Assembly (NCBI GenBank): GCA_026393835.1
Contig: JAPKZK010000111.1
Location: 32,115-96,114, forward strand
Reading direction: 5' to 3'
Length of the DNA stretch: 64,000 nucleotides
DNA from: Candidatus Aminicenantes bacterium
Lineage (GTDB): Bacteria; Acidobacteriota; Aminicenantia; UBA2199
Below are positions 1-64,000 of the stretch, in pieces. Position numbers and translations under genes: made by a program. The notes beneath the pieces are model-generated. The model did not search any database. It was not told the origin of the DNA and worked only from the letters and a program-made list of their open reading frames with translations. Positions within the stretch are counted from its first letter, which is position 1. Each line of letters opens with the position of its first letter.

Positions 1-19
1 GACGAACACGGACAACACA

Positions 20-1132
20 ATGGAACATAAAATGAAATTTAATTCGATTATCGTACGATATGGGGAAATTAGCCTTAAAGGGAAAAATAGGAAATCCTTC
101 GAACTTAAATTAAAATCGGATATCGAAGGCTTTTTAAAAGCCCGGGGAATCGATTTCTCCCGCGTGGACCTGAGAAGGGGCCGCATCTATATCCGGGGAA
201 TCGACCAGGTCCCTGGATTGGAAAAAATAATGGGCGTTCATTCTTACAGCCCGGCGTTGGAAATCGAAAGAAATATGGAGGCGCTGGAAAGGGAAGTGCT
301 CTTTTTTATACCCATGATTGCCGACGCCCAATCTTTCAGGGTAAGCTGCCAGCGTGTGGATAAACGGTTTCCCATTAAATCCGTGGACCTGGAACAGGCA
401 ATCGGGCATATGTTACACCTAAAATCCGGGACCCCGGTTAAATTGAAAGACCCGGCGATGGAGGTTCATATCGAGATCGGCGAAGATGGGATTTTTCTCT
501 TTGGGGAAAAAATCCGGGGGTACAGCGGCATGCCTTACGGCAGCGCCGGGAAACTGGTGTCCCTGGTTTCGGGCGGCATCGATTCGCCGGTGGCTACTTT
601 CCTGATGATGAAACGGGGCGTGGAACCGATTCTCCTGCACTTCGAGCTTTCCCAGGAGGATACGCAAAAAGTGATTAAATTAAAGGAAAAACTGGAAGAG
701 TATGCTTCCGGCCGGGAAATCAAATTGTATGTTATCCCCAGGGATGAGATTTTTAAAGGAAAATTTTCCGGGCTATATAATAATGGGCGCTATCAGCCTT
801 ATATCTGCGTAATATGCAAGCACCTGATGCATAAAAAAGCGGGTGAGATCGCGAAACAGGAAGGCGCATTGGGTATTATCACGGGCGATAACCTGGCGCA
901 AGTGGCGTCCCAGACGTTAAAGAATCTCTTCGCTTACCAGATGACTTCCGAATTCCCGGTTTACAGCCCCTTGATCAGTTTCGAAAAAGAGCAGACCGTG
1001 AAAATTGCCAGGGAGATCGGGACTTATGACCTTTCTGTGGTAAAAGCAAAAGGATGTACGCCCCCTAAGAATCCTAAAACCGGTGTTTCGATTACTACTT
1101 TCCATAAAATATTGAATGAGCTCGGATTGTAA
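20..1132 (+). CDS. thiI: tRNA 4-thiouridine synthase / sulfurtransferase ThiI (THUMP + PP-loop, no rhodanese domain)
   Basis: 370-aa ORF. ThiI-type N-terminus IVRYGEISLKGKNR and PP-loop LVSGGIDSPVA (SGGxDS). Confidence 0.85.
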   Translation: MEHKMKFNSIIVRYGEISLKGKNRKSFELKLKSDIEGFLKARGIDFSRVDLRRGRIYIRGIDQVPGLEKIMGVHSYSPALEIERNMEALEREVLFFIPMIADAQSFRVSCQRVDKRFPIKSVDLEQAIGHMLHLKSGTPVKLKDPAMEVHIEIGEDGIFLFGEKIRGYSGMPYGSAGKLVSLVSGGIDSPVATFLMMKRGVEPILLHFELSQEDTQKVIKLKEKLEEYASGREIKLYVIPRDEIFKGKFSGLYNNGRYQPYICVICKHLMHKKAGEIAKQEGALGIITGDNLAQVASQTLKNLFAYQMTSEFPVYSPLISFEKEQTVKIAREIGTYDLSVVKAKGCTPPKNPKTGVSITTFHKILNELGL

Positions 1133-1140
1133 TAACCAGA

Positions 1141-1189
1141 AGTTTTGGGAAGTCCAGAAACCCTTTTTCAAAAGGGTTTCTGGGTTTTT
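1141..1189. terminator. Hairpin between convergent thiI and radical-SAM genes; copy 1 of a 43-nt dispersed element
   Basis: CCAGAAACCCTTTT (1154-1167) pairs with AAAAGGGTTTCTGG (1170-1183), followed by GTTTTT. Positions 1141-1183 recur at 14343-14385 with 1 mismatch. Confidence 0.6.
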
Positions 1190-2207
1190 AAACGCTGGAG
1201 TTCCAAACGCCGGCAATGGCATGGCCGCAGGAGCCGCACTGACCGCCAGATAGTTTTTTTACCCTGGTAAAATAACCTCTTCGTTCGATTAAAATTGCAT
1301 TACACGCCGGGCAGCGGGTGTGCGCGAACCGCTCATCCGCCACGTTGCCCGCATAAACAAATTTAAGCCCCATGTCCCGTCCCAATTCAAGCATTTCATA
1401 AATAATACCCGTGGGCGTAGCCAGCACATCCAGGAGCCGGTGTTGCGGGAAAAACCGCGACACATGCCACGGCATCATCTCATCCACGCTTAATATAAAA
1501 GAAATCAACTCCCCCATTTCCCGCTTATCCGTGTTCACACCCGGGATCAACAACGTGGTCAACTCTACCCAGATACCTTTCGCTTTCATACCTTTTATCG
1601 TTTCCAGGACCGGCGCCAGCGTGGCCCCGCAATATTCCTTATAAAAGCTTTCCCTGAAGGCTTTTAAATCGATATTGGCCGCATCCAGGTACGGCGACAT
1701 CATTTCCAACGCTTCAGAGCTCATATAGCCGTTGGTGACCATCACATTTTTTAAACCCTTTTCCCTGGCCAATTTGGCCGTCTCCAACATGAGCTCGAAA
1801 TAAACAGTCGGTTCCGAATAAGTATAGGAAATAGATTGCGAACCGCTGTTTAAGGCCGCTTGTACCAATTCTTCCGGCGGTATCTTCTCCCCGAAAATCC
1901 GGGCTTCCGTTTCAACCACGGATAAAGAATAGTTCTGGCAAAACTTGCACTTGAAATTGCAGCCCATGGCGGCGATCGAGTAAGAAGTCGAAGCGGGCAG
2001 AAAATGGTAGAGAGGTTTTTTTTCAATGGGGTCCAGGTGGGTGGCGCATACTTTATCGTAATTTAGCGAATAAAGGGCGCCGTTAATGTTTTTCCGCACC
2101 CGGCACACGCCGGATCGATCCTCTTGTAACCGGCAGTGGTGAGCGCAAAGCAGGCATCTGACGACGTTGTCTTTGCCGGCGGTTTCATATAAAAGCGCTT
2201 TTTTCAT
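1188..2207 (-). CDS. amrS: AmmeMemoRadiSam-system-type radical SAM enzyme (PflA-like activase fold)
   Basis: 339 aa. N-terminal Cys cluster CLLCAHHCRLQEDRSGVCRVR, DPIEKKPLYHF, and radical SAM CNFKCKFCQN (CxxxCxxC). Confidence 0.75.
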   Translation of the reverse strand: MKKALLYETAGKDNVVRCLLCAHHCRLQEDRSGVCRVRKNINGALYSLNYDKVCATHLDPIEKKPLYHFLPASTSYSIAAMGCNFKCKFCQNYSLSVVETEARIFGEKIPPEELVQAALNSGSQSISYTYSEPTVYFELMLETAKLAREKGLKNVMVTNGYMSSEALEMMSPYLDAANIDLKAFRESFYKEYCGATLAPVLETIKGMKAKGIWVELTTLLIPGVNTDKREMGELISFILSVDEMMPWHVSRFFPQHRLLDVLATPTGIIYEMLELGRDMGLKFVYAGNVADERFAHTRCPACNAILIERRGYFTRVKKLSGGQCGSCGHAIAGVWNSSV

Positions 2208-2221
2208 TGCTCTTTTCTTTG

Positions 2222-2542
2222 CTAGATCACTTCCCTGAGTTTTTGTTCGATCATCTGGGAAGAGACCGCGCCCACCATTTGCGTTTTAACGTTGCCGTTT
2301 TTAATGAACAGCAGTGTCGGCAGGCCCCTGATGAGATATTTGGATGAAGTCCTGGGACAGTCGTTTACATTGACCTTAAGGACCTTCACCCTGGAACGGT
2401 AAGCGTCGGCGATTTTTTTCAGCCCAGGCTCCAATTGCATACAGGGCGCGCAGGTGGGAGACCAGAAGTCCACGATTATGGCCTTCTGATCATTCAAGTG
2501 ATGATCGAAATCGATATCGTTAGCAAGAATTAATTCATCCAT
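2222..2542 (-). CDS. Thioredoxin-family protein with non-canonical CAPC active site
   Basis: 106 aa, thioredoxin length. FWSPTCAPCMQ replaces the canonical WCGPC; GLPTLLF cis-Pro region is present. Confidence 0.75.
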   Translation of the reverse strand: MDELILANDIDFDHHLNDQKAIIVDFWSPTCAPCMQLEPGLKKIADAYRSRVKVLKVNVNDCPRTSSKYLIRGLPTLLFIKNGNVKTQMVGAVSSQMIEQKLREVI

Positions 2543-2826
2543 TTCAAATTCTCCTATAACCTTTCTTTTTTTATAGTTAAATAAGTATATTAATTGTCTT
2601 AGAGAATCATATTCTATTTTTTTGAAGGATAAATGTCAAGACAAAAAAATATATTTTTTTTATTTACACACAAGATATAGCGTCTGCCGGTTTAATACCT
2701 TCTATTAGTGGGGGTTTAAACCGGTGTTCCCCACCCCGGACCGGGACCGGGAATTTATTCATTTTCCCTTTGAAATTTTTTTTAAAAAATGGCATAATAT
2801 CCTCTTGCGTTAAGGAGAAAAACGAT

Positions 2827-4557
2827 ATGATTAAACTGCCGCAAATACCGGGGTACAGGTTAATACGAAAGCTGGGCCACGGCGGAATGGCCGATGTATA
2901 CCTGGGCGTCCAGGAGAACCTCCAACGGGAAGTCGCCATAAAAGTATTGGTGTCGTCTCTTTTCAGGGATGAGCAGTTCTCCTTGCGTTTTATAAAAGAA
3001 GCGCAAACCGCGGCCAGGTTGTCTCACCCCAACATTATCACCATCCACGACATCGGGCAAGTAGGGGAAACTTATTTCATCGTAATGGAATACCTCCATG
3101 AAAGCCTTAACGACCGGATAAAAAAAGTAGGACTGGTTCCGCCCAGGGAGGCGTTGGATATCGTCAAGAGGATAGCGTCGGCGCTGGACTACGCTCATAA
3201 TAAAGGCTTTATCCACAGGGATATAAAACCGGACAACATCATGTTCCGGTCGGACGGAACCGCCGTGCTGGTTGATTTCGGAATCGCCCGCGCCATCGAT
3301 TCCACCACCCGCCTTACCCGGACCGGGATGAGCATCGGCACACCCTATTACATGAGCCCCGAACAATGCCGGGGAGAGAAAATCGACGGCCGCAGCGATA
3401 TTTACGCGCTGGGGGTCCAGTTCTTTGAATTATTGACGGGAAAGGTACCTTACAAAGCAGAGAATACCGCCGGTATTATCCTCAAACATATCCAGGACCC
3501 GGTGCCGCGTTTACCCCTGGAACTGTGCCAGTATCAACCCCTACTGGACAAAATGATGGCCAAAGACAAAGAAATGAGAATTTCCTGCGCCGCAGAACTG
3601 GTAAAATTCATAGAGGGTTTTTTGATCGCCCGGGATCATCAACTTCCCCCCCCTATGCCCACGATGCCGGCGGCGTCTGTCGCCAGGCCGGAAATGCCCA
3701 CAGCGGAACAACTCACTATCCCGACCCCCCGGCCCGCCGCATCTATATCGTTCCGTAAACAACCGGGAAGAAAAAAATGGCTGGCCCCGGCCCTGCTGGG
3801 ACTTGCGGCGGCGATGGTAGTCGGCACGTCGATCTATTTCTTTAGCCAATCCACCCCCGGGAAAACCGAAAACAGCTCTCCAAAGGTGGAGCAAAAAGTT
3901 GAAACTGTAACCGAAACCCTGACGGGAAAAGAAACGGTTTCGTCGACGCCAACGGGAACAGATAAAACCCAACAACCGCTTGCAGCCGCAGAGAAAAAAA
4001 ACAACTCCATTACCCCAACAGCGAGAGATGCGGGCGCCGACGCCGACGCCGCGGAAAAACCGGGAAAATCGACGAAATCCCTTATGTCGGACAAGTCGGA
4101 CAAATCGGACAGGTCGGACAAGTCCGACAAGTCTGAAGCTGTGAAAGAACCCCTACCGAAAGTCGAACAAACCCCGGCGCCCTCGCCCTTCCAACAAATA
4201 AAAACCGCGACTTTATTGGACCTGCATCCCGATGTGCTAAGGGAGTACAGCGCCATGTTGGAGCGACTGCAAATCCCGGTCTTAAACCCGAAGTTAAAAA
4301 TAATAGGTCAAATCGTCGTCAACCTGGCCATCGATGAAAATGGCAAAATTACCATTCAAAACTTCCAGGATATGATCAAAGTAACCCCGCTCCTGCAAGA
4401 AACACAGGTAAAAATCGCTATCGCTAGAAAAATAAATGGTATTTCCCTGCCCCCCCCAAAAAATAAAAACGGCGAACCCGTCAAAGTAAGCAACTGGCGG
4501 GTAACATTTAAAGTAGGGAAATTCTTAAATAATATAATTTTGACAAAACAAAACTAA
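2827..4557 (+). CDS. Membrane Ser/Thr protein kinase (Hanks type) with low-complexity linker, one TM helix and an extracytoplasmic C-terminal domain
   Basis: GHGGMADVY glycine loop, AIK, HRDIKPDN, DFG and SPE motifs. TM helix LAPALLGLAAAMVVGTSIYFF. Start moved from 2770 to the ATG at 2827, 9 nt after AAGGAG (2812-2817). Confidence 0.85.
   Translation: MIKLPQIPGYRLIRKLGHGGMADVYLGVQENLQREVAIKVLVSSLFRDEQFSLRFIKEAQTAARLSHPNIITIHDIGQVGETYFIVMEYLHESLNDRIKKVGLVPPREALDIVKRIASALDYAHNKGFIHRDIKPDNIMFRSDGTAVLVDFGIARAIDSTTRLTRTGMSIGTPYYMSPEQCRGEKIDGRSDIYALGVQFFELLTGKVPYKAENTAGIILKHIQDPVPRLPLELCQYQPLLDKMMAKDKEMRISCAAELVKFIEGFLIARDHQLPPPMPTMPAASVARPEMPTAEQLTIPTPRPAASISFRKQPGRKKWLAPALLGLAAAMVVGTSIYFFSQSTPGKTENSSPKVEQKVETVTETLTGKETVSSTPTGTDKTQQPLAAAEKKNNSITPTARDAGADADAAEKPGKSTKSLMSDKSDKSDRSDKSDKSEAVKEPLPKVEQTPAPSPFQQIKTATLLDLHPDVLREYSAMLERLQIPVLNPKLKIIGQIVVNLAIDENGKITIQNFQDMIKVTPLLQETQVKIAIARKINGISLPPPKNKNGEPVKVSNWRVTFKVGKFLNNIILTKQN
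4087..4131 (+). repeat. 5 x 9-nt in-frame tandem repeat (TCGGACAAG) inside the kinase linker
   Basis: tcggacaag tcggacaaa tcggacagg tcggacaag tccgacaag, encoding SDKSDKSDRSDKSDK. Confidence 0.9.
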
Positions 4558-4571
4558 AAGGAGGAAATGAA

Positions 4572-5471
4572 ATGTTGAGATTTAAATCCTTAAGACCGTT
4601 AAGCTTGTTAACCCTGTTCTTTTTCATTTTTTTCATCGGGCCCGCGGAATTCTCCCTGGGACAGGAAGAAGATACATTGGTGAACGCGCAAAAACTTTAC
4701 CAGGCCGGCGATTATGAAAGCGCCATCAAAACGTTGAGCGACTTTATCACGAAGCTGAGAGCCATGGTGGAGCAAAAGAAAAATGTGTCTCAAGCCTTTT
4801 ACATGCTGGCAAAGATTTATTTCGAAGTAGGCGATGATGTGAAAGTAGACGAGAACTTACGAAAAGTCTTTGAAACATTCCCCGCATTTAATATCGATGA
4901 GAGTAATTTCAGTTTTAAAGAACGGGTAGAGAAGGTTAGAGAAGAATTCTTGCAGAAAAAAGAAGCCGAACTGGATAAGCAGGAAGAACAAATAAGTCCC
5001 AAACCCAGGGTTATCCAGCAGTCCACCGCGAAGACAGCGAAAAAGAAATTCCCGGTGGTGCTGGTGGTGGTGGGTATTGTGGTGGTGGCCGCCGTGGTCA
5101 TCCTCCTGGCCGGCGGCAAGAAAACACCGGCGGAAACGTTCGATATCAGGGGACCCTGGACAATCTTTGACACCTCCGGCGCAGAACAACTGTGGAGTCA
5201 TTTTACCTTCACCGGCCCCAGTCGCGGCAGCGGAACGTTTGTCGACGACGACAGCGATACAGGTACTTATACGGTTAACGACAGGACCGTTAGTTTCAGG
5301 TACGATGACTTTAACATTATTTTTAACGGTACCTTCGTCGAACAAAACCGCATGAACGGCGCTTATACATCGATCCTGGGCTCCCGCAACTGGAGGGCCG
5401 TCAGGGGACGCGCCGCGCTGCAGGGCACGGCATCTTATCTTAAACAGGCAAAAGCGGCCAGTATAAAATAA
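4572..5471 (+). CDS. Hypothetical membrane protein (signal/TM, TPR-like helical region, TM, about 110-aa C-terminal domain); likely co-transcribed with the kinase
   Basis: 299-aa ORF starting 14 nt after the kinase stop, preceded by AAAGGAGG. Hydrophobic N-terminus and FPVVLVVVGIVVVAAVVILLAGG. No family recognised. Confidence 0.6.
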   Translation: MLRFKSLRPLSLLTLFFFIFFIGPAEFSLGQEEDTLVNAQKLYQAGDYESAIKTLSDFITKLRAMVEQKKNVSQAFYMLAKIYFEVGDDVKVDENLRKVFETFPAFNIDESNFSFKERVEKVREEFLQKKEAELDKQEEQISPKPRVIQQSTAKTAKKKFPVVLVVVGIVVVAAVVILLAGGKKTPAETFDIRGPWTIFDTSGAEQLWSHFTFTGPSRGSGTFVDDDSDTGTYTVNDRTVSFRYDDFNIIFNGTFVEQNRMNGAYTSILGSRNWRAVRGRAALQGTASYLKQAKAASIK

Positions 5472-5485
5472 AAGGAATGGTTAAG

Positions 5486-5539
5486 ACAGGATAGACGGGA
5501 TGAAATGATGGCATAATCCCGCTATCCTGTTTAATTTTT
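5486..5539. terminator. Rho-independent-type hairpin between convergent genes
   Basis: ACAGGATAGACGGGA ... TCCCGCTATCCTGT stem with one bulge, followed by TTAATTTTT. Confidence 0.6.
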
Positions 5540-7362
5540 CAAGTCCAATTTTTACTATCCAGGATTTGACGGATTTTTTGGAGCAATTCCATGGGCGAGA
5601 AGGGTTTCGCCAGGAAGGATAACCCCCTGGATAATATCTCATGGGTCACAATTCTTTTCCCCGTATAACCGGAGATAAATAAAACTTTGACGCCCGGGTA
5701 CTGTCGCGTCATTTCGTCCGCCAATTCCTTACCGTTCATGCCCGGCATCACGACGTCCGTGAGAAGCATATCGATTTTCCCACCCTGGAGCCGGCCGCAC
5801 AATTCAAGCGCTTCCTCGCCCGTCCCTGCATCATAGGTTCGATACCCATGCCCCTGGAGTATCTGGATAATCACATCCCGGAGGTCCGCTTCATCTTCCA
5901 CCACCAGCAGCGTTTCCTTCGAACCCTCCACCATCTCCGCCGCCGGCGCCGTTTGTTCCGCCGGCGCCGCGATTTCTTCCACGGGAGCATTAACAACAGG
6001 AAAGTATATTTTAAAAGTAGTTCCTTTTCCCGGCTCACTTTCAAAACAGATATGACCGCGGTTTTGTTTTACAATACCATAGACCGCGGACAATCCCAAT
6101 CCCGTTCCTTTCCCCGGTTCTTTGGTGGTAAAAAAAGGCTCAAAGAGAAATTCTTTTATTTCTTCGGGTATACCGCGGCCGGTATCCGCCGCCAGGATCA
6201 TCACGTAGTCCCCCGGTTTTATTTCATCGAATTGGCGACAGTACGCCTCATCCAGGTAAGCATTGGCTGTTTCGACCCTGATCATGCCCTGTTTGGGCAT
6301 GGCCTCGCCGGCATTGACCACCAGGTTTATAATCACCTGTTCCAACTGCACCGGGTCTATTTTGATATGGAGAATCCCGGCGGCCAGTGAAATCTCGAGG
6401 GAAATATTTTCGCCTATCAGGCGGTGCAGCGTATTTTCCAGGCCGGCCAATTGCTCATTGATGTTCAACACCCGGGGTTCGGTGGGCTGCCTCCGACTGA
6501 AAGCCAGCAGCCGTTCTGTCAGGGATGCGGCGCGATCCGTCGCTGTTTGAATGTCTTTGAGAAATCCCCCGGCTGGTTGGTCCGGGGATATGTCGGCGGC
6601 CAACATCCGGCAGTAACCCTTGATCACGGTAATCAAATTGTTAAAGTCATGGGCAATGGCGCCCGCCAGTCTGCCCTCGGATTCCATTTTCCGGGCATGT
6701 TGCAATTGGGCTTCCTGTTTCTTTTTTTCCGAAATATCGGCGACTAACCCGGTCAGGCCGGTAGGCTGCCCGCTTCCTGTAATTAGCCTGCTGGAAGCGC
6801 GGACGTAAAGTGTTTTGCTATCTTTATCGAAAATTCGGAATTCGATGACTTTATTTGTCCCGGAATATACCTTTTTAAGGGCCGCTTCCACTGTCGGCAG
6901 GTCATCGGGGTGGACAAGACGGGAAAAATGCCGGCCCTCGATATCTTCAACCTTATATTGGCTTATCCGTTCGACGGCCGGGCTTACATAAGTGAAGCAG
7001 CCGTCTGTATCCAACGTGAAAATAGCTTCGTTTATGTTTTCCACCAGCGACCGGTATTGCCCCTCTTTTTCCATCACGATGGCCCGGTGTTGGATTTCCA
7101 TCCGGTTGAGGCGGTGCAGCGACGCCAGGGCCGGTATACCGAACGCCAATAGGGCGACAACCGCGGCGAATAGATGCCGGGGGTTTACCGCGCCGGCGCC
7201 TGACAGCCAACGCAGCAGCATGTAAAAAAACCACGCCGCCAGCGCTGCCAGCAGCAGTATGGAAAAGAGCCGCGCTTTCCTGAGCTGGATTCGCTGCTCA
7301 CTGGTGGAACTTGCCGACGCCGACAGCCACCGAGAAAAAGCCTGAAATTTTTCTTTTATCAT
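5539..7362 (-). CDS. Hybrid sensor histidine kinase (TM, PAS, HisKA, HATPase_c, receiver)
   Basis: 607 aa. H-box [15 protein letters not shown]-box [13 protein letters not shown], and a C-terminal receiver (LLVVEDE ... [12 protein letters not shown] ... FISGY). Confidence 0.9.
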
Positions 7363-7409
7363 CCATATATTTTATAGAAAATAGAAATGGAATGCAACTA
7401 TTTTTTTAT

Positions 7410-7439
7410 TTGACTTTGCAATAGGAAAAAAATTATAAT
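7410..7439 (+). promoter_or_regulatory. Candidate sigma70-type promoter for the 7479 gene
   Basis: TTGACT (7410-7415), 18-nt spacer, TATAAT (7434-7439); about 40 nt upstream of the start codon. Confidence 0.5.
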
Positions 7440-7478
7440 TATCACGTGCTATTTTTATATGGTTAGGAGGATTGACTT

Positions 7479-8306
7479 ATGAAAAAGAAACGGGTTACAA
7501 TACTTTTATGGGCGCTTGCTTTTATCTTAACCCTGGCCCTTGCTGTTTATCAGCGATTGACCGGGCCCACCCACCCGCTGGCGGGCAGTGAATCAGTAAA
7601 AGGGAAAGTAATTAGCTATCGACTGCTGCGCAGTTTTACGGAATTTCAATCATTACCGGTTAAAATACAGGCGCCGGCCGAGGTAACGGCATGGCTGAGC
7701 TATAAGCGTTATAAAACCTCCGATGAATGGACGGAAGTGGCAATGAAACGGCAAGGGGAGTACCTGGCCGGGGAAATACCGGGCCAACCGGCCGCCGGTA
7801 AAGTCGAATATACCATCCGCCTGCAGTGGGGCGAAGAAGATATACTGCTAAACAGGGGCAGAAGTATTGTGGCGCGGTTTAAAGGCGAAACGCCCACCTG
7901 GCTTTTAATTACCCATGTGGTTTTTATGTTCCTGGGGATTCTCTTTGCCGTCAGGGCGGGTTTGGAAACCCTACGGAAAGACGGCAACTATGCACGATTG
8001 GCCATCTGGACCCTGGGGTTTGTTTTTATCGGCGGCCTGGTCCTGGGCCCTTTTGTGCAAAAATATGCATTCGGTAGTTGGTGGACCGGGGTACCCTTCG
8101 GTACGGATTTGACGGATAATAAGACGTTGATTGCGTTTATAGCCTGGGCGGCCGCATTGTTCCTGAAGAAAATGAGTAAATGGTGGATACTGGCCGCCGC
8201 GGTATTGATGATTGCAGTCTATCTCATCCCCCACTCGATAATGGGTTCGGAACTGGATTACCAGAGCGGAAAGATGAAGAATAAATTTGAGCAGCGGGGG
8301 ACTTAA
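7479..8306 (+). CDS. Hypothetical integral membrane protein
   Basis: 275-aa ORF preceded by AGGAGG. N-terminal TM helix, about 110-aa soluble segment, then several hydrophobic helices. No family recognised. Confidence 0.6.
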   Translation: MKKKRVTILLWALAFILTLALAVYQRLTGPTHPLAGSESVKGKVISYRLLRSFTEFQSLPVKIQAPAEVTAWLSYKRYKTSDEWTEVAMKRQGEYLAGEIPGQPAAGKVEYTIRLQWGEEDILLNRGRSIVARFKGETPTWLLITHVVFMFLGILFAVRAGLETLRKDGNYARLAIWTLGFVFIGGLVLGPFVQKYAFGSWWTGVPFGTDLTDNKTLIAFIAWAAALFLKKMSKWWILAAAVLMIAVYLIPHSIMGSELDYQSGKMKNKFEQRGT

Positions 8307-8312
8307 TTTTTT

Positions 8313-18058: not shown

Positions 18059-18478
18059 TCAGGCTTTTCCTTCTTCCTCTTTATCCAGGAGATACTGCTT
18101 TATCAATTGCTTATTATTGATTTTATATTCGGCAAAGAAAGCCAGAATAGCGTATAGAGCATGGGGTACCCTGGATAGAAATGAAAGGAGGTCATTGATC
18201 TCTTCGCTGTGTTTCCCAAAATCGGGTTTGGGGTTTTTCTCTCCCAGGGGATTGAGCATTCGGTTATCGCTGCCAAAAATGAAATCCAAATTGACATGGT
18301 GGGTATCATGCAAATATTTCAAGTATTTGGCGGTGGGCAATTTAACGCCCCTCTCAAAATCAGAAAGGTAACTACGGGAAATCCCGGTAGCCTTATTCAT
18401 AATGTCCATCGTCCAACCGAGTTGGTCCCGGATTTTTTTCAGTTGTAACCCGATATTAATAAAATGGGCTTCGCGCAT
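18059..18478 (-). CDS. XRE-family HTH regulator, paralog 2
   Basis: 139 aa. HTH IGLQLKKIRDQLGWTMDIMNKATGISRSYLSDFE. Family C-terminus LSRVPHALYAILAFFAEYKINNKQLI. Confidence 0.8.
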   Translation of the reverse strand: MREAHFINIGLQLKKIRDQLGWTMDIMNKATGISRSYLSDFERGVKLPTAKYLKYLHDTHHVNLDFIFGSDNRMLNPLGEKNPKPDFGKHSEEINDLLSFLSRVPHALYAILAFFAEYKINNKQLIKQYLLDKEEEGKA

Positions 18479-18515
18479 TTTGTTCCTCCGTTCATCCGTT
18501 CAGCTTATTTTATCT

Positions 18516-18953
18516 CTAAATGGATGAAGAAGCAAGAAGGGGAGGGTGTGTTTCTCCGTTTCGCTGGGCTTTCTTATATTTAGAGTAATATAACAATATC
18601 TCATACCGCAGCACGTGGTCTTGTTCCATTTCAGCCAATAAATCTTTGATATCTGGTATCTCGGCTTCAAAATTATTTGATTGCATCTTCTCGGCTGCAG
18701 CTAACTGCCTTGCTCTTAAATACATGGGTTCTTTTTTGAACAAAAGCCAATCCAGTGATATATCAAATTCGCTTTGCAACCGGTACAAAGTTTCCAAACA
18801 GGGAAGTGCAGCCCCTACCTCATGCTTATAATAATTGTTCGGGTGAATTCCCAATTTCCGGGCCATATCGCTGCGTGTTAGCCTTGCTTCATTTCTCACA
18901 ATTGCTAAACGCTGACCTACTTCTAATAAATAATTTCCTGTTCTTATTTTCAT
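18516..18953 (-). CDS. XRE-family HTH regulator, paralog 3
   Basis: 145 aa. HTH VGQRLAIVRNEARLTRSDMARKLGIHPNNYYKHE, then LDWLLFKKEPMYL ... MEQDHVLRYEILLYYSKYKK. Confidence 0.8.
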   Translation of the reverse strand: MKIRTGNYLLEVGQRLAIVRNEARLTRSDMARKLGIHPNNYYKHEVGAALPCLETLYRLQSEFDISLDWLLFKKEPMYLRARQLAAAEKMQSNNFEAEIPDIKDLLAEMEQDHVLRYEILLYYSKYKKAQRNGETHPPLLASSSI

Positions 18954-19065
18954 TTTGTTTGTCCTTTATTAGTCGATATTGAAATACCGCTTACTACGAT
19001 TATTTAATGTTGGGCCGGGAGAGAAACACCGGGAGCGGTTTAATGTAATAGAAAAAGGTCGCCCG

Positions 19066-19359
19066 GAAAAGTTGAGCAAGAACAATGTAAAGCTGAGGGA
19101 GCATGATGTAAAGTTGAGCGAGACCGATGTTAAGTTGAGGGAAACCGATGTAGAGTTGAGCGAGCATTATGTAAAGTTGCGGGAGCATAATGTTAAGTTG
19201 AGCGAGACCGATGTAAAGTTGAGCGAGCATTATGTTAAGTTAAGGGAGACCGATGTAGAGTTGAGCCAGCATTATGTAAAGTTGTGGGAGCATAATGTTA
19301 AGTTGAGGGAGACCGATGTAAAGTTGTGGGAGCATAATGTTAAGCTGGGGGAGCATATT
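19066..19359. repeat. Tandem array of 13-14 contiguous 21-bp units (GTWRAGTTGNGNGAGMMYRAT)
   Basis: Units phased from 19087, with a degenerate unit at 19066: gtaaagttgagcgagaccgat, gttaagttgagggaaaccgat, gtagagttgagcgagcattat, gtaaagttgcgggagcataat and so on. No spacers. Stop-free frames exist on both strands. Confidence 0.9.
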
Positions 19360-19627
19360 TTGTTGCTCAATGAGGAATAAAAAGTGCATGGCGAGCTTAA
19401 AGAAGTACCTATTGAGTATAAATGGATGCAAATGTGGTTTGAAGAAGTGAAAGAATATACTTATGATGATATGCTTTTCAATCATTCCCAGGCTGCCCCG
19501 GTTATTTTTCTCTTATTGTTGGCCATGGATTTAGCAGGTTGATGGATGAGGAAAAAAGATTAACAGGAACGGGCAGCCGTAAGTTCTTTACGGCTGCCCA
19601 ATGTTCACTGTCATCAAAGATTTCCGC

Positions 19628-20527
19628 TTATTGTTCCATAACCTGTTGTACCTCAGCCCCGAGCCCACTTGCGTCAGCGCCGTTATTACCGGGCAGCACC
19701 TTTTCCCTGGACCCGGTTTCTTTTACTTCCACTGCTTCCGACATTTTCACTGCTTCCGAAGCTTTAGCCAGGATGGTTTTTGCTTCCTCTGCTTTTTTAG
19801 ACAATGTTTTGGCATCTACTTCTACGGTATTATCCGCGGAGGGCGCCTCGGATTTTTGTCTGACATAGCCCCTGGAAAGCACCTGGATTTTCAATGACTC
19901 AAGAAGTTGCTTGTGATTTCGCAGCGCCACTTTGCAAATATAAATGAATTCTTTCATCCATAGATCAAACTCAGCCAGTACCGCATCGCGTTCTTCCAGG
20001 GCATTTTGGGCAATACCTTTGGTATCATTGTAGGCGCTATTGGCTTGTTCAACCTGGATAATTTTTGTGTGAGCGGCATTTAGTTTATCCAGGGTAATGG
20101 CGTTGGTTTCTAATTCAGTTACCATTTCCGTATCATCCAGGAGGTTGGTATAAAAGGTTTCGGACTGTCTTAGCCAGCCGTTCAAGGTCCTTTCCCTGGG
20201 AACCAGCAGCATCATTCGGCCCAGGCGAGCAGGGTTTTTCAGGCATTTTAATTTGGTAAAGTTCATATGTTCCATATAGGTGGGGTGTACTTCGGCCAGC
20301 AAGTTATACAGGGCAGCCCTGGCTTCCAGTTGTTTGCCGTGAGCTACTGTTTTAGCATAATCCAATGTCATCAGCTTTTGTAGGGTGGTGAGTCCCTGAT
20401 CGATTTTTTCAGTGTTCATATTATAAGCTGAGATCAACGGATAAATCTTTTCATTATTCCTGGCGTTGGTCAATGCCACTTGTGAATTGAAAAAATAGTC
20501 TTGTAAACTCGTTCTTTTGAAAATCAT
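19628..20527 (-). CDS. Hypothetical protein (all-helical by composition; Ala/Glu/Lys-rich C-terminus)
   Basis: 299-aa ORF preceded by AAGGAGA. No motif recognised. Confidence 0.55.
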   Translation of the reverse strand: MIFKRTSLQDYFFNSQVALTNARNNEKIYPLISAYNMNTEKIDQGLTTLQKLMTLDYAKTVAHGKQLEARAALYNLLAEVHPTYMEHMNFTKLKCLKNPARLGRMMLLVPRERTLNGWLRQSETFYTNLLDDTEMVTELETNAITLDKLNAAHTKIIQVEQANSAYNDTKGIAQNALEERDAVLAEFDLWMKEFIYICKVALRNHKQLLESLKIQVLSRGYVRQKSEAPSADNTVEVDAKTLSKKAEEAKTILAKASEAVKMSEAVEVKETGSREKVLPGNNGADASGLGAEVQQVMEQ

Positions 20528-20845
20528 TATTATCTCCTTTGTTAATTGTTAATCTGATTCTTTTCCTTGTCCGAAATACGCGAACACGCGAACCGGACCC
20601 AAAATAGCTATACGACTGATTATTGCCTTTCTGCCCGGTAATTAACGGTAGGGTTGCATCGCTGGCCATTCGCTTTTTACAGGACATACCGACATAATCG
20701 TTATTTATTTTCATTTGTTCGCCGATTTAAGACAAAATGATACCATATGGCGAAGGCCATGTCAAGAAAAAAAATTTTTTTTTTTGAGAGGAATTACCTT
20801 TTGTTTTCTCCCTGGGGGGAAATTTCCTATCCCCGTCTTATTCTT

Positions 20846-21289
20846 TTAAGTTTTGTCTCCCCGCAAGCTTTTTTTTATGATGGTTTCATTTTCCAGGTAA
20901 AACCTGGCGGCATAACCCAACAACGAATTCTTGACCATGGAAGAATGGTTCATTAACCAGAAGAGTTTCTCCGGGGAATCGATGTCATCGATATCTTTAA
21001 ATTCAGCCCTGGGGAGTCTTGTTTTTGGGTCATAGAACATCTCGCTCTCTCCATGGAATACGTATTCGATGCTGACATTGTAAACATCGGAAAGATCAAG
21101 GAAAAATCCCGGGCCGGGATTTGCTTTACCGCTTTCTATTTCCGAGAGGTAGCTGGCGGATGTATTAAGGCCGGCGGCCATTTCCCGCTGTGATAATTGT
21201 AACGTATTCCGAACATTTTTTATTCGTTGGCCGATGGCTACCAGTCTTTCGTTTTGGCTTTTTTTGACAGAATATTCAGCGTTTTTCAT
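20846..21289 (-). CDS. XRE-family HTH regulator, paralog 4
   Basis: 147 aa. HTH IGQRIKNVRNTLQLSQREMAAGLNTSASYLSEIE, then IEYVFHGESEMFY ... MNHSSMVKNSLLGYAARFYLENETII. Confidence 0.8.
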   Translation of the reverse strand: MKNAEYSVKKSQNERLVAIGQRIKNVRNTLQLSQREMAAGLNTSASYLSEIESGKANPGPGFFLDLSDVYNVSIEYVFHGESEMFYDPKTRLPRAEFKDIDDIDSPEKLFWLMNHSSMVKNSLLGYAARFYLENETIIKKSLRGDKT

Positions 21290-21415
21290 GATTTTTGCAC
21301 CTGCTATATTATATCTGAAAATTTTTTATTGTAAAGAGCGAAGAAATTCTTCCAGCATGTCTCTTTTTCCGCCTTTTTGGTGGATGTCCAGTTTTTGCCT
21401 GATATCTTTTTGGCG

Positions 21416-21739
21416 TTAGCCAAAGGTAATTAATTCCCCGCCATTTCTCCAGTATGGGCACGAAATATCCGGGGCAAGCAGGTCGTTGTAAACTTTATAC
21501 GCCGTTGCCCTACACCCGCCGTCACAGAGAAAAATAAATTTACATCTTTTGCAATATGGGTTCTGATCCATTGCTATATTCGCTAACTCCCTGATTTTTT
21601 TAAAATTCCCTGAATTATTCCAGGTCTCTAATAAATCTTGCTCCTTGATGTTGCCTCCTTTAAAATCCGATAGTCCTTCACAGGGAATGATGTCTCCGGC
21701 AGAGGTAATAGTAACGGATGTTGATGCATGTACTTTGAA
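21416..21739 (-). pseudogene. 3' remnant of a radical SAM/SPASM-domain maturase (SPASM C-terminus only)
   Basis: My minus-strand translation: ...VTITSAGDIIPCEGLSDFKGGNIKEQDLLETWNNSGNFKKIRELANIAMDQNPYCKRCKFIFLCDGGCRATAYKVYNDLLAPDISCPYW...*. This is a SPASM-type Cys pattern (CxxCxxxxxCxGGC). The frame is closed upstream by a stop at 21740-21742. There is no radical SAM core and no start other than an internal Met. Confidence 0.6.
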
Positions 21740-21961
21740 TTAAGATATGGCATTTGAAGGAACAGGCAATGCCTGTTCCCTACTAATTCGCGCCCTGCAC
21801 AATACCTTTTTTCCGATAGGCTCTAACTATGTCCCGCCTAGTTTTATATCGAACCTATGTAAAAATTCTACATCCATGTTTTTTTATTATATTTAGAAGG
21901 TCATCTTTATCTGTATAGGTATATATTTGCACTTTGTGAATTGCTTGTGCTGCTTCTTTCA

Positions 21962-23842
21962 TTAAAGGTTGACCCGGACTGAAAAATATTCGAAATGGGG
22001 GGGCTCGATATAGAGTACCGCCGGTCCGATCTTCTGATGTAATGAGTTAAAATGAAAATCTTTTACCACCCCGATGATGTTTCCTTTTTTCCAGTTCGCG
22101 ATATTGAGCTCTTTGCCGATGGGGGTATCCCAGCCAAATTCTTTGCGCGCCGCTTCATTAACGATAAAAGCGTTTGTTTCATCAGTGGGGTATTCTTTAG
22201 AAAACCCCCTCCCCTCCATGATATTCAGCTTAAATGTATCGATAAAATCGTAATCCACGGGGATGCATCCGGTCATATTGTTTTTTCTTTCGTCCAGGCC
22301 TTCATAGATGTAATTCATGTTCCACCTGGGTTGACCGGGGAAAAAACACGATGCGCTAACCGCTTGTACATTCGGATGTTGTAAGAAGTCATATTTAATC
22401 GTTTCATATTTCAGCATGGCTTCTTCACTGTTATTAATGGCTATATTTATAATATTCTCTTTATTTAGTCCTAAATCGGTTGTTTTTACATAATGCAATT
22501 GTTTGACCATAACCAATGTACTGATGATGGCCAGGACAGAGACGGTAAACTGGAATACCACCAGTCGCCGTCTCAGAAATGTTAATACAGACCCCGATTT
22601 ATTCCTTCCTTTCAGGGCGTCTATCGGCTGCAGCGCCGATAGAAACAGTGCAGGAACAAGCCCTGTGACTAATCCGACAAATAAAATAATGCCCGTAAGG
22701 CCAGCCAAGAAAAATGGATTGTCGAAATAGTGGAATGATAATGTTTTCCCCCACAAAGAATTCGAAAGCGGCAAGAAAATTTCGGCCAGCAATATAGCCA
22801 GGGGCAAAGAAGATAGAGCGTACAAGAATGACTCGCTGAAAAATTGCCGGATCAATTGCGCGGGAACTGCGCCCAACACTTTTCGCAATCCTACTTCTTT
22901 GGCGCGTTCAGCAAACCTGGCGGCAGTAAGATTAATATAATTCAAACAGGCGATCAAAAGGATAAACATCGCTGCAGCCGAAAAAATATAAACGGTCCCA
23001 ATATCCCTGTTGGGTTCTATCTCCCCTCCGATATTCGAATGCAAATGGATACCGGTTAGGGGCTGAAGGAAATATGTAAAGGCATAGTCTTTTCGTTTCT
23101 CTTTTCCTATGTATTTGTCGATAAATTGGGGCATTCTTTCTTTAAATGAATCGATGGGGGATTCGTTTGCAATCAATATATAAGTAGTATAATTGTACAT
23201 TCCCCATTGATCGAAATTAATCTTTGCGAAATTTGCAAAGCAGCCCAGGAAATCGAATCTAAAGTGTGAGTTGCGGGGAATATCTTTAAAAACGCCGGTG
23301 ATGATGAAATCTCCCCAATCTCTTAAACTAATCGTTTTCCCCATCGGGTTTTCCCGGTCGAAATATTTGCTTTTGATTTCTTCAGAAATAAGAATCGAGT
23401 GTGGGTCTTTAAGAACCGTATTCGTATCCCCTATTGCCAGGGGGAAGGTAAACACATCGAAGACTTCGGGATCGGTAAAAAATATTTTCTCATAAAAAAG
23501 TTTATTGTTGCATTTGACTAAGAGATTTTGGTATCCGAACCGGACTATTTTTTGAATCCACGGAAACTCACGCACCAGCGCCGGCCCTAATGGAGCCGGG
23601 GTTCCTGCATATTGCCTTACTTTCAGGTTCGCTTCATATTGGAAAGCGACCCGGAAAATCTGTTTTGCTTTCTCGTGATACCGGTCGTAACTTAACTCAT
23701 CTTGAACCCACAAAAAGAGCAATAAACAACATGCTGTACCTATGGCCAGTCCAACAATATTGATAAGGGAATAACCCTTGTGTTTAAGAATTTTTCTAAT
23801 CGCGACTTTTAGGTTGCTTTTATACATCCACCCATCTCCCAT
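21962..23842 (-). CDS. FtsX/MacB-type ABC transporter permease, apparently C-terminally truncated
   Basis: 626 aa: TM1, a periplasmic domain, the first FtsX block (LIACLNYINLTAARFAERAKEVGLRKVLGA ...), TM5 and a second periplasmic domain. It ends at ...HFEYFSVRVNL without the second FtsX 3-TM block expected in about 800-aa family members. Confidence 0.7.
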   Translation of the reverse strand: MGDGWMYKSNLKVAIRKILKHKGYSLINIVGLAIGTACCLLLFLWVQDELSYDRYHEKAKQIFRVAFQYEANLKVRQYAGTPAPLGPALVREFPWIQKIVRFGYQNLLVKCNNKLFYEKIFFTDPEVFDVFTFPLAIGDTNTVLKDPHSILISEEIKSKYFDRENPMGKTISLRDWGDFIITGVFKDIPRNSHFRFDFLGCFANFAKINFDQWGMYNYTTYILIANESPIDSFKERMPQFIDKYIGKEKRKDYAFTYFLQPLTGIHLHSNIGGEIEPNRDIGTVYIFSAAAMFILLIACLNYINLTAARFAERAKEVGLRKVLGAVPAQLIRQFFSESFLYALSSLPLAILLAEIFLPLSNSLWGKTLSFHYFDNPFFLAGLTGIILFVGLVTGLVPALFLSALQPIDALKGRNKSGSVLTFLRRRLVVFQFTVSVLAIISTLVMVKQLHYVKTTDLGLNKENIINIAINNSEEAMLKYETIKYDFLQHPNVQAVSASCFFPGQPRWNMNYIYEGLDERKNNMTGCIPVDYDFIDTFKLNIMEGRGFSKEYPTDETNAFIVNEAARKEFGWDTPIGKELNIANWKKGNIIGVVKDFHFNSLHQKIGPAVLYIEPPHFEYFSVRVNL

Positions 23843-24060
23843 GAGCTAATGAATAAACCGATAAGGTGAAGCTTTGCACCTCTTTTCACATCATTGCATT
23901 TTCCAAAATAATGATTGAAGTTCATGCTTTTCTTGATACCATATCAAAAAAAAAGTCAAGGAAAACCCTTTCTTCAATAATTATTATTAGGGCGCCTGCG
24001 TTATCCTGAAAAAAGTTTTACTTTGTTTACTCGTTAATCGAAATGAGATATAATTTTCAC

Positions 24061-24248
24061 ATGCCGTATACGAAAGAACAAAGTAAAATTAAAATCGAAG
24101 AACTTGTCAATGACTTCAAGGCAAAAGAATCAAAGAAATCAGGGCCAGTCTGCAACTAAAACAAAAAGACATGGCCGAGGCACTGGATATAGCCCGTAAA
24201 GGGCTTGATAAATCAAGCCCCTACGTCTATTCAAGCCCCTACGTTTAG
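24061..24248 (+). pseudogene. Frameshifted, truncated remnant of a fifth XRE-family regulator
   Basis: One frame gives MPYTKEQSKIKIEELVNDFKAKE.. The other frame (24114-24248) gives LQGKRIKEIRASLQLKQKDMAEALDIARKGLDKSSPYVYSSPYV*, resembling the family HTH start (G.RIK.IR..L.L.Q.dMA). The recognition helix and C-terminal domain are absent. Confidence 0.35.
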
Positions 24249-24258
24249 TCAAGTAGTT

Positions 24259-27200
24259 TTATTTAGGCAAGATATTTATGTTTACTCGCTTTGCTCGATT
24301 CTCTTCACTGTCGATAAATACCAATTCATAGTTTCCAATAAAACCGGGTCCGGGATTCCAATAGAAAACTCCCTTTTCCCTGTCCAACGTCGAACCGATG
24401 GGCAGAGATTTCAACGGCTGGACAACTACCCCGAAATCGATAACCACCCGCTCCAATTCATGGATAACGATATTCGTAATACCGTTATCCCCGGGATAAA
24501 CCGTTTGCGGCGCAGCGTCTTTTCGATATCCTTTTATAACCGTCACCGGACCGTTTAGATCAGGGAGGAGCGATAACGTGTCATCGATGGGCGAAAACGA
24601 ATCAAAAACGGGCGAACACGCAGAAAATTCAGCGGAGCCCCTACGGTCCATATCGGCCCCGGTGTTCTGCACGATGAAGAACCGGCTGCCGATGCCGTCG
24701 GCGTTCCCCCCATTATCGGTAACGATCCAGAATATGGTATGAATGCCGTTGCTGTACCCGGTGGTATTAAAATTAAACGAACCGGCGGCGCCGTTACTGT
24801 TGCCATAACCGGGGAATAAGGATGCGATATCCGACCGGTATTGGTTGTAAGTGACCGTTCCCTTTTTTTGGCTGTCTATATAAACTTCAATAGTGGAGCC
24901 GTTCGTGGGTATCTTGTTGGGCTGGGGCGTTAATACCCATCCGAAATTGGCGTAACTACTACCGGATGCGCTGCCGCCCTGCGTAGGGGTATCGATGGCC
25001 CCAAAGGGTTTTACTGCATCGGCATTATTGCAATAAACGGTTTTTGAACCCAGGGTCACCACATGACCGGCGGAATCCGTGACTTTGGCGTACAGGGTAT
25101 AGGTTCCATTGCCGTGGTTGGGCAAAAAGTGGGTCAATAACATATAACCCCACCCGGCCTGGTAATTTTTCGGGTTAGTGGAATAAGCCGCCGCGACATC
25201 CGCCCGCGCCCCTTCCACGAATACGGCGTCCCCTATATAAGTGGAACCGTTGTAAATCTTTACGTTGGCGACATCGATATCATCCAGCGCCCAACCGGTG
25301 ACGGGAACGCTGCTGCTGACATAGGAGCCATTTACCGGGGTGGCGAACTCCCCGAAGGGCGATTGATCGGAGGCTGAACTTTTAACCGTCAAGGTTACGG
25401 AAACCGTCTGGGGCGAATTGGAAGCGCCGGTAGCAGTAACGGTAACGGTCCCGGTATAAGTTCCCGCCACCAGGCCGGCGGTGTTAACGGATAACGTAAC
25501 CACCCCGGCCCCACTGCCGGAAGTGGGGGCGCCGCTGAGCCATGAAGCGTTATCGGAGATGCTCCAACTCAATGTACCGCCGCTGCTGTTATCAATACGC
25601 AAGGTTTGTCCCCCGGTATTAGTCCCACCGACGATGGCGCCGTAATAGAATTTAGTCCGGTTTAAGGATATTTTGGAACCCGATGTGGTGGATATTGTGA
25701 AAACAGTATTCGATGTATCTGCGGGTGAACTATCCGATGCTTCGAGGATTTTTATAAGGCACTGGGTAGACGGTTTCGAAGGGACAGTCCATTTATGCGA
25801 ACCGTCATTGGCGGTTGAGGTCACAATGTTTGTCCAACTGCTGCCGTTGTTGGTGGAATATTGTATTTTCACATTGCCCACGGTCCCGGTGGTGCTCCAG
25901 GTGATAGTATGCGATGCTCCGACTACCAGTGTTTCGCCGCCATTGGGGGAAGTAACGGTTATAGTGGGGGTAGTGGACGTGACAATGGAAAACACGGCGT
26001 TGCTGTTATCTGTCGGCGTACCCCCGGAGGCTTCTTTTATCCTCACCTTGCACTTCGTAGACGAAACCGTGGGAATTTTCCATGAATGAGAGCCGTCATT
26101 GGCGGTGGAAGAGATAACCGTGGTCCAGGTGCTGCCGCTGTTGGTGGAATATTCTATTTTTACATTGCTTATGGAACCGGTGGAAGTCCAGAAAATCGTT
26201 TGCGTGGAACCGGCGGCCCAGGTTTCGCCGCCGTTGGGGGAAACAACGGTTATGGAAGAAGTGCTGATCTCCTGTCTGAAATTACGAACCGTGCCGAGGG
26301 TGTTGTTCAACGACTTGCGGTTATCGGCGGCCAGGGGGTCTGTATAGACGACGCCCATGGGTTTGCCGCCGTAGGTTTTATCGGGGTTGGACCAGTAGTT
26401 GACGCGGGGACAGCCGCCGGGACAATCGTATGCCATGATGGTTCTAAAGGCTTCATCGGGGTCCTGGTAGCCGTAGGAATAATCATATACCCCGGCATTG
26501 GCGGCGTTGGCGCGGTCATGGGCGCAGCCCATGTTGTGTCCCCACTCGTGGGCTAAGGAGTAATACCCGGTAGCGCAATCGATGGATACCAGGCAAAATG
26601 CATTGGCCTCAAAGGAACTACTCAGCGTTTGCATCAAATATCCAATACCGCAATAGGCGCCCTGGTTAACGATTAATGCAACTTCGTCGGCTCTATAGGT
26701 ATCCCGTAAGGTATGCACATTATCCATATAACCGTCGGATTTGCCCTGGAGCCTGGTTAGGCAGGTGCTCCAATCGAAACCGGTCTCATCGTAGGCGACC
26801 TCCGCCGTATGGACCAGGCGCAGCCGCTGGGTCACGCCGCTGTTGCTGTACCCGGCATTGCTTTCGGTTATCCCCAGGTCGATTAAAGTTCCCATGGCGG
26901 CGGTTCCGCCTGCCGCGATGCGGGCGTCGGCGGTATATACCACCAGGGCATCGATGTAAATGCCCGTATCTGATGGGGTATCTGTTTGTTTATCCGCCGG
27001 TTTCAGGTCTACCGGGACCGGTGGGAGTTCCGACGGGAAACGGCTGTGATCCAACTCCTGTACGCTGTGCAAATCGCCGGCAATGTAACGCACCCGGTAT
27101 AAATGTCGGCCGGTGTTGATATTGGCTGAAAGTATTCCATCGTTCTTTACCATGACGACTTCTCCCCCGGGGATTCCTTCCAGGAATCCGACGTAAGAAG

Positions 27201-27531
27201 TCCCGCCGGAAAAGGTTTTCTCTACCTGGTAAATCCGGGTTTTGAAATAAACATCGTCAAAAAGGTTCAAAGAGAGGGGATATGATTCCGTGGGCACACC
27301 CGGGGCATCGGCCGCGGTTTCCAATTGGCATAATTGGTCCAGATCAACTCTTACGGCCCGTGAACGAAGCAACGGCGTGTTGTCTAAAACAGTCGCCTGT
27401 TCATATATCCCGGCAGCGGAAAAAAGTCCCGGTGGAAGGGGCTCTTCCGCTCTTATATTGAAAGTAACGAACAATAACGCGAAACATAGGGTAATGATGG
27501 TTTTTGATAATGATGTGTTTTTGCTTCTCAT
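24259..27531 (-). CDS. Secreted zinc metalloprotease (metzincin, reprolysin/M12B-like) with the same C-terminal module as the S8 protease
   Basis: 1090 aa with a signal peptide. Zinc site HEWGHNMGCAHD (HExxHxxGxxH), candidate Met-turn TIMAY. Three about 85-aa repeats (ITVVSPNGGETW ... VKIEYS ...), a BACON-like segment, two Ig-like domains and the conserved tail. Confidence 0.88.
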   Translation of the reverse strand: MRSKNTSLSKTIITLCFALLFVTFNIRAEEPLPPGLFSAAGIYEQATVLDNTPLLRSRAVRVDLDQLCQLETAADAPGVPTESYPLSLNLFDDVYFKTRIYQVEKTFSGGTSYVGFLEGIPGGEVVMVKNDGILSANINTGRHLYRVRYIAGDLHSVQELDHSRFPSELPPVPVDLKPADKQTDTPSDTGIYIDALVVYTADARIAAGGTAAMGTLIDLGITESNAGYSNSGVTQRLRLVHTAEVAYDETGFDWSTCLTRLQGKSDGYMDNVHTLRDTYRADEVALIVNQGAYCGIGYLMQTLSSSFEANAFCLVSIDCATGYYSLAHEWGHNMGCAHDRANAANAGVYDYSYGYQDPDEAFRTIMAYDCPGGCPRVNYWSNPDKTYGGKPMGVVYTDPLAADNRKSLNNTLGTVRNFRQEISTSSITVVSPNGGETWAAGSTQTIFWTSTGSISNVKIEYSTNSGSTWTTVISSTANDGSHSWKIPTVSSTKCKVRIKEASGGTPTDNSNAVFSIVTSTTPTITVTSPNGGETLVVGASHTITWSTTGTVGNVKIQYSTNNGSSWTNIVTSTANDGSHKWTVPSKPSTQCLIKILEASDSSPADTSNTVFTISTTSGSKISLNRTKFYYGAIVGGTNTGGQTLRIDNSSGGTLSWSISDNASWLSGAPTSGSGAGVVTLSVNTAGLVAGTYTGTVTVTATGASNSPQTVSVTLTVKSSASDQSPFGEFATPVNGSYVSSSVPVTGWALDDIDVANVKIYNGSTYIGDAVFVEGARADVAAAYSTNPKNYQAGWGYMLLTHFLPNHGNGTYTLYAKVTDSAGHVVTLGSKTVYCNNADAVKPFGAIDTPTQGGSASGSSYANFGWVLTPQPNKIPTNGSTIEVYIDSQKKGTVTYNQYRSDIASLFPGYGNSNGAAGSFNFNTTGYSNGIHTIFWIVTDNGGNADGIGSRFFIVQNTGADMDRRGSAEFSACSPVFDSFSPIDDTLSLLPDLNGPVTVIKGYRKDAAPQTVYPGDNGITNIVIHELERVVIDFGVVVQPLKSLPIGSTLDREKGVFYWNPGPGFIGNYELVFIDSEENRAKRVNINILPK

Positions 27532-27560
27532 TTTAATCTCCTATTTAAAGAAAAGATATT

Positions 27561-27660
27561 AATGATGAATGATGAGTGATGAGTGATGATGAAGGACTTT
27601 AAGAGAATTAATTCCAATCCCAATAAGAAATATTTTTTCATCATTCATCATTCATCATTC
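27561..27660. repeat. Structured repeat H1: heptanucleotide-microsatellite hairpin (TGATGAR arms, about 40-nt AT-rich loop)
   Basis: Left arm aatgatgaatgatgagtgatgagtgatgatgaagg (27561-27595). Right arm ttcatcattcatcattcatcattc (27637-27660). It abuts the GT2 stop codon. The reverse complement of H1 aligns with H2, loop included. Confidence 0.85.
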
Positions 27661-29456
27661 TATTTCGTTTCCTGTCTTTTTCTGATCACAACTGCATACA
27701 CCTGGCTGCGCCAACCCAATTCAAGGATGTGCGGGCCCCGGGGGATATATATCTTTTCCCCGGCGCAGAAATTCATTATAAACATTTTATTTTTTTTGTC
27801 AACTTTCAGCGCCGGTTTTATAAGCTGACCGTCCAGGTATAGCGTGCGGTCCGACTTTCTCTTAATCAATCCCAGCAAATGAATATCATAATACCCCGGT
27901 TCAGATAGATAGAAACCATATTCCATATAAATCTTTTCCGGGGTATGTTTGTCTCGTGGGGGTGGACGCAAACGCCAGGATATGATGTCGTTCCCGGGAC
28001 TCCCGGGATTCACGGGACTATTACCCGTATTACCCGGACCCAGGAAGGCATAATTCACGCGCAGCGAATAGACGTCCAACAGCGGCGCACCCTGCGCCAT
28101 CAGCGTGGTATTAAAAGGTACGGCGCGGGCAAGGATTTCCGCGTCATGGACGCCGGAAATTTTTCGCTGCCGCTGCAGCCGCCGTCTTTTAACGCAAAGC
28201 CCCGGCAAGGAAAGAAAAAACCGGCAGTAACCGCGGAGGTAAGCCCCCACCAGGGAGAAATTCCTTCTCTTCAGATAGATCGATGTACTCTTGATATCTT
28301 CCAGGAAGTAGTTAAATAGGAACCGCCGGATCGTTTTACGTTCCAGGTTTTTCAAAGAAAAGTACAGGCGGTTGCCCACGATAAAGCGAATTTTAAAGGC
28401 CATGCTTTTAAGGCCCATGGAAGCGCCGAATTTATGATATACGATCGCCCGGGGGGCGGTTTCGATGGAGCGCCCGTACAATTGCGCCCGGAAACTCCAG
28501 TCCATGTCTTCATAATAGAATTTGTAACGCGGGTCCAGCAGACCGATTGTGTCCAGCGCTTCCCGGTTCAGCAGCACCGCGCCGAAGCAAGCGGACATCG
28601 GCTCTTTAAATTCATCCAACTGGCCCAAATCGACGCAGCCGATAAAATTATCCGAGCCCCATGAAATAGGATAAAGCGAATTACCCATGGCGTTGATAAA
28701 CGCCCGGTTATTGAAAAACTTCATTTTGGGTACAACGGCCGCCCATTTCTTAGCCCCGGCGTCATGGGCGTCCCCGGAGAAGGAGAGCGCCGCCGCCTTC
28801 TTCGCCAGGTGAAAAAGGGCGTTCTCATCCAATACGGTATCGTTGTTCAAAACCAATAGCCACTGCCCCCGGGCTTCGTGGATGCCCCTATTCACCCCGG
28901 CCGCAAACCCCGTATTACTTTTCAACTCCAGCAGCCGGACTTCGGGATAATGCGCCTTCACCCATTGCCGGGAATTATCCGTCGAACGATTGTCCACCAT
29001 AACGATCTCATGATTCGTATACGTTTGCCGTTTCAATGAACCCAGCAGGTCCGGCAAATGCCGGTCGCCGTTATAATTGACAATAACGATCGATATTAAA
29101 GGAGACTTTTCTAATTTCCCATCATCAATTTCCGCTTTCCCTGTCTGTTCATCATTTTTATTAGATAAAACCCCCACCCGGACAAATACCTTTAAAAGAA
29201 TTTCCAATAAACCCGAGGAAACCATCTTCAAGCGGTCGAGTTCCGCGAAAGTACACCCATCGGCCATGGCCAGGAATTCCAAAACATCATATACGGGCTT
29301 ATCCAGGAAAATCTTACCGCCGCCGGCGTTATCCAGGAAATACTCCGTGACCTCTACCCCATTATGCGGTCTCTCGATGGTTTCCAACCGCCAATCGTCA
29401 GACCAGGAAAAAAAATCGTTACCCGTCACGGCCCAAAACCTCCCGGTAAAAATCAT
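27660..29456 (-). CDS. Family 2 glycosyltransferase with N- and C-terminal extensions
   Basis: 598 aa. GT2 core ISIVIVNYNGDRHLPDLLGSLKRQTYTNHEIVMVDNRSTDNS ... NTGFAAGVNRG ... LNNDTV. Confidence 0.85.
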   Translation of the reverse strand: MIFTGRFWAVTGNDFFSWSDDWRLETIERPHNGVEVTEYFLDNAGGGKIFLDKPVYDVLEFLAMADGCTFAELDRLKMVSSGLLEILLKVFVRVGVLSNKNDEQTGKAEIDDGKLEKSPLISIVIVNYNGDRHLPDLLGSLKRQTYTNHEIVMVDNRSTDNSRQWVKAHYPEVRLLELKSNTGFAAGVNRGIHEARGQWLLVLNNDTVLDENALFHLAKKAAALSFSGDAHDAGAKKWAAVVPKMKFFNNRAFINAMGNSLYPISWGSDNFIGCVDLGQLDEFKEPMSACFGAVLLNREALDTIGLLDPRYKFYYEDMDWSFRAQLYGRSIETAPRAIVYHKFGASMGLKSMAFKIRFIVGNRLYFSLKNLERKTIRRFLFNYFLEDIKSTSIYLKRRNFSLVGAYLRGYCRFFLSLPGLCVKRRRLQRQRKISGVHDAEILARAVPFNTTLMAQGAPLLDVYSLRVNYAFLGPGNTGNSPVNPGSPGNDIISWRLRPPPRDKHTPEKIYMEYGFYLSEPGYYDIHLLGLIKRKSDRTLYLDGQLIKPALKVDKKNKMFIMNFCAGEKIYIPRGPHILELGWRSQVYAVVIRKRQETK

Positions 29457-30678
29457 GGTACTGCTTCCCCACCACCTGGCGGGAATACTTATTCATCAAT
29501 TTTTCAAACCCCTTATGGCCCAGTTTTTTTCGCAAATCCGGGTCCGCGATCAATTCTTTCAGCGCCTCCGCCAATTCCAGCGGGTTCTTATAATCCACCA
29601 GCAGCCCCGTTTCATACTCCTCCACCAGGCTCATGGTGGCATGGATGCGGCAGGCCACCACCGGTTTCCTATGCTTCCATGCCTCCAGGATAGTAATGCC
29701 GAAAGACTCGAAACCGGAGGGCGTGGCAAAGATGTCGCAGCCCGCCAATATATCGTTCTTCATGACCTCGTCGATATTCTCCAGGAAAAACACCCGGGCG
29801 CCGCCGGGACCGGGGTCTATGAACCCCGCCAACTCCTTCAAAAGACCGCTGAAAGGTGAAGTCCCCCCGGCAATAATCAGCCGCGCCCCGGGGAAACATT
29901 GCCACACCGGGGGCATGGCCAGGAGAAGCGTCTCGATTCCCTTATGCAGCCCATGCTGACCGACGAATGCAATCATGGGCGCGGCGTTCGCAATACCCAG
30001 TTCCTGCCGGATGCCCTTCCTACCCGTGGGCGCCGGCTTTATCCCCGTATCCACCCCGACGCCGATGACCCGTATCTTTTTCTCATCGATGCCCCGGCAA
30101 TGCACCAGGTAATCTTTCTCATGCTGCGTCAGGGCCACATAACCCGCCGCCCGTTCGATGTTTTTAATAATCCTGCGATTGTCGTAACCATGCCGGTCCG
30201 CCGTATGAATACACCCGATCAACACCACCGGTTTCTTACCCCGGTTCTTAAAAACATAATTGGTATGGTTCAACGGAAACGGGGCCGCCGCGATAATATC
30301 CGCGTCGCTGTCTTTTATCGCCTTTTTCATTAACGGCGAAATCGGGCCGTAAAAAAGCATGCGCAACCTGCCGTTCCCCCACAACCGCAGCCGGTAAAAA
30401 ACAAATTGAAGAAAATACAAAAATCGCCCCCAACGGTTCCGCACCGGGAAACGCCTGATTTTAACCCCGTTCAACGTTTCTTCCCGTTTCTCCGCCGGCA
30501 GGCTCGGCGCATGCGGGTCGGTGAACAACCCCGTGTTGTAGGCAAAGGTCGTAAACACCGTCACATCTTCTTTAGCGTCGTTGGCCAAATACTCCGATAC
30601 CTGCTGCACCAGGAACTCCGTGCCCCCAACCGCCGGCTCATAAGCATGCACCACATGTAAAATCTTCATTATTGTCAC
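29419..30678 (-). CDS. GT-B glycosyltransferase (family 4 / GT1-type)
   Basis: 419 aa. MKILHVVHAYEPAVGGTE start; C-terminal FATPSGFESFGITILEAWKHRKPVVA (E-x7-E region). Confidence 0.85.
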   Translation of the reverse strand: MTIMKILHVVHAYEPAVGGTEFLVQQVSEYLANDAKEDVTVFTTFAYNTGLFTDPHAPSLPAEKREETLNGVKIRRFPVRNRWGRFLYFLQFVFYRLRLWGNGRLRMLFYGPISPLMKKAIKDSDADIIAAAPFPLNHTNYVFKNRGKKPVVLIGCIHTADRHGYDNRRIIKNIERAAGYVALTQHEKDYLVHCRGIDEKKIRVIGVGVDTGIKPAPTGRKGIRQELGIANAAPMIAFVGQHGLHKGIETLLLAMPPVWQCFPGARLIIAGGTSPFSGLLKELAGFIDPGPGGARVFFLENIDEVMKNDILAGCDIFATPSGFESFGITILEAWKHRKPVVACRIHATMSLVEEYETGLLVDYKNPLELAEALKELIADPDLRKKLGHKGFEKLMNKYSRQVVGKQYHDFYREVLGRDG

Positions 30679-30682
30679 TTAC

Positions 30683-31420
30683 CTATCGTTCAAAGGAGGC
30701 AATGGCCGCCAGGTGATAATACAACTTGCTGCCCGACAAATTAAAAAACTGCCCGAACTCCGTAACCTTTACATACGGGAAATAATCCCTTAAAAACCGC
30801 TCCAACATCCCCCCCGTGAAAAAGTTGACGTGCGTCCCATCCAAGAAATGATGCATCACAAGATTATGTTCCACGCAATCCTTCATGGGTCCGAGATTCG
30901 GAACCGATACGATCAAGTTTTTCCGCGCCACCCGGACAATTTCCGCCAACGCCCCATAAGGGTCGTCCAAATGCTCCAATACTTCCAACATGATAACCGT
31001 ATCGAAACTCTTGTCCGGGAACTCCAACTTCTCCGCCCGCATATGAAACGCATTCACATACTTAGCCGCTTCCGCCGCATACCCCTCATCCCCCTCGATG
31101 CCCGTATATTCGAACCCCTTTTTAAGCAGTTCCCGGCCATAAACCCCATGTCCACAGCCGATGTCCAATATACTCTTCCCCGCATATGTTTCGATTATTT
31201 CCAGTATCTCGCCCGAAGGCATAGTAACCGGTGGACCCGGGGCGTAAAGGTCCCCCCGGTGCAGCATCGGCGTTTTCTTTTCTTCATGGGCATTAAAAAA
31301 ATCCCGGTAAATCGTTTTCATTACTTCGTTGCGAATAACCCGCGGCCGCCCCATTTGCCTGCGCCGCTTCCACCAACCCGGCAGTTTAGCTACCTTTGAT
31401 ATTAAGAGTTTGAGTTGCAT
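30683..31420 (-). CDS. Class I SAM-dependent methyltransferase
   Basis: 245 aa. Motif I ILDIGCGHGVYG; FDTVIMLEVLEHL. Confidence 0.8.
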   Translation of the reverse strand: MQLKLLISKVAKLPGWWKRRRQMGRPRVIRNEVMKTIYRDFFNAHEEKKTPMLHRGDLYAPGPPVTMPSGEILEIIETYAGKSILDIGCGHGVYGRELLKKGFEYTGIEGDEGYAAEAAKYVNAFHMRAEKLEFPDKSFDTVIMLEVLEHLDDPYGALAEIVRVARKNLIVSVPNLGPMKDCVEHNLVMHHFLDGTHVNFFTGGMLERFLRDYFPYVKVTEFGQFFNLSGSKLYYHLAAIASFER

Positions 31421-31452
31421 TGTTTATTGCCTCCGGCGGGCAAGGGTAACTA

Positions 31453-31564
31453 GAATGATGAATTATGAATGATGAATGATGATAAATATATTTTGATGGG
31501 ATTAAATTTATTTTCTTTTCGTTTTTCTTCATCATTCATCGTTCATCATTCATCATTCATCATT
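31453..31564. repeat. Structured repeat H2: inverted copy of H1
   Basis: Left arm gaatgatgaattatgaatgatgaatgatgat (31453-31483). Right arm cttcatcattcatcgttcatcattcatcattcatcatt (31527-31564). The loop ...tgatgggattaaatttattttctttt matches the reverse complement of the H1 loop ...tattgggattggaattaattctctt. Confidence 0.85.
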
Positions 31565-31610
31565 TTTTCCCTGGTACCCCAAAAACTTTTGATCATGGGT
31601 CCACTTTAAA

Positions 31611-31647
31611 GGAAAGTTTACCACAAAAAGGAGTAAAAGGAAACATA
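31611..31647 (-). promoter_or_regulatory. Copy 1 of a 37-nt element shared by the upstream regions of both glycan operons
   Basis: ggaaagtttaccacaaaaaggagtaaaaggaaacata is identical at 47739-47775. The minus strand reads ...TTTTTGTGGTAAACT..., an extended -10-like TGnTAAACT. Confidence 0.6.
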
Positions 31648-31669
31648 ATTGCGGGCGTCTCTAAAAGGG

Positions 31670-31698
31670 TTGACTTTTCAGCGGTTTAATAATATTAT
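31670..31698 (+). promoter_or_regulatory. Candidate promoter of the DUF433/DUF5615 pair
   Basis: TTGACT (31670-31675), 17-nt spacer, TATTAT (31693-31698). Confidence 0.5.
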
Positions 31699-31737
31699 TT
31701 TAGGGAAGTTTCAATTGAAACTTTGCGGAGGTTTTTA

Positions 31738-31962
31738 ATGATTTTTGAAAATAATATATGTATCGACGCGAAAATAAGGGGTGGAAAGCCAATAATAAAA
31801 GGAACACGAGTTCCTGTAGATTTAATTCTCGGCAAATTGGCCGGCGGCATGACTTATGAAGAAGTTCGGACGGAGTACGATATCACGCAAAAAGATATAC
31901 TTGCTGCTCTTGAATATGCATCTTTATATATTGCCGATGAAGAGATAAAAGTAGTTGCTTGA
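31738..31962 (+). CDS. DUF433-family protein (putative antitoxin)
   Basis: GGKPIIKGTRVPVDLILGKLAGGMTYEEVRTEYDITQKDILAALEYA matches the DUF433 pattern. Start moved to the ATG at 31738, 6 nt after GGAGG. Confidence 0.75.
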   Translation: MIFENNICIDAKIRGGKPIIKGTRVPVDLILGKLAGGMTYEEVRTEYDITQKDILAALEYASLYIADEEIKVVA

Positions 31963-31995
31963 GAGATTTTCTATGGTATACCGAGAGAGTCGCCA

Positions 31996-32361
31996 GTGAT
32001 TAAATTTTTAGTTGATGAAGATATGCCCCGTTCAACTGCTCGAATGTTAAGAGAGATGGGATTTATCGCTCTTGATGTAAGAGATTGTGGGTTGAGAGGA
32101 AAAACCGATGAAGAAATTTTTGAATATGCACAAAAAGATGGGGCAATAATTTTAACCGCGGATAGAGGAATTGGAAGTACATTGAGGTTCCCCCTGGGAA
32201 CTCATTGTGGAATTGTAGTTGCAAATTTTCCCAGTGAAATTTCTACCACTGATTTAAATATTCAAATTCATAGGGCTCTCCTTGAGCTTCCCGGAGAGGA
32301 TTTAATAAACAACCTGGTCATTATTGAGCCGAAAAAGATTCGAATTAGAAGATACAGGTAA
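31996..32361 (+). CDS. DUF5615-family PIN-like protein (putative toxin)
   Basis: 121 aa, GTG start. FLVDEDMP ... GLRGKTDEEIFEYAQKDGAIILTADRG matches the DUF5615 acidic-residue pattern. Confidence 0.7.
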   Translation: MIKFLVDEDMPRSTARMLREMGFIALDVRDCGLRGKTDEEIFEYAQKDGAIILTADRGIGSTLRFPLGTHCGIVVANFPSEISTTDLNIQIHRALLELPGEDLINNLVIIEPKKIRIRRYR

Positions 32362-32475
32362 GTACTCGCCGCCCTGGAAAGTTTGTTCGCCACTTTCCAA
32401 AGTATTCTCCTTGCAGCCCCCAATTTGGTTTATTTCCAGGATAGTTAGTTGTATCAATATTCTTAGATCATTGCC

Positions 32476-32533
32476 TTTTTTTTTGGTCCGTGTCTGTCCG
32501 TGTCCGTCCGTGTTCGTCCGTGGCCCTTTTTTT
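32476..32533. repeat. T9-(GTCCGT-rich tract)-T7 element
   Basis: ggtccgtgtctgtccgtgtccgtccgtgttcgtccgtgg (32485-32523) flanked by T-runs. The 13-mer gtccgtgttcgtc (32506-32518) is the exact reverse complement of window positions 1-13. Confidence 0.7.
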
Positions 32534-32563
32534 CGGGTTTCGAATTTCGGATTTATTATTAGG

Positions 32564-32593
32564 TGGTTGATTATGGGACAGGCCGAATTTCAC
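32564..32593 (+). repeat. Direct repeat R, copy 1 (left of the SIR2-STAND gene)
   Basis: tggttgattatgggacaggccgaatttcac, 30 nt with 1 mismatch to 40649-40678. Confidence 0.85.
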
Positions 32594-32645
32594 CACCTCT
32601 TTTTGCCACAACTGCCGCAGTCATTTCCGCGCCTGCCCTGGTCTA

Positions 32646-32674
32646 TAGACTTTAAACTCATTTTCGTCTATAAT
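32646..32674 (+). promoter_or_regulatory. Candidate promoter of the two-gene STAND/nuclease operon
   Basis: TAGACT (32646-32651), 17-nt spacer, TATAAT (32669-32674); about 60 nt upstream of the TTG start. Confidence 0.45.
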
Positions 32675-32733
32675 TCCTGTATGGAAAAAGCATTAAATAA
32701 AGTACCCGGCCCTACTTTACCCGGAGGTGGGTT

Positions 32734-35700
32734 TTGAATATCCGGCAAGCGGTTCCTCTCCTGGTGGAGAGATTAAGGCAGCAAAAAGTCATTCTTTTCG
32801 TGGGCGCGGGGTTATCACAGGGATCGGGTCTCCCCGGCTGGAAAAAATTGTTCGAGCCTTTCTGCAAAAAACTGGACTGCCCCGATGAAGAAAATTTCCC
32901 TGCCGTGGCCACCACCCTGATCCAGGAACGAATTCATAACCGCAAAGAGATTATCGAACATATCGTGAAACAAATCGGCGCCGTCACCCTGGAACTGAAC
33001 CCCAATCATGATTTAATCAAACGCCTTCCTTTCAAAATCATTATAACCACCAATTACGACAACCTGCTGGAAGACCTTTACGGCCCCTCCAGGCTCACGC
33101 GGATATACTCGGATGAGAACATGGCTTATTTCGATCCCCATTCCGCCAAAAAGCAATTGATCTATTTGCACGGCGATATCAACCACCCGGACCATATGGT
33201 GGTTTCCAGTATCGACTACCAGAACTTTGCCGATACCCGACCCATCATGGTGGAGCGGTTGAAAACCCTGCTGCAGGATTATACTTTCCTGTTTATCGGC
33301 TACAGCGCCGGCGACCCCAACTTGCAGGCGGTTTTCGATCATTTCCGGATAACTTATAAAGAAAACGCCAACCGCCACTTTATCGTCATGGCAGACCCCG
33401 GCAAAGTCAAACAGACCGAACTCTCCACCCGCTTTGGCATCGAACCGGTCATCCTCAAGGATAAGACGGAATTAACCTCTTTTTTACATGCGTTGTCCGA
33501 TGCTTATGAAAACCCGGACCGGGCAACGGCCCCCGGCCAGGGAGAAGAAGCAAAGGTTCCGGGAGACGGGGAAACCGGATTTGTCGATGATTTCATTAAA
33601 GCCCGCGGCCAAAAAAAAACCGGGGCGCCGCCGTCCCCTACGCCCATGCCCCTGGATTTCCAGCCGCTGAAGCCCTTTAACGTACCCGGGGCAGACCCCC
33701 ATTTTACCGGGCGGGAAAAGGAGTTGGAGGTGCTGCAAAAAGCCTTGCTGGATAAACAAACCGTGGCGGTTACCGGGTTGTTCGGAATGGGGGGAATCGG
33801 TAAAACCAGCCTGGCCAAACAGGTGGCGCACCAATTCCACCGGGATGGTTACTTTAAAGACGGGATATGCTGGCACCGCCTGGAGGCCAAAACATTACCC
33901 GTTTCCCTGGAAGAGATGGCCGATGTCTTCGGGGCAGCCTGGTTAAAAGAGATAAAACCGCTGGAAACCCAGGCCAGGTATTTCCAGGCCGTGATCCAGG
34001 ACCTGGATATCCTGTTTGTCCTTGACAATGCCGAATACCTGGAGAATATCCCGCCCCTGCTGGACCTGCTGCGGAACCATTCCATCCTCATCACCAGCCG
34101 GCGCCACCTGGCCGGGCTGGCTGGAGTCATAGACCTCCACCGGCTGGATGGTGAACAATCCATGCAGCTCTTTATCAAAACCTGGAAAAAGAAGGACCGG
34201 GAAGAGGAGATCAAGCACATCGCGGCTGCGTTGTCTCCTCAAGAGTTGGTGGTATTACATTCGGTATGTACCGGGTTGCTGGGTAATTTGCCGCTGGCCA
34301 TTACCATTGCCGCCAGTGTCTTGCGGTACAAAAAGATCGACATTATCGCTTTTCAAAAACTCCTGGCGGAGAAACAATTGAGTCTGCTGCAGGACCCCAA
34401 TAATGTATACAAGACCGAGGAAAAAGATCGTAATGTCCGGCTCTCCTTTGATTTTTCCTTCGGCCTACTCCCTGCCGATGGGTTGGAGCAGTCGTTGTTT
34501 GTCGTCATGGGTATTTTCGGCGGCGAGGATTTTAGCCGGGAGGCATTGGTGGAGATTTTCAAAGAGGAGAATAAAGAAGCCATCGACAGCGGGGTGGAAA
34601 TATTGGAACAGCTTTCCATGGTGCAGGTTAGAGCAAACCAACGGTTCTATCTCCATCCCTTGCTGCGGCAATATGCCCTGGAAAAACTCCCGGAATTCAA
34701 AGGCGATGCGGCGTATGAAGCCATGGCCGGTTATTACCTGGACCTGGTTAAAAACAATCCCCAGGCCCTGCATTATGAATGGAAGAACGCCTTACCTTTC
34801 GTGGACTGGTGCCTGGCCCACTCCAGGGAAAAAGACGGCCTCTTTCTGATTAAAAAAATCGATTGGTTTCTTTATGAGACCGGCCAATGGAGCGGCCGGG
34901 AAGAATGGCTGAAAAAAGGCATAGATATAGCAAGCCGCATTGAGGATGTGTCCGAACTATATTCTTTTACTGAAAGAATGCAAGATTTGTATGGCAGGCA
35001 GGGGAGATTATCAGAGCAAAAGGAAGTATCTCACTCGCTGTCTAATTACTGCCGCGGGTTCAAACAACTGGAGAGTTACATCCCCTGGATTAATTATACA
35101 TTGGCAGCTTCTTTTCTTGATTCCCATGAAATAGAGAAAGCCTATTATGCCAATCTAAAGAACATGAAAGATTCGCTGTTTTATGGACAGAAAACGACAA
35201 TCGGCGCTAGTTATCAAAATCTGGGCAATATATGCTGGCGAACTGGTCTTCCCCGGAGGGCATTGCAGTTCTACCGGGCAAGTCTGGTGATTGCTGAAAA
35301 ACTCAGCACTCTAAAAACAAATAAAACCAGGGCCGTCGGTGATGTGAGTGATATCTACCTGGACATGGGCCAATGGACCGAAGCGCTGGAATGGTTAAAA
35401 CGATATGAGAGCGAGCTGGCTGAAAATCCGCATAAGGAACTGGAAGCCGATTTGTATGAAAAATATTTCTTTTACTATCTTGGAACCGGGGATACCGGGA
35501 AAGCCCAGGATTATTTAGATAAATACAAAGAGACCGGCACGGAATTCGGTAAGGTTACCTCTTCGGCAAAATTATTTTATTATGAAGGTCTGCTGGAAAA
35601 AGTAGGGGGCCATCATGAAAAGGCTATCTCTATTTTTGAAAAAGCATTGCAATTCTACCGAGATATCCGGCGGGAAGACGAAACCGGGAAGTGCTTTCTT

Positions 35701-38700
35701 AATATGGGCATATGCAGTGTAAGGCTGGGAAACACCCGGAAAGCCAGGGAATATCTCCAGGCCGCCGGAGACATTTTTAAGAAATATAGAAATGAACCCC
35801 TGTTACGATGCCAACAGGAAGCCTATTATGCCCTTTTGGAAGCCCGTTCCGCCTATGACGAACAAGCCGTTCGATTGGTTACCAGGGCGAAGAATACATA
35901 CCTGCACATGGGCATCGAAAATTCCAGGGAGCTTCACGAGATTGAAACCGATATCCGGCGGGAAATTGGCGAGGACCGGTTTAACGCTCTTTTAAAACAG
36001 TTAAAAGACAGCGGGCATGCCGATGAGACCATTGATTTCGGCGTCGATTTTTTGCAGGTGGACCCGGAACAAAAAAAAATCGTTTCTCCCCTCGACCACC
36101 GGGAAATGGCTTTGATCCCTTCCGGTTTTTTCGAATCGTCGCATTATAAATACACCCTTTACCTCTATCCCTTTTATATGGATAAATATCCTGTCACCAA
36201 CAGCGATTATAAAAAATTCACCGATGCCATGAATATGGAAACGCCCCCCCATTGGCTTGATGGCAAAATTCCCCCGGGTATGGAAGATCACCCGGTAGTG
36301 GGTATTACCTATGACCAAGCCCTGGCCTATGCCCAATGGGCAGGTAAAGATTTGCCTTTAAATGAGGAGTGGGAAATCGCCGCAGGAATTTCAGAGCAAC
36401 AGGAGCCGGGAATTTTAGAAGAGGAGCGTTCATTATCCCACTTCATTTCTGTGAGAAATAAAACAGCATTAATAAAACAAGAAGAAAACGAACTATTCAG
36501 CGATGCATCCTTGAAAATAAAGACTTCCCCTGTAACTCAAGACAAAGACAATCGCAACCCCTTTGGCCTTTGCGATCTCCTGGGCAATGTCTTCGAATAT
36601 ACTCAATCTTTTTCAACCATATTTTTCGGGACGACAGAATACCTTATTTTAAAAGGCTTTTCATGGCAGAGACATTCTTATGATAAGAAAGACGACATCA
36701 CCGACGGCCATTATTCCTTCAATTATCAAAGATGGGCGGATGTGGGTTTCCGGTGTGTAAAGCGTATTTTGCGTAAAGAAGACGCCCAACGCTTTATTAC
36801 CGACGGGGACAAGGCAAAGGATTGGGAGAATCAATGGTGGTATGACCGGGCTCAACATTTATTTGATATCCTACCATCCGGGAACTATTACGAATCGGTC
36901 GAGTCTGTCCTCGCCAAAGGGATAACCTGTTGCCAAAACCTGCTGGACCTTTCCCCCGGACATAAAAAGGCCGTTTACCTGTTAACCCGGTTTAGCTTTC
37001 ACCTGGATGATTTAATAAAAATTAAGTGGTTCTTCGACAACACCTTATACCCCCTGCTGGCAAAGGAAAAAGATGCGTCCACTTTTAATTGGAACCGCCT
37101 GCGGGAAATACTTTCCTCCACTACCGAAAGGGAAGAAGCAGAGGATTCCAACACCATTACCCGTCACCAAAAACTGGAAGAGCTAACCGCTAAAATCGAT
37201 TGGCTGTTGGAAGCCCTTGAAGACAATATGCTGTTGGCGGACTTACGGTTGACCGGACGAAATACCTTCGAATCCCTCGAATACCTGCTGAACCGGTACG
37301 AAGAGAAGCTCAGCTTTCTCCAGTACACCGTGATCCTGTTTCTCTGCTTAATGAAAATGAAACTCAATAAAGAAAAAGAATCCCTGGAAGCCAGGGCGGA
37401 GATTTCAGTGGAATTACTTACCCCAACGCTCGAAATAGGAAAGGAAAGCATTGTCGCGGTAAAGGTAAGCAGCCGTGGGTTGGCGCCGGTAAAGGACATT
37501 TATATCGAATTATCCGCTGAAAAAGAACCGCTGCAAGATGAAGTAAAACACCTGGAAATAGCCCGGCGGCAATTTACGATACCTTTCCTGGCGGGCGGGG
37601 AAACCCTTGACCTGGAAACCGCGGTCACGGCCCATAAAACCGGGACTTTTCCTCTTTACATAATTGCCGGTTACACAAACCCGGCAGCCCCGGAAGAAGA
37701 ACAAGAAACCCGGCAAACCACCGAAGCCAGCCTCGAAGTCACGGCACCTCAGCCCATCCCCGCCGCGGATAGTACTACAGGTAAGGCCGGTATACCAGGT
37801 ACGGCAAAACAGAGCTATGCTTTAGATAACCCCTATTATACCGGTAGGCCCATCCAGGAACCCGGTATGTATTTCGGTCGTAATGACGTATTGGAACGTA
37901 TCGAACAGAGGCTGGGTCCCAACAATATTATCATCCTCTATGGCCAGCGGCGAACCGGCAAAACCTCCACCCTCTTCCAACTTAAAAACCGGGTCTATAA
38001 ATATACCGCCGTCCCGGTAATCCTGGACATCCAATCCATGATGGGAGACGATACCTCATTTCTTTTCTACCGGATGGCATCGGACCTTTATGAAACCATG
38101 GTCCGGTTGGATAACACCATTCCCACCCACCTGCCGGAACCCGTAACCGAGGAATTTAAAACCAACCCCCAATATAAATTCGAACTCTTTTTAAAAAAGG
38201 CAATAAACGAGGTAAAAGAAAAACCCATCATTTATTTGATCGATGAATTTGACGGATTATTTTATATGATAAAAGAGAAAAAGGTAGAACCCACTGTACT
38301 GGACAACCTGCGCAGTATCATGCAGCATTATCAACAAGTCTGGTTCATCCTGGCCGGGACATATAAAATAAAAAGCGAGGCTGCGGATTCCAAATCAGCC
38401 CTGTTTAATATCGCCACCTATGAAAAAATAGGCGCCCTGGAAGAAAAAGACGCCAGGGCGTTGATCACCCACCCCCTGCAAGGCCGGGTAGAATATGAAC
38501 CCTATGCCGTCGATAAAATAATTTCTCTTACCAACTGCAATCCTTATTTTATCCAGGCCATCTGTTTCGAAATGGTATACTACCTGGAAGCGAGGCAATT
38601 GCGCCGGGTAACCGTCAAGGACCTCCAGGTCGTGGTAGACAAATTATTCGACCGGGGAAGCTCCCATTTCGATCAATTCTGGACATATTTAAGCAAACCC

Positions 38701-38967
38701 GAATGCCTGATGCTCTCATTGTTGGCCACAAATACCCGGGAGTATGAAAACTTTATCTCACTGGACCGGGTCAGGGACATATGTAAAGGGTGGATCGACC
38801 CGAAAGTGGATATTTATAAAATCATCACCCAATTACAGGAGAAAGATTTCCTTACCCGGCGGGAATACCTGGGAAAACCACACACCGGTTTCTTCATGGA
38901 ACTATTTAAACGCTGGGTACTGATTCATCATCCCCTTGAATCTTATGAATTGAACGATAGAGGGTAA
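32734..38967 (+). CDS. Giant multidomain STAND protein: SIR2-like, NB-ARC NTPase, TPR-like repeats, FGE-sulfatase-like domain, helical region, Ig-like segment, second P-loop ATPase with wHTH-like end
   Basis: Uninterrupted 2077-aa ORF with a TTG start after GGAGGTG. SIR2_2 motifs: ILFVGAGLSQGSGLPGW, ITTNYDNLLE, YLHGDI, FIGYSAGDPN. NB-ARC: GMGGIGKT (33784-33807), ILFVLDNAE, ILITSRR, GNLPLAI. FGE-like (about 36106-36760): YMDKYPVTNSDYKKF, HPVVGITYDQALAYAQWAGKDLPLNEEWE, NPFGLCDLLGNVFEYT, GFRCV. Second ATPase: GQRRTGKT (37942-37965), IIYLIDEFD. Confidence 0.85.
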   Translation: MNIRQAVPLLVERLRQQKVILFVGAGLSQGSGLPGWKKLFEPFCKKLDCPDEENFPAVATTLIQERIHNRKEIIEHIVKQIGAVTLELNPNHDLIKRLPFKIIITTNYDNLLEDLYGPSRLTRIYSDENMAYFDPHSAKKQLIYLHGDINHPDHMVVSSIDYQNFADTRPIMVERLKTLLQDYTFLFIGYSAGDPNLQAVFDHFRITYKENANRHFIVMADPGKVKQTELSTRFGIEPVILKDKTELTSFLHALSDAYENPDRATAPGQGEEAKVPGDGETGFVDDFIKARGQKKTGAPPSPTPMPLDFQPLKPFNVPGADPHFTGREKELEVLQKALLDKQTVAVTGLFGMGGIGKTSLAKQVAHQFHRDGYFKDGICWHRLEAKTLPVSLEEMADVFGAAWLKEIKPLETQARYFQAVIQDLDILFVLDNAEYLENIPPLLDLLRNHSILITSRRHLAGLAGVIDLHRLDGEQSMQLFIKTWKKKDREEEIKHIAAALSPQELVVLHSVCTGLLGNLPLAITIAASVLRYKKIDIIAFQKLLAEKQLSLLQDPNNVYKTEEKDRNVRLSFDFSFGLLPADGLEQSLFVVMGIFGGEDFSREALVEIFKEENKEAIDSGVEILEQLSMVQVRANQRFYLHPLLRQYALEKLPEFKGDAAYEAMAGYYLDLVKNNPQALHYEWKNALPFVDWCLAHSREKDGLFLIKKIDWFLYETGQWSGREEWLKKGIDIASRIEDVSELYSFTERMQDLYGRQGRLSEQKEVSHSLSNYCRGFKQLESYIPWINYTLAASFLDSHEIEKAYYANLKNMKDSLFYGQKTTIGASYQNLGNICWRTGLPRRALQFYRASLVIAEKLSTLKTNKTRAVGDVSDIYLDMGQWTEALEWLKRYESELAENPHKELEADLYEKYFFYYLGTGDTGKAQDYLDKYKETGTEFGKVTSSAKLFYYEGLLEKVGGHHEKAISIFEKALQFYRDIRREDETGKCFLNMGICSVRLGNTRKAREYLQAAGDIFKKYRNEPLLRCQQEAYYALLEARSAYDEQAVRLVTRAKNTYLHMGIENSRELHEIETDIRREIGEDRFNALLKQLKDSGHADETIDFGVDFLQVDPEQKKIVSPLDHREMALIPSGFFESSHYKYTLYLYPFYMDKYPVTNSDYKKFTDAMNMETPPHWLDGKIPPGMEDHPVVGITYDQALAYAQWAGKDLPLNEEWEIAAGISEQQEPGILEEERSLSHFISVRNKTALIKQEENELFSDASLKIKTSPVTQDKDNRNPFGLCDLLGNVFEYTQSFSTIFFGTTEYLILKGFSWQRHSYDKKDDITDGHYSFNYQRWADVGFRCVKRILRKEDAQRFITDGDKAKDWENQWWYDRAQHLFDILPSGNYYESVESVLAKGITCCQNLLDLSPGHKKAVYLLTRFSFHLDDLIKIKWFFDNTLYPLLAKEKDASTFNWNRLREILSSTTEREEAEDSNTITRHQKLEELTAKIDWLLEALEDNMLLADLRLTGRNTFESLEYLLNRYEEKLSFLQYTVILFLCLMKMKLNKEKESLEARAEISVELLTPTLEIGKESIVAVKVSSRGLAPVKDIYIELSAEKEPLQDEVKHLEIARRQFTIPFLAGGETLDLETAVTAHKTGTFPLYIIAGYTNPAAPEEEQETRQTTEASLEVTAPQPIPAADSTTGKAGIPGTAKQSYALDNPYYTGRPIQEPGMYFGRNDVLERIEQRLGPNNIIILYGQRRTGKTSTLFQLKNRVYKYTAVPVILDIQSMMGDDTSFLFYRMASDLYETMVRLDNTIPTHLPEPVTEEFKTNPQYKFELFLKKAINEVKEKPIIYLIDEFDGLFYMIKEKKVEPTVLDNLRSIMQHYQQVWFILAGTYKIKSEAADSKSALFNIATYEKIGALEEKDARALITHPLQGRVEYEPYAVDKIISLTNCNPYFIQAICFEMVYYLEARQLRRVTVKDLQVVVDKLFDRGSSHFDQFWTYLSKPECLMLSLLATNTREYENFISLDRVRDICKGWIDPKVDIYKIITQLQEKDFLTRREYLGKPHTGFFMELFKRWVLIHHPLESYELNDRG

Positions 38968-38984
38968 AGAGTAAGGAGTAATAC

Positions 38985-40586
38985 ATGATAAAAATCGATT
39001 ATATTTGTGGAGGCATTGACAACATCAGCGACTTTTACGGCAGGCAAGAGTTGATCGAGGAGATCAGTCACAGGTTAAAATCATGGCAATCGGTCTCCAT
39101 ATACGGTGAAAGGAAGATGGGTAAAACATCGTTGTTAAAGTATCTTTTCAACGAAGGCATCAAGCAGGTTCCCTTTCCTAACCCCAGCCAGGTGATTATA
39201 CTTTATGAAACCTTTGCCGGGAAACAGAATACAACGGTGGATATTTTTTTACAAGAGTTATACGATGTCCTTAACCGGAACGTTAGCCTACCGGTGGATT
39301 CGCAGAAAATGGATAAAAATATTTTCAATAAATTCATCTCCGAATCGCACTATAGAGGAAAACATTTCATCTTCTTCTTCGATGAAATCGACGCCGCCTC
39401 GGAAAACAGCGCCTTTGACCATAATTTTTTCAGTTTTCTTCGTTCGTTGGCCGATAAGTATAAAGTCCAGTACATTATAGCCTCCAGGAAATCGATCAAA
39501 CAGTTGATCCGAGAAAATAACGTGGCCTCTCCTTTTAACGGTTTGTTTTCCGGGAACCTTTTTAAGCTGGAAGTATTTGACCGGGAAGAGGCTGAAGGAT
39601 TTTGCCGGAAATTATCACGAGACGCGCTGGCCGGCGACGCCATCGCACCGGAAATTATTGTCCGGCTTGCCGGCAGGCATCCTTTTTTGATCCGCATAGC
39701 CTTCTATCATGCCGTGGACCTGGCTGTCAAATCGAAAGACAACCGCCCCGATTATGAGCAACTTAAGGCGATCTTTGAAAAAATAAGTTATAATGCTTAT
39801 TTTTTAGATATCTGGTCTCACCTGGAAGCAGCGGAACGGCGCTTATTAAAAAACATTTCCCTTAAAATCCTGCCGGACCGATTGAAGCTTTTTGAAAAAG
39901 AAATGATCGATGACTTTAAAAGCAAGGGATTGATATTCCATGATGAAAAGGAAAATTATATTTTTTTCAATGGCTATTTCGAGGATTTTGTCCGGGAATG
40001 GGATATCGAGGCGACCGGGCTGGCGGCAGGACCGACGGAACCGGTTGATTTCGATAAGGAGAATTTTAGCGCGAGATTACAAACGGTTAAAAATATCTCT
40101 ACCACCCCCGGGGAAAAAGGAAATGCCCTGGAAAAATTGGTTGCCGATTTATTTAGAGCTTATAAAACCTATTTTGAGGTGAGAAAGCAAGTCCGTTCCA
40201 GGACCTCGGCCCTGGATATTCACCTGTGGTTCAAACCCGGCGATGACCCCCAGCTTAAAAAATTGGGCGAGGAAATAATCGTCGAATGTAAGAACTGGCA
40301 GAACCCGGTGGGAAAACCGGAGATAAATGACCTGGCAGGCGATATGGTGAGTAGAAAATGCAAAACCGGTATCCTGGTTTCAAGAGAAGGAATTACCGGC
40401 CATGGATTAAAGGATGCGGAAGGTCAGAGGGTTATCTGGTTTCAATCGGAAAATAACCTGATCATACTGGTAATAACACTAAAGGACCTGGAATCCATTG
40501 GAAAAGGAAAGAACCTGGTGGATTTATTAAAAGATAAATATTCGGAACTTGTTGAGGGAAAACCCGCTCCTCCTCGGGTAGATTAA
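38985..40586 (+). CDS. P-loop ATPase (paralogous to the C-terminal ATPase of the preceding protein) fused to an Mrr-type PD-(D/E)xK nuclease domain
   Basis: 533 aa. Starts 17 nt after the preceding stop, behind AAGGAG. FYGRQELIEEI ... GERKMGKT (39105-39128), FIFFFDEID. C-terminal ALEKLVADLF ... LDIHLW ... IIVECKNW (E-C-K at 40284-40292). Confidence 0.85.
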   Translation: MIKIDYICGGIDNISDFYGRQELIEEISHRLKSWQSVSIYGERKMGKTSLLKYLFNEGIKQVPFPNPSQVIILYETFAGKQNTTVDIFLQELYDVLNRNVSLPVDSQKMDKNIFNKFISESHYRGKHFIFFFDEIDAASENSAFDHNFFSFLRSLADKYKVQYIIASRKSIKQLIRENNVASPFNGLFSGNLFKLEVFDREEAEGFCRKLSRDALAGDAIAPEIIVRLAGRHPFLIRIAFYHAVDLAVKSKDNRPDYEQLKAIFEKISYNAYFLDIWSHLEAAERRLLKNISLKILPDRLKLFEKEMIDDFKSKGLIFHDEKENYIFFNGYFEDFVREWDIEATGLAAGPTEPVDFDKENFSARLQTVKNISTTPGEKGNALEKLVADLFRAYKTYFEVRKQVRSRTSALDIHLWFKPGDDPQLKKLGEEIIVECKNWQNPVGKPEINDLAGDMVSRKCKTGILVSREGITGHGLKDAEGQRVIWFQSENNLIILVITLKDLESIGKGKNLVDLLKDKYSELVEGKPAPPRVD

Positions 40587-40648
40587 AAATAGTCTTTGTC
40601 CGGGACCCCCGAAAAGAAGAAGAAACCCGCGGGCGAAACCATACTTTA

Positions 40649-40678
40649 TGGTTGATTCTGGGACAGGCCGAATTTCAC
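40649..40678 (+). repeat. Direct repeat R, copy 2 (right of the nuclease gene)
   Basis: tggttgattctgggacaggccgaatttcac; see 32564-32593. Confidence 0.85.
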
Positions 40679-40689
40679 TTCAATCCCGG

Positions 40690-42075
40690 TTATTCGCTTA
40701 ATGAAATCGATTTGTACAAAAAATTCTCTGCCCCGGGGGTGTATAAATTTAAGACTTTCTTCCAGTTCGAATATTTTCTCCCGGCTTCAAGGAATTTTCT
40801 TATTTTCGTTTTTATCGCCTCTATATTAAACCGCTTCGGTGAAAGCTTGCATTCTCCGAAATAAATTTCCCTGTCCCTGTCATTGGTGAATATAATATCT
40901 ATCTCAGTCTCCCCCCTATCCCAGTATTGACCGATGCGGTCGAAGCGCAACCGTCCGTTCCGGTTCATTGCACTCAAATAAGCGATCATAAATTTTTCAA
41001 ATTTTTTACCCATAAACACCGGCATATCTTCCATCATTTCAGTCGTTATGCGCTCACTGCACAACATTTCGATCCGGCTCTTATTTTTAAAAATATACCT
41101 GAACCAGGAATCCAGGAAATTATCACCGATATAATAGCGACCCATTTTGTGGCTTTCTTTCGAATCGAAAGGCGCTCTCCGTTCGATCAGTTCGTGGTCC
41201 TCCATTAATTCCGAAATATACCGGGCCAGGCTGTGAACAGGAATCCCCGAAGCATCCGCAATCCGGGACATGGTGGTGGCGCCGCCGGCAATGGCTTCCA
41301 ATATACTGAAATAGGTGGAATAATCTTTGCCGAACTCTTCCAACAAAATCTCTCTCCCTTCATTAAGGAGGATGGAATTTTCATCCAGTATATCTTCCCT
41401 GATGAAATCTTGCCTGGATTTTCCAAACCCTCCCCGTTCGCTGATGTAATTGTAATAGAAAGGAATCCCCTCGAATAGGGAATAGAAGAAGAGCAAATCA
41501 TCATTGGACGTTAAGCCGTGGTCAGACAATATTTCTTTTACAGTTTCAAGGGAAAAGTGTCTTAATAAGAAGCTGCCGTTGAGTCTACCGTAAAGAGGTT
41601 GGTCGGCATTTTCGAAAATCCGTCGCATCATACTGTTGATGGAGCCGATGACCAGGAGCAGTCCCTTTGACTGCTGCTTGTTAAGGTCGATGTGCTTTTG
41701 CAGGATACTGAAGATCGCATCGTTCACATATTTGAAATTCTGGAATTCATCAAAAACCGCGATTATTTGTTTTCTTTTTAAGAGGGCAAAGAGGAATTTA
41801 AAGAAATCATCGAAGTCTTTAAAACTGACTCCCCGGTACTCGTTCAATTGTTCCGAGATGATGGCGGAGTATTCCTCCAGCAGCAATTTTTCTTTTTTTT
41901 TAGTGACAAAGAAGTAGAGGGGTTGGGCGTTTGTTCTTTTTAAGTACTCCCTCACAAGAAGTGTTTTACCGATGCGTCTTCGACCGGTCATCCTGATGAA
42001 AAAGAGGTTTTGGTTCGCCAGGTTTTCAAACGACGCCAGTTTTTCCAATTCGTCTTGCCGGTCATAAAACTTCAT
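40690..42075 (-). CDS. Arch_ATPase/DUF234-family ATP-binding protein (P-loop ATPase + C-terminal PD-(D/E)xK-like DUF234)
   Basis: 461 aa. FYDRQDELEKL ... GRRRIGKT, IAVFDEFQN. C-terminal ETEIDIIFTNDRDREIYFGECK. Confidence 0.8.
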   Translation of the reverse strand: MKFYDRQDELEKLASFENLANQNLFFIRMTGRRRIGKTLLVREYLKRTNAQPLYFFVTKKKEKLLLEEYSAIISEQLNEYRGVSFKDFDDFFKFLFALLKRKQIIAVFDEFQNFKYVNDAIFSILQKHIDLNKQQSKGLLLVIGSINSMMRRIFENADQPLYGRLNGSFLLRHFSLETVKEILSDHGLTSNDDLLFFYSLFEGIPFYYNYISERGGFGKSRQDFIREDILDENSILLNEGREILLEEFGKDYSTYFSILEAIAGGATTMSRIADASGIPVHSLARYISELMEDHELIERRAPFDSKESHKMGRYYIGDNFLDSWFRYIFKNKSRIEMLCSERITTEMMEDMPVFMGKKFEKFMIAYLSAMNRNGRLRFDRIGQYWDRGETEIDIIFTNDRDREIYFGECKLSPKRFNIEAIKTKIRKFLEAGRKYSNWKKVLNLYTPGAENFLYKSISLSE

Positions 42076-42337
42076 GTTGCCCTCGTTTCCCGGTAATTTA
42101 TATAATTATGCATTTTGTTATTATAACATATTGCATAATAAGAAAGAAGTAAATTTTCGCTTTTTTGGGAAAAACCCCATGCGCCATGCGACGTGGAATA
42201 TTCCATTTTTCGTCGCTGGAGATCGCTTCCAACGAGGCCGGAAAAATCAGTCGCGCCGGGAAATAAGTTTAACCGCTGAGGACAGGGTTGATGTGTTCAG
42301 GACATAGAAAACAGATGTTTTGTTTTCCAACACCCGG

Positions 42338-42366
42338 TTGACAGAATATCAAACAAATATTATAAT
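42338..42366 (+). promoter_or_regulatory. Consensus sigma70-type promoter of the XRE-DUF4065/toxin pair
   Basis: TTGACA (42338-42343), exactly 17 nt, TATAAT (42361-42366). AGGAG RBS, then the ATG at 42384. Confidence 0.7.
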
Positions 42367-42383
42367 ATGCGTCAGGAGAAAAA

Positions 42384-43175
42384 ATGAACGATTTCAATCA
42401 GAAGCTGGGAATGAAAATTAAAAAGATACGAGATCAATTACAGATAAGCCAGGAAAAACTAGCAGAAATCCTGTCGATATCCAGGTCATCGCTGTCGCAA
42501 ATTGAAAACGGCAAGCGGGAACTTAAAAGCTGCGAACTGGTGGAAATCTCAAAAGCGTTTAATTGCTCCATCGATGAACTCCTGGATTTAAAAAAAGAAC
42601 CCTCCATTAATATATCCCAGGTTGATGCAGGTTTAAATGCCTCTAATGAGATCCGGATTAATGTTCCCCAAAAAAATCTTGTAAAATTCAAAGAAGTATT
42701 GCTTTACATATTGAATAAAGTCGGTTCAAAGCCCAATATCGGAGAAACCGTACTATATAAGCTTTTGTATTTTATCGATTTCGATTTCTATGAGAAGTAT
42801 GAGGAGCAGTTAATAGGAGCATCCTATATAAAAAATCATTATGGCCCTACGCCGCTGGAATTCAAAAAAATCGTAGAAGAGATGATAGCGGACAAAGATC
42901 TAATCAAAGTGGATGATCGGTATTTCAAATATCCACAGACAAAATATTTACCTTTGCGGGATTCGAACTTGAAGTATTTAAAGGCCAATGAAATCGAGAT
43001 GATTAATGATGTATTAAACCGGCTTTCGCATATGAATGCATCGCAGATCAGCGAATATTCGCATAATGACGTCCCCTGGCTCACTGCGGACAAGCAATCC
43101 GTAATCGAATATGAATCGGTATTTTATAGAACGCCTTCTTATTCAGTAAAAACGGGAATCGATGACGATATTTAA
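42384..43175 (+). CDS. XRE HTH fused to a DUF4065 (Panacea/SocA-type) antitoxin domain
   Basis: 263 aa. HTH LGMKIKKIRDQLQISQEKLAEILSISRSSLSQIENGKR. DUF4065 pattern ETVLYKLLYFIDFDFYEKYEEQLIGASYIKNHYGPTPLEF. Confidence 0.75.
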   Translation: MNDFNQKLGMKIKKIRDQLQISQEKLAEILSISRSSLSQIENGKRELKSCELVEISKAFNCSIDELLDLKKEPSINISQVDAGLNASNEIRINVPQKNLVKFKEVLLYILNKVGSKPNIGETVLYKLLYFIDFDFYEKYEEQLIGASYIKNHYGPTPLEFKKIVEEMIADKDLIKVDDRYFKYPQTKYLPLRDSNLKYLKANEIEMINDVLNRLSHMNASQISEYSHNDVPWLTADKQSVIEYESVFYRTPSYSVKTGIDDDI

Positions 43176-43551
43176 ACAAATTAAAAATACCGATTTATTC
43201 GATAAGGATTTAAAAAAACTTTTGAAACGGTTTCGTTCATTGGAAGATGATTTAGAAGTATTTATCGATATCCAGTTGAAATTGTTTCATAAAATAAAGC
43301 AGGACAATGGCGGCATTAAACAAATTACAGGATTGAAAAAGGAGTACCCGCGGGTATATAAAGCAACGAAATTTGCCTGTAAGAGTTTGAAAGGGAAAGG
43401 GGGAAAATCAGGATTAAGGCTTATTTATGCATACTTTGAGAAAGAGGATATCATTGAATTTATCGAGATGTATTATAAAGGTGACCAGGAGAATGAAGAT
43501 TCGGATAGGATCAAAGAATACCTTTCTTCTCTTTTTCCTGACCCCCAATAA
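43162..43551 (+). CDS. Putative toxin, RelE/ParE-superfamily-like
   Basis: 129 aa, overlapping the upstream gene by 14 nt. FDKDLKKLLKRF ... SGLRLIYAYFEKEDIIEFIEMYYKGDQEN resembles RelE/YafQ-type toxins. This is a weak, by-eye call. Confidence 0.5.
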   Translation: MTIFKQIKNTDLFDKDLKKLLKRFRSLEDDLEVFIDIQLKLFHKIKQDNGGIKQITGLKKEYPRVYKATKFACKSLKGKGGKSGLRLIYAYFEKEDIIEFIEMYYKGDQENEDSDRIKEYLSSLFPDPQ

Positions 43552-43552
43552 T

Positions 43553-43636
43553 AAATTGGGCGAGGAAATAATCGTCGAACGTAAGAACCGGCATAACCCG
43601 GTGGGAAAACCCGCAGGCGAAACCATACTTTATCGC
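43553..43636 (+). pseudogene. Deleted duplicate of the 3' end of the ATPase-Mrr gene plus its downstream flank
   Basis: 43553-43611 matches 40260-40318 (59 nt, 3 mismatches; encodes KLGEEIIVERKNRHNPVGKP, with ECK changed to ERK). 43607-43633 matches 40623-40649 (27 nt, 1 mismatch). About 305 nt between the two segments is missing, at an AAACC microhomology. Confidence 0.8.
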
Positions 43637-43672
43637 CTCCTCACCTTCTTTTTCTTTCATCTTTTGAAAGTT

Positions 43673-44575
43673 TTAGGCGCGAACTACTTTAAACGTACCC
43701 ATTCTCTTACCATCGATAACCTCCGCCGCAATACCCCGCCGCTCCATCGCATCCCGTAACGCCTGCTTCGACTTCTCAAACGCTTCCTTCTTCGCATCCA
43801 CAACAAACGCCGCCGACCCAGGCACCATCCGCCAATGATACAATACTTTCGGGATATGAAATACCCTATCCGTTACCTCCATTACCCTCAGCAATAAATC
43901 ATAATCCTGGGCGCCCTCAAACCCCTTACGAAAACCCCCCACTTTCATCAATAACTCACGCCGACATACCACCAAATGACAAAGATAATTGTATGTCAAA
44001 AACAACCCCGGGTCCCACCCCGGCTTATACACCGGCCGAATTCGTTTTCCCGTCAACGTCAACTTATCCTCATCCGAAAAAATAACACCCGCCCCCTTTT
44101 CCCGGTTCAACAACTTCACCACCTCGAACAAACTATCCCTACTCAACTCATCATCATGATCCATAAACGCCGCATACTCCCCCGAAGCCAACGATAACGC
44201 CTCATTCGAAGCCCCCGACATCCCCAGGTTCCCCTCCAAAAATTTCACCTTTACCCGTTTATCAAAACCCGCATACTTCCGCAAAACCTCTTTTATATGC
44301 GGCTTCGGCGACGCATCATCCACGATACACAACTCCCAATTCCCGTACACCTGCGCCAACAAGGATTCGATGGCCCGCTCCAACCACTCCCGCTCAATAT
44401 TGTAAACCGGCGTCACCACACTTATCAAAGGCTTAAACCCAAAAGATTCAACCTCCCTCTCCATCACGGTAATATCAGCCCCAGTCAACGCATTTCTTTT
44501 TACCCCCCTCCAGTACCAAAAATCCGCCCAGCGAAAATAAACCCCCTTCACCAATTGCATCAATCTTTTTCTCAC
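43673..44575 (-). CDS. Family 2 glycosyltransferase
   Basis: 300 aa. ISVVTPVYNIEREWLERAIESLLAQVYGNWELCIVDDASP ... FMDHDDEL. Confidence 0.85.
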   Translation of the reverse strand: MRKRLMQLVKGVYFRWADFWYWRGVKRNALTGADITVMEREVESFGFKPLISVVTPVYNIEREWLERAIESLLAQVYGNWELCIVDDASPKPHIKEVLRKYAGFDKRVKVKFLEGNLGMSGASNEALSLASGEYAAFMDHDDELSRDSLFEVVKLLNREKGAGVIFSDEDKLTLTGKRIRPVYKPGWDPGLFLTYNYLCHLVVCRRELLMKVGGFRKGFEGAQDYDLLLRVMEVTDRVFHIPKVLYHWRMVPGSAAFVVDAKKEAFEKSKQALRDAMERRGIAAEVIDGKRMGTFKVVRA

Positions 44576-44579
44576 CTTC

Positions 44580-45647
44580 TTACCCTCTTACCTTCTTACC
44601 TTCTTTATCCCTTTCTCCAAAAATCCGCACCAACGGCCTGAAAAAAAGTTTATTGAAAAATTGGATGAAACGATAAACACGGGTCGCGCGCATATGGTTG
44701 AAAGCCCCGATTTGCGCCGCCTGCTGCTGGATAATACGGTCTTTTTCCTGGAAAAGCCTGCGCGTACGCAACTCCTCCAGGTCCAGCAGCAGCCTCGCCG
44801 CTTCCAGGTTGCCGGTTAAAGCCCCCTGTTCTTTCCCCTTTTCCGCGTAGGCGGCAAAATGCCCCTTGACCTTTTCCAGTACAGACGCCGCTGCTTTTTC
44901 TTTGGCAATCGCAAACACTTTCCGGTATCCCTCGCCGGCGTGATCGCTTTCATACGATTCCATATTATAATAGCGGTTCAACATCATGCGCAGCCGCTGC
45001 GTATCAGGAATTGTCATGAGGTAATGTTCCACCATCATCCTCATCAGCCAGCCGTCCAGTCTGCCGCTGTCGAAACAGGTAAACTCCAGCCGGTTCTCCC
45101 GGAACATTTGTTCCAGCCCCTCTACCGTTGGCAACCCGTTTTCGATATGCTCTTTCAACTGGGCCTGGCCCACGTATAAGGTTTTATGAATAAATTCGAA
45201 AAGAATTTCTTCCGCTAAAACAGTTTTCTCGCGGAAAAACGGCGCGCCCAGCGCCGCGAACCCATCCGCCGCCAATACCCGCAGCAGCTCCCGGATAAAT
45301 TCCCCGCGCCCCGGGCCCGGGATGTGCTCATAAACATCCGAAGAAACCACCACATCGAAAACCCCATCTTTAAAAGGCAGTTGGAGGGCGTTCCCCTGGA
45401 TATACCCCCGGATATCGGGGATGTCGCATACCGCCAGGTCCAGCGCATAAATTTCGCGACCCGGCAGGAATTCCCGCAGCAGTAAGTCCTTTCGCCCCGC
45501 CGCCTCCACGCGGAACCCACCAACATCCAGGATGCGTAACCTCTGCCGGCCCGTTTCCCCGGCAATGATCCCCACAATTTCCGCAATATCCCGGGTTCTC
45601 TGGTAAAGATCAAACGGATAATCCAACAATTGCCGGTTCTCGTTCAC
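44580..45647 (-). CDS. Class I SAM-dependent methyltransferase with a C-terminal helical extension
   Basis: 355 aa. ILDVGG motif I; FDVVVSSDVYEHI. Confidence 0.7.
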   Translation of the reverse strand: MNENRQLLDYPFDLYQRTRDIAEIVGIIAGETGRQRLRILDVGGFRVEAAGRKDLLLREFLPGREIYALDLAVCDIPDIRGYIQGNALQLPFKDGVFDVVVSSDVYEHIPGPGRGEFIRELLRVLAADGFAALGAPFFREKTVLAEEILFEFIHKTLYVGQAQLKEHIENGLPTVEGLEQMFRENRLEFTCFDSGRLDGWLMRMMVEHYLMTIPDTQRLRMMLNRYYNMESYESDHAGEGYRKVFAIAKEKAAASVLEKVKGHFAAYAEKGKEQGALTGNLEAARLLLDLEELRTRRLFQEKDRIIQQQAAQIGAFNHMRATRVYRFIQFFNKLFFRPLVRIFGERDKEGKKVRG

Positions 45648-45657
45648 AGCGCCCCCT

Positions 45658-46920
45658 TCACTTCCCCAGGCTCCACCGGGCCGGAATCGTAATCAAACCC
45701 AACCGTTCGGGCATTTCCGGCGTTTCCAGCACATGCAGTTTCCAGTGTTGTTCCCAGTGGTCGTAAGCTTGCAGCCCCTGGTAATCGTAAATCGCCGCCG
45801 AAAAAAGATAACTGCCCGGCAGCAGCGGAACCGATTCCATTTCATATTCCACGTACCCCTGACCCTTGATGGCGGCGATGTGGAAATTATGTTTCCGCGT
45901 ATTGGGCCCCGTGATATGAACGCCCGTATCGCTGTAAAGCGCGATGCCGAAGACCGGGTTTTCAATCTCCTTGTGGGCGTCGTAAGCGATCCGGACGCGC
46001 AGCGGTTGGCCCGTTTTCACAAATTCCAACCCATTGCCCTGCAAATCCAGGAATTGCACCCCCGTGATTTCCACTTCCTTGCTGCCCCAGCGGTTTTTCC
46101 AATTGGACCGGTCCCTCGGCTCGCCTTCACCTTGCCGGGGCTCTTCCTTTCTTACTTGCAGTTGACCGGCGCCGATCAACAACCGGTGGTATTCGGAAAT
46201 CACATCCACCGGTTTGCCCTGCTTTACCAGTTTGCCGTTGTGCAGTAATACCACCCGGTCGCACAACTCCTCCACCGTCTTAAGATCATGAGAGACAAAA
46301 ATAATCGTTTTCCCTTGCTCTTTAAACTCCATGATCTTTTTAATACATTTCTTCTGGAAATTCTCGTCCCCCACCGCCAGCACTTCGTCTACCAGCAAGA
46401 TATCCGGTGCGACATTAATCGCCACGGAAAACCCCAGGCGCACGTACATGCCGGAGGAGTACGTTTTAACCGGGTTATCGATAAAATCCTCCAGCCCCGA
46501 AAAATCCACGATATCCTTAAATTTCTTCGTCACCTCCGCCCTGGAGAAACCCAGGATCGAGGCGTTGATATAGACGTTTTCCCTGCCCGTCAGGTCCGGG
46601 TGGAAACCCGAACCCAGTTCGATCAGCGTCGAGATTTTGCCGTGGGCGTCGATCGCGCCCCCGTCCGGGTAAAGAATCCGGGAGATCAATTTCAACAGGG
46701 TGCTTTTCCCCGAACCATTGCAGCCGATAAAACCCACTGTCTGGCCCTTTTCAATATCCAGGTCGATATTCTTCAACGCCCAGAATTCCGAATGAAGCCT
46801 GGAGCGTTTGCCTTTGAGCAGGTTCAGGAAAACATATTTCAGGTGCGATTCTTTATTACGATAGGTTTTGAATTTCTTGGAAATGTTTTTAATTTCGATC
46901 GCATTCGTGGACATATTCAT
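45658..46920 (-). CDS. wzt: Polysaccharide ABC exporter ATP-binding protein (Wzt/TagH type) with a C-terminal glycan-binding-type domain
   Basis: 420 aa. Walker A GCNGSGKST, signature YSSGMYVRLGF, Walker B ILLVDE, and an about 150-aa C-terminal beta-rich extension. Confidence 0.85.
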   Translation of the reverse strand: MNMSTNAIEIKNISKKFKTYRNKESHLKYVFLNLLKGKRSRLHSEFWALKNIDLDIEKGQTVGFIGCNGSGKSTLLKLISRILYPDGGAIDAHGKISTLIELGSGFHPDLTGRENVYINASILGFSRAEVTKKFKDIVDFSGLEDFIDNPVKTYSSGMYVRLGFSVAINVAPDILLVDEVLAVGDENFQKKCIKKIMEFKEQGKTIIFVSHDLKTVEELCDRVVLLHNGKLVKQGKPVDVISEYHRLLIGAGQLQVRKEEPRQGEGEPRDRSNWKNRWGSKEVEITGVQFLDLQGNGLEFVKTGQPLRVRIAYDAHKEIENPVFGIALYSDTGVHITGPNTRKHNFHIAAIKGQGYVEYEMESVPLLPGSYLFSAAIYDYQGLQAYDHWEQHWKLHVLETPEMPERLGLITIPARWSLGK

Positions 46921-46923
46921 GGT

Positions 46924-47700
46924 TCAGATCTCTTCGGCAAAGCGCCGCTGTTTTTTTTGGAACACCAATGCGCCCAGCAGGAAAACAAGGACGCCCAGGA
47001 CCATTACGCCCGCAATGGTCAGGATTCCCGGGATGCGATTTTTCAAAATCACATCGCGGTATGCCGTCACAAATACCGTAAAAGGGTTCAGGTAGGCCAG
47101 GGCCCGGTATTTTATCGGGAACAGCGTAATCGGCCAGATAATCGGCGTCACCCAGAACCAAAGTTGTAAAAGCACCTCCAGCAAATGTTTAATATCCCGG
47201 TAATAAACGTTCAAAGCGGAAAAAATCAAAGCGATACCCAGGACGAAGAGAGTTTGAAAAAAAATAATCACCGCCAGGAAAAGAAAAGCGAAGCCCGGCC
47301 GGATGTGAAAGAAAAGCAGGGCCGGGATCAGCACCAGGAAAGTGAGGAAAAAGTGGAAGAGGTTGACCAGTACGACAGAGAGGGGCAGGACTTCCCTGGG
47401 GAAGTAGACTTTTTTAACCAGGTTGCCGTTATCGGTAATGGAGCCGGCGCCCATGGCGACGGCGGAGCTCAGGAAGGTCCAGGGCAGGAGGGCGCTGAAG
47501 AGGAAAATCGTAAAATTTTCCACTTTCGGGTCCATCAGGTATTTAAAGACCACCGTATAGACCGCCAGCATGAGCAGCGGGTTGAGCAGGGACCAAAGGA
47601 AACCCAGGGTAGTCCCTTTGTATTTCACTTTCAAGTCCCTTAGCACCAGGTTATAGATCAGGTATTTAAATTCCCATATACCTTTAATACGTTTAATCAT
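46924..47700 (-). CDS. wzm: ABC-2 type polysaccharide exporter permease (Wzm/TagG type)
   Basis: 258 aa, about 6 TM helices. N-terminal LVLRDLKVKYKGTTLGFLWSLLNP motif typical of ABC-2 permeases. Confidence 0.85.
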   Translation of the reverse strand: MIKRIKGIWEFKYLIYNLVLRDLKVKYKGTTLGFLWSLLNPLLMLAVYTVVFKYLMDPKVENFTIFLFSALLPWTFLSSAVAMGAGSITDNGNLVKKVYFPREVLPLSVVLVNLFHFFLTFLVLIPALLFFHIRPGFAFLFLAVIIFFQTLFVLGIALIFSALNVYYRDIKHLLEVLLQLWFWVTPIIWPITLFPIKYRALAYLNPFTVFVTAYRDVILKNRIPGILTIAGVMVLGVLVFLLGALVFQKKQRRFAEEI

Positions 47701-47738
47701 GCGCTGTCCGGCCGGCGTTTATTAATTAAATATTTAGA

Positions 47739-47775
47739 GGAAAGTTTACCACAAAAAGGAGTAAAAGGAAACATA
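47739..47775 (-). promoter_or_regulatory. Copy 2 of the 37-nt upstream element (38 nt upstream of the wzm start)
   Basis: Identical to 31611-31647. Partial similarity extends about 8 nt on both sides. Confidence 0.6.
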
Positions 47776-47937
47776 TTGCATTTTCAACGTGGCAACGATT
47801 CAATGGGCGCTAACCCTGAAAATTAAAATAAGAGATGATTTCATGATATTTGAAGAAACCAGGCGGCTTTATTTTTTTCCTCTTTACGTAAAGACATATA
47901 TATCGTATAATATTGGCATTGGAGGTTTAATTTTAGC

Positions 47938-48618
47938 ATGGATATAGAAATGACTAAAGGAATCGCGCCATTGGTACTACAGAACGGCATCATCGTGGCG
48001 GGCCACCCCAGGAGCGGAACGTCCCTCACCTGCCAGTTATTAGAAACCGCCGGCGTTCATTTCCCTTCGGACCTCGGGTCGGACAACTATAACAAAGACG
48101 GCTATTATGAACTGTCTAACGCAAAAGAACTGGAAAAAAAATTAATCGAACACGCCATGACCGATGAAAACATCCTGGAGATGAACAAGATCGTAAAGCT
48201 GTTAAATGATACCAAAGGGCTGACCGGCTTGAAAATCGTTCATATACCTGCCGCCTTTTTTTATAAGCATATCGCTAAAAATTTGCGAGTTGTCTTCATA
48301 TTCAGGAACCCCGCGGATGTCAAATCCAGTATGCTGCGCCGGGGAATCTCCCAATTCAAATTAACCTGGTTTGAAAACAACAACGCCCTGGTGGCCGCCC
48401 ATGAAAATATACCCAAAAGTATCGTTATTAGCTACGAGACCCTGATGTCCGGCAACGCCCGAATAAATAAAGCCTTTAAAAAACTGGGCTTCAACGTGGA
48501 TACGGGGGTCATCAAAAAATCGCACCGAACCCAGGAAAACAGCCGGATGATCATTACCCCTGATGAAAAACTGATGTACAACTATTTAAAAAAACTTGAG
48601 AAACAAAGTATGAAATAA
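47938..48618 (+). CDS. Sulfotransferase-family protein (PAPS-dependent type)
   Basis: 226 aa. 5'-PSB-like GHPRSGTSL and 3'-PB-like FRNPADV. Confidence 0.7.
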   Translation: MDIEMTKGIAPLVLQNGIIVAGHPRSGTSLTCQLLETAGVHFPSDLGSDNYNKDGYYELSNAKELEKKLIEHAMTDENILEMNKIVKLLNDTKGLTGLKIVHIPAAFFYKHIAKNLRVVFIFRNPADVKSSMLRRGISQFKLTWFENNNALVAAHENIPKSIVISYETLMSGNARINKAFKKLGFNVDTGVIKKSHRTQENSRMIITPDEKLMYNYLKKLEKQSMK

Positions 48619-48633
48619 AAAAAAGGAGAAAAT

Positions 48634-48915
48634 ATGGACCGACACAAACACCCGCATGAACAAGAACACGGACCCCTGGACATTATCGATGACCAGGCCG
48701 AACACCTCTTCTCAAATTTGGTTTCTTTTTACATCAATGCCGAAGAGGCCTGCATCGGATTTGGGATAAGAGATATCAAAGGGACAAACGACGTTGAAAT
48801 GCATACCTATATGCACCTGACGATCCCCCATTTCCTGAGATTCTCGGACACCGTCAACCAACAGGTTGCGATGTTAATCGATAGGGGCGTGATTTCCAGG
48901 GAACCGGAACAATAA
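48634..48915 (+). CDS. Small conserved hypothetical protein (DUF3467-like)
   Basis: 93 aa behind AAGGAG. IDDQAEHLFSNLVSFYINAEEACIGFG resembles the DUF3467 core. Weak call. Confidence 0.5.
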   Translation: MDRHKHPHEQEHGPLDIIDDQAEHLFSNLVSFYINAEEACIGFGIRDIKGTNDVEMHTYMHLTIPHFLRFSDTVNQQVAMLIDRGVISREPEQ

Positions 48916-48917
48916 CG

Positions 48918-49676
48918 ATGGACAGGTTAGGCGAAGCTTTAAAACATGAGCGTGAAAAAAAGAAGATCCCCCTGGAGTACATTGCCACCAAAACCAATAT
49001 CTCCTTGACTACGCTAACCGCCCTTGAAAATGAGCAATTCGTAGAAATTCCCAGCGCCTTCTACTTCAAGAACTATATAAAATCTTATTTGGATGCCATC
49101 GATGCAGATGCCGGCAAGTTTTTGGAAACCTATAGAGAAGAAATAACTGCCGCCTGCAACAAAAGGGCCGAAACTTCCGGCGCCGATTACACCGAGTTAA
49201 AATATTCACGATTTAAAAGGAAGAATGTTTTTCTTATACTCCTCACCCTGGTTGTTTTAGCCGCCCTGCTTTTTTATTTACTCTACAGCAAAAAAGAAGC
49301 CATCCTCAACAGTTGGAGCGGTTGGAACAAAACATCCGCCGAGGTAGCGATACCGCAAAACGGCATCGATTTTATTGCCCATGATTTCCAGGATGATTCC
49401 AGCCGCGACTATTCGCCCCTCAATGCGGCCATCGAATTTTCCGGGCGCTGCTGGGTCCTGGTTTTAAGGGGCAAGGAAAAAATAATCGAGCAAACCTTTC
49501 AAAAGGGGGAAAAATTGGCATTCGCGGGGTATGACTTAACGATTCAACTGGATAACCCCGCGGCGGTCCGGTTTCTCCTCAATGGGAAGGAAGTAAGCTA
49601 TTTCCGGGAATTAACACAGCCGGAAAAAATAACGATAACACCGGTTACGATTGCGAAACTTTTTAAAAACCGATAA
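48918..49676 (+). CDS. RodZ-like protein (HTH + TM + DUF4115-like C-terminus)
   Basis: 252 aa. N-terminal HTH LGEALKHEREKKKIPLEYIATKTNISLTTLTALEN, TM helix FLILLTLVVLAALLFYLLY, and a C-terminal beta domain. Confidence 0.6.
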   Translation: MDRLGEALKHEREKKKIPLEYIATKTNISLTTLTALENEQFVEIPSAFYFKNYIKSYLDAIDADAGKFLETYREEITAACNKRAETSGADYTELKYSRFKRKNVFLILLTLVVLAALLFYLLYSKKEAILNSWSGWNKTSAEVAIPQNGIDFIAHDFQDDSSRDYSPLNAAIEFSGRCWVLVLRGKEKIIEQTFQKGEKLAFAGYDLTIQLDNPAAVRFLLNGKEVSYFRELTQPEKITITPVTIAKLFKNR

Positions 49677-49679
49677 ACA

Positions 49680-50768
49680 ATGATAAACATCATATCCAGG
49701 AACCCTTTGGTCAAGAAGGTAGTCGACGGCACGGCGGGCCAGGATTTAATCGATATGCTCCTTGACAGGCTGCTGCCTCTTACGGAGGAAGAATACCTTG
49801 AGTCCCTGGTATTTGCCTTAAAAAATGAGACTATCAGAGACAGGGCGTCGGACCGCTTAAAAGAAATACCTGAAACTGTAAAAACCGCTTATGTAGAGAA
49901 GTTGGAGGCCAATCACCGGGTGGCATATTTTATTATATTGGAGGCGTTGAGCAGGAAAAACCAGTTCATCATTGCCAGGGCCATTCGCAACCAGGCGCTG
50001 CCTTTTGAATTTCTTTTAAAAATAGCGGCGCAAGGCGATGTCCACATGTTGGAAGCCCTGCTGGACAACCAGATCAAACTCATTGCCTATCCCGAGATCC
50101 TGGAGGAAATTGAAAAAAATTCCCAGGCCACCAACTTTATCAAAGGGAAGATCAAAGAATTCCGGGAATACTACCTGGCGCTGGAAGCCGAAGAAATCCC
50201 GGCGGAAGAAGTCCTGGAGGAAGTAAAGGAAATCATTATCCAGGAACAGGCGGAACAGGCGAAACAGCAGGCAGCGGCAAAAGAAAAACCCGCGGAAAAA
50301 GCGGAAGAAACCGATGAACTCATGGCCATTGAAATAGTGGGACAAAAAGCCCTGAATACTCTCCAGGAAATCAATAAAATGAATATTGCCGAACGTATTA
50401 AGCTGGCGTTATCGGGCTCCAAAACCCAACGCATGATATTGATCAAAGACTCCAATAAAATGGTATCCATGGCGGTGCTGGAGAGCCCGAAAATCGGCGT
50501 CGATGAAGTGATCCTCCTGGCCAGGAACAGGAGCGTGGCCGGTGAAATTATCGGCCGGATATCCCAGAGAAGGGATTGGACCAAAAATTACAATGTTGTC
50601 CTTGAACTGGTTCAAAATCCCAAGACGCCGATAAAAGACGCGATAAGTTTTGTGAAGCAGCTTCATTTAAGGGATTTGCAATTGCTTAGCCGGGATAAAA
50701 ATATCAATCCCACGGTGAGACAACTTGCACTGAACTATCACCGCGAGAAAAGTAACGTCAAAAAATAG
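49680..50768 (+). CDS. Hypothetical protein (helical-repeat-like, with an acidic coiled segment)
   Basis: 362-aa ORF starting 3 nt after the preceding stop. No motif recognised. Confidence 0.55.
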   Translation: MINIISRNPLVKKVVDGTAGQDLIDMLLDRLLPLTEEEYLESLVFALKNETIRDRASDRLKEIPETVKTAYVEKLEANHRVAYFIILEALSRKNQFIIARAIRNQALPFEFLLKIAAQGDVHMLEALLDNQIKLIAYPEILEEIEKNSQATNFIKGKIKEFREYYLALEAEEIPAEEVLEEVKEIIIQEQAEQAKQQAAAKEKPAEKAEETDELMAIEIVGQKALNTLQEINKMNIAERIKLALSGSKTQRMILIKDSNKMVSMAVLESPKIGVDEVILLARNRSVAGEIIGRISQRRDWTKNYNVVLELVQNPKTPIKDAISFVKQLHLRDLQLLSRDKNINPTVRQLALNYHREKSNVKK

Positions 50769-50786
50769 TAAATAAACAAAAATCCT

Positions 50787-50805
50787 GGGGGGACGTCGTC
50801 CCCCC
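50787..50805. terminator. GC-rich hairpin between convergent genes
   Basis: GGGGGGA-CGTCG-TCCCCCC, a 7-bp stem. Confidence 0.5.
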
Positions 50806-50896
50806 TATTGCACGGCCCCCCCGGGTTTTCCTTATCTTAAACCGACGCCTCAAAAGGAAGTATAAAAAAGTCCCGGGTGGCCGATGGCAAATGTTG

Positions 50897-52357
50897 TTAT
50901 TTCAATTCTTTCAATAGTTCAATAATAAAATCCCATACTTTACCGATGGAGCCCACATGGATTTTTTCATCCGGGCTGTGGGGGTACTTGAGGGTCGGTC
51001 CGATGGAGATCATATCCATTCCCGGGTTTCTATCGCCGATGATGCCGCATTCCAGGCCGGCGTGGATCACTTCCACCACGGGTTTTTTATTATACATTTT
51101 TTCATAGAGTTTCACGCTGCGGGCCAGTAGTAGGGAGTCCATATTGGGCTGCCAGGGCGGGTATCCGTCGCCGCTTTTGGCTTCGCCGCCGGCTAACCGC
51201 GCCGCGCTTTCAACCCGGTGAGTCAGGGCATGCAGTTTTGTTACCACCGAACTTCTCTGGCTGGTCAGGACTTTAACCGCCCCATTATCTACCTTAAGAT
51301 TGGCAAAATTATTGGAGGTTTCCACCAGGTTGGCGATATCGGGGGACATGGATTCCACGCCGTGGGGGATAACCAGCATCAATTCGATTACTTTCTGGGT
51401 TTTAGCGGCGGCGACCGCCCTGTTGAAATTTCCCTCGCTATTTTCCGAGATGGCTACGACTAGTTCCGGGTCCGTACTTTTGAATTCGCTGTTAAAAATA
51501 TTGCTCCATTCGGCGATGGTACTTTTTGCTTTTTCAGCGTTGTTTGCCGGTAGGAATACCACGGCGTAGGCGTCCCTGGGGATGGCGTTATGGGCGCTGC
51601 CGCCTTTGACATCCGCTAATCTCAAGTCGATATCTTGTTTTTTCAACTGGTAAAGGCCCCTGCCCAGGATGCGCAGGGCATTGGCTTTGCCTTTGCCGAT
51701 ATCGATGCCCGAGTGTCCGCCCTTCATACCGCCGGCGGTTATTTTATACTGCTTATAACCGGCGGGAATGGCTTCGTATTCGAGCGGCAACGACAGGTTG
51801 GTGTTGATGCCGCCGGCGCAGCCCACCGTGAACACCCCTTCATCTTCCGAATCCACGTTGATAAGGATTTTCCCTTCGATAAAACCAGGGGCCAGGTTAT
51901 TGGCGCCGGTTAAACCGGTCTCTTCATCCACCGTAAAAAGCAGCTCCAACGGTGGATGGGCTATCCCTTTATCCGTTGCCATAACCATGGCCATGGCGAT
52001 AGCAATGCCGTTATCAGCCCCCAGGGTGGTCCTGTCCGCCGTTAACCATTCCCCCTCATATACGAATTTGATGGGGTCTTTGCAAAAATCATGGGGAGAA
52101 TCCGGCGTCTTCTCGCAAACCATATCCATATGTCCCTGTATTACCACCACCGGGGATTTTTCATACCCCGGCGAACCGGGAGTTTTTATTACGATATTTC
52201 TCACTTTGTCCATCCTGGCTTCAAAATTGTGCTCTTTCGCCCAATTCAGCAACCATTCGGCAATTTCTTTCTCATTCTTTGAACAGCGTGGAATTTTACT
52301 GAGTTGTTCAAAGCATTCAAGAATTTCTTTTGTTTTTGCATGTTCGATTTTATTCAT
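50897..52357 (-). CDS. pepD: Aminoacyl-histidine (Xaa-His) dipeptidase, M20C family
   Basis: 486 aa. QGHMDMVCEK, ADNGIAIAMAM, FTVDEETGLTGA. Typical PepD length. Confidence 0.85.
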   Translation of the reverse strand: MNKIEHAKTKEILECFEQLSKIPRCSKNEKEIAEWLLNWAKEHNFEARMDKVRNIVIKTPGSPGYEKSPVVVIQGHMDMVCEKTPDSPHDFCKDPIKFVYEGEWLTADRTTLGADNGIAIAMAMVMATDKGIAHPPLELLFTVDEETGLTGANNLAPGFIEGKILINVDSEDEGVFTVGCAGGINTNLSLPLEYEAIPAGYKQYKITAGGMKGGHSGIDIGKGKANALRILGRGLYQLKKQDIDLRLADVKGGSAHNAIPRDAYAVVFLPANNAEKAKSTIAEWSNIFNSEFKSTDPELVVAISENSEGNFNRAVAAAKTQKVIELMLVIPHGVESMSPDIANLVETSNNFANLKVDNGAVKVLTSQRSSVVTKLHALTHRVESAARLAGGEAKSGDGYPPWQPNMDSLLLARSVKLYEKMYNKKPVVEVIHAGLECGIIGDRNPGMDMISIGPTLKYPHSPDEKIHVGSIGKVWDFIIELLKELK

Positions 52358-52478
52358 TATACACTCCTTATTTTAGGGTATTAGTATAGATAGTAAGAAA
52401 TTTCAAAAGAAAAGTCAAGCGATTTGACAAATTTCCTTTTTTTGGCTACTATGTTAATTCGAAAAATGAAAAAAGGAA

Positions 52479-53405
52479 TTGGAAATGAAAAAGACAATCG
52501 ATAAAATCGTCGCGGAAATGAACCGGATCATCCTGGGAAAAGAACTTGAGATCCGCCTGGTGTTTACCTGCTTGTTAGCCAAAGGACACTTATTAATAGA
52601 AGATATCCCGGGCGTGGGAAAAACCACCCTGGCCCAGGCGTTGGCCAATGTCCTGGGGTTGAGTTACAGTCGCGTCCAATGCACCAGCGACCTGCTGCCG
52701 GCCGACATCGTGGGGACGTCGATTTTCGACGCCGGGGCGCAGGAGTTCCGCTTCCATGCCGGGCCGTTGTTCGATCAGATGGTGCTGGTGGATGAACTGA
52801 ACCGCGCCACGCCCCGCACCCAGAGCGCGCTGCTGGAAGCCATGGAAGAACGCCAGGTATCGGTGGACGGCGTCTCCCACCCTTTGCCCGACCCCTTCTT
52901 TGTCATCGCTACCCAGAACCAACGCTTCCATGTGGGCACTTTTCCACTGCCGGAATCCCAACTGGACCGCTTCCTGATGCGAATTAAACTGGGCTACCCC
53001 GATTATAAATCGGAACGGTTACTGCTGACGGGAGAAAACCGGCACGATATGGTGAAACGGCTTACGCCCGTGATTACAACGGAAACCCTGAAAGGGCTGC
53101 AGGAACAGGTTCCCAAAATGCATGTGTCGGATGCGATCCTGGACTATATCCAGGATATCATTGCCGGGAGCCGCGGCAACCCGCATCAGTACCTGGGATT
53201 GTCGCCCAGGGCGGGGATTTCCCTGGTGAAGGCCGCGCAGGCCTGGACCCTATCCGAAGGCAGGGAAATGGTGCTGCCCGAGGATGTGCAGGCCGTGGCG
53301 GGGTGCGTCCTGGAACACCGGCTGGAACCGGAAAGCAGTAATGTCAAAAGCAGCGGCTACCAGGCGGTGGAACAATTGCTTCGAACGATTCCCTTAAACC
53401 AATGA
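52479..53405 (+). CDS. MoxR-family AAA+ ATPase
   Basis: 308 aa. Walker A IPGVGKTT, Walker B VLVDELNRATPRTQSALLEAMEE. Confidence 0.9.
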   Translation: MEMKKTIDKIVAEMNRIILGKELEIRLVFTCLLAKGHLLIEDIPGVGKTTLAQALANVLGLSYSRVQCTSDLLPADIVGTSIFDAGAQEFRFHAGPLFDQMVLVDELNRATPRTQSALLEAMEERQVSVDGVSHPLPDPFFVIATQNQRFHVGTFPLPESQLDRFLMRIKLGYPDYKSERLLLTGENRHDMVKRLTPVITTETLKGLQEQVPKMHVSDAILDYIQDIIAGSRGNPHQYLGLSPRAGISLVKAAQAWTLSEGREMVLPEDVQAVAGCVLEHRLEPESSNVKSSGYQAVEQLLRTIPLNQ

Positions 53406-54322
53406 AAATATACAAAATCCGTACCCGGCCGACCCGTTCCGGGTATTTGTTGATACTGGTTCTGTGGGCCATGTTGATCGCCTCTATCAATTACAGCAAC
53501 AACATGGCCTATATTCTCACCTTCCTCCTCTTCAGCCTGATGTTGGTGGGCATGGTATATGCCCGGAACAACCTGAAGGGGCTAACCATTGCCAATGTCA
53601 TGCCGCGCCCGGTGTTTGCCGGTGAGCGGCTGTGGATCGACTTCGAATTGCACAATCAATCCAAAGGCCGGCGGTACGGCATCTGGCTGGCCTACCCGGG
53701 GCTTACCAACCCCGAAGAGCTTTCCGGCCCTTTTTCCACGGAAGCTTGTTCCAATACCACGGTGGAACTATCCTTTATTACCGCCAAACGCGGGCGTTTT
53801 ATACTGCCCACCATCGAACTGGTGACGGTTTACCCATTGGGGTTATTCGTGGTGAAAGGCAAGATCGAGGTAGAAAAGGCCTACCTGGTCTACCCCCGGC
53901 CGGAGGGAACCCGGCCCTGGCCGGAACCGGAAGTCCTGGAGGAGGAACAATACGGCGGCGAGATACATCATATGAAGGGAGGCGACGATTTCACCGGGGT
54001 CCGGCCTTACCGGGCCGGGGAGTCCATGCACCATATCGACTGGAAAGCCGCGGCCCGCGGACGGCCGCTCAGCATCAAAGAGTTTACCGGGGGCGGGTCC
54101 GCCTGTCTCTATTTCAGTTGGGTACACCTGGAAGGAATGGGCGTTGAAGGACGCCTATCCCAATTGTGTAAATGGGTCCTGGAGGCGGACGAACAGGGAA
54201 CCGAATTCGGACTGAAACTGCCTGGCGACGCTATTAAACCGGGGGCGGGGTCTACCCATACGCTAAAAAGCCTGGAAGCCCTGGCCCTTTTTCAATTCCA
54301 ACGTGGGACGGCGACTCAATGA
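53402..54322 (+). CDS. DUF58-domain protein
   Basis: 306 aa, overlapping moxR by 4 nt. DDFTGVRPYRAGESMHHIDWKAAAR. Confidence 0.85.
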   Translation: MKIYKIRTRPTRSGYLLILVLWAMLIASINYSNNMAYILTFLLFSLMLVGMVYARNNLKGLTIANVMPRPVFAGERLWIDFELHNQSKGRRYGIWLAYPGLTNPEELSGPFSTEACSNTTVELSFITAKRGRFILPTIELVTVYPLGLFVVKGKIEVEKAYLVYPRPEGTRPWPEPEVLEEEQYGGEIHHMKGGDDFTGVRPYRAGESMHHIDWKAAARGRPLSIKEFTGGGSACLYFSWVHLEGMGVEGRLSQLCKWVLEADEQGTEFGLKLPGDAIKPGAGSTHTLKSLEALALFQFQRGTATQ

Positions 54323-56370
54323 AACCGGTAAAGCTAAAGATAAGCAAAAATACACCGGTAGTTCCACCGCTTATTCTTTCCAGGGGCGCACTGGGTTGGT
54401 TGATTTTCGCCCTCTTGCTGGCCATCAGTTGGCATATTCCCCATACGCCTATCTGGGCGGTGGCGGCGGCGCCGTTGATGGTGGCATGGCGTTACCGGTT
54501 GTTTGTACGCAAACAGCCGCTGCCCCCGCAGGCGGTGCGAATCGCTTTAACCCTGGCAGCTTTCGGCGGGGTTATCGCCAGTTACCGCTCCTACCTGGGG
54601 CGAGACCCAGGCATTACCGCCGTGATCCTGCTCTCTACCATGAAACTGTTCGAATTAAAATCCCAGAGAGATTTCATGTTTGTGATTTTCTTAGCTTATT
54701 TCCTGGTATTCGGTAATTTTTTATATGACCAGACCATCCAGGCCCTGGCGTTCATGATCGCGGCGGTGATATTGATCACGGCCGCGGTGCTGCGGTTGAA
54801 CCACGGCGAAAAAGAACCGGTAAAAGTATCGTTCCTGGTAAAATCAGGGTTCCGTTTTTTTCTCTATGCCATCCCCTTTATGGTGGTATTGTTTGCATTT
54901 TTCCCCCGCAGCTCCGTTCCACTCTGGAACCTACCGCACGATTCAAGCAAGCATGGCCAGGTAGGTTTCAACGATTCCGTTTTCCCGGGCCAGGTTGCGG
55001 AACTGGCAACCTCCAATCAAACCGCATTCCGGGTGGTGTTCCCGGACGATAACATGCCTGCCCCAAGGGATTTATATTTCCGGGGATTGGTACTGTGGTT
55101 TACCAATGGGAAAGGGTGGTCCCAGGGAATTTTGTCTTTCCTACCCGATCGACGCCGGACTGTCGTGGACGATATTCTCATCCGGCAAGAGATTACGCTG
55201 GAGCCGCATTATGAACGTTGGCTCTTTGCCCTGGATTTACCGGTGATTAATCCCAGGGGCAGCCGGCGTTTACCGGGGCGGGTTATCCAGGGCTATTGGC
55301 CCATTTCCGAAGTCGTAACGTACGAGGTGGCCTCTACGCCGCAGCCGAAATACCCGGAACCGCGTAACGAAGTACCCCGGTGGTGGGCGCTGCAGTTGCC
55401 CGGGGATTGGAACTCGCCGATGCGGGAGTTGGCCCGGTCATGGCGCAGCGCCGCGACATCCGACGCCGAAGTGGTTCAAGCCGCCTTGAATTATTTTAGT
55501 AGCTCCGGTTTCGAATACACCCTTTCGCCGGGTACGTTGGACCCGCAGACGCCGCTGGAGGATTTTCTATTTAACAAGCGGAAGGGGTTCTGCGAACATT
55601 ATGCGGCGGCCTTTACCTTGTTGATGAGGGCGGCGGATATTCCCGCCCGCATGGTAGTCGGTTTCCAGGGGGGCGAGGTCAACACCGTTGGGGGGTACCT
55701 GGTGGTGCGTCAATCGGATGCCCATGCCTGGTCGGAAGTGTGGCTGGAGGGCAAAGGGTGGCAGCGGGTAGACCCCACGGCCGCCGCGTCCCCGGAAAGG
55801 ATCGAATTCGGCGCGGAAATGAGCCGCACCCTTTCCGCCATGGGGCGACTCGGGGAGGAAGACCGTTCCGAAGCGATCCGGCTCGCCATGAGGAAAGGTT
55901 TTTTTGCAAAAATTAGCCGTTTCTTCAACGACCATTGGGACAATATCAATATTAAATGGGAAGTCTGGATCATGAGTTATGACCGTTTCCGCCAGAGAGC
56001 TTTTTTAAGGGGCGTCGGTCTTGCCGATGTGGGCCGGTGGAGTTACATCGTGGTATTAATCGTTATTATCCCGGCGCTTTTTTTCCTGGTCTCTTTGTTG
56101 TTGAAACGGCAGACTACCGCCGCTGATCCTTTGATTAAACTGTACCGGCAGTTTTACGCTAAAACCGCTAAAAAGGGAATTCGGCCGGGCGCCTGGGAAG
56201 GGCCCCAGGTTTTCCAACTCCGGGCCGTGGATGCGTTTCCGCATAAAGCAAAGGAGATTCGCGAGATAACCGATCTATACATCGATCTGCGCTACGGCCG
56301 GCCGCCATTGACCAAACAGTCGTTGAAACAATTCAAACGCCTGGTAAGAAAGTTCAGGATAAAAAATTAA
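54319..56370 (+). CDS. Transglutaminase-like membrane protein (TgpA-like: multi-TM N-terminus + transglutaminase core)
   Basis: 683 aa. Cys-His-Asp core GFCEHYAAAF ... DAHAWSEVW ... VDPT. Confidence 0.85.
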   Translation: MKPVKLKISKNTPVVPPLILSRGALGWLIFALLLAISWHIPHTPIWAVAAAPLMVAWRYRLFVRKQPLPPQAVRIALTLAAFGGVIASYRSYLGRDPGITAVILLSTMKLFELKSQRDFMFVIFLAYFLVFGNFLYDQTIQALAFMIAAVILITAAVLRLNHGEKEPVKVSFLVKSGFRFFLYAIPFMVVLFAFFPRSSVPLWNLPHDSSKHGQVGFNDSVFPGQVAELATSNQTAFRVVFPDDNMPAPRDLYFRGLVLWFTNGKGWSQGILSFLPDRRRTVVDDILIRQEITLEPHYERWLFALDLPVINPRGSRRLPGRVIQGYWPISEVVTYEVASTPQPKYPEPRNEVPRWWALQLPGDWNSPMRELARSWRSAATSDAEVVQAALNYFSSSGFEYTLSPGTLDPQTPLEDFLFNKRKGFCEHYAAAFTLLMRAADIPARMVVGFQGGEVNTVGGYLVVRQSDAHAWSEVWLEGKGWQRVDPTAAASPERIEFGAEMSRTLSAMGRLGEEDRSEAIRLAMRKGFFAKISRFFNDHWDNINIKWEVWIMSYDRFRQRAFLRGVGLADVGRWSYIVVLIVIIPALFFLVSLLLKRQTTAADPLIKLYRQFYAKTAKKGIRPGAWEGPQVFQLRAVDAFPHKAKEIREITDLYIDLRYGRPPLTKQSLKQFKRLVRKFRIKN

Positions 56371-56416
56371 CCGGGAACGATTTAGAAACCCCCCCCGAAT
56401 TTCACCGCTTCTAAAT

Positions 56417-57067
56417 TCAAAAATGTCTTCTCTGCTCCCTTAAATATGCGAAAAAGTCGTCCAATCCCAGGCCGGTTTTAACGGAAGTCTCAAATATTTT
56501 TACTCTGGAATTATGCGCCCGGCAATCCTCTTTCACCCTCTCGATATCATAATCCATTAAGCCCAAAAGATCGACCTTGTTGATAAGAACCACGGCCGCC
56601 CTTAAAAAAAGCGCGGGGTATTTGCGGACCTTTTCATCTCCCTCCGGGATACTCAAAACCGCTATTTTTAAATGCTCCCCCAGGTCGAACGCGGAAGGAC
56701 ACACCAGGTTGCCCACATTCTCGATAAAAAGGTAATCGATGGCTGCCGTATCCATTTGCGCGACCTTTTCTTTGATCATCCGGGCCGTCAGGTGACATCC
56801 TCCCCCGGTTTCGATGGCATAGGCGTTGTTATGGCCGGCATGGATAATCCGGTCGGAATCCAACGCTGTTTTTACATCTCCCACGATAACGGCAAACTTT
56901 TCATTAAAATGGTTGACCGTGTATTCCAGGATCGACGTCTTTCCACAGCCGGGAGAACCGATGATGTTTACTGCATAAATTCCACGGTCATAAAATAACT
57001 TGCGGTTTTCTGCTGCAATAAGATCATTGTGCTCCCGGGCGGAAATCTCAACTTTCTTTTTTACCAT
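56417..57067 (-). CDS. hypB: Hydrogenase nickel-incorporation GTPase HypB
   Basis: 216 aa. GSPGCGKTS, ENVGNLVCP, NKVDL. Confidence 0.9.
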   Translation of the reverse strand: MVKKKVEISAREHNDLIAAENRKLFYDRGIYAVNIIGSPGCGKTSILEYTVNHFNEKFAVIVGDVKTALDSDRIIHAGHNNAYAIETGGGCHLTARMIKEKVAQMDTAAIDYLFIENVGNLVCPSAFDLGEHLKIAVLSIPEGDEKVRKYPALFLRAAVVLINKVDLLGLMDYDIERVKEDCRAHNSRVKIFETSVKTGLGLDDFFAYLREQRRHF

Positions 57068-57094
57068 TCCCGACGCTCAATTCAGTATTGGTGG

Positions 57095-57478
57095 TTACTT
57101 TAACAAACCGCGGATGGCCACGATCAAATCATCCGGATCAATAGGCTTCTCCATGAATTTTTCCACCGGTAAATAGTCGCCGTCCGTCTCTACATCGAAT
57201 TTGAATTTGGTTCTCTGGTTAACGGCGGTAGCCAATATAATGGGGATGTGTTTGAACTTATCGTTTGCCTTGACTTCCTGGGCAAAATTAAATCCATCCG
57301 TATCTTTTTCCATCATGACATCCAACAGGATCAGGTCGATTTTCATCTTATCCAATATCTCCCCTGCAACCTGGATGTTGGTTGCCGTCTCCACTTCATA
57401 ATTATTATGTTCCAACACGATCCGCCGCGATTCCAATACGTCGATATCATCATCAACTACCAAAATTTTATAACTCAT
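57095..57478 (-). CDS. Stand-alone response-regulator receiver protein (CheY-like)
   Basis: 127 aa. ILVVDDD ... LILLDVMM ... ILATA; no output domain. Confidence 0.85.
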   Translation of the reverse strand: MSYKILVVDDDIDVLESRRIVLEHNNYEVETATNIQVAGEILDKMKIDLILLDVMMEKDTDGFNFAQEVKANDKFKHIPIILATAVNQRTKFKFDVETDGDYLPVEKFMEKPIDPDDLIVAIRGLLK

Positions 57479-58200
57479 TTTTGTTCCTCCTTCACTATTA
57501 TAAGTGGTAATGTTATATAAATTATCGTCCCAACACCGACGGTGCTGGTTAACTTTATTTCACCATCGTGGTCTTCGATGATTTGTTTTACCAGGGAAAG
57601 GCCCAACCCCAGGCTGCCGTTGATATTTCGCCTGGCGTTTCTGCCTCTTTCGAAAATCTTGAATACTTTTTCCTGCTCATCCTGGGGTATTCCGATTCCT
57701 GTGTCGGCCACCGCGATGGTAATAGCATTGTCTTTTATATTTTCGGAATAATCGATGGTAATTTCACCGTCCGCTTTATTATATTTGATGGCATTCATAA
57801 TTAAGTTGTTGAATACGCGCAGCAGGAAGGTATAGTTACCGTTGATATTCCTTTCGCCGTTTAAATCTTTGCGAAAGCTTAGGAATACACCCCTCTCACG
57901 GGCATAGGCTTTCATCATGCCGACAGACTCATTAACCACCTCGAAGATATTCACTATTTCCCGTTTCATCATCGCTTTGTCTTCCAGCAGGGTGTAATCC
58001 ATGATATCATCCAGCATGAGGACAAGAGTCTCGGCTTTTTGACCGGCCCTGGCTACCAATTCCTTGATTTTATCCATATCCTCTACGTAACCTTTGCTGA
58101 TAACGTCCAGGAGATCAATTATGGTGGATAATGGGGCTTTAATATCATGGGCCATGCTGGCCAACATTTTCCGCTCTTCCGAGATATGAACTTCATGCAT
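57475..58200 (-). CDS. Minimal cytoplasmic histidine kinase (DHp + CA only)
   Basis: 241 aa. H-box MAHDIKAPLS, G-box DTGIGIP ... GSLGLGLSLV. No TM or sensor domain. Overlaps the receiver gene by 4 nt. Confidence 0.85.
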   Translation of the reverse strand: MHEVHISEERKMLASMAHDIKAPLSTIIDLLDVISKGYVEDMDKIKELVARAGQKAETLVLMLDDIMDYTLLEDKAMMKREIVNIFEVVNESVGMMKAYARERGVFLSFRKDLNGERNINGNYTFLLRVFNNLIMNAIKYNKADGEITIDYSENIKDNAITIAVADTGIGIPQDEQEKVFKIFERGRNARRNINGSLGLGLSLVKQIIEDHDGEIKLTSTVGVGTIIYITLPLIIVKEEQK

Positions 58201-58206
58201 GGCTGT

Positions 58207-58548
58207 TTATTCCTCCGATAACTCTACGGATTCGATAACGACATCCATTCCTGAAATGATTTTCCGATTGAAAGAATGACAAAGGGAACAATTTTCGAAG
58301 ATCTCTTTCAATGAGTAATCATTTCCGCATTCGCAACGGGCAATGGTGGGGACTTCGGTAATATTGATCTTAACATCCGGGAGGTTTTTATCCGCCAGGA
58401 TAGTTTTCAGCCCGAAATCCAGGGAATCCGCCACGACGCCTGAAAATAACCCGACTTCGATATCGATGCCTAAAAGTTTGCTGAGATCGGGGGCTACGCT
58501 GGTACTGACGGTTTCGATAATGTCGGTAGCCAGGGCGAATTCATGCAT
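58207..58548 (-). CDS. hypA: Hydrogenase nickel-insertion protein HypA
   Basis: 113 aa. MHEFALA start; CECGN ... CSLCHS zinc motif. Confidence 0.88.
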   Translation of the reverse strand: MHEFALATDIIETVSTSVAPDLSKLLGIDIEVGLFSGVVADSLDFGLKTILADKNLPDVKINITEVPTIARCECGNDYSLKEIFENCSLCHSFNRKIISGMDVVIESVELSEE

Positions 58549-58549
58549 C

Positions 58550-59035
58550 TTAATTACCGCGCCTAATCTCGTTATATACGTCCTGCACCAAATTTGGCAG
58601 GTTACGTTGAACCACGGGACTTAAGGTTTCCGATAGGGACATGTCCGCGGCCTGGATGCAGTAGATGGCAATTTCCATATTTCCTGTTTTACCCATCTGT
58701 TTTGCTATTTCAAGGAACCGGATCAAATCGAATTCATGCAGGGAATAATTTTTCGTTTGCTTCAGGCTAACGGCATCTTCCGGCAGGAACCGCCGGTAAT
58801 CGCCGGCATCGATCCCGCAGTTACCGGCGTCGATGAAGATGATCTTTTTTCTTTCATCTAATTGATGGAGAAGGTTCATCCCCGGGGTCCCGGCTTCCAC
58901 CAGGTCGAATTGGAGGGGATCGAGGGGCTCTTGCTCTAATTTTCTCCTGAGGAGATCGACGGCATAAAGCCCCGCCCCTTCGTCTGAAAGAAGCCGGTTA
59001 CCCAGGCCGATAACTGCTGTTTTATTTCTTTTCAT
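58550..59035 (-). CDS. Hydrogenase maturation endopeptidase (HyaD/FrhD family)
   Basis: 161 aa. VIGLGNRLLSDEGAG ... IIFIDA; located downstream of the large subunit. Confidence 0.85.
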   Translation of the reverse strand: MKRNKTAVIGLGNRLLSDEGAGLYAVDLLRRKLEQEPLDPLQFDLVEAGTPGMNLLHQLDERKKIIFIDAGNCGIDAGDYRRFLPEDAVSLKQTKNYSLHEFDLIRFLEIAKQMGKTGNMEIAIYCIQAADMSLSETLSPVVQRNLPNLVQDVYNEIRRGN

Positions 59036-59091
59036 GTACCCTATTATACACTATTTTCTTTTTCCTGGCGACATCCGACGGCCAGCAGTCC

Positions 59092-60396
59092 CTATTTTTT
59101 AAGTTTCACATCGAGATAGTGGGTCGAACAGGATACACACGGGTCATAAGCCCTTACCAGCATTTCCAGGTGGAACTGGAGTTCTTTTTCACCGAGGTGC
59201 ATAAATTCCGGGACCATTTTCTCGAAATCCAATTGGATATTGTTGTGGTTCAGGTTCGTGGGGATGACGCAGTTGGCTTTCTGACAGATGCCTTTGCCGT
59301 CATATTCATACTCGTGGAACAACACGCCCCTGGGTACTTCAACGGCGCCGGCGCCTTTGCCTGCTTTGGGTTTGATTTCCGAGTTTTCCAGTAACAGGTC
59401 GTGGTTCAACAGCCAGTCGATATGGGCGATGGCCCGTTCGACGGCGAATACGCTCTCGGCCACCTGGGCGATGTTGTTCATGAAAGGGTTGTAATTGACG
59501 CCGTTCAGACCCAACATGTTCGCCACGGATGTGGCCAACGGGCTTAATTGTTTGTAGTTGTTGTTGTACCTGGCAAGGGCGCCCACCATAAAGGACGCGC
59601 GGTTGAATTTTCCATATTTGGCGGTGGATTGGGGTACGATGAATTCATTGACGACGCCCTTGTATTCGCTCACCGGGATGGGTTTCTTGATATCGTTGGT
59701 GATACACTGTCCGTCGTAAATGGCATACTCTTTATCATACGTCAGGGATAGATATTCGGTCTCCCTGGTGAAATTGGGGATATTACCGGCCAGGGATTTT
59801 ACGACATCCGCCAGTTTTTTGAGGTCATCCACGGATTCGATTAAGCGGGCTTTAAATTCCGCCAATTGTTTTTTATCGGGGAGCATGGAGAATCTTCCGA
59901 CCCTGGCCCGGATGGGATGGGTGGTCCTGCCGCCGATGGCGTCGCTCAATTCATTGGCCAGCCGGTGCAATTTGGTGACCAACAACACCACGTCGGTGTG
60001 GGTTTCGATCAGGGGAAGTACGCTGTTTACCCTCAATAGGTCCGGGACCACCAGGTAACAAACATGCAGGATATGGCTCTGGAGGGATTCGGCGTGCATC
60101 AGCAATTCCCGTAACACCCGGGTGGTTTGGGAAATTTCAATGCCCATGGCGGCTTCCGTGGCTTTCAAGGAGGCCAGGGTATGGCCGATGGAACAAATGC
60201 CGCAAATTCTCGAGGTAATGGTGGCGACTTCGGAAAAATGTCTACCTTTCACCATGGCTTCGAAGAACCTGGGGGCTTCCGGGACCTGCCATTGAACTTT
60301 TTCGATTTTTCCTTCGCTGGCATTCACCACGATATCGCCGTGACCTTCGATTCTCGTTACGTGGTGTACATGGATATTTATATTCTTATTACTCAC
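59092..60396 (-). CDS. hydA: [NiFe]-hydrogenase large (alpha) subunit, group 3b-like
   Basis: 434 aa. RIEGHG, RICGICSIGH and C-terminal DPCVSCSTH Ni-Fe ligand motifs. Confidence 0.9.
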   Translation of the reverse strand: MSNKNINIHVHHVTRIEGHGDIVVNASEGKIEKVQWQVPEAPRFFEAMVKGRHFSEVATITSRICGICSIGHTLASLKATEAAMGIEISQTTRVLRELLMHAESLQSHILHVCYLVVPDLLRVNSVLPLIETHTDVVLLVTKLHRLANELSDAIGGRTTHPIRARVGRFSMLPDKKQLAEFKARLIESVDDLKKLADVVKSLAGNIPNFTRETEYLSLTYDKEYAIYDGQCITNDIKKPIPVSEYKGVVNEFIVPQSTAKYGKFNRASFMVGALARYNNNYKQLSPLATSVANMLGLNGVNYNPFMNNIAQVAESVFAVERAIAHIDWLLNHDLLLENSEIKPKAGKGAGAVEVPRGVLFHEYEYDGKGICQKANCVIPTNLNHNNIQLDFEKMVPEFMHLGEKELQFHLEMLVRAYDPCVSCSTHYLDVKLKK

Positions 60397-61145
60397 TTTT
60401 TTACCTCCGGATTGACTCCAAAAATATTGATTTTTCTTTTAATTTCTTCGACTGTGTAATTATATTTTTGAAGAATTTCGTGCATGGCGTTTTTGTTGGG
60501 GTTGTCCACGGTGCCGCGGCAGGCCTCGCAAGCCGCGCCGTTGGAGGGGCAAATAGCGCCGCAGCCGGCCCTGGCCAGGGGACCTAAGCAGGTGATACCG
60601 GAATCGAACAGGCACTCATTTTCATTGAGTTTGCACTGGACGCAGACGGGGTAATTGGGTAACCTGGGAACTTTGCCCAGCAGCAATTCTTTTACGATGG
60701 TCAGGAACTCATCGCGATTGATGGGACAGCCGGGGATATAAAGGTCTACTTTGACGACTTCATCGATGGCCCGGGTGGGGTAGGTATCCAGGTGGGGCAT
60801 ATTATAATGCTGGCCGTACACTTCTTTTTTCACATCATCCAGGTTGTTCCAATTGTTTTTCAATCTATTTATTCCACCCGTAACGGCGCACTGCCCGTAG
60901 GACACCAGTAGTTTCGACCTGTTCCTGATATCTTTCAGCCTTTCTTCGTCGGATTTCCTGGTAATGGAGCCTTCGATAAAGGCGATATCGTATTCCGGGG
61001 CGGCGCCCGTGAGGACTTCCCTGAATTCGACGACATCCACCAGCGCGGCAAGCCCGACTACATTTTCCTCGAGATTTGCTATCTGGAGCTGACAACCTTC
61101 ACAGCAGGCGAAATCAAAAAAAGCAACTTTCGGTTTTGAGCTCAT
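60393..61145 (-). CDS. hydD: [NiFe]-hydrogenase small (delta) subunit, group 3b-like
   Basis: 250 aa. FDFACCEGC ... GxCA ... several Fe-S Cys clusters. Overlaps the alpha gene by 4 nt. Confidence 0.85.
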   Translation of the reverse strand: MSSKPKVAFFDFACCEGCQLQIANLEENVVGLAALVDVVEFREVLTGAAPEYDIAFIEGSITRKSDEERLKDIRNRSKLLVSYGQCAVTGGINRLKNNWNNLDDVKKEVYGQHYNMPHLDTYPTRAIDEVVKVDLYIPGCPINRDEFLTIVKELLLGKVPRLPNYPVCVQCKLNENECLFDSGITCLGPLARAGCGAICPSNGAACEACRGTVDNPNKNAMHEILQKYNYTVEEIKRKINIFGVNPEVKK

Positions 61146-62017
61146 TAGATTGCCTCCTTTAAATGTTTGATATCATCATAATAAAAAACCGGTCCATCCT
61201 GGCAGACATATTTATTGTCCATCTGGCAGTGACCGCATTTTCCCACGCCGCATTTCATCCTTCGTTCCAACGACACGATTATGTGGTCATCCGGGAACTC
61301 CAGGTCGCGCAGTCCCATGATCACGAATTTGTACATGACCGGGGGGCCGACGATAATGGCGTATGTTTCTTTGGGGTCTAATTTTTCCACTTTCGGGAGC
61401 AGGGTGGTAATAACGCCTACATTTCCGTCCCAGGGAAAATTCTCTTTCCGGTCCACGGTTTCATGGAAATTAACGTCATCTCTTTTTTTCCAATTTTCGA
61501 TCTCATCGGTAAAGAGTCGTTGGCCGGGGTCTTTGCAGCCGAAAAGGATAAAGAATTCTTTATAATCTTTCCGGTGTTCCATGGCGTAAAGAATGGCTGA
61601 ACGGGCCGGGACAAGGCCGATACCGCCGGCCACAAAGAGCAGGTTTTTTCCTTTCAGGTTATTCATGGGGAACGAGGTCCCGAAAGGTCCCCTGATGCCC
61701 ACGCTCTCGCCGGGTTCCAGCGCATGAATGGCATTGGTTACGCCGCCCACGTTCCGGATCACCATTTCAAAGGTATTATCTTTGGAAGGTGCGGAAGAAA
61801 TCGAGATGGGGGCTTCGCCGATGCCGGGAATGGATATTTCGGCAAATTGCCCGGGCAGGTGACCGAGGGAACGGTCTTTCAATTGAAATTCAAAAAAGCT
61901 GTCAAATGGGGTCATCTTTTTTTTCTGGGTTAATTTGGCAACCTCCGGCAAATATATCGAGTTTTTTTGAACATCATCTTTTTGATTAGTTTCTGTGCAT
62001 CCGCAGTTTTCACACAT
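61145..62017 (-). CDS. hydG: Hydrogenase gamma subunit (FAD/NAD(P)-binding, 2Fe-2S; AsrB-like)
   Basis: 290 aa. FAGGIGLVPARS nucleotide-binding region; C-terminal CGVGKCGHCQ. Confidence 0.85.
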   Translation of the reverse strand: MCENCGCTETNQKDDVQKNSIYLPEVAKLTQKKKMTPFDSFFEFQLKDRSLGHLPGQFAEISIPGIGEAPISISSAPSKDNTFEMVIRNVGGVTNAIHALEPGESVGIRGPFGTSFPMNNLKGKNLLFVAGGIGLVPARSAILYAMEHRKDYKEFFILFGCKDPGQRLFTDEIENWKKRDDVNFHETVDRKENFPWDGNVGVITTLLPKVEKLDPKETYAIIVGPPVMYKFVIMGLRDLEFPDDHIIVSLERRMKCGVGKCGHCQMDNKYVCQDGPVFYYDDIKHLKEAI

Positions 62018-62030
62018 GTTTGCCTCCTGG

Positions 62031-63053
62031 TTATTTATTCTCTTCCATATAATTGAATACTTTTACCGGGCCCGCGATATCGGCGGTGCATGAATTTGCA
62101 CAGCGTCCACAGCCGACGCACCCGAAGTACCCGTACTTTTCAGGAAGATTTTTGCCTTTCCTGAAGATCCTGTGCCTGAAACGTGCACCCTTGTTTTTCC
62201 TGAAGTTGTGCCCGTCGGCGACAACCGCAAAATCTTCCAGCATACAACCGTCCCAGACCCTGACGCGCTTACCCTCCGCCAATGATAGTTCAACTTCTTC
62301 CCTGGCATCGAAACAGTAACAAGTGGGGCACACCAGTACGCAAGAACCGCAGGAGAAACATTTCTCCCCGAAATGTTCCCATACCGGGTGGTCGAAATTA
62401 TTACCCAGGTATTGGGGAATCACTTCGACGGCCAGTGGGAGTTTCTGGTCATCTTTGACATTGTTCCTGGCGTCTTCGATTTCTTTCATGGAATAATCGT
62501 TTTTAACGGTCCCGGCGTCTTTGAGGTAGTCTTTACCTTTTGGGGTCAGTATCTCTACCACCAGGTGTCCGTCGATTTCCGTCAGCATGATGTCTGCCAC
62601 TTTGCGTCCCTGGTCCTTTGTCACCGACCGCGCAAAGCGATTTTTCTGGGGTTTGGTGGGGTACATACCGATCAAAAGTGAATTCTCTCTCTTTTTCAAA
62701 TAATTTTCATCTCTTTGGCCCTCGGAAAAGGCTTTGTCCATCAGGTAGATAGCAGCAAGGTCATAGTAATGGATGCCCACGATGGTGATGGGTTCGCATT
62801 CATTGACAGCGAGGTAAGATTCCGGTTTCTTGGGGACATATTTCAGAAGAACTTCTTTGGGGGGCTGAAAATATTTTTTGGGAGGGAGAATCGTCACATC
62901 GTAATCAAGACAAAAATCGGAAGCTGCATCCAGTTGGGCAAAGACATAGTGGGAACCTTTTTTCACGACGCCGATGGTCTTCGATTCTTTGGCCGCAATT
63001 TTTCGGTCCAGAAAAGAGTAAAAGTCATTTTTTGAAATTTTTAAAATCTCCAT
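62031..63053 (-). CDS. hydB: Hydrogenase beta subunit (4Fe-4S; AsrA-like)
   Basis: 340 aa. CFSCGSCVLVCPTCYCFD and CVGCGRCANSC clusters. Confidence 0.85.
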   Translation of the reverse strand: MEILKISKNDFYSFLDRKIAAKESKTIGVVKKGSHYVFAQLDAASDFCLDYDVTILPPKKYFQPPKEVLLKYVPKKPESYLAVNECEPITIVGIHYYDLAAIYLMDKAFSEGQRDENYLKKRENSLLIGMYPTKPQKNRFARSVTKDQGRKVADIMLTEIDGHLVVEILTPKGKDYLKDAGTVKNDYSMKEIEDARNNVKDDQKLPLAVEVIPQYLGNNFDHPVWEHFGEKCFSCGSCVLVCPTCYCFDAREEVELSLAEGKRVRVWDGCMLEDFAVVADGHNFRKNKGARFRHRIFRKGKNLPEKYGYFGCVGCGRCANSCTADIAGPVKVFNYMEENK

Positions 63054-63152
63054 TTATAATTCTCCTTCTGTTTATAGGCAACTTTTGTTTTGTAATCGTT
63101 AAAGTTGGGTTCTTTGTTTCCTGCTTTCATGTTAATTTATTAATTAGTTTTT

Positions 63153-63181
63153 ATTATAACAATTACTTCTTCTTTGGTCAA
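63153..63181 (-). promoter_or_regulatory. Candidate promoter of the hydrogenase operon
   Basis: Minus strand: TTGACC (63181-63176), 17-nt spacer, TATAAT (63158-63153); about 100 nt upstream of hydB. Confidence 0.55.
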
Positions 63182-63371
63182 CCTCCTTTGCGTGGAAAAA
63201 AATTTTTTTTAAATTTATTTTTTTAAAATAATATTGCCTTTGGTAGTACCACTCATGATTTGGCTTCTCCCGGCCGGGACTCCGGCTATTAACTTTTAGC
63301 CCCGCATCTGTTATAATACTGCTTAAAATAAACCGGTATGAATTACCGGCAGCGATAATGTATAAACGGAA

Positions 63372-64000
63372 ATGAATGATTCGAAAGCAGCTTCAACCGA
63401 TATAAAGCGTTCCCGGGTAGTAATTAAAGGTATCGTACAGGGCGTGGGGTTCAGACCCTTCCTCTATCGGTCCGCCCAAACTTACAAGCTATCGGGCTTT
63501 GTGAAAAATACCTCGCAGGGCGTCATTCTCGAAGTGGAAGGAAACGGGAAAGACATCACGGATTTTATTTCCCACATCCGGCTTCATCCACCGCCGCTGG
63601 CGCTGATCGAAAGTTGCGAGTCCGGCGAAATTCCCCTGGAATTCCCGGAAACTTTCGAGATATTGTCCAGCGAAGAAAACGGGGAAAGCGACCGGCGCCA
63701 GTTACTGATTTCCCCGGATATCGCCATATGTGATAATTGTATCGCGGAACTTTTCCAGCCGGAAAACAGGAGGTTTCGTTATCCTTTCATCAACTGCACG
63801 GATTGCGGTCCGCGCTTCTCTATTATTCAAGGGTTGCCCTATGACCGACCCAAAACCTCGATGAAAGATTTTGCCATGTGCGGCCCTTGCGAGAAGGAGT
63901 ACCGGGACCCTTACGACCGCCGCTACCATGCGCAGCCGATTTCCTGTTACCGGTGCGGTCCGACGCTCTCGGTGTATGATAGTAAAAATGTGGAACAGGA
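63372..64000 (+). CDS. hypF: Carbamoyltransferase HypF, N-terminal part (runs off the window)
   Basis: My translation from the ATG at 63372: MNDSKAASTDIKRSRVVIKGIVQGVGFRPFLYR... (acylphosphatase domain). It continues with Zn-finger motifs CDNCIAELFQPENRRFRYPFINCTDCGPRFSI and CGPCEKEYRDPYDRRYHAQPISCYRCGP. No stop before 64000. Confidence 0.9.
   Translation, partial: MNDSKAASTDIKRSRVVIKGIVQGVGFRPFLYRSAQTYKLSGFVKNTSQGVILEVEGNGKDITDFISHIRLHPPPLALIESCESGEIPLEFPETFEILSSEENGESDRRQLLISPDIAICDNCIAELFQPENRRFRYPFINCTDCGPRFSIIQGLPYDRPKTSMKDFAMCGPCEKEYRDPYDRRYHAQPISCYRCGPTLSVYDSKNVEQ

Follow-up and report, generated by a model that had tools for sequence, protein, structure and literature searches.

What kind of system is encoded by a single bacterial gene that joins a SIR2-type effector and an NB-ARC switch to a second ATPase more than a thousand residues further on, and is it one gene at all? 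The locus lies in a window of 64,000 nucleotides, the whole stretch of Candidatus Aminicenantes DNA analysed here, and comprises the following features:

32646..32733 (+), putative promoter and ribosome-binding site before the TTG start of the giant gene (consensus scan and sequence)
32734..38967 (+), giant gene, 2077 aa, SIR2 - NB-ARC - TPR - FGE-like - helical - Ig-like - ATPase A
32734..33513 (+), SIR2 (ThsA-type) effector domain, aa 1-260 (Pfam SIR2_2, PADLOC ThsA)
33679..34713 (+), NB-ARC / AP-ATPase-type STAND NTPase, aa 316-660 (Pfam NB-ARC, invariant motifs)
34714..36093 (+), helical/TPR repeat region, aa 661-1120 (Pfam TPR families)
36094..36768 (+), FGE-sulfatase-like domain of C-type-lectin fold, without the FGE catalytic cysteines, aa 1121-1345 (Pfam)
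36388..36549 (+), hypervariable loop of the FGE-like domain, aa 1219-1272 (identity, dN/dS, length variation)
36769..37392 (+), all-helical domain of no Pfam family, aa 1346-1553 (AlphaFold2)
37393..37749 (+), Ig-like beta-sandwich, aa 1554-1672 (AlphaFold2 strands at aa 1557-1670)
37858..38967 (+), ATPase A, with ORC/Cdc6-like AAA+ core, lid and winged helix, aa 1709-2077 (Pfam, Foldseek)
38985..40586 (+), partner gene B, 533 aa, starting 17 nt past the giant's stop codon
38985-40019 (+), ATPase B, aa 1-345 of the partner (Pfam nSTAND2, E 3.6e-12; AAA_35, E 1.2e-11)
40092-40583 (+), Mrr-type PD-(D/E)xK nuclease, aa ~370-533 of the partner (Pfam Mrr_cat, E 5e-12)

We found the giant open reading frame to be real, conserved and under purifying selection. 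As the initial annotation had claimed, 32734..38967 on the forward strand is a single uninterrupted frame of 2077 codons, starting with TTG and preceded closely by the putative ribosome-binding site GGAGGTGGG. The putative promoter (TAGACT-17-TATAAT, 32646-32674) is a pattern match only, obtained by consensus scan in a region where promoter-like sites are no more numerous than in shuffled sequence. The whole architecture is kept in at least 10 metagenomic homologues at 49-87% identity, the full-length ones sitting on independent contigs. Six giant genes carry no internal stop and show a dN/dS of 0.23-0.28 over the whole gene, which excludes an assembly artefact. All of the motifs quoted initially are present, and they are invariant in eight full-length homologues: TTNYD (N107), HGD (H146), GMGGIGKT (K357), LDNAE (D431), LPLA, GQRRTGKT (K1743) and IDEFD (D1837/E1838).

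The Pfam searches confirmed the calls of SIR2_2, NB-ARC, TPR, FGE-sulfatase and a C-terminal ATPase. At the N terminus, SIR2_2 matched aa 102-230 (E 1e-26) and the ThsA-type SIR2 model of PADLOC matched aa 7-226 (E 1.6e-42), with the catalytic-type residues N107 and H146 invariant and a dN/dS of 0.08-0.18 for the domain. The NB-ARC module (aa 316-660; Pfam match over aa 327-535, E 1.4e-9) contains Walker A (GMGGIGKT), Walker B (LDNAE), GxP (LPLA) and MHD-like (LHPL) motifs, and is followed by TPR_12, TPR_2, TPR_1 and other TPR families across aa 825-1036. NCBIfam models AfsR, FxSxx_TPR and HaaT matched the NB-ARC and TPR parts with E-values of 1e-25 to 1e-28, none of them coming anywhere near its cut-off.

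Between these repeats and the C-terminal ATPase lies the most variable part of the protein. The FGE-sulfatase match (aa 1144-1343, nt 36163-36762, E 2.4e-31) has N1330 and A1335 at the positions of C336 and C341 of human FGE, and, since the FGE cysteines are absent, we regard the domain as a binding module and not an enzyme. This agrees with the proposal that FGS domains of STAND systems act as lectin-like sensors (PMC8195603; PMC13581612). The segment of ~55 aa that had been read as an insert has roughly the length of the corresponding loop in human FGE, and represents a hypervariable loop: its identity is 21-28%, compared to 58-76% in the flanking halves of the domain, its dN/dS is 0.5-1.6, and its length differs by up to ~250 aa between homologues. 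In the comparison with locus L001, the segment spanning the FGE-like and helical domains is 74-80% identical, whereas identity is otherwise ~96% (92-99% in the flanking parts and elsewhere in the operon). This divergence hotspot suggests that the FGE-like loop together with the following helical domain is the likely specificity determinant. As dS is likewise raised there, the pattern points to recombination rather than to proven positive selection; a search of the window for a template repeat of the diversity-generating-retroelement type found none.

None of the listed Pfam families accounts for aa 1346-1700. When aa 1344-2077 were modelled with AlphaFold2 (mean pLDDT 78.8), this region resolved into a helical part (aa 1348-1552) and a beta-sandwich (aa 1557-1670), followed by a disordered linker and the AAA+ core, lid and winged helix of ATPase A, in agreement with the helical, Ig-like and wHTH-like segments noted before. 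The Ig-like domain lies immediately N-terminal to A in seven further family representatives as well, and the two form an Ig-A unit. ATPase A, with Walker A GQRRTGKT and Walker B LIDEFD, matched ATPase_2 (aa 1715-1940, E 2.4e-13) as well as nSTAND6, nSTAND1 and AAA_22, while Foldseek returned ORC1/Cdc6 at 1e-10 and 2qen with a target-normalised TM-score of 0.71. The second ATPase had been called unrelated to the first; its family indeed differs from NB-ARC, but its plan of AAA+ core, lid and winged helix is that of ORC/Cdc6 and STAND proteins.

The neighbouring gene explains what this ATPase belongs to. The nuclease partner proposed initially does carry an Mrr domain, but it also contains a third ATPase, which exceeds the Pfam nSTAND2 cut-off and is a colinear paralogue of the giant's A (BLASTP E 2e-9). 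Like A, its ATPase domain shows an ORC/Cdc6-, PABY2304- and NLR-NTPase-like fold, in this case in an only moderately confident model of the partner (pLDDT 68). Walker A and Walker B, as well as E383, D411 and E434-x-K436 of the Mrr domain, are unchanged across 16 B orthologues; the orthologues are 55-91% identical, below which identity drops sharply to 30% or less. A second divergence hotspot falls in the N-terminal ATPase of B (86-88% vs 97-98%).

The pairing of A with B is obligate: B lies immediately 3' of A in the window, and the same holds for all looked-up loci that have an orthologous A (L001-L010 and L019, the two genes overlapping by 4 nt in L019), including three where the pair occurs in unrelated genomic contexts (L002, L003, L004). 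In five of these loci (L005-L008, L010), a stand-alone A gene of 404-421 aa, 63-77% identical to the giant's ATPase A, precedes B, and a neighbour-joining tree nests such stand-alone forms among fused ones. P0010 (locus L009) is a SIR2-NB-ARC-Ig-A protein followed by B, without the TPR-FGE-helical region. As the stand-alone pairs dispense with the whole front end, A and B evidently need no such sensor; P0011, which has the front end without A, shows that the front end in turn needs no A. The A/B partnership predates the giant's own family, as indicated by more distant partners (an N-terminal ATPase_2-type module with TPR and CARDB in P0015, followed by an nSTAND2-TIR gene; an nSTAND2 protein encoded downstream of P0074; a divergently transcribed nSTAND1/2 gene beside P0013) and by single-chain B-A and A-TPR-B fusions. 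NB-ARC-TPR-A, A-A and B-A chains are other A-family polypeptides with two NTPase modules. Of 150 A-family representatives, 116 have A as their C-terminal module behind more than 300 aa, typically repeats (beta-propeller, HEAT, TPR), making an upstream sensor region the family norm. From the A/B paralogy, the position of B directly after A and the existence of A+B without the front end, we conclude that in the giant an NLR-like protein of SIR2-NB-ARC-TPR-FGE layout has been joined to the A subunit of an ORC/Cdc6-like cassette of paired ATPases. The second of the two NTPase engines seen initially is thus real, but it is the A subunit of a pair that also exists alone and not an extra engine. Together, the giant and B comprise three ATPases and two predicted effectors, a NADase and a nuclease.

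How might these parts work together? On balance we favor a two-gene conflict system with three ATPase switches and two effectors, most likely acting in antiphage defence or abortive infection. The N-terminal ThsA-type SIR2 would be the cis effector that hydrolyses NAD+, and NB-ARC the oligomerisation switch of an NLR-like receptor which is fused to one subunit of an otherwise separate ORC/Cdc6-like 'nSTAND' pair. A ligand would be recognised by the central TPR, the catalytically dead FGE-like domain, the helical domain and the Ig-like domain; its binding may drive NB-ARC-dependent assembly and SIR2 activation and, from the same sensor, hetero-oligomerisation of A with B that licenses the Mrr nuclease, such that an infected cell would lose both NAD+ and DNA integrity. 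The surroundings are consistent with a defence role: toxin-antitoxin and defence-type genes neighbour the operon in the window and in homologous loci. In L002, a classical Metallophos-NACHT-FGE gene lies close by. The distribution is patchy and very sparse: a survey of 185,579 species genomes gave 4 loci. The SIR2-STAND conflict reading offered initially stands as the most plausible one.

A competing explanation, which we consider possible though rather unlikely, is that two independent defence systems, a NADase NLR and an A+B nuclease pair, share one reading frame without cross-signalling, the fusion bringing only co-inheritance or co-expression. Defence genes commonly cluster, neighbours frequently fuse, and both halves exist apart, as seen in the stand-alone A+B loci and in P0011. 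However, the fusion has been retained over the 49-87% identity range in at least 10 lineages, and purifying selection extends over both junction regions and the Ig-A unit. Moreover, in the wider family A is normally preceded, within one polypeptide, by a long sensor-like region, so that a cis link from sensor to A is the rule, and P0150 arrived independently at NB-ARC-TPR-A.

The roles could also be reversed, with the A+B nuclease pair as the primary defence and the fused NLR as a guard or back-up that watches whether A/B is intact or inhibited (phage anti-defence proteins being one possible inhibitor) and sets off SIR2 once A/B is blocked. A+B is the older, autonomous unit, its stand-alone forms are nested among fused ones, and the hotspot in the ATPase of B would be expected if invader proteins target B. 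Yet this arrangement, purely inferential and not separated from the favored model by the present data, strikes us as improbable, as the hypervariable FGE loop and the helical domain resemble a sensor of external ligands rather than an internal monitor. Least probable, and in our estimate very unlikely, is a housekeeping or regulatory role as a signal-transduction ATPase of the AfsR/MalT kind, in which SIR2 deacylates proteins and the ORC-like winged-helix ATPases, as DNA-binding proteins, serve in regulation or in the control of replication. The sub-threshold likeness of NB-ARC and TPR to AfsR, FxSxx_TPR and HaaT, the ORC/Cdc6-like A and B with their winged helices, and the location of the window's island inside a polysaccharide-biosynthesis gene cluster would suit it; the SIR2_2/ThsA defence type of the SIR2 domain, an Mrr nuclease that is intact by its residues, the rarity of the operon, its occurrence in unrelated contexts beside toxin-antitoxin and defence-like genes, and the rapid domain gain and loss with a hypervariable hotspot all argue against it.

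Under the favored reading of a conflict system with two coupled effectors, the locus assembles a rare set of immune parts, each described before; the composite is new, its parts are not. No model of PADLOC or NCBIfam fits the giant as a whole, the strong match being limited to SIR2, and the combination of SIR2-NB-ARC-TPR-FGE with A/B is absent from the model libraries and literature searched, where no paper found mentions the GenBank homologues. The initial failure to match a named system therefore holds at the level of the whole protein, but both building blocks were predicted computationally by Kaur, Iyer, Burroughs & Aravind (2021, eLife; PMC8195603): proteins of the effector-STAND-FGS type, and operons in which two genes encode paired nSTAND2-type NTPases. 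PMC13581612 likewise shows FGE-like STAND sensors. With the effector-STAND-FGS class the giant shares an N-terminal NAD+/nucleotide-targeting effector, a central STAND NTPase and an FGE-like lectin-fold putative invader sensor, which is C-terminal in theirs. It differs in its SIR2 effector, not in their list for the class, in its NB-ARC/AP-ATPase in place of NACHT, MNS, nSTAND1, KAP or AP-GTPase, in the ~460-aa TPR region between NTPase and FGS domain, and in running on for a further 730 aa (helical, Ig, second ATPase).

The paired nSTAND2 operons, predicted to form a toroidal hetero-multimer (Kaur et al. 2021, Fig. 6C; PMC8195603), likewise consist of adjacent genes for paralogous ORC/Cdc6-like STAND-type NTPases with a variable effector on one. 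In the published pairs, one NTPase is inactive and bears the effector, mostly GT4 or HEPN, whereas here Walker A and B are kept in both A and B, and Mrr serves as the effector. A is matched by ATPase_2, nSTAND1 and nSTAND6 but not by nSTAND2, and has a complete NLR-like protein fused to it. The archaeal PF01637 ATPases (PABY2304, PDB 2qen; SSO1545, PDB 2fna) and ORC1/Cdc6 have the same plan of AAA+ core, lid and winged helix as A and B, at 11-16% sequence identity, but A/B is a nuclease-bearing pair in a defence-type operon and not a replication initiator. Thoeris ThsA, a SIR2-SLOG NADase, shares the SIR2 domain only, which is closest to ThsA models and has the catalytic-type Asn and His; the giant lacks a SLOG/STALD domain and the operon a ThsB TIR gene. 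Avs5 (AVAST type 5; PMC12931631), which acts like a NADase NLR, also has SIR2 N-terminal to a STAND NTPase and a large C-terminal sensor. No Avs model in PADLOC matched the giant at E <= 0.1, and its NTPase is of NB-ARC type, its sensor is TPR plus FGE-like in contrast to the SAMD9-like sensor of Avs5, and the system adds a further ATPase and a partner gene.

The giant, our name for the 2077-aa protein, is encoded by a single frame that opens with a TTG start codon, seven bases upstream of which lies GGAGGTGGG, and its gene is followed by that of a partner:

32734..38967 (+): giant gene, uninterrupted frame of 2077 codons
Giant aa 102-230: SIR2_2 domain (Pfam E 1e-26, 94 bits against a cut-off of 24.5)
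Giant aa 327-535: NB-ARC (Pfam E 1.4e-9, 38.1 bits against a cut-off of 23.5)
Giant aa 825-1036: TPR families TPR_12, TPR_2 and TPR_1 (Pfam)
Giant aa 1144-1343: FGE-sulfatase domain (Pfam E 2.4e-31)
Giant aa 1715-1940: ATPase_2, the C-terminal ORC/Cdc6-like module called A here (Pfam E 2.4e-13)
38985..40586: partner gene, 533 aa, beginning 17 nt past the giant's stop

Pfam thus bore out the domains that the initial annotation had read from the sequence (SIR2, NB-ARC, TPR, FGE-like and a C-terminal ATPase), and every motif quoted there proved invariant among full-length homologues. The SIR2 part, of which aa 7-226 match the PADLOC ThsA SIR2 models at E 1.6e-42, retains the catalytic-type residues N107 and H146 unchanged across homologues and classifies as a SIR2_2/ThsA-type domain, a predicted NADase. 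The NB-ARC motifs GMGGIGKT, LDNAE, LPLA and LHPL are invariant in eight homologues, and by the order of its Walker A, Walker B, GxP and MHD-like His the giant belongs to the NB-ARC/AP-ATPase clade of STAND NTPases, with the TPRs supplying that clade's C-terminal, superstructure-forming repeat sensor. The single intact frame that had been proposed also held up: eight more full-length homologues (49-87% identity, 2032-2259 aa) and a ninth in locus L004, all from independent metagenome and MAG contigs, keep the whole architecture, and six giant genes are free of internal stops, with a whole-gene dN/dS of 0.23-0.28. Given these independent homologues, the invariant motifs, the stop-free genes and the low dN/dS, the giant frame is no artefact.

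An AlphaFold2 model of aa 1344-2077 (mean pLDDT 78.8) showed an all-helical part (aa 1348-1552), a beta-sandwich (aa 1557-1670) that agrees with the Ig-like segment suggested earlier, a disordered linker (aa 1674-1709), and then an AAA+ core, a lid and a winged helix. In Foldseek, this last part matched ORC1/Cdc6 at E 1e-10 to 1e-9 and the PF01637 archaeal ATPase PABY2304 (2qen) with a target-normalised TM-score of 0.71, with weaker matches to NLRs, among them RPP1 and Apaf-1; the likeness came from fold comparison, as a PDB sequence search with A and with the partner's ATPase, B, returned nothing significant. In Pfam, the ATPase_2 stretch was also matched by AAA_22, nSTAND1 (32.5 bits against a cut-off of 27.1) and nSTAND6 (35.5 against 27.7). 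The second ATPase had been described as unrelated to the first, and its family does differ from NB-ARC, but an ORC/STAND-type plan is common to both. The helical domain (aa 1346-1553) received no class from the fold search, where ATPase matches dominated.

The partner gene had been taken for a nuclease, and a Mrr nuclease domain is indeed present, yet an ATPase encoded in the same gene had been missed. Its N-terminus matches Pfam nSTAND2 (E 3.6e-12, 46.6 bits against a cut-off of 24) and AAA_35 (E 1.2e-11), and its C-terminus matches Mrr_cat (E 5e-12, 46.4 bits against 21). The Walker A (GERKxGKT) and Walker B (FFFDExD) motifs are invariant in 16 orthologues, as are the Mrr residues E383, D411 and E434-C-K436, so that by profile and by its D...ExK residues the partner is a predicted Mrr-type PD-(D/E)xK nuclease. 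A and B are colinear paralogues (BLASTP 20% identity over 294 aa, E 2e-9), both of which resemble ORC/Cdc6, PF01637 and STAND ATPases in fold and both of which retain invariant Walker motifs (GQRRTGKT and IDEFD in A). Orthologues of B form a tight group at 55-91% identity, followed by a sharp drop to 30% or less.

The pairing of the two genes is obligate: at every locus inspected (the window, L001-L004, L009 and L019), B lies directly 3' of the gene that ends in A. While L001 is syntenic with the window, the genomic contexts of L002, L003 and L004 are unrelated, and in L019, which holds the most divergent giant, the two genes overlap by 4 nt. Two such ATPases also occur in single chains, as A-A, B-A and A-TPR-B. 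The B-A and A-TPR-B fusions, together with an LRS-motif Arg that is aligned in A and B, lend indirect support to a hetero-oligomeric ring that A and B may form. In two independent contigs of a stand-alone A+B lineage adjoining Trk genes, B (L008 8447-10048 and L010 4458-5744) is called as a 73-aa and a 434-aa ORF, which reflects a frameshift conserved in both contigs, the use of an alternative start, or B in decay.

Module A was found in several other settings. In L005-L007 and in L008/L010, the gene preceding B is a stand-alone A (404-421 aa) with 63-77% identity to its counterpart in the window. Among proteins related to the giant, P0010 joins SIR2-NB-ARC straight to Ig-A without TPR, FGE or helical region, again with B downstream; P0011 carries an additional N-terminal CHAT domain and retains the front end, the receptor portion ahead of A, through the Ig-like domain, but lacks A; and P0012 carries an additional N-terminal Metallophos domain, its sequence stopping inside the helical domain on a 6.5-kb contig. 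A neighbour-joining tree of the A modules, built without support values, nests the stand-alone forms among the fused ones; taken at face value, this means two or more losses of the front end, or repeated gains. The A/B partnership itself predates the giant's own family, as seen from the neighbours of more distant proteins: an nSTAND2 protein comes after P0074 (A 36% identical), an nSTAND2-TIR protein after P0015 (an N-terminal ATPase_2-type module with TPR and CARDB), and a divergently transcribed nSTAND1/2 gene alongside P0013 (beta-propellers plus A).

An exhaustive HMMER search placed A in a family of 7878 representative clusters at E <= 1e-3, or 731 at E <= 1e-30. Of the 150 best representatives, 116 have A as their final module, preceded by more than 300 aa that typically form beta-propeller, HEAT or TPR repeats; the Ig-like domain known from the giant often sits immediately ahead of A. 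P0150 is an independent NB-ARC-TPR-A protein, and the SIR2-NB-ARC-TPR-FGE front end occurs in one of the 150, P0006, which stands for the giant's family. The complete system is rare. Scanning 185,579 species-representative genomes for B yielded four loci, all in MAGs (Acidobacteriota, Candidatus Deferrimicrobium and an uncultured bacterium), and a metagenome scan with exact peptide patterns of A matched the L001 contig alone. Phage records yielded no relatives, and plasmid records gave nothing close, only distant domain-level matches.

We found the central part of the giant to be the most divergent. Aligned to human FGE, the giant has N1330 and A1335 in place of C336 and C341; the domain hence matches FGE in fold and profile only and, lacking the catalytic cysteine pair of a true FGE, is a binding fold rather than that enzyme. 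The loop singled out in the initial annotation as an insert is no such thing, its length being about that of the corresponding human FGE loop. Conservation among homologues peaks in SIR2, NB-ARC, both halves of the FGE fold and A, and reaches its minimum in the FGE loop (aa 1219-1272, 21-28% identity), whose length differs by up to ~250 aa; dN/dS is 0.5-1.6 in this loop versus 0.08-0.4 in the other domains and 0.3-1.0 in two short linkers. Upon comparison with L001, the flanks are about 96% identical and SIR2, NB-ARC and A, like the remainder of the operon, 92-99%, whereas identity falls to 74-80% at 35900-37700, which spans the FGE-like domain, the helical domain and part of the Ig-like domain, with dS raised five- to eight-fold; a weaker second trough (86-88%) falls within B's N-terminal ATPase (38900-39500). 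Such a mosaic trough with raised dS suggests allelic exchange, and the central segment looks to have been swapped by recombination with a divergent allele. A diversity-generating retroelement as the source of the loop's diversity was rejected, as no template-like repeat of the FGE region was found across the 64-kb window; reverse-transcriptase families were also absent from the Pfam matches of the scanned neighbouring genes. The FGE loops of P0006, P0008, P0011 and P0012 each contain one or two copies of a helical module of ~70 aa (consensus ...SISL..EK..I..IP.LSQYQIDELIRIF..E..KF), which P0011 also has as three C-terminal repeats; without a convincing Pfam match, this module may serve in binding or as an adaptor of a kind not yet described.

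Genes of toxin-antitoxin and defence type (DUF433/DUF5615, HTH-SocA, SLFN_AlbA_2, HepT/MNT and NACHT-FGE) neighbour the operon in the window and in homologous loci. Around the giant, the window holds:

31723-31962 (+): DUF433-like ORF, 79 aa
31996-32361 (+): DUF5615/PIN-like ORF, 121 aa
40690-42075 (-): ATPase_2 plus DUF234 gene, adjoining the partner
Within 42384-43551 (+): HTH_3 plus SocA/Panacea antitoxin-type gene, 263 aa

The first two ORFs, just upstream of the giant, look like a toxin-antitoxin pair. A ~890-nt segment (31674-32564) is missing from the otherwise ~96% identical L001 and is therefore a recent insertion or deletion. About 200 nt 5' of the giant's start, a GTCCGTG-rich run (ggtccgtgtctgtccgtgtccgtccgtgttcgtccgtgg) lies between T-runs at 32470-32535, with one call of a terminator-like hairpin inside it (32508-32523). 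A direct repeat of 43-48 nt (98% identical, 31605-31652 and 47733-47779, 16.1 kb apart), present at both matching positions of L001 as well, flanks the defence island together with the adjacent glycosyltransferase, methyltransferase and ABC-transporter genes; it is possibly a regulatory region present twice, or else marks the border of an old integration. The ATPase_2-DUF234 gene was rejected as a component of the system: since it is decayed in L001, where a DUF234 fragment and small ORFs are left, and absent from L002, L003 and L004, it is probably an unrelated passenger of the island. The end of the SocA/Panacea gene overlaps a 129-aa ORF (43162-43551) that has no Pfam match and is missing in L001; the gene and this ORF may form a toxin-antitoxin pair. 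At the end of that ORF region, 3.3 kb downstream, 43539-43611 holds a decayed 75-nt copy, about 91% identical, of the partner's Mrr catalytic region (40244-40318), in which the encoded KLGEEIIVECKNWQNPVGKP is changed to ...VERKNRHNP...; this may be the scar of an earlier copy or of recombination at the island border.

Near the homologous operon of L002 lies a Metallophos-NACHT-FGE protein (561-4043, -, 1160 aa), and beside the stand-alone A+B of L005-L007 a TIR protein bearing the truncated start of an FGE domain (L005 11232-12071, -, 279 aa). We rejected the notion that the latter gene and the stand-alone A+B are linked as a fission product; the TIR-FGE gene covers the first ~50 FGE profile positions only and has no specific similarity to the giant. 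Elsewhere in the window, about 17 tandem copies of a 21-nt unit (19026-19395, 64-86% identical in register) are unrelated to the giant, and two large paralogues of 1154 and 1090 aa (14402-17866, -, and 24259-27531, -, about 9.8 kb apart) have common stretches that are 63-86% identical, the second with matches to a Reprolysin-like metallopeptidase and to bacterial Ig domains.

What the analysis establishes is a set of three NTPase modules whose motifs are intact and two effector domains that have kept their catalytic residues, alongside Rosetta-stone A/B fusions, an autonomous A+B core and a central divergence hotspot. On balance, we favor a reading in which the giant is an NLR-like receptor that switches on its SIR2 NADase and, via A-B, the Mrr nuclease. 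The TPR, FGE-like, helical and Ig-like center would bind an invader-derived ligand, upon which NB-ARC would oligomerize and turn on the SIR2 NADase, as in other SIR2-bearing defense proteins, while the giant would engage B through A and thereby license the Mrr nuclease. We place greater trust in a conflict system with an A-B complex than in this picture as a whole, and less in one sensor driving both outputs.

A bifurcated NLR, in which one hypervariable center between two NTPase switches drives SIR2 in cis through NB-ARC and Mrr in trans through A-B hetero-oligomerization, is a tentative suggestion. It is doubtful, if worth serious consideration, that two independent systems have been joined for co-inheritance only, a reading to be set beside both the autonomous A+B core and the architecture kept whole in the full-length homologues. 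A role of the NLR as guard of the A/B pair appears unlikely, and a regulatory, non-immune role, for a gene with defense-type neighbors, very unlikely. If the favored NLR-like reading is true, it joins lectin-fold-sensor NLR-like STAND receptors with the widespread ORC/Cdc6-like 'nSTAND' ATPase pairs, both of them predicted immune machineries that had been handled apart until now, and it makes testable the signaling of the pair, the targets of the FGE-like domain and the use of one sensor with two effectors. The value for bacterial immunity lies mainly in the natural variants that make this coupling testable, a dissection set of the full fusion, the TPR-FGE-less form, the A-less front end, A+B alone and alleles differing mainly in the FGE-helical segment. 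Were the bifurcated form to hold, the giant would be the first receptor to turn one recognition event into two killing outputs via two distinct ATPase assemblies, and the first functional handle on 'sensor-A + B-effector' pairs (the 731 clusters at E <= 1e-30). As the A family is large and without a characterized member, any functional result would annotate many genes.

Kaur et al. 2021 (PMC8195603) predicted an effector-STAND-FGS class, often associated with a diversity-generating retroelement. The giant's front end fits this class in having SIR2, NB-ARC and FGE-sulfatase in that order in one protein, but its SIR2 effector and NB-ARC clade are outside the list of Kaur et al., a TPR region is intercalated, and no such retroelement lies nearby. 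FGE-like sensors of STAND proteins also appear in a 2026 STAND survey (PMC13581612). The same 2021 study predicted a two-gene operon of nSTAND2 NTPases as a hetero-multimer, one NTPase with eroded NTP-binding motifs bearing the effector; A and B are likewise adjacent and related nSTAND-type modules, but both are intact and the effector is Mrr. By analogy, the giant may work like Avs5, as a SIR2-STAND protein; as no Avs family model was among the PADLOC matches at E <= 0.1, it is not an Avs5 member. With ThsA, the SIR2 domain is the sole shared part (profile positions 10-230 of 478), and the SLOG/STALD domain and adjacent TIR ThsB gene of Thoeris are lacking, the operon having no TIR gene. Membership of Thoeris, Avs5, Dsr1/2 or Lamassu was rejected, all PADLOC and NCBIfam matches being domain-level or far sub-threshold; the earlier statement that the full architecture could be matched to no named system stands, as neither library gave a whole-system match. 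Homologue accessions MDQ1354720/1, MCP4695296, MCP4698860 and HLP59621 are in no searchable paper, literature on nSTAND2, AAA_35 and PF20702 was limited to the Kaur 2021 framework and to papers on fungal NLRs, and the fusion of both classes, with three ATPases and two effectors, had no match in the libraries or papers covered, a search outside of which lie the 589-clade tables of the 2026 survey. Overall, the giant-partner composite is real, conserved and rare, and its parts are of known kinds.
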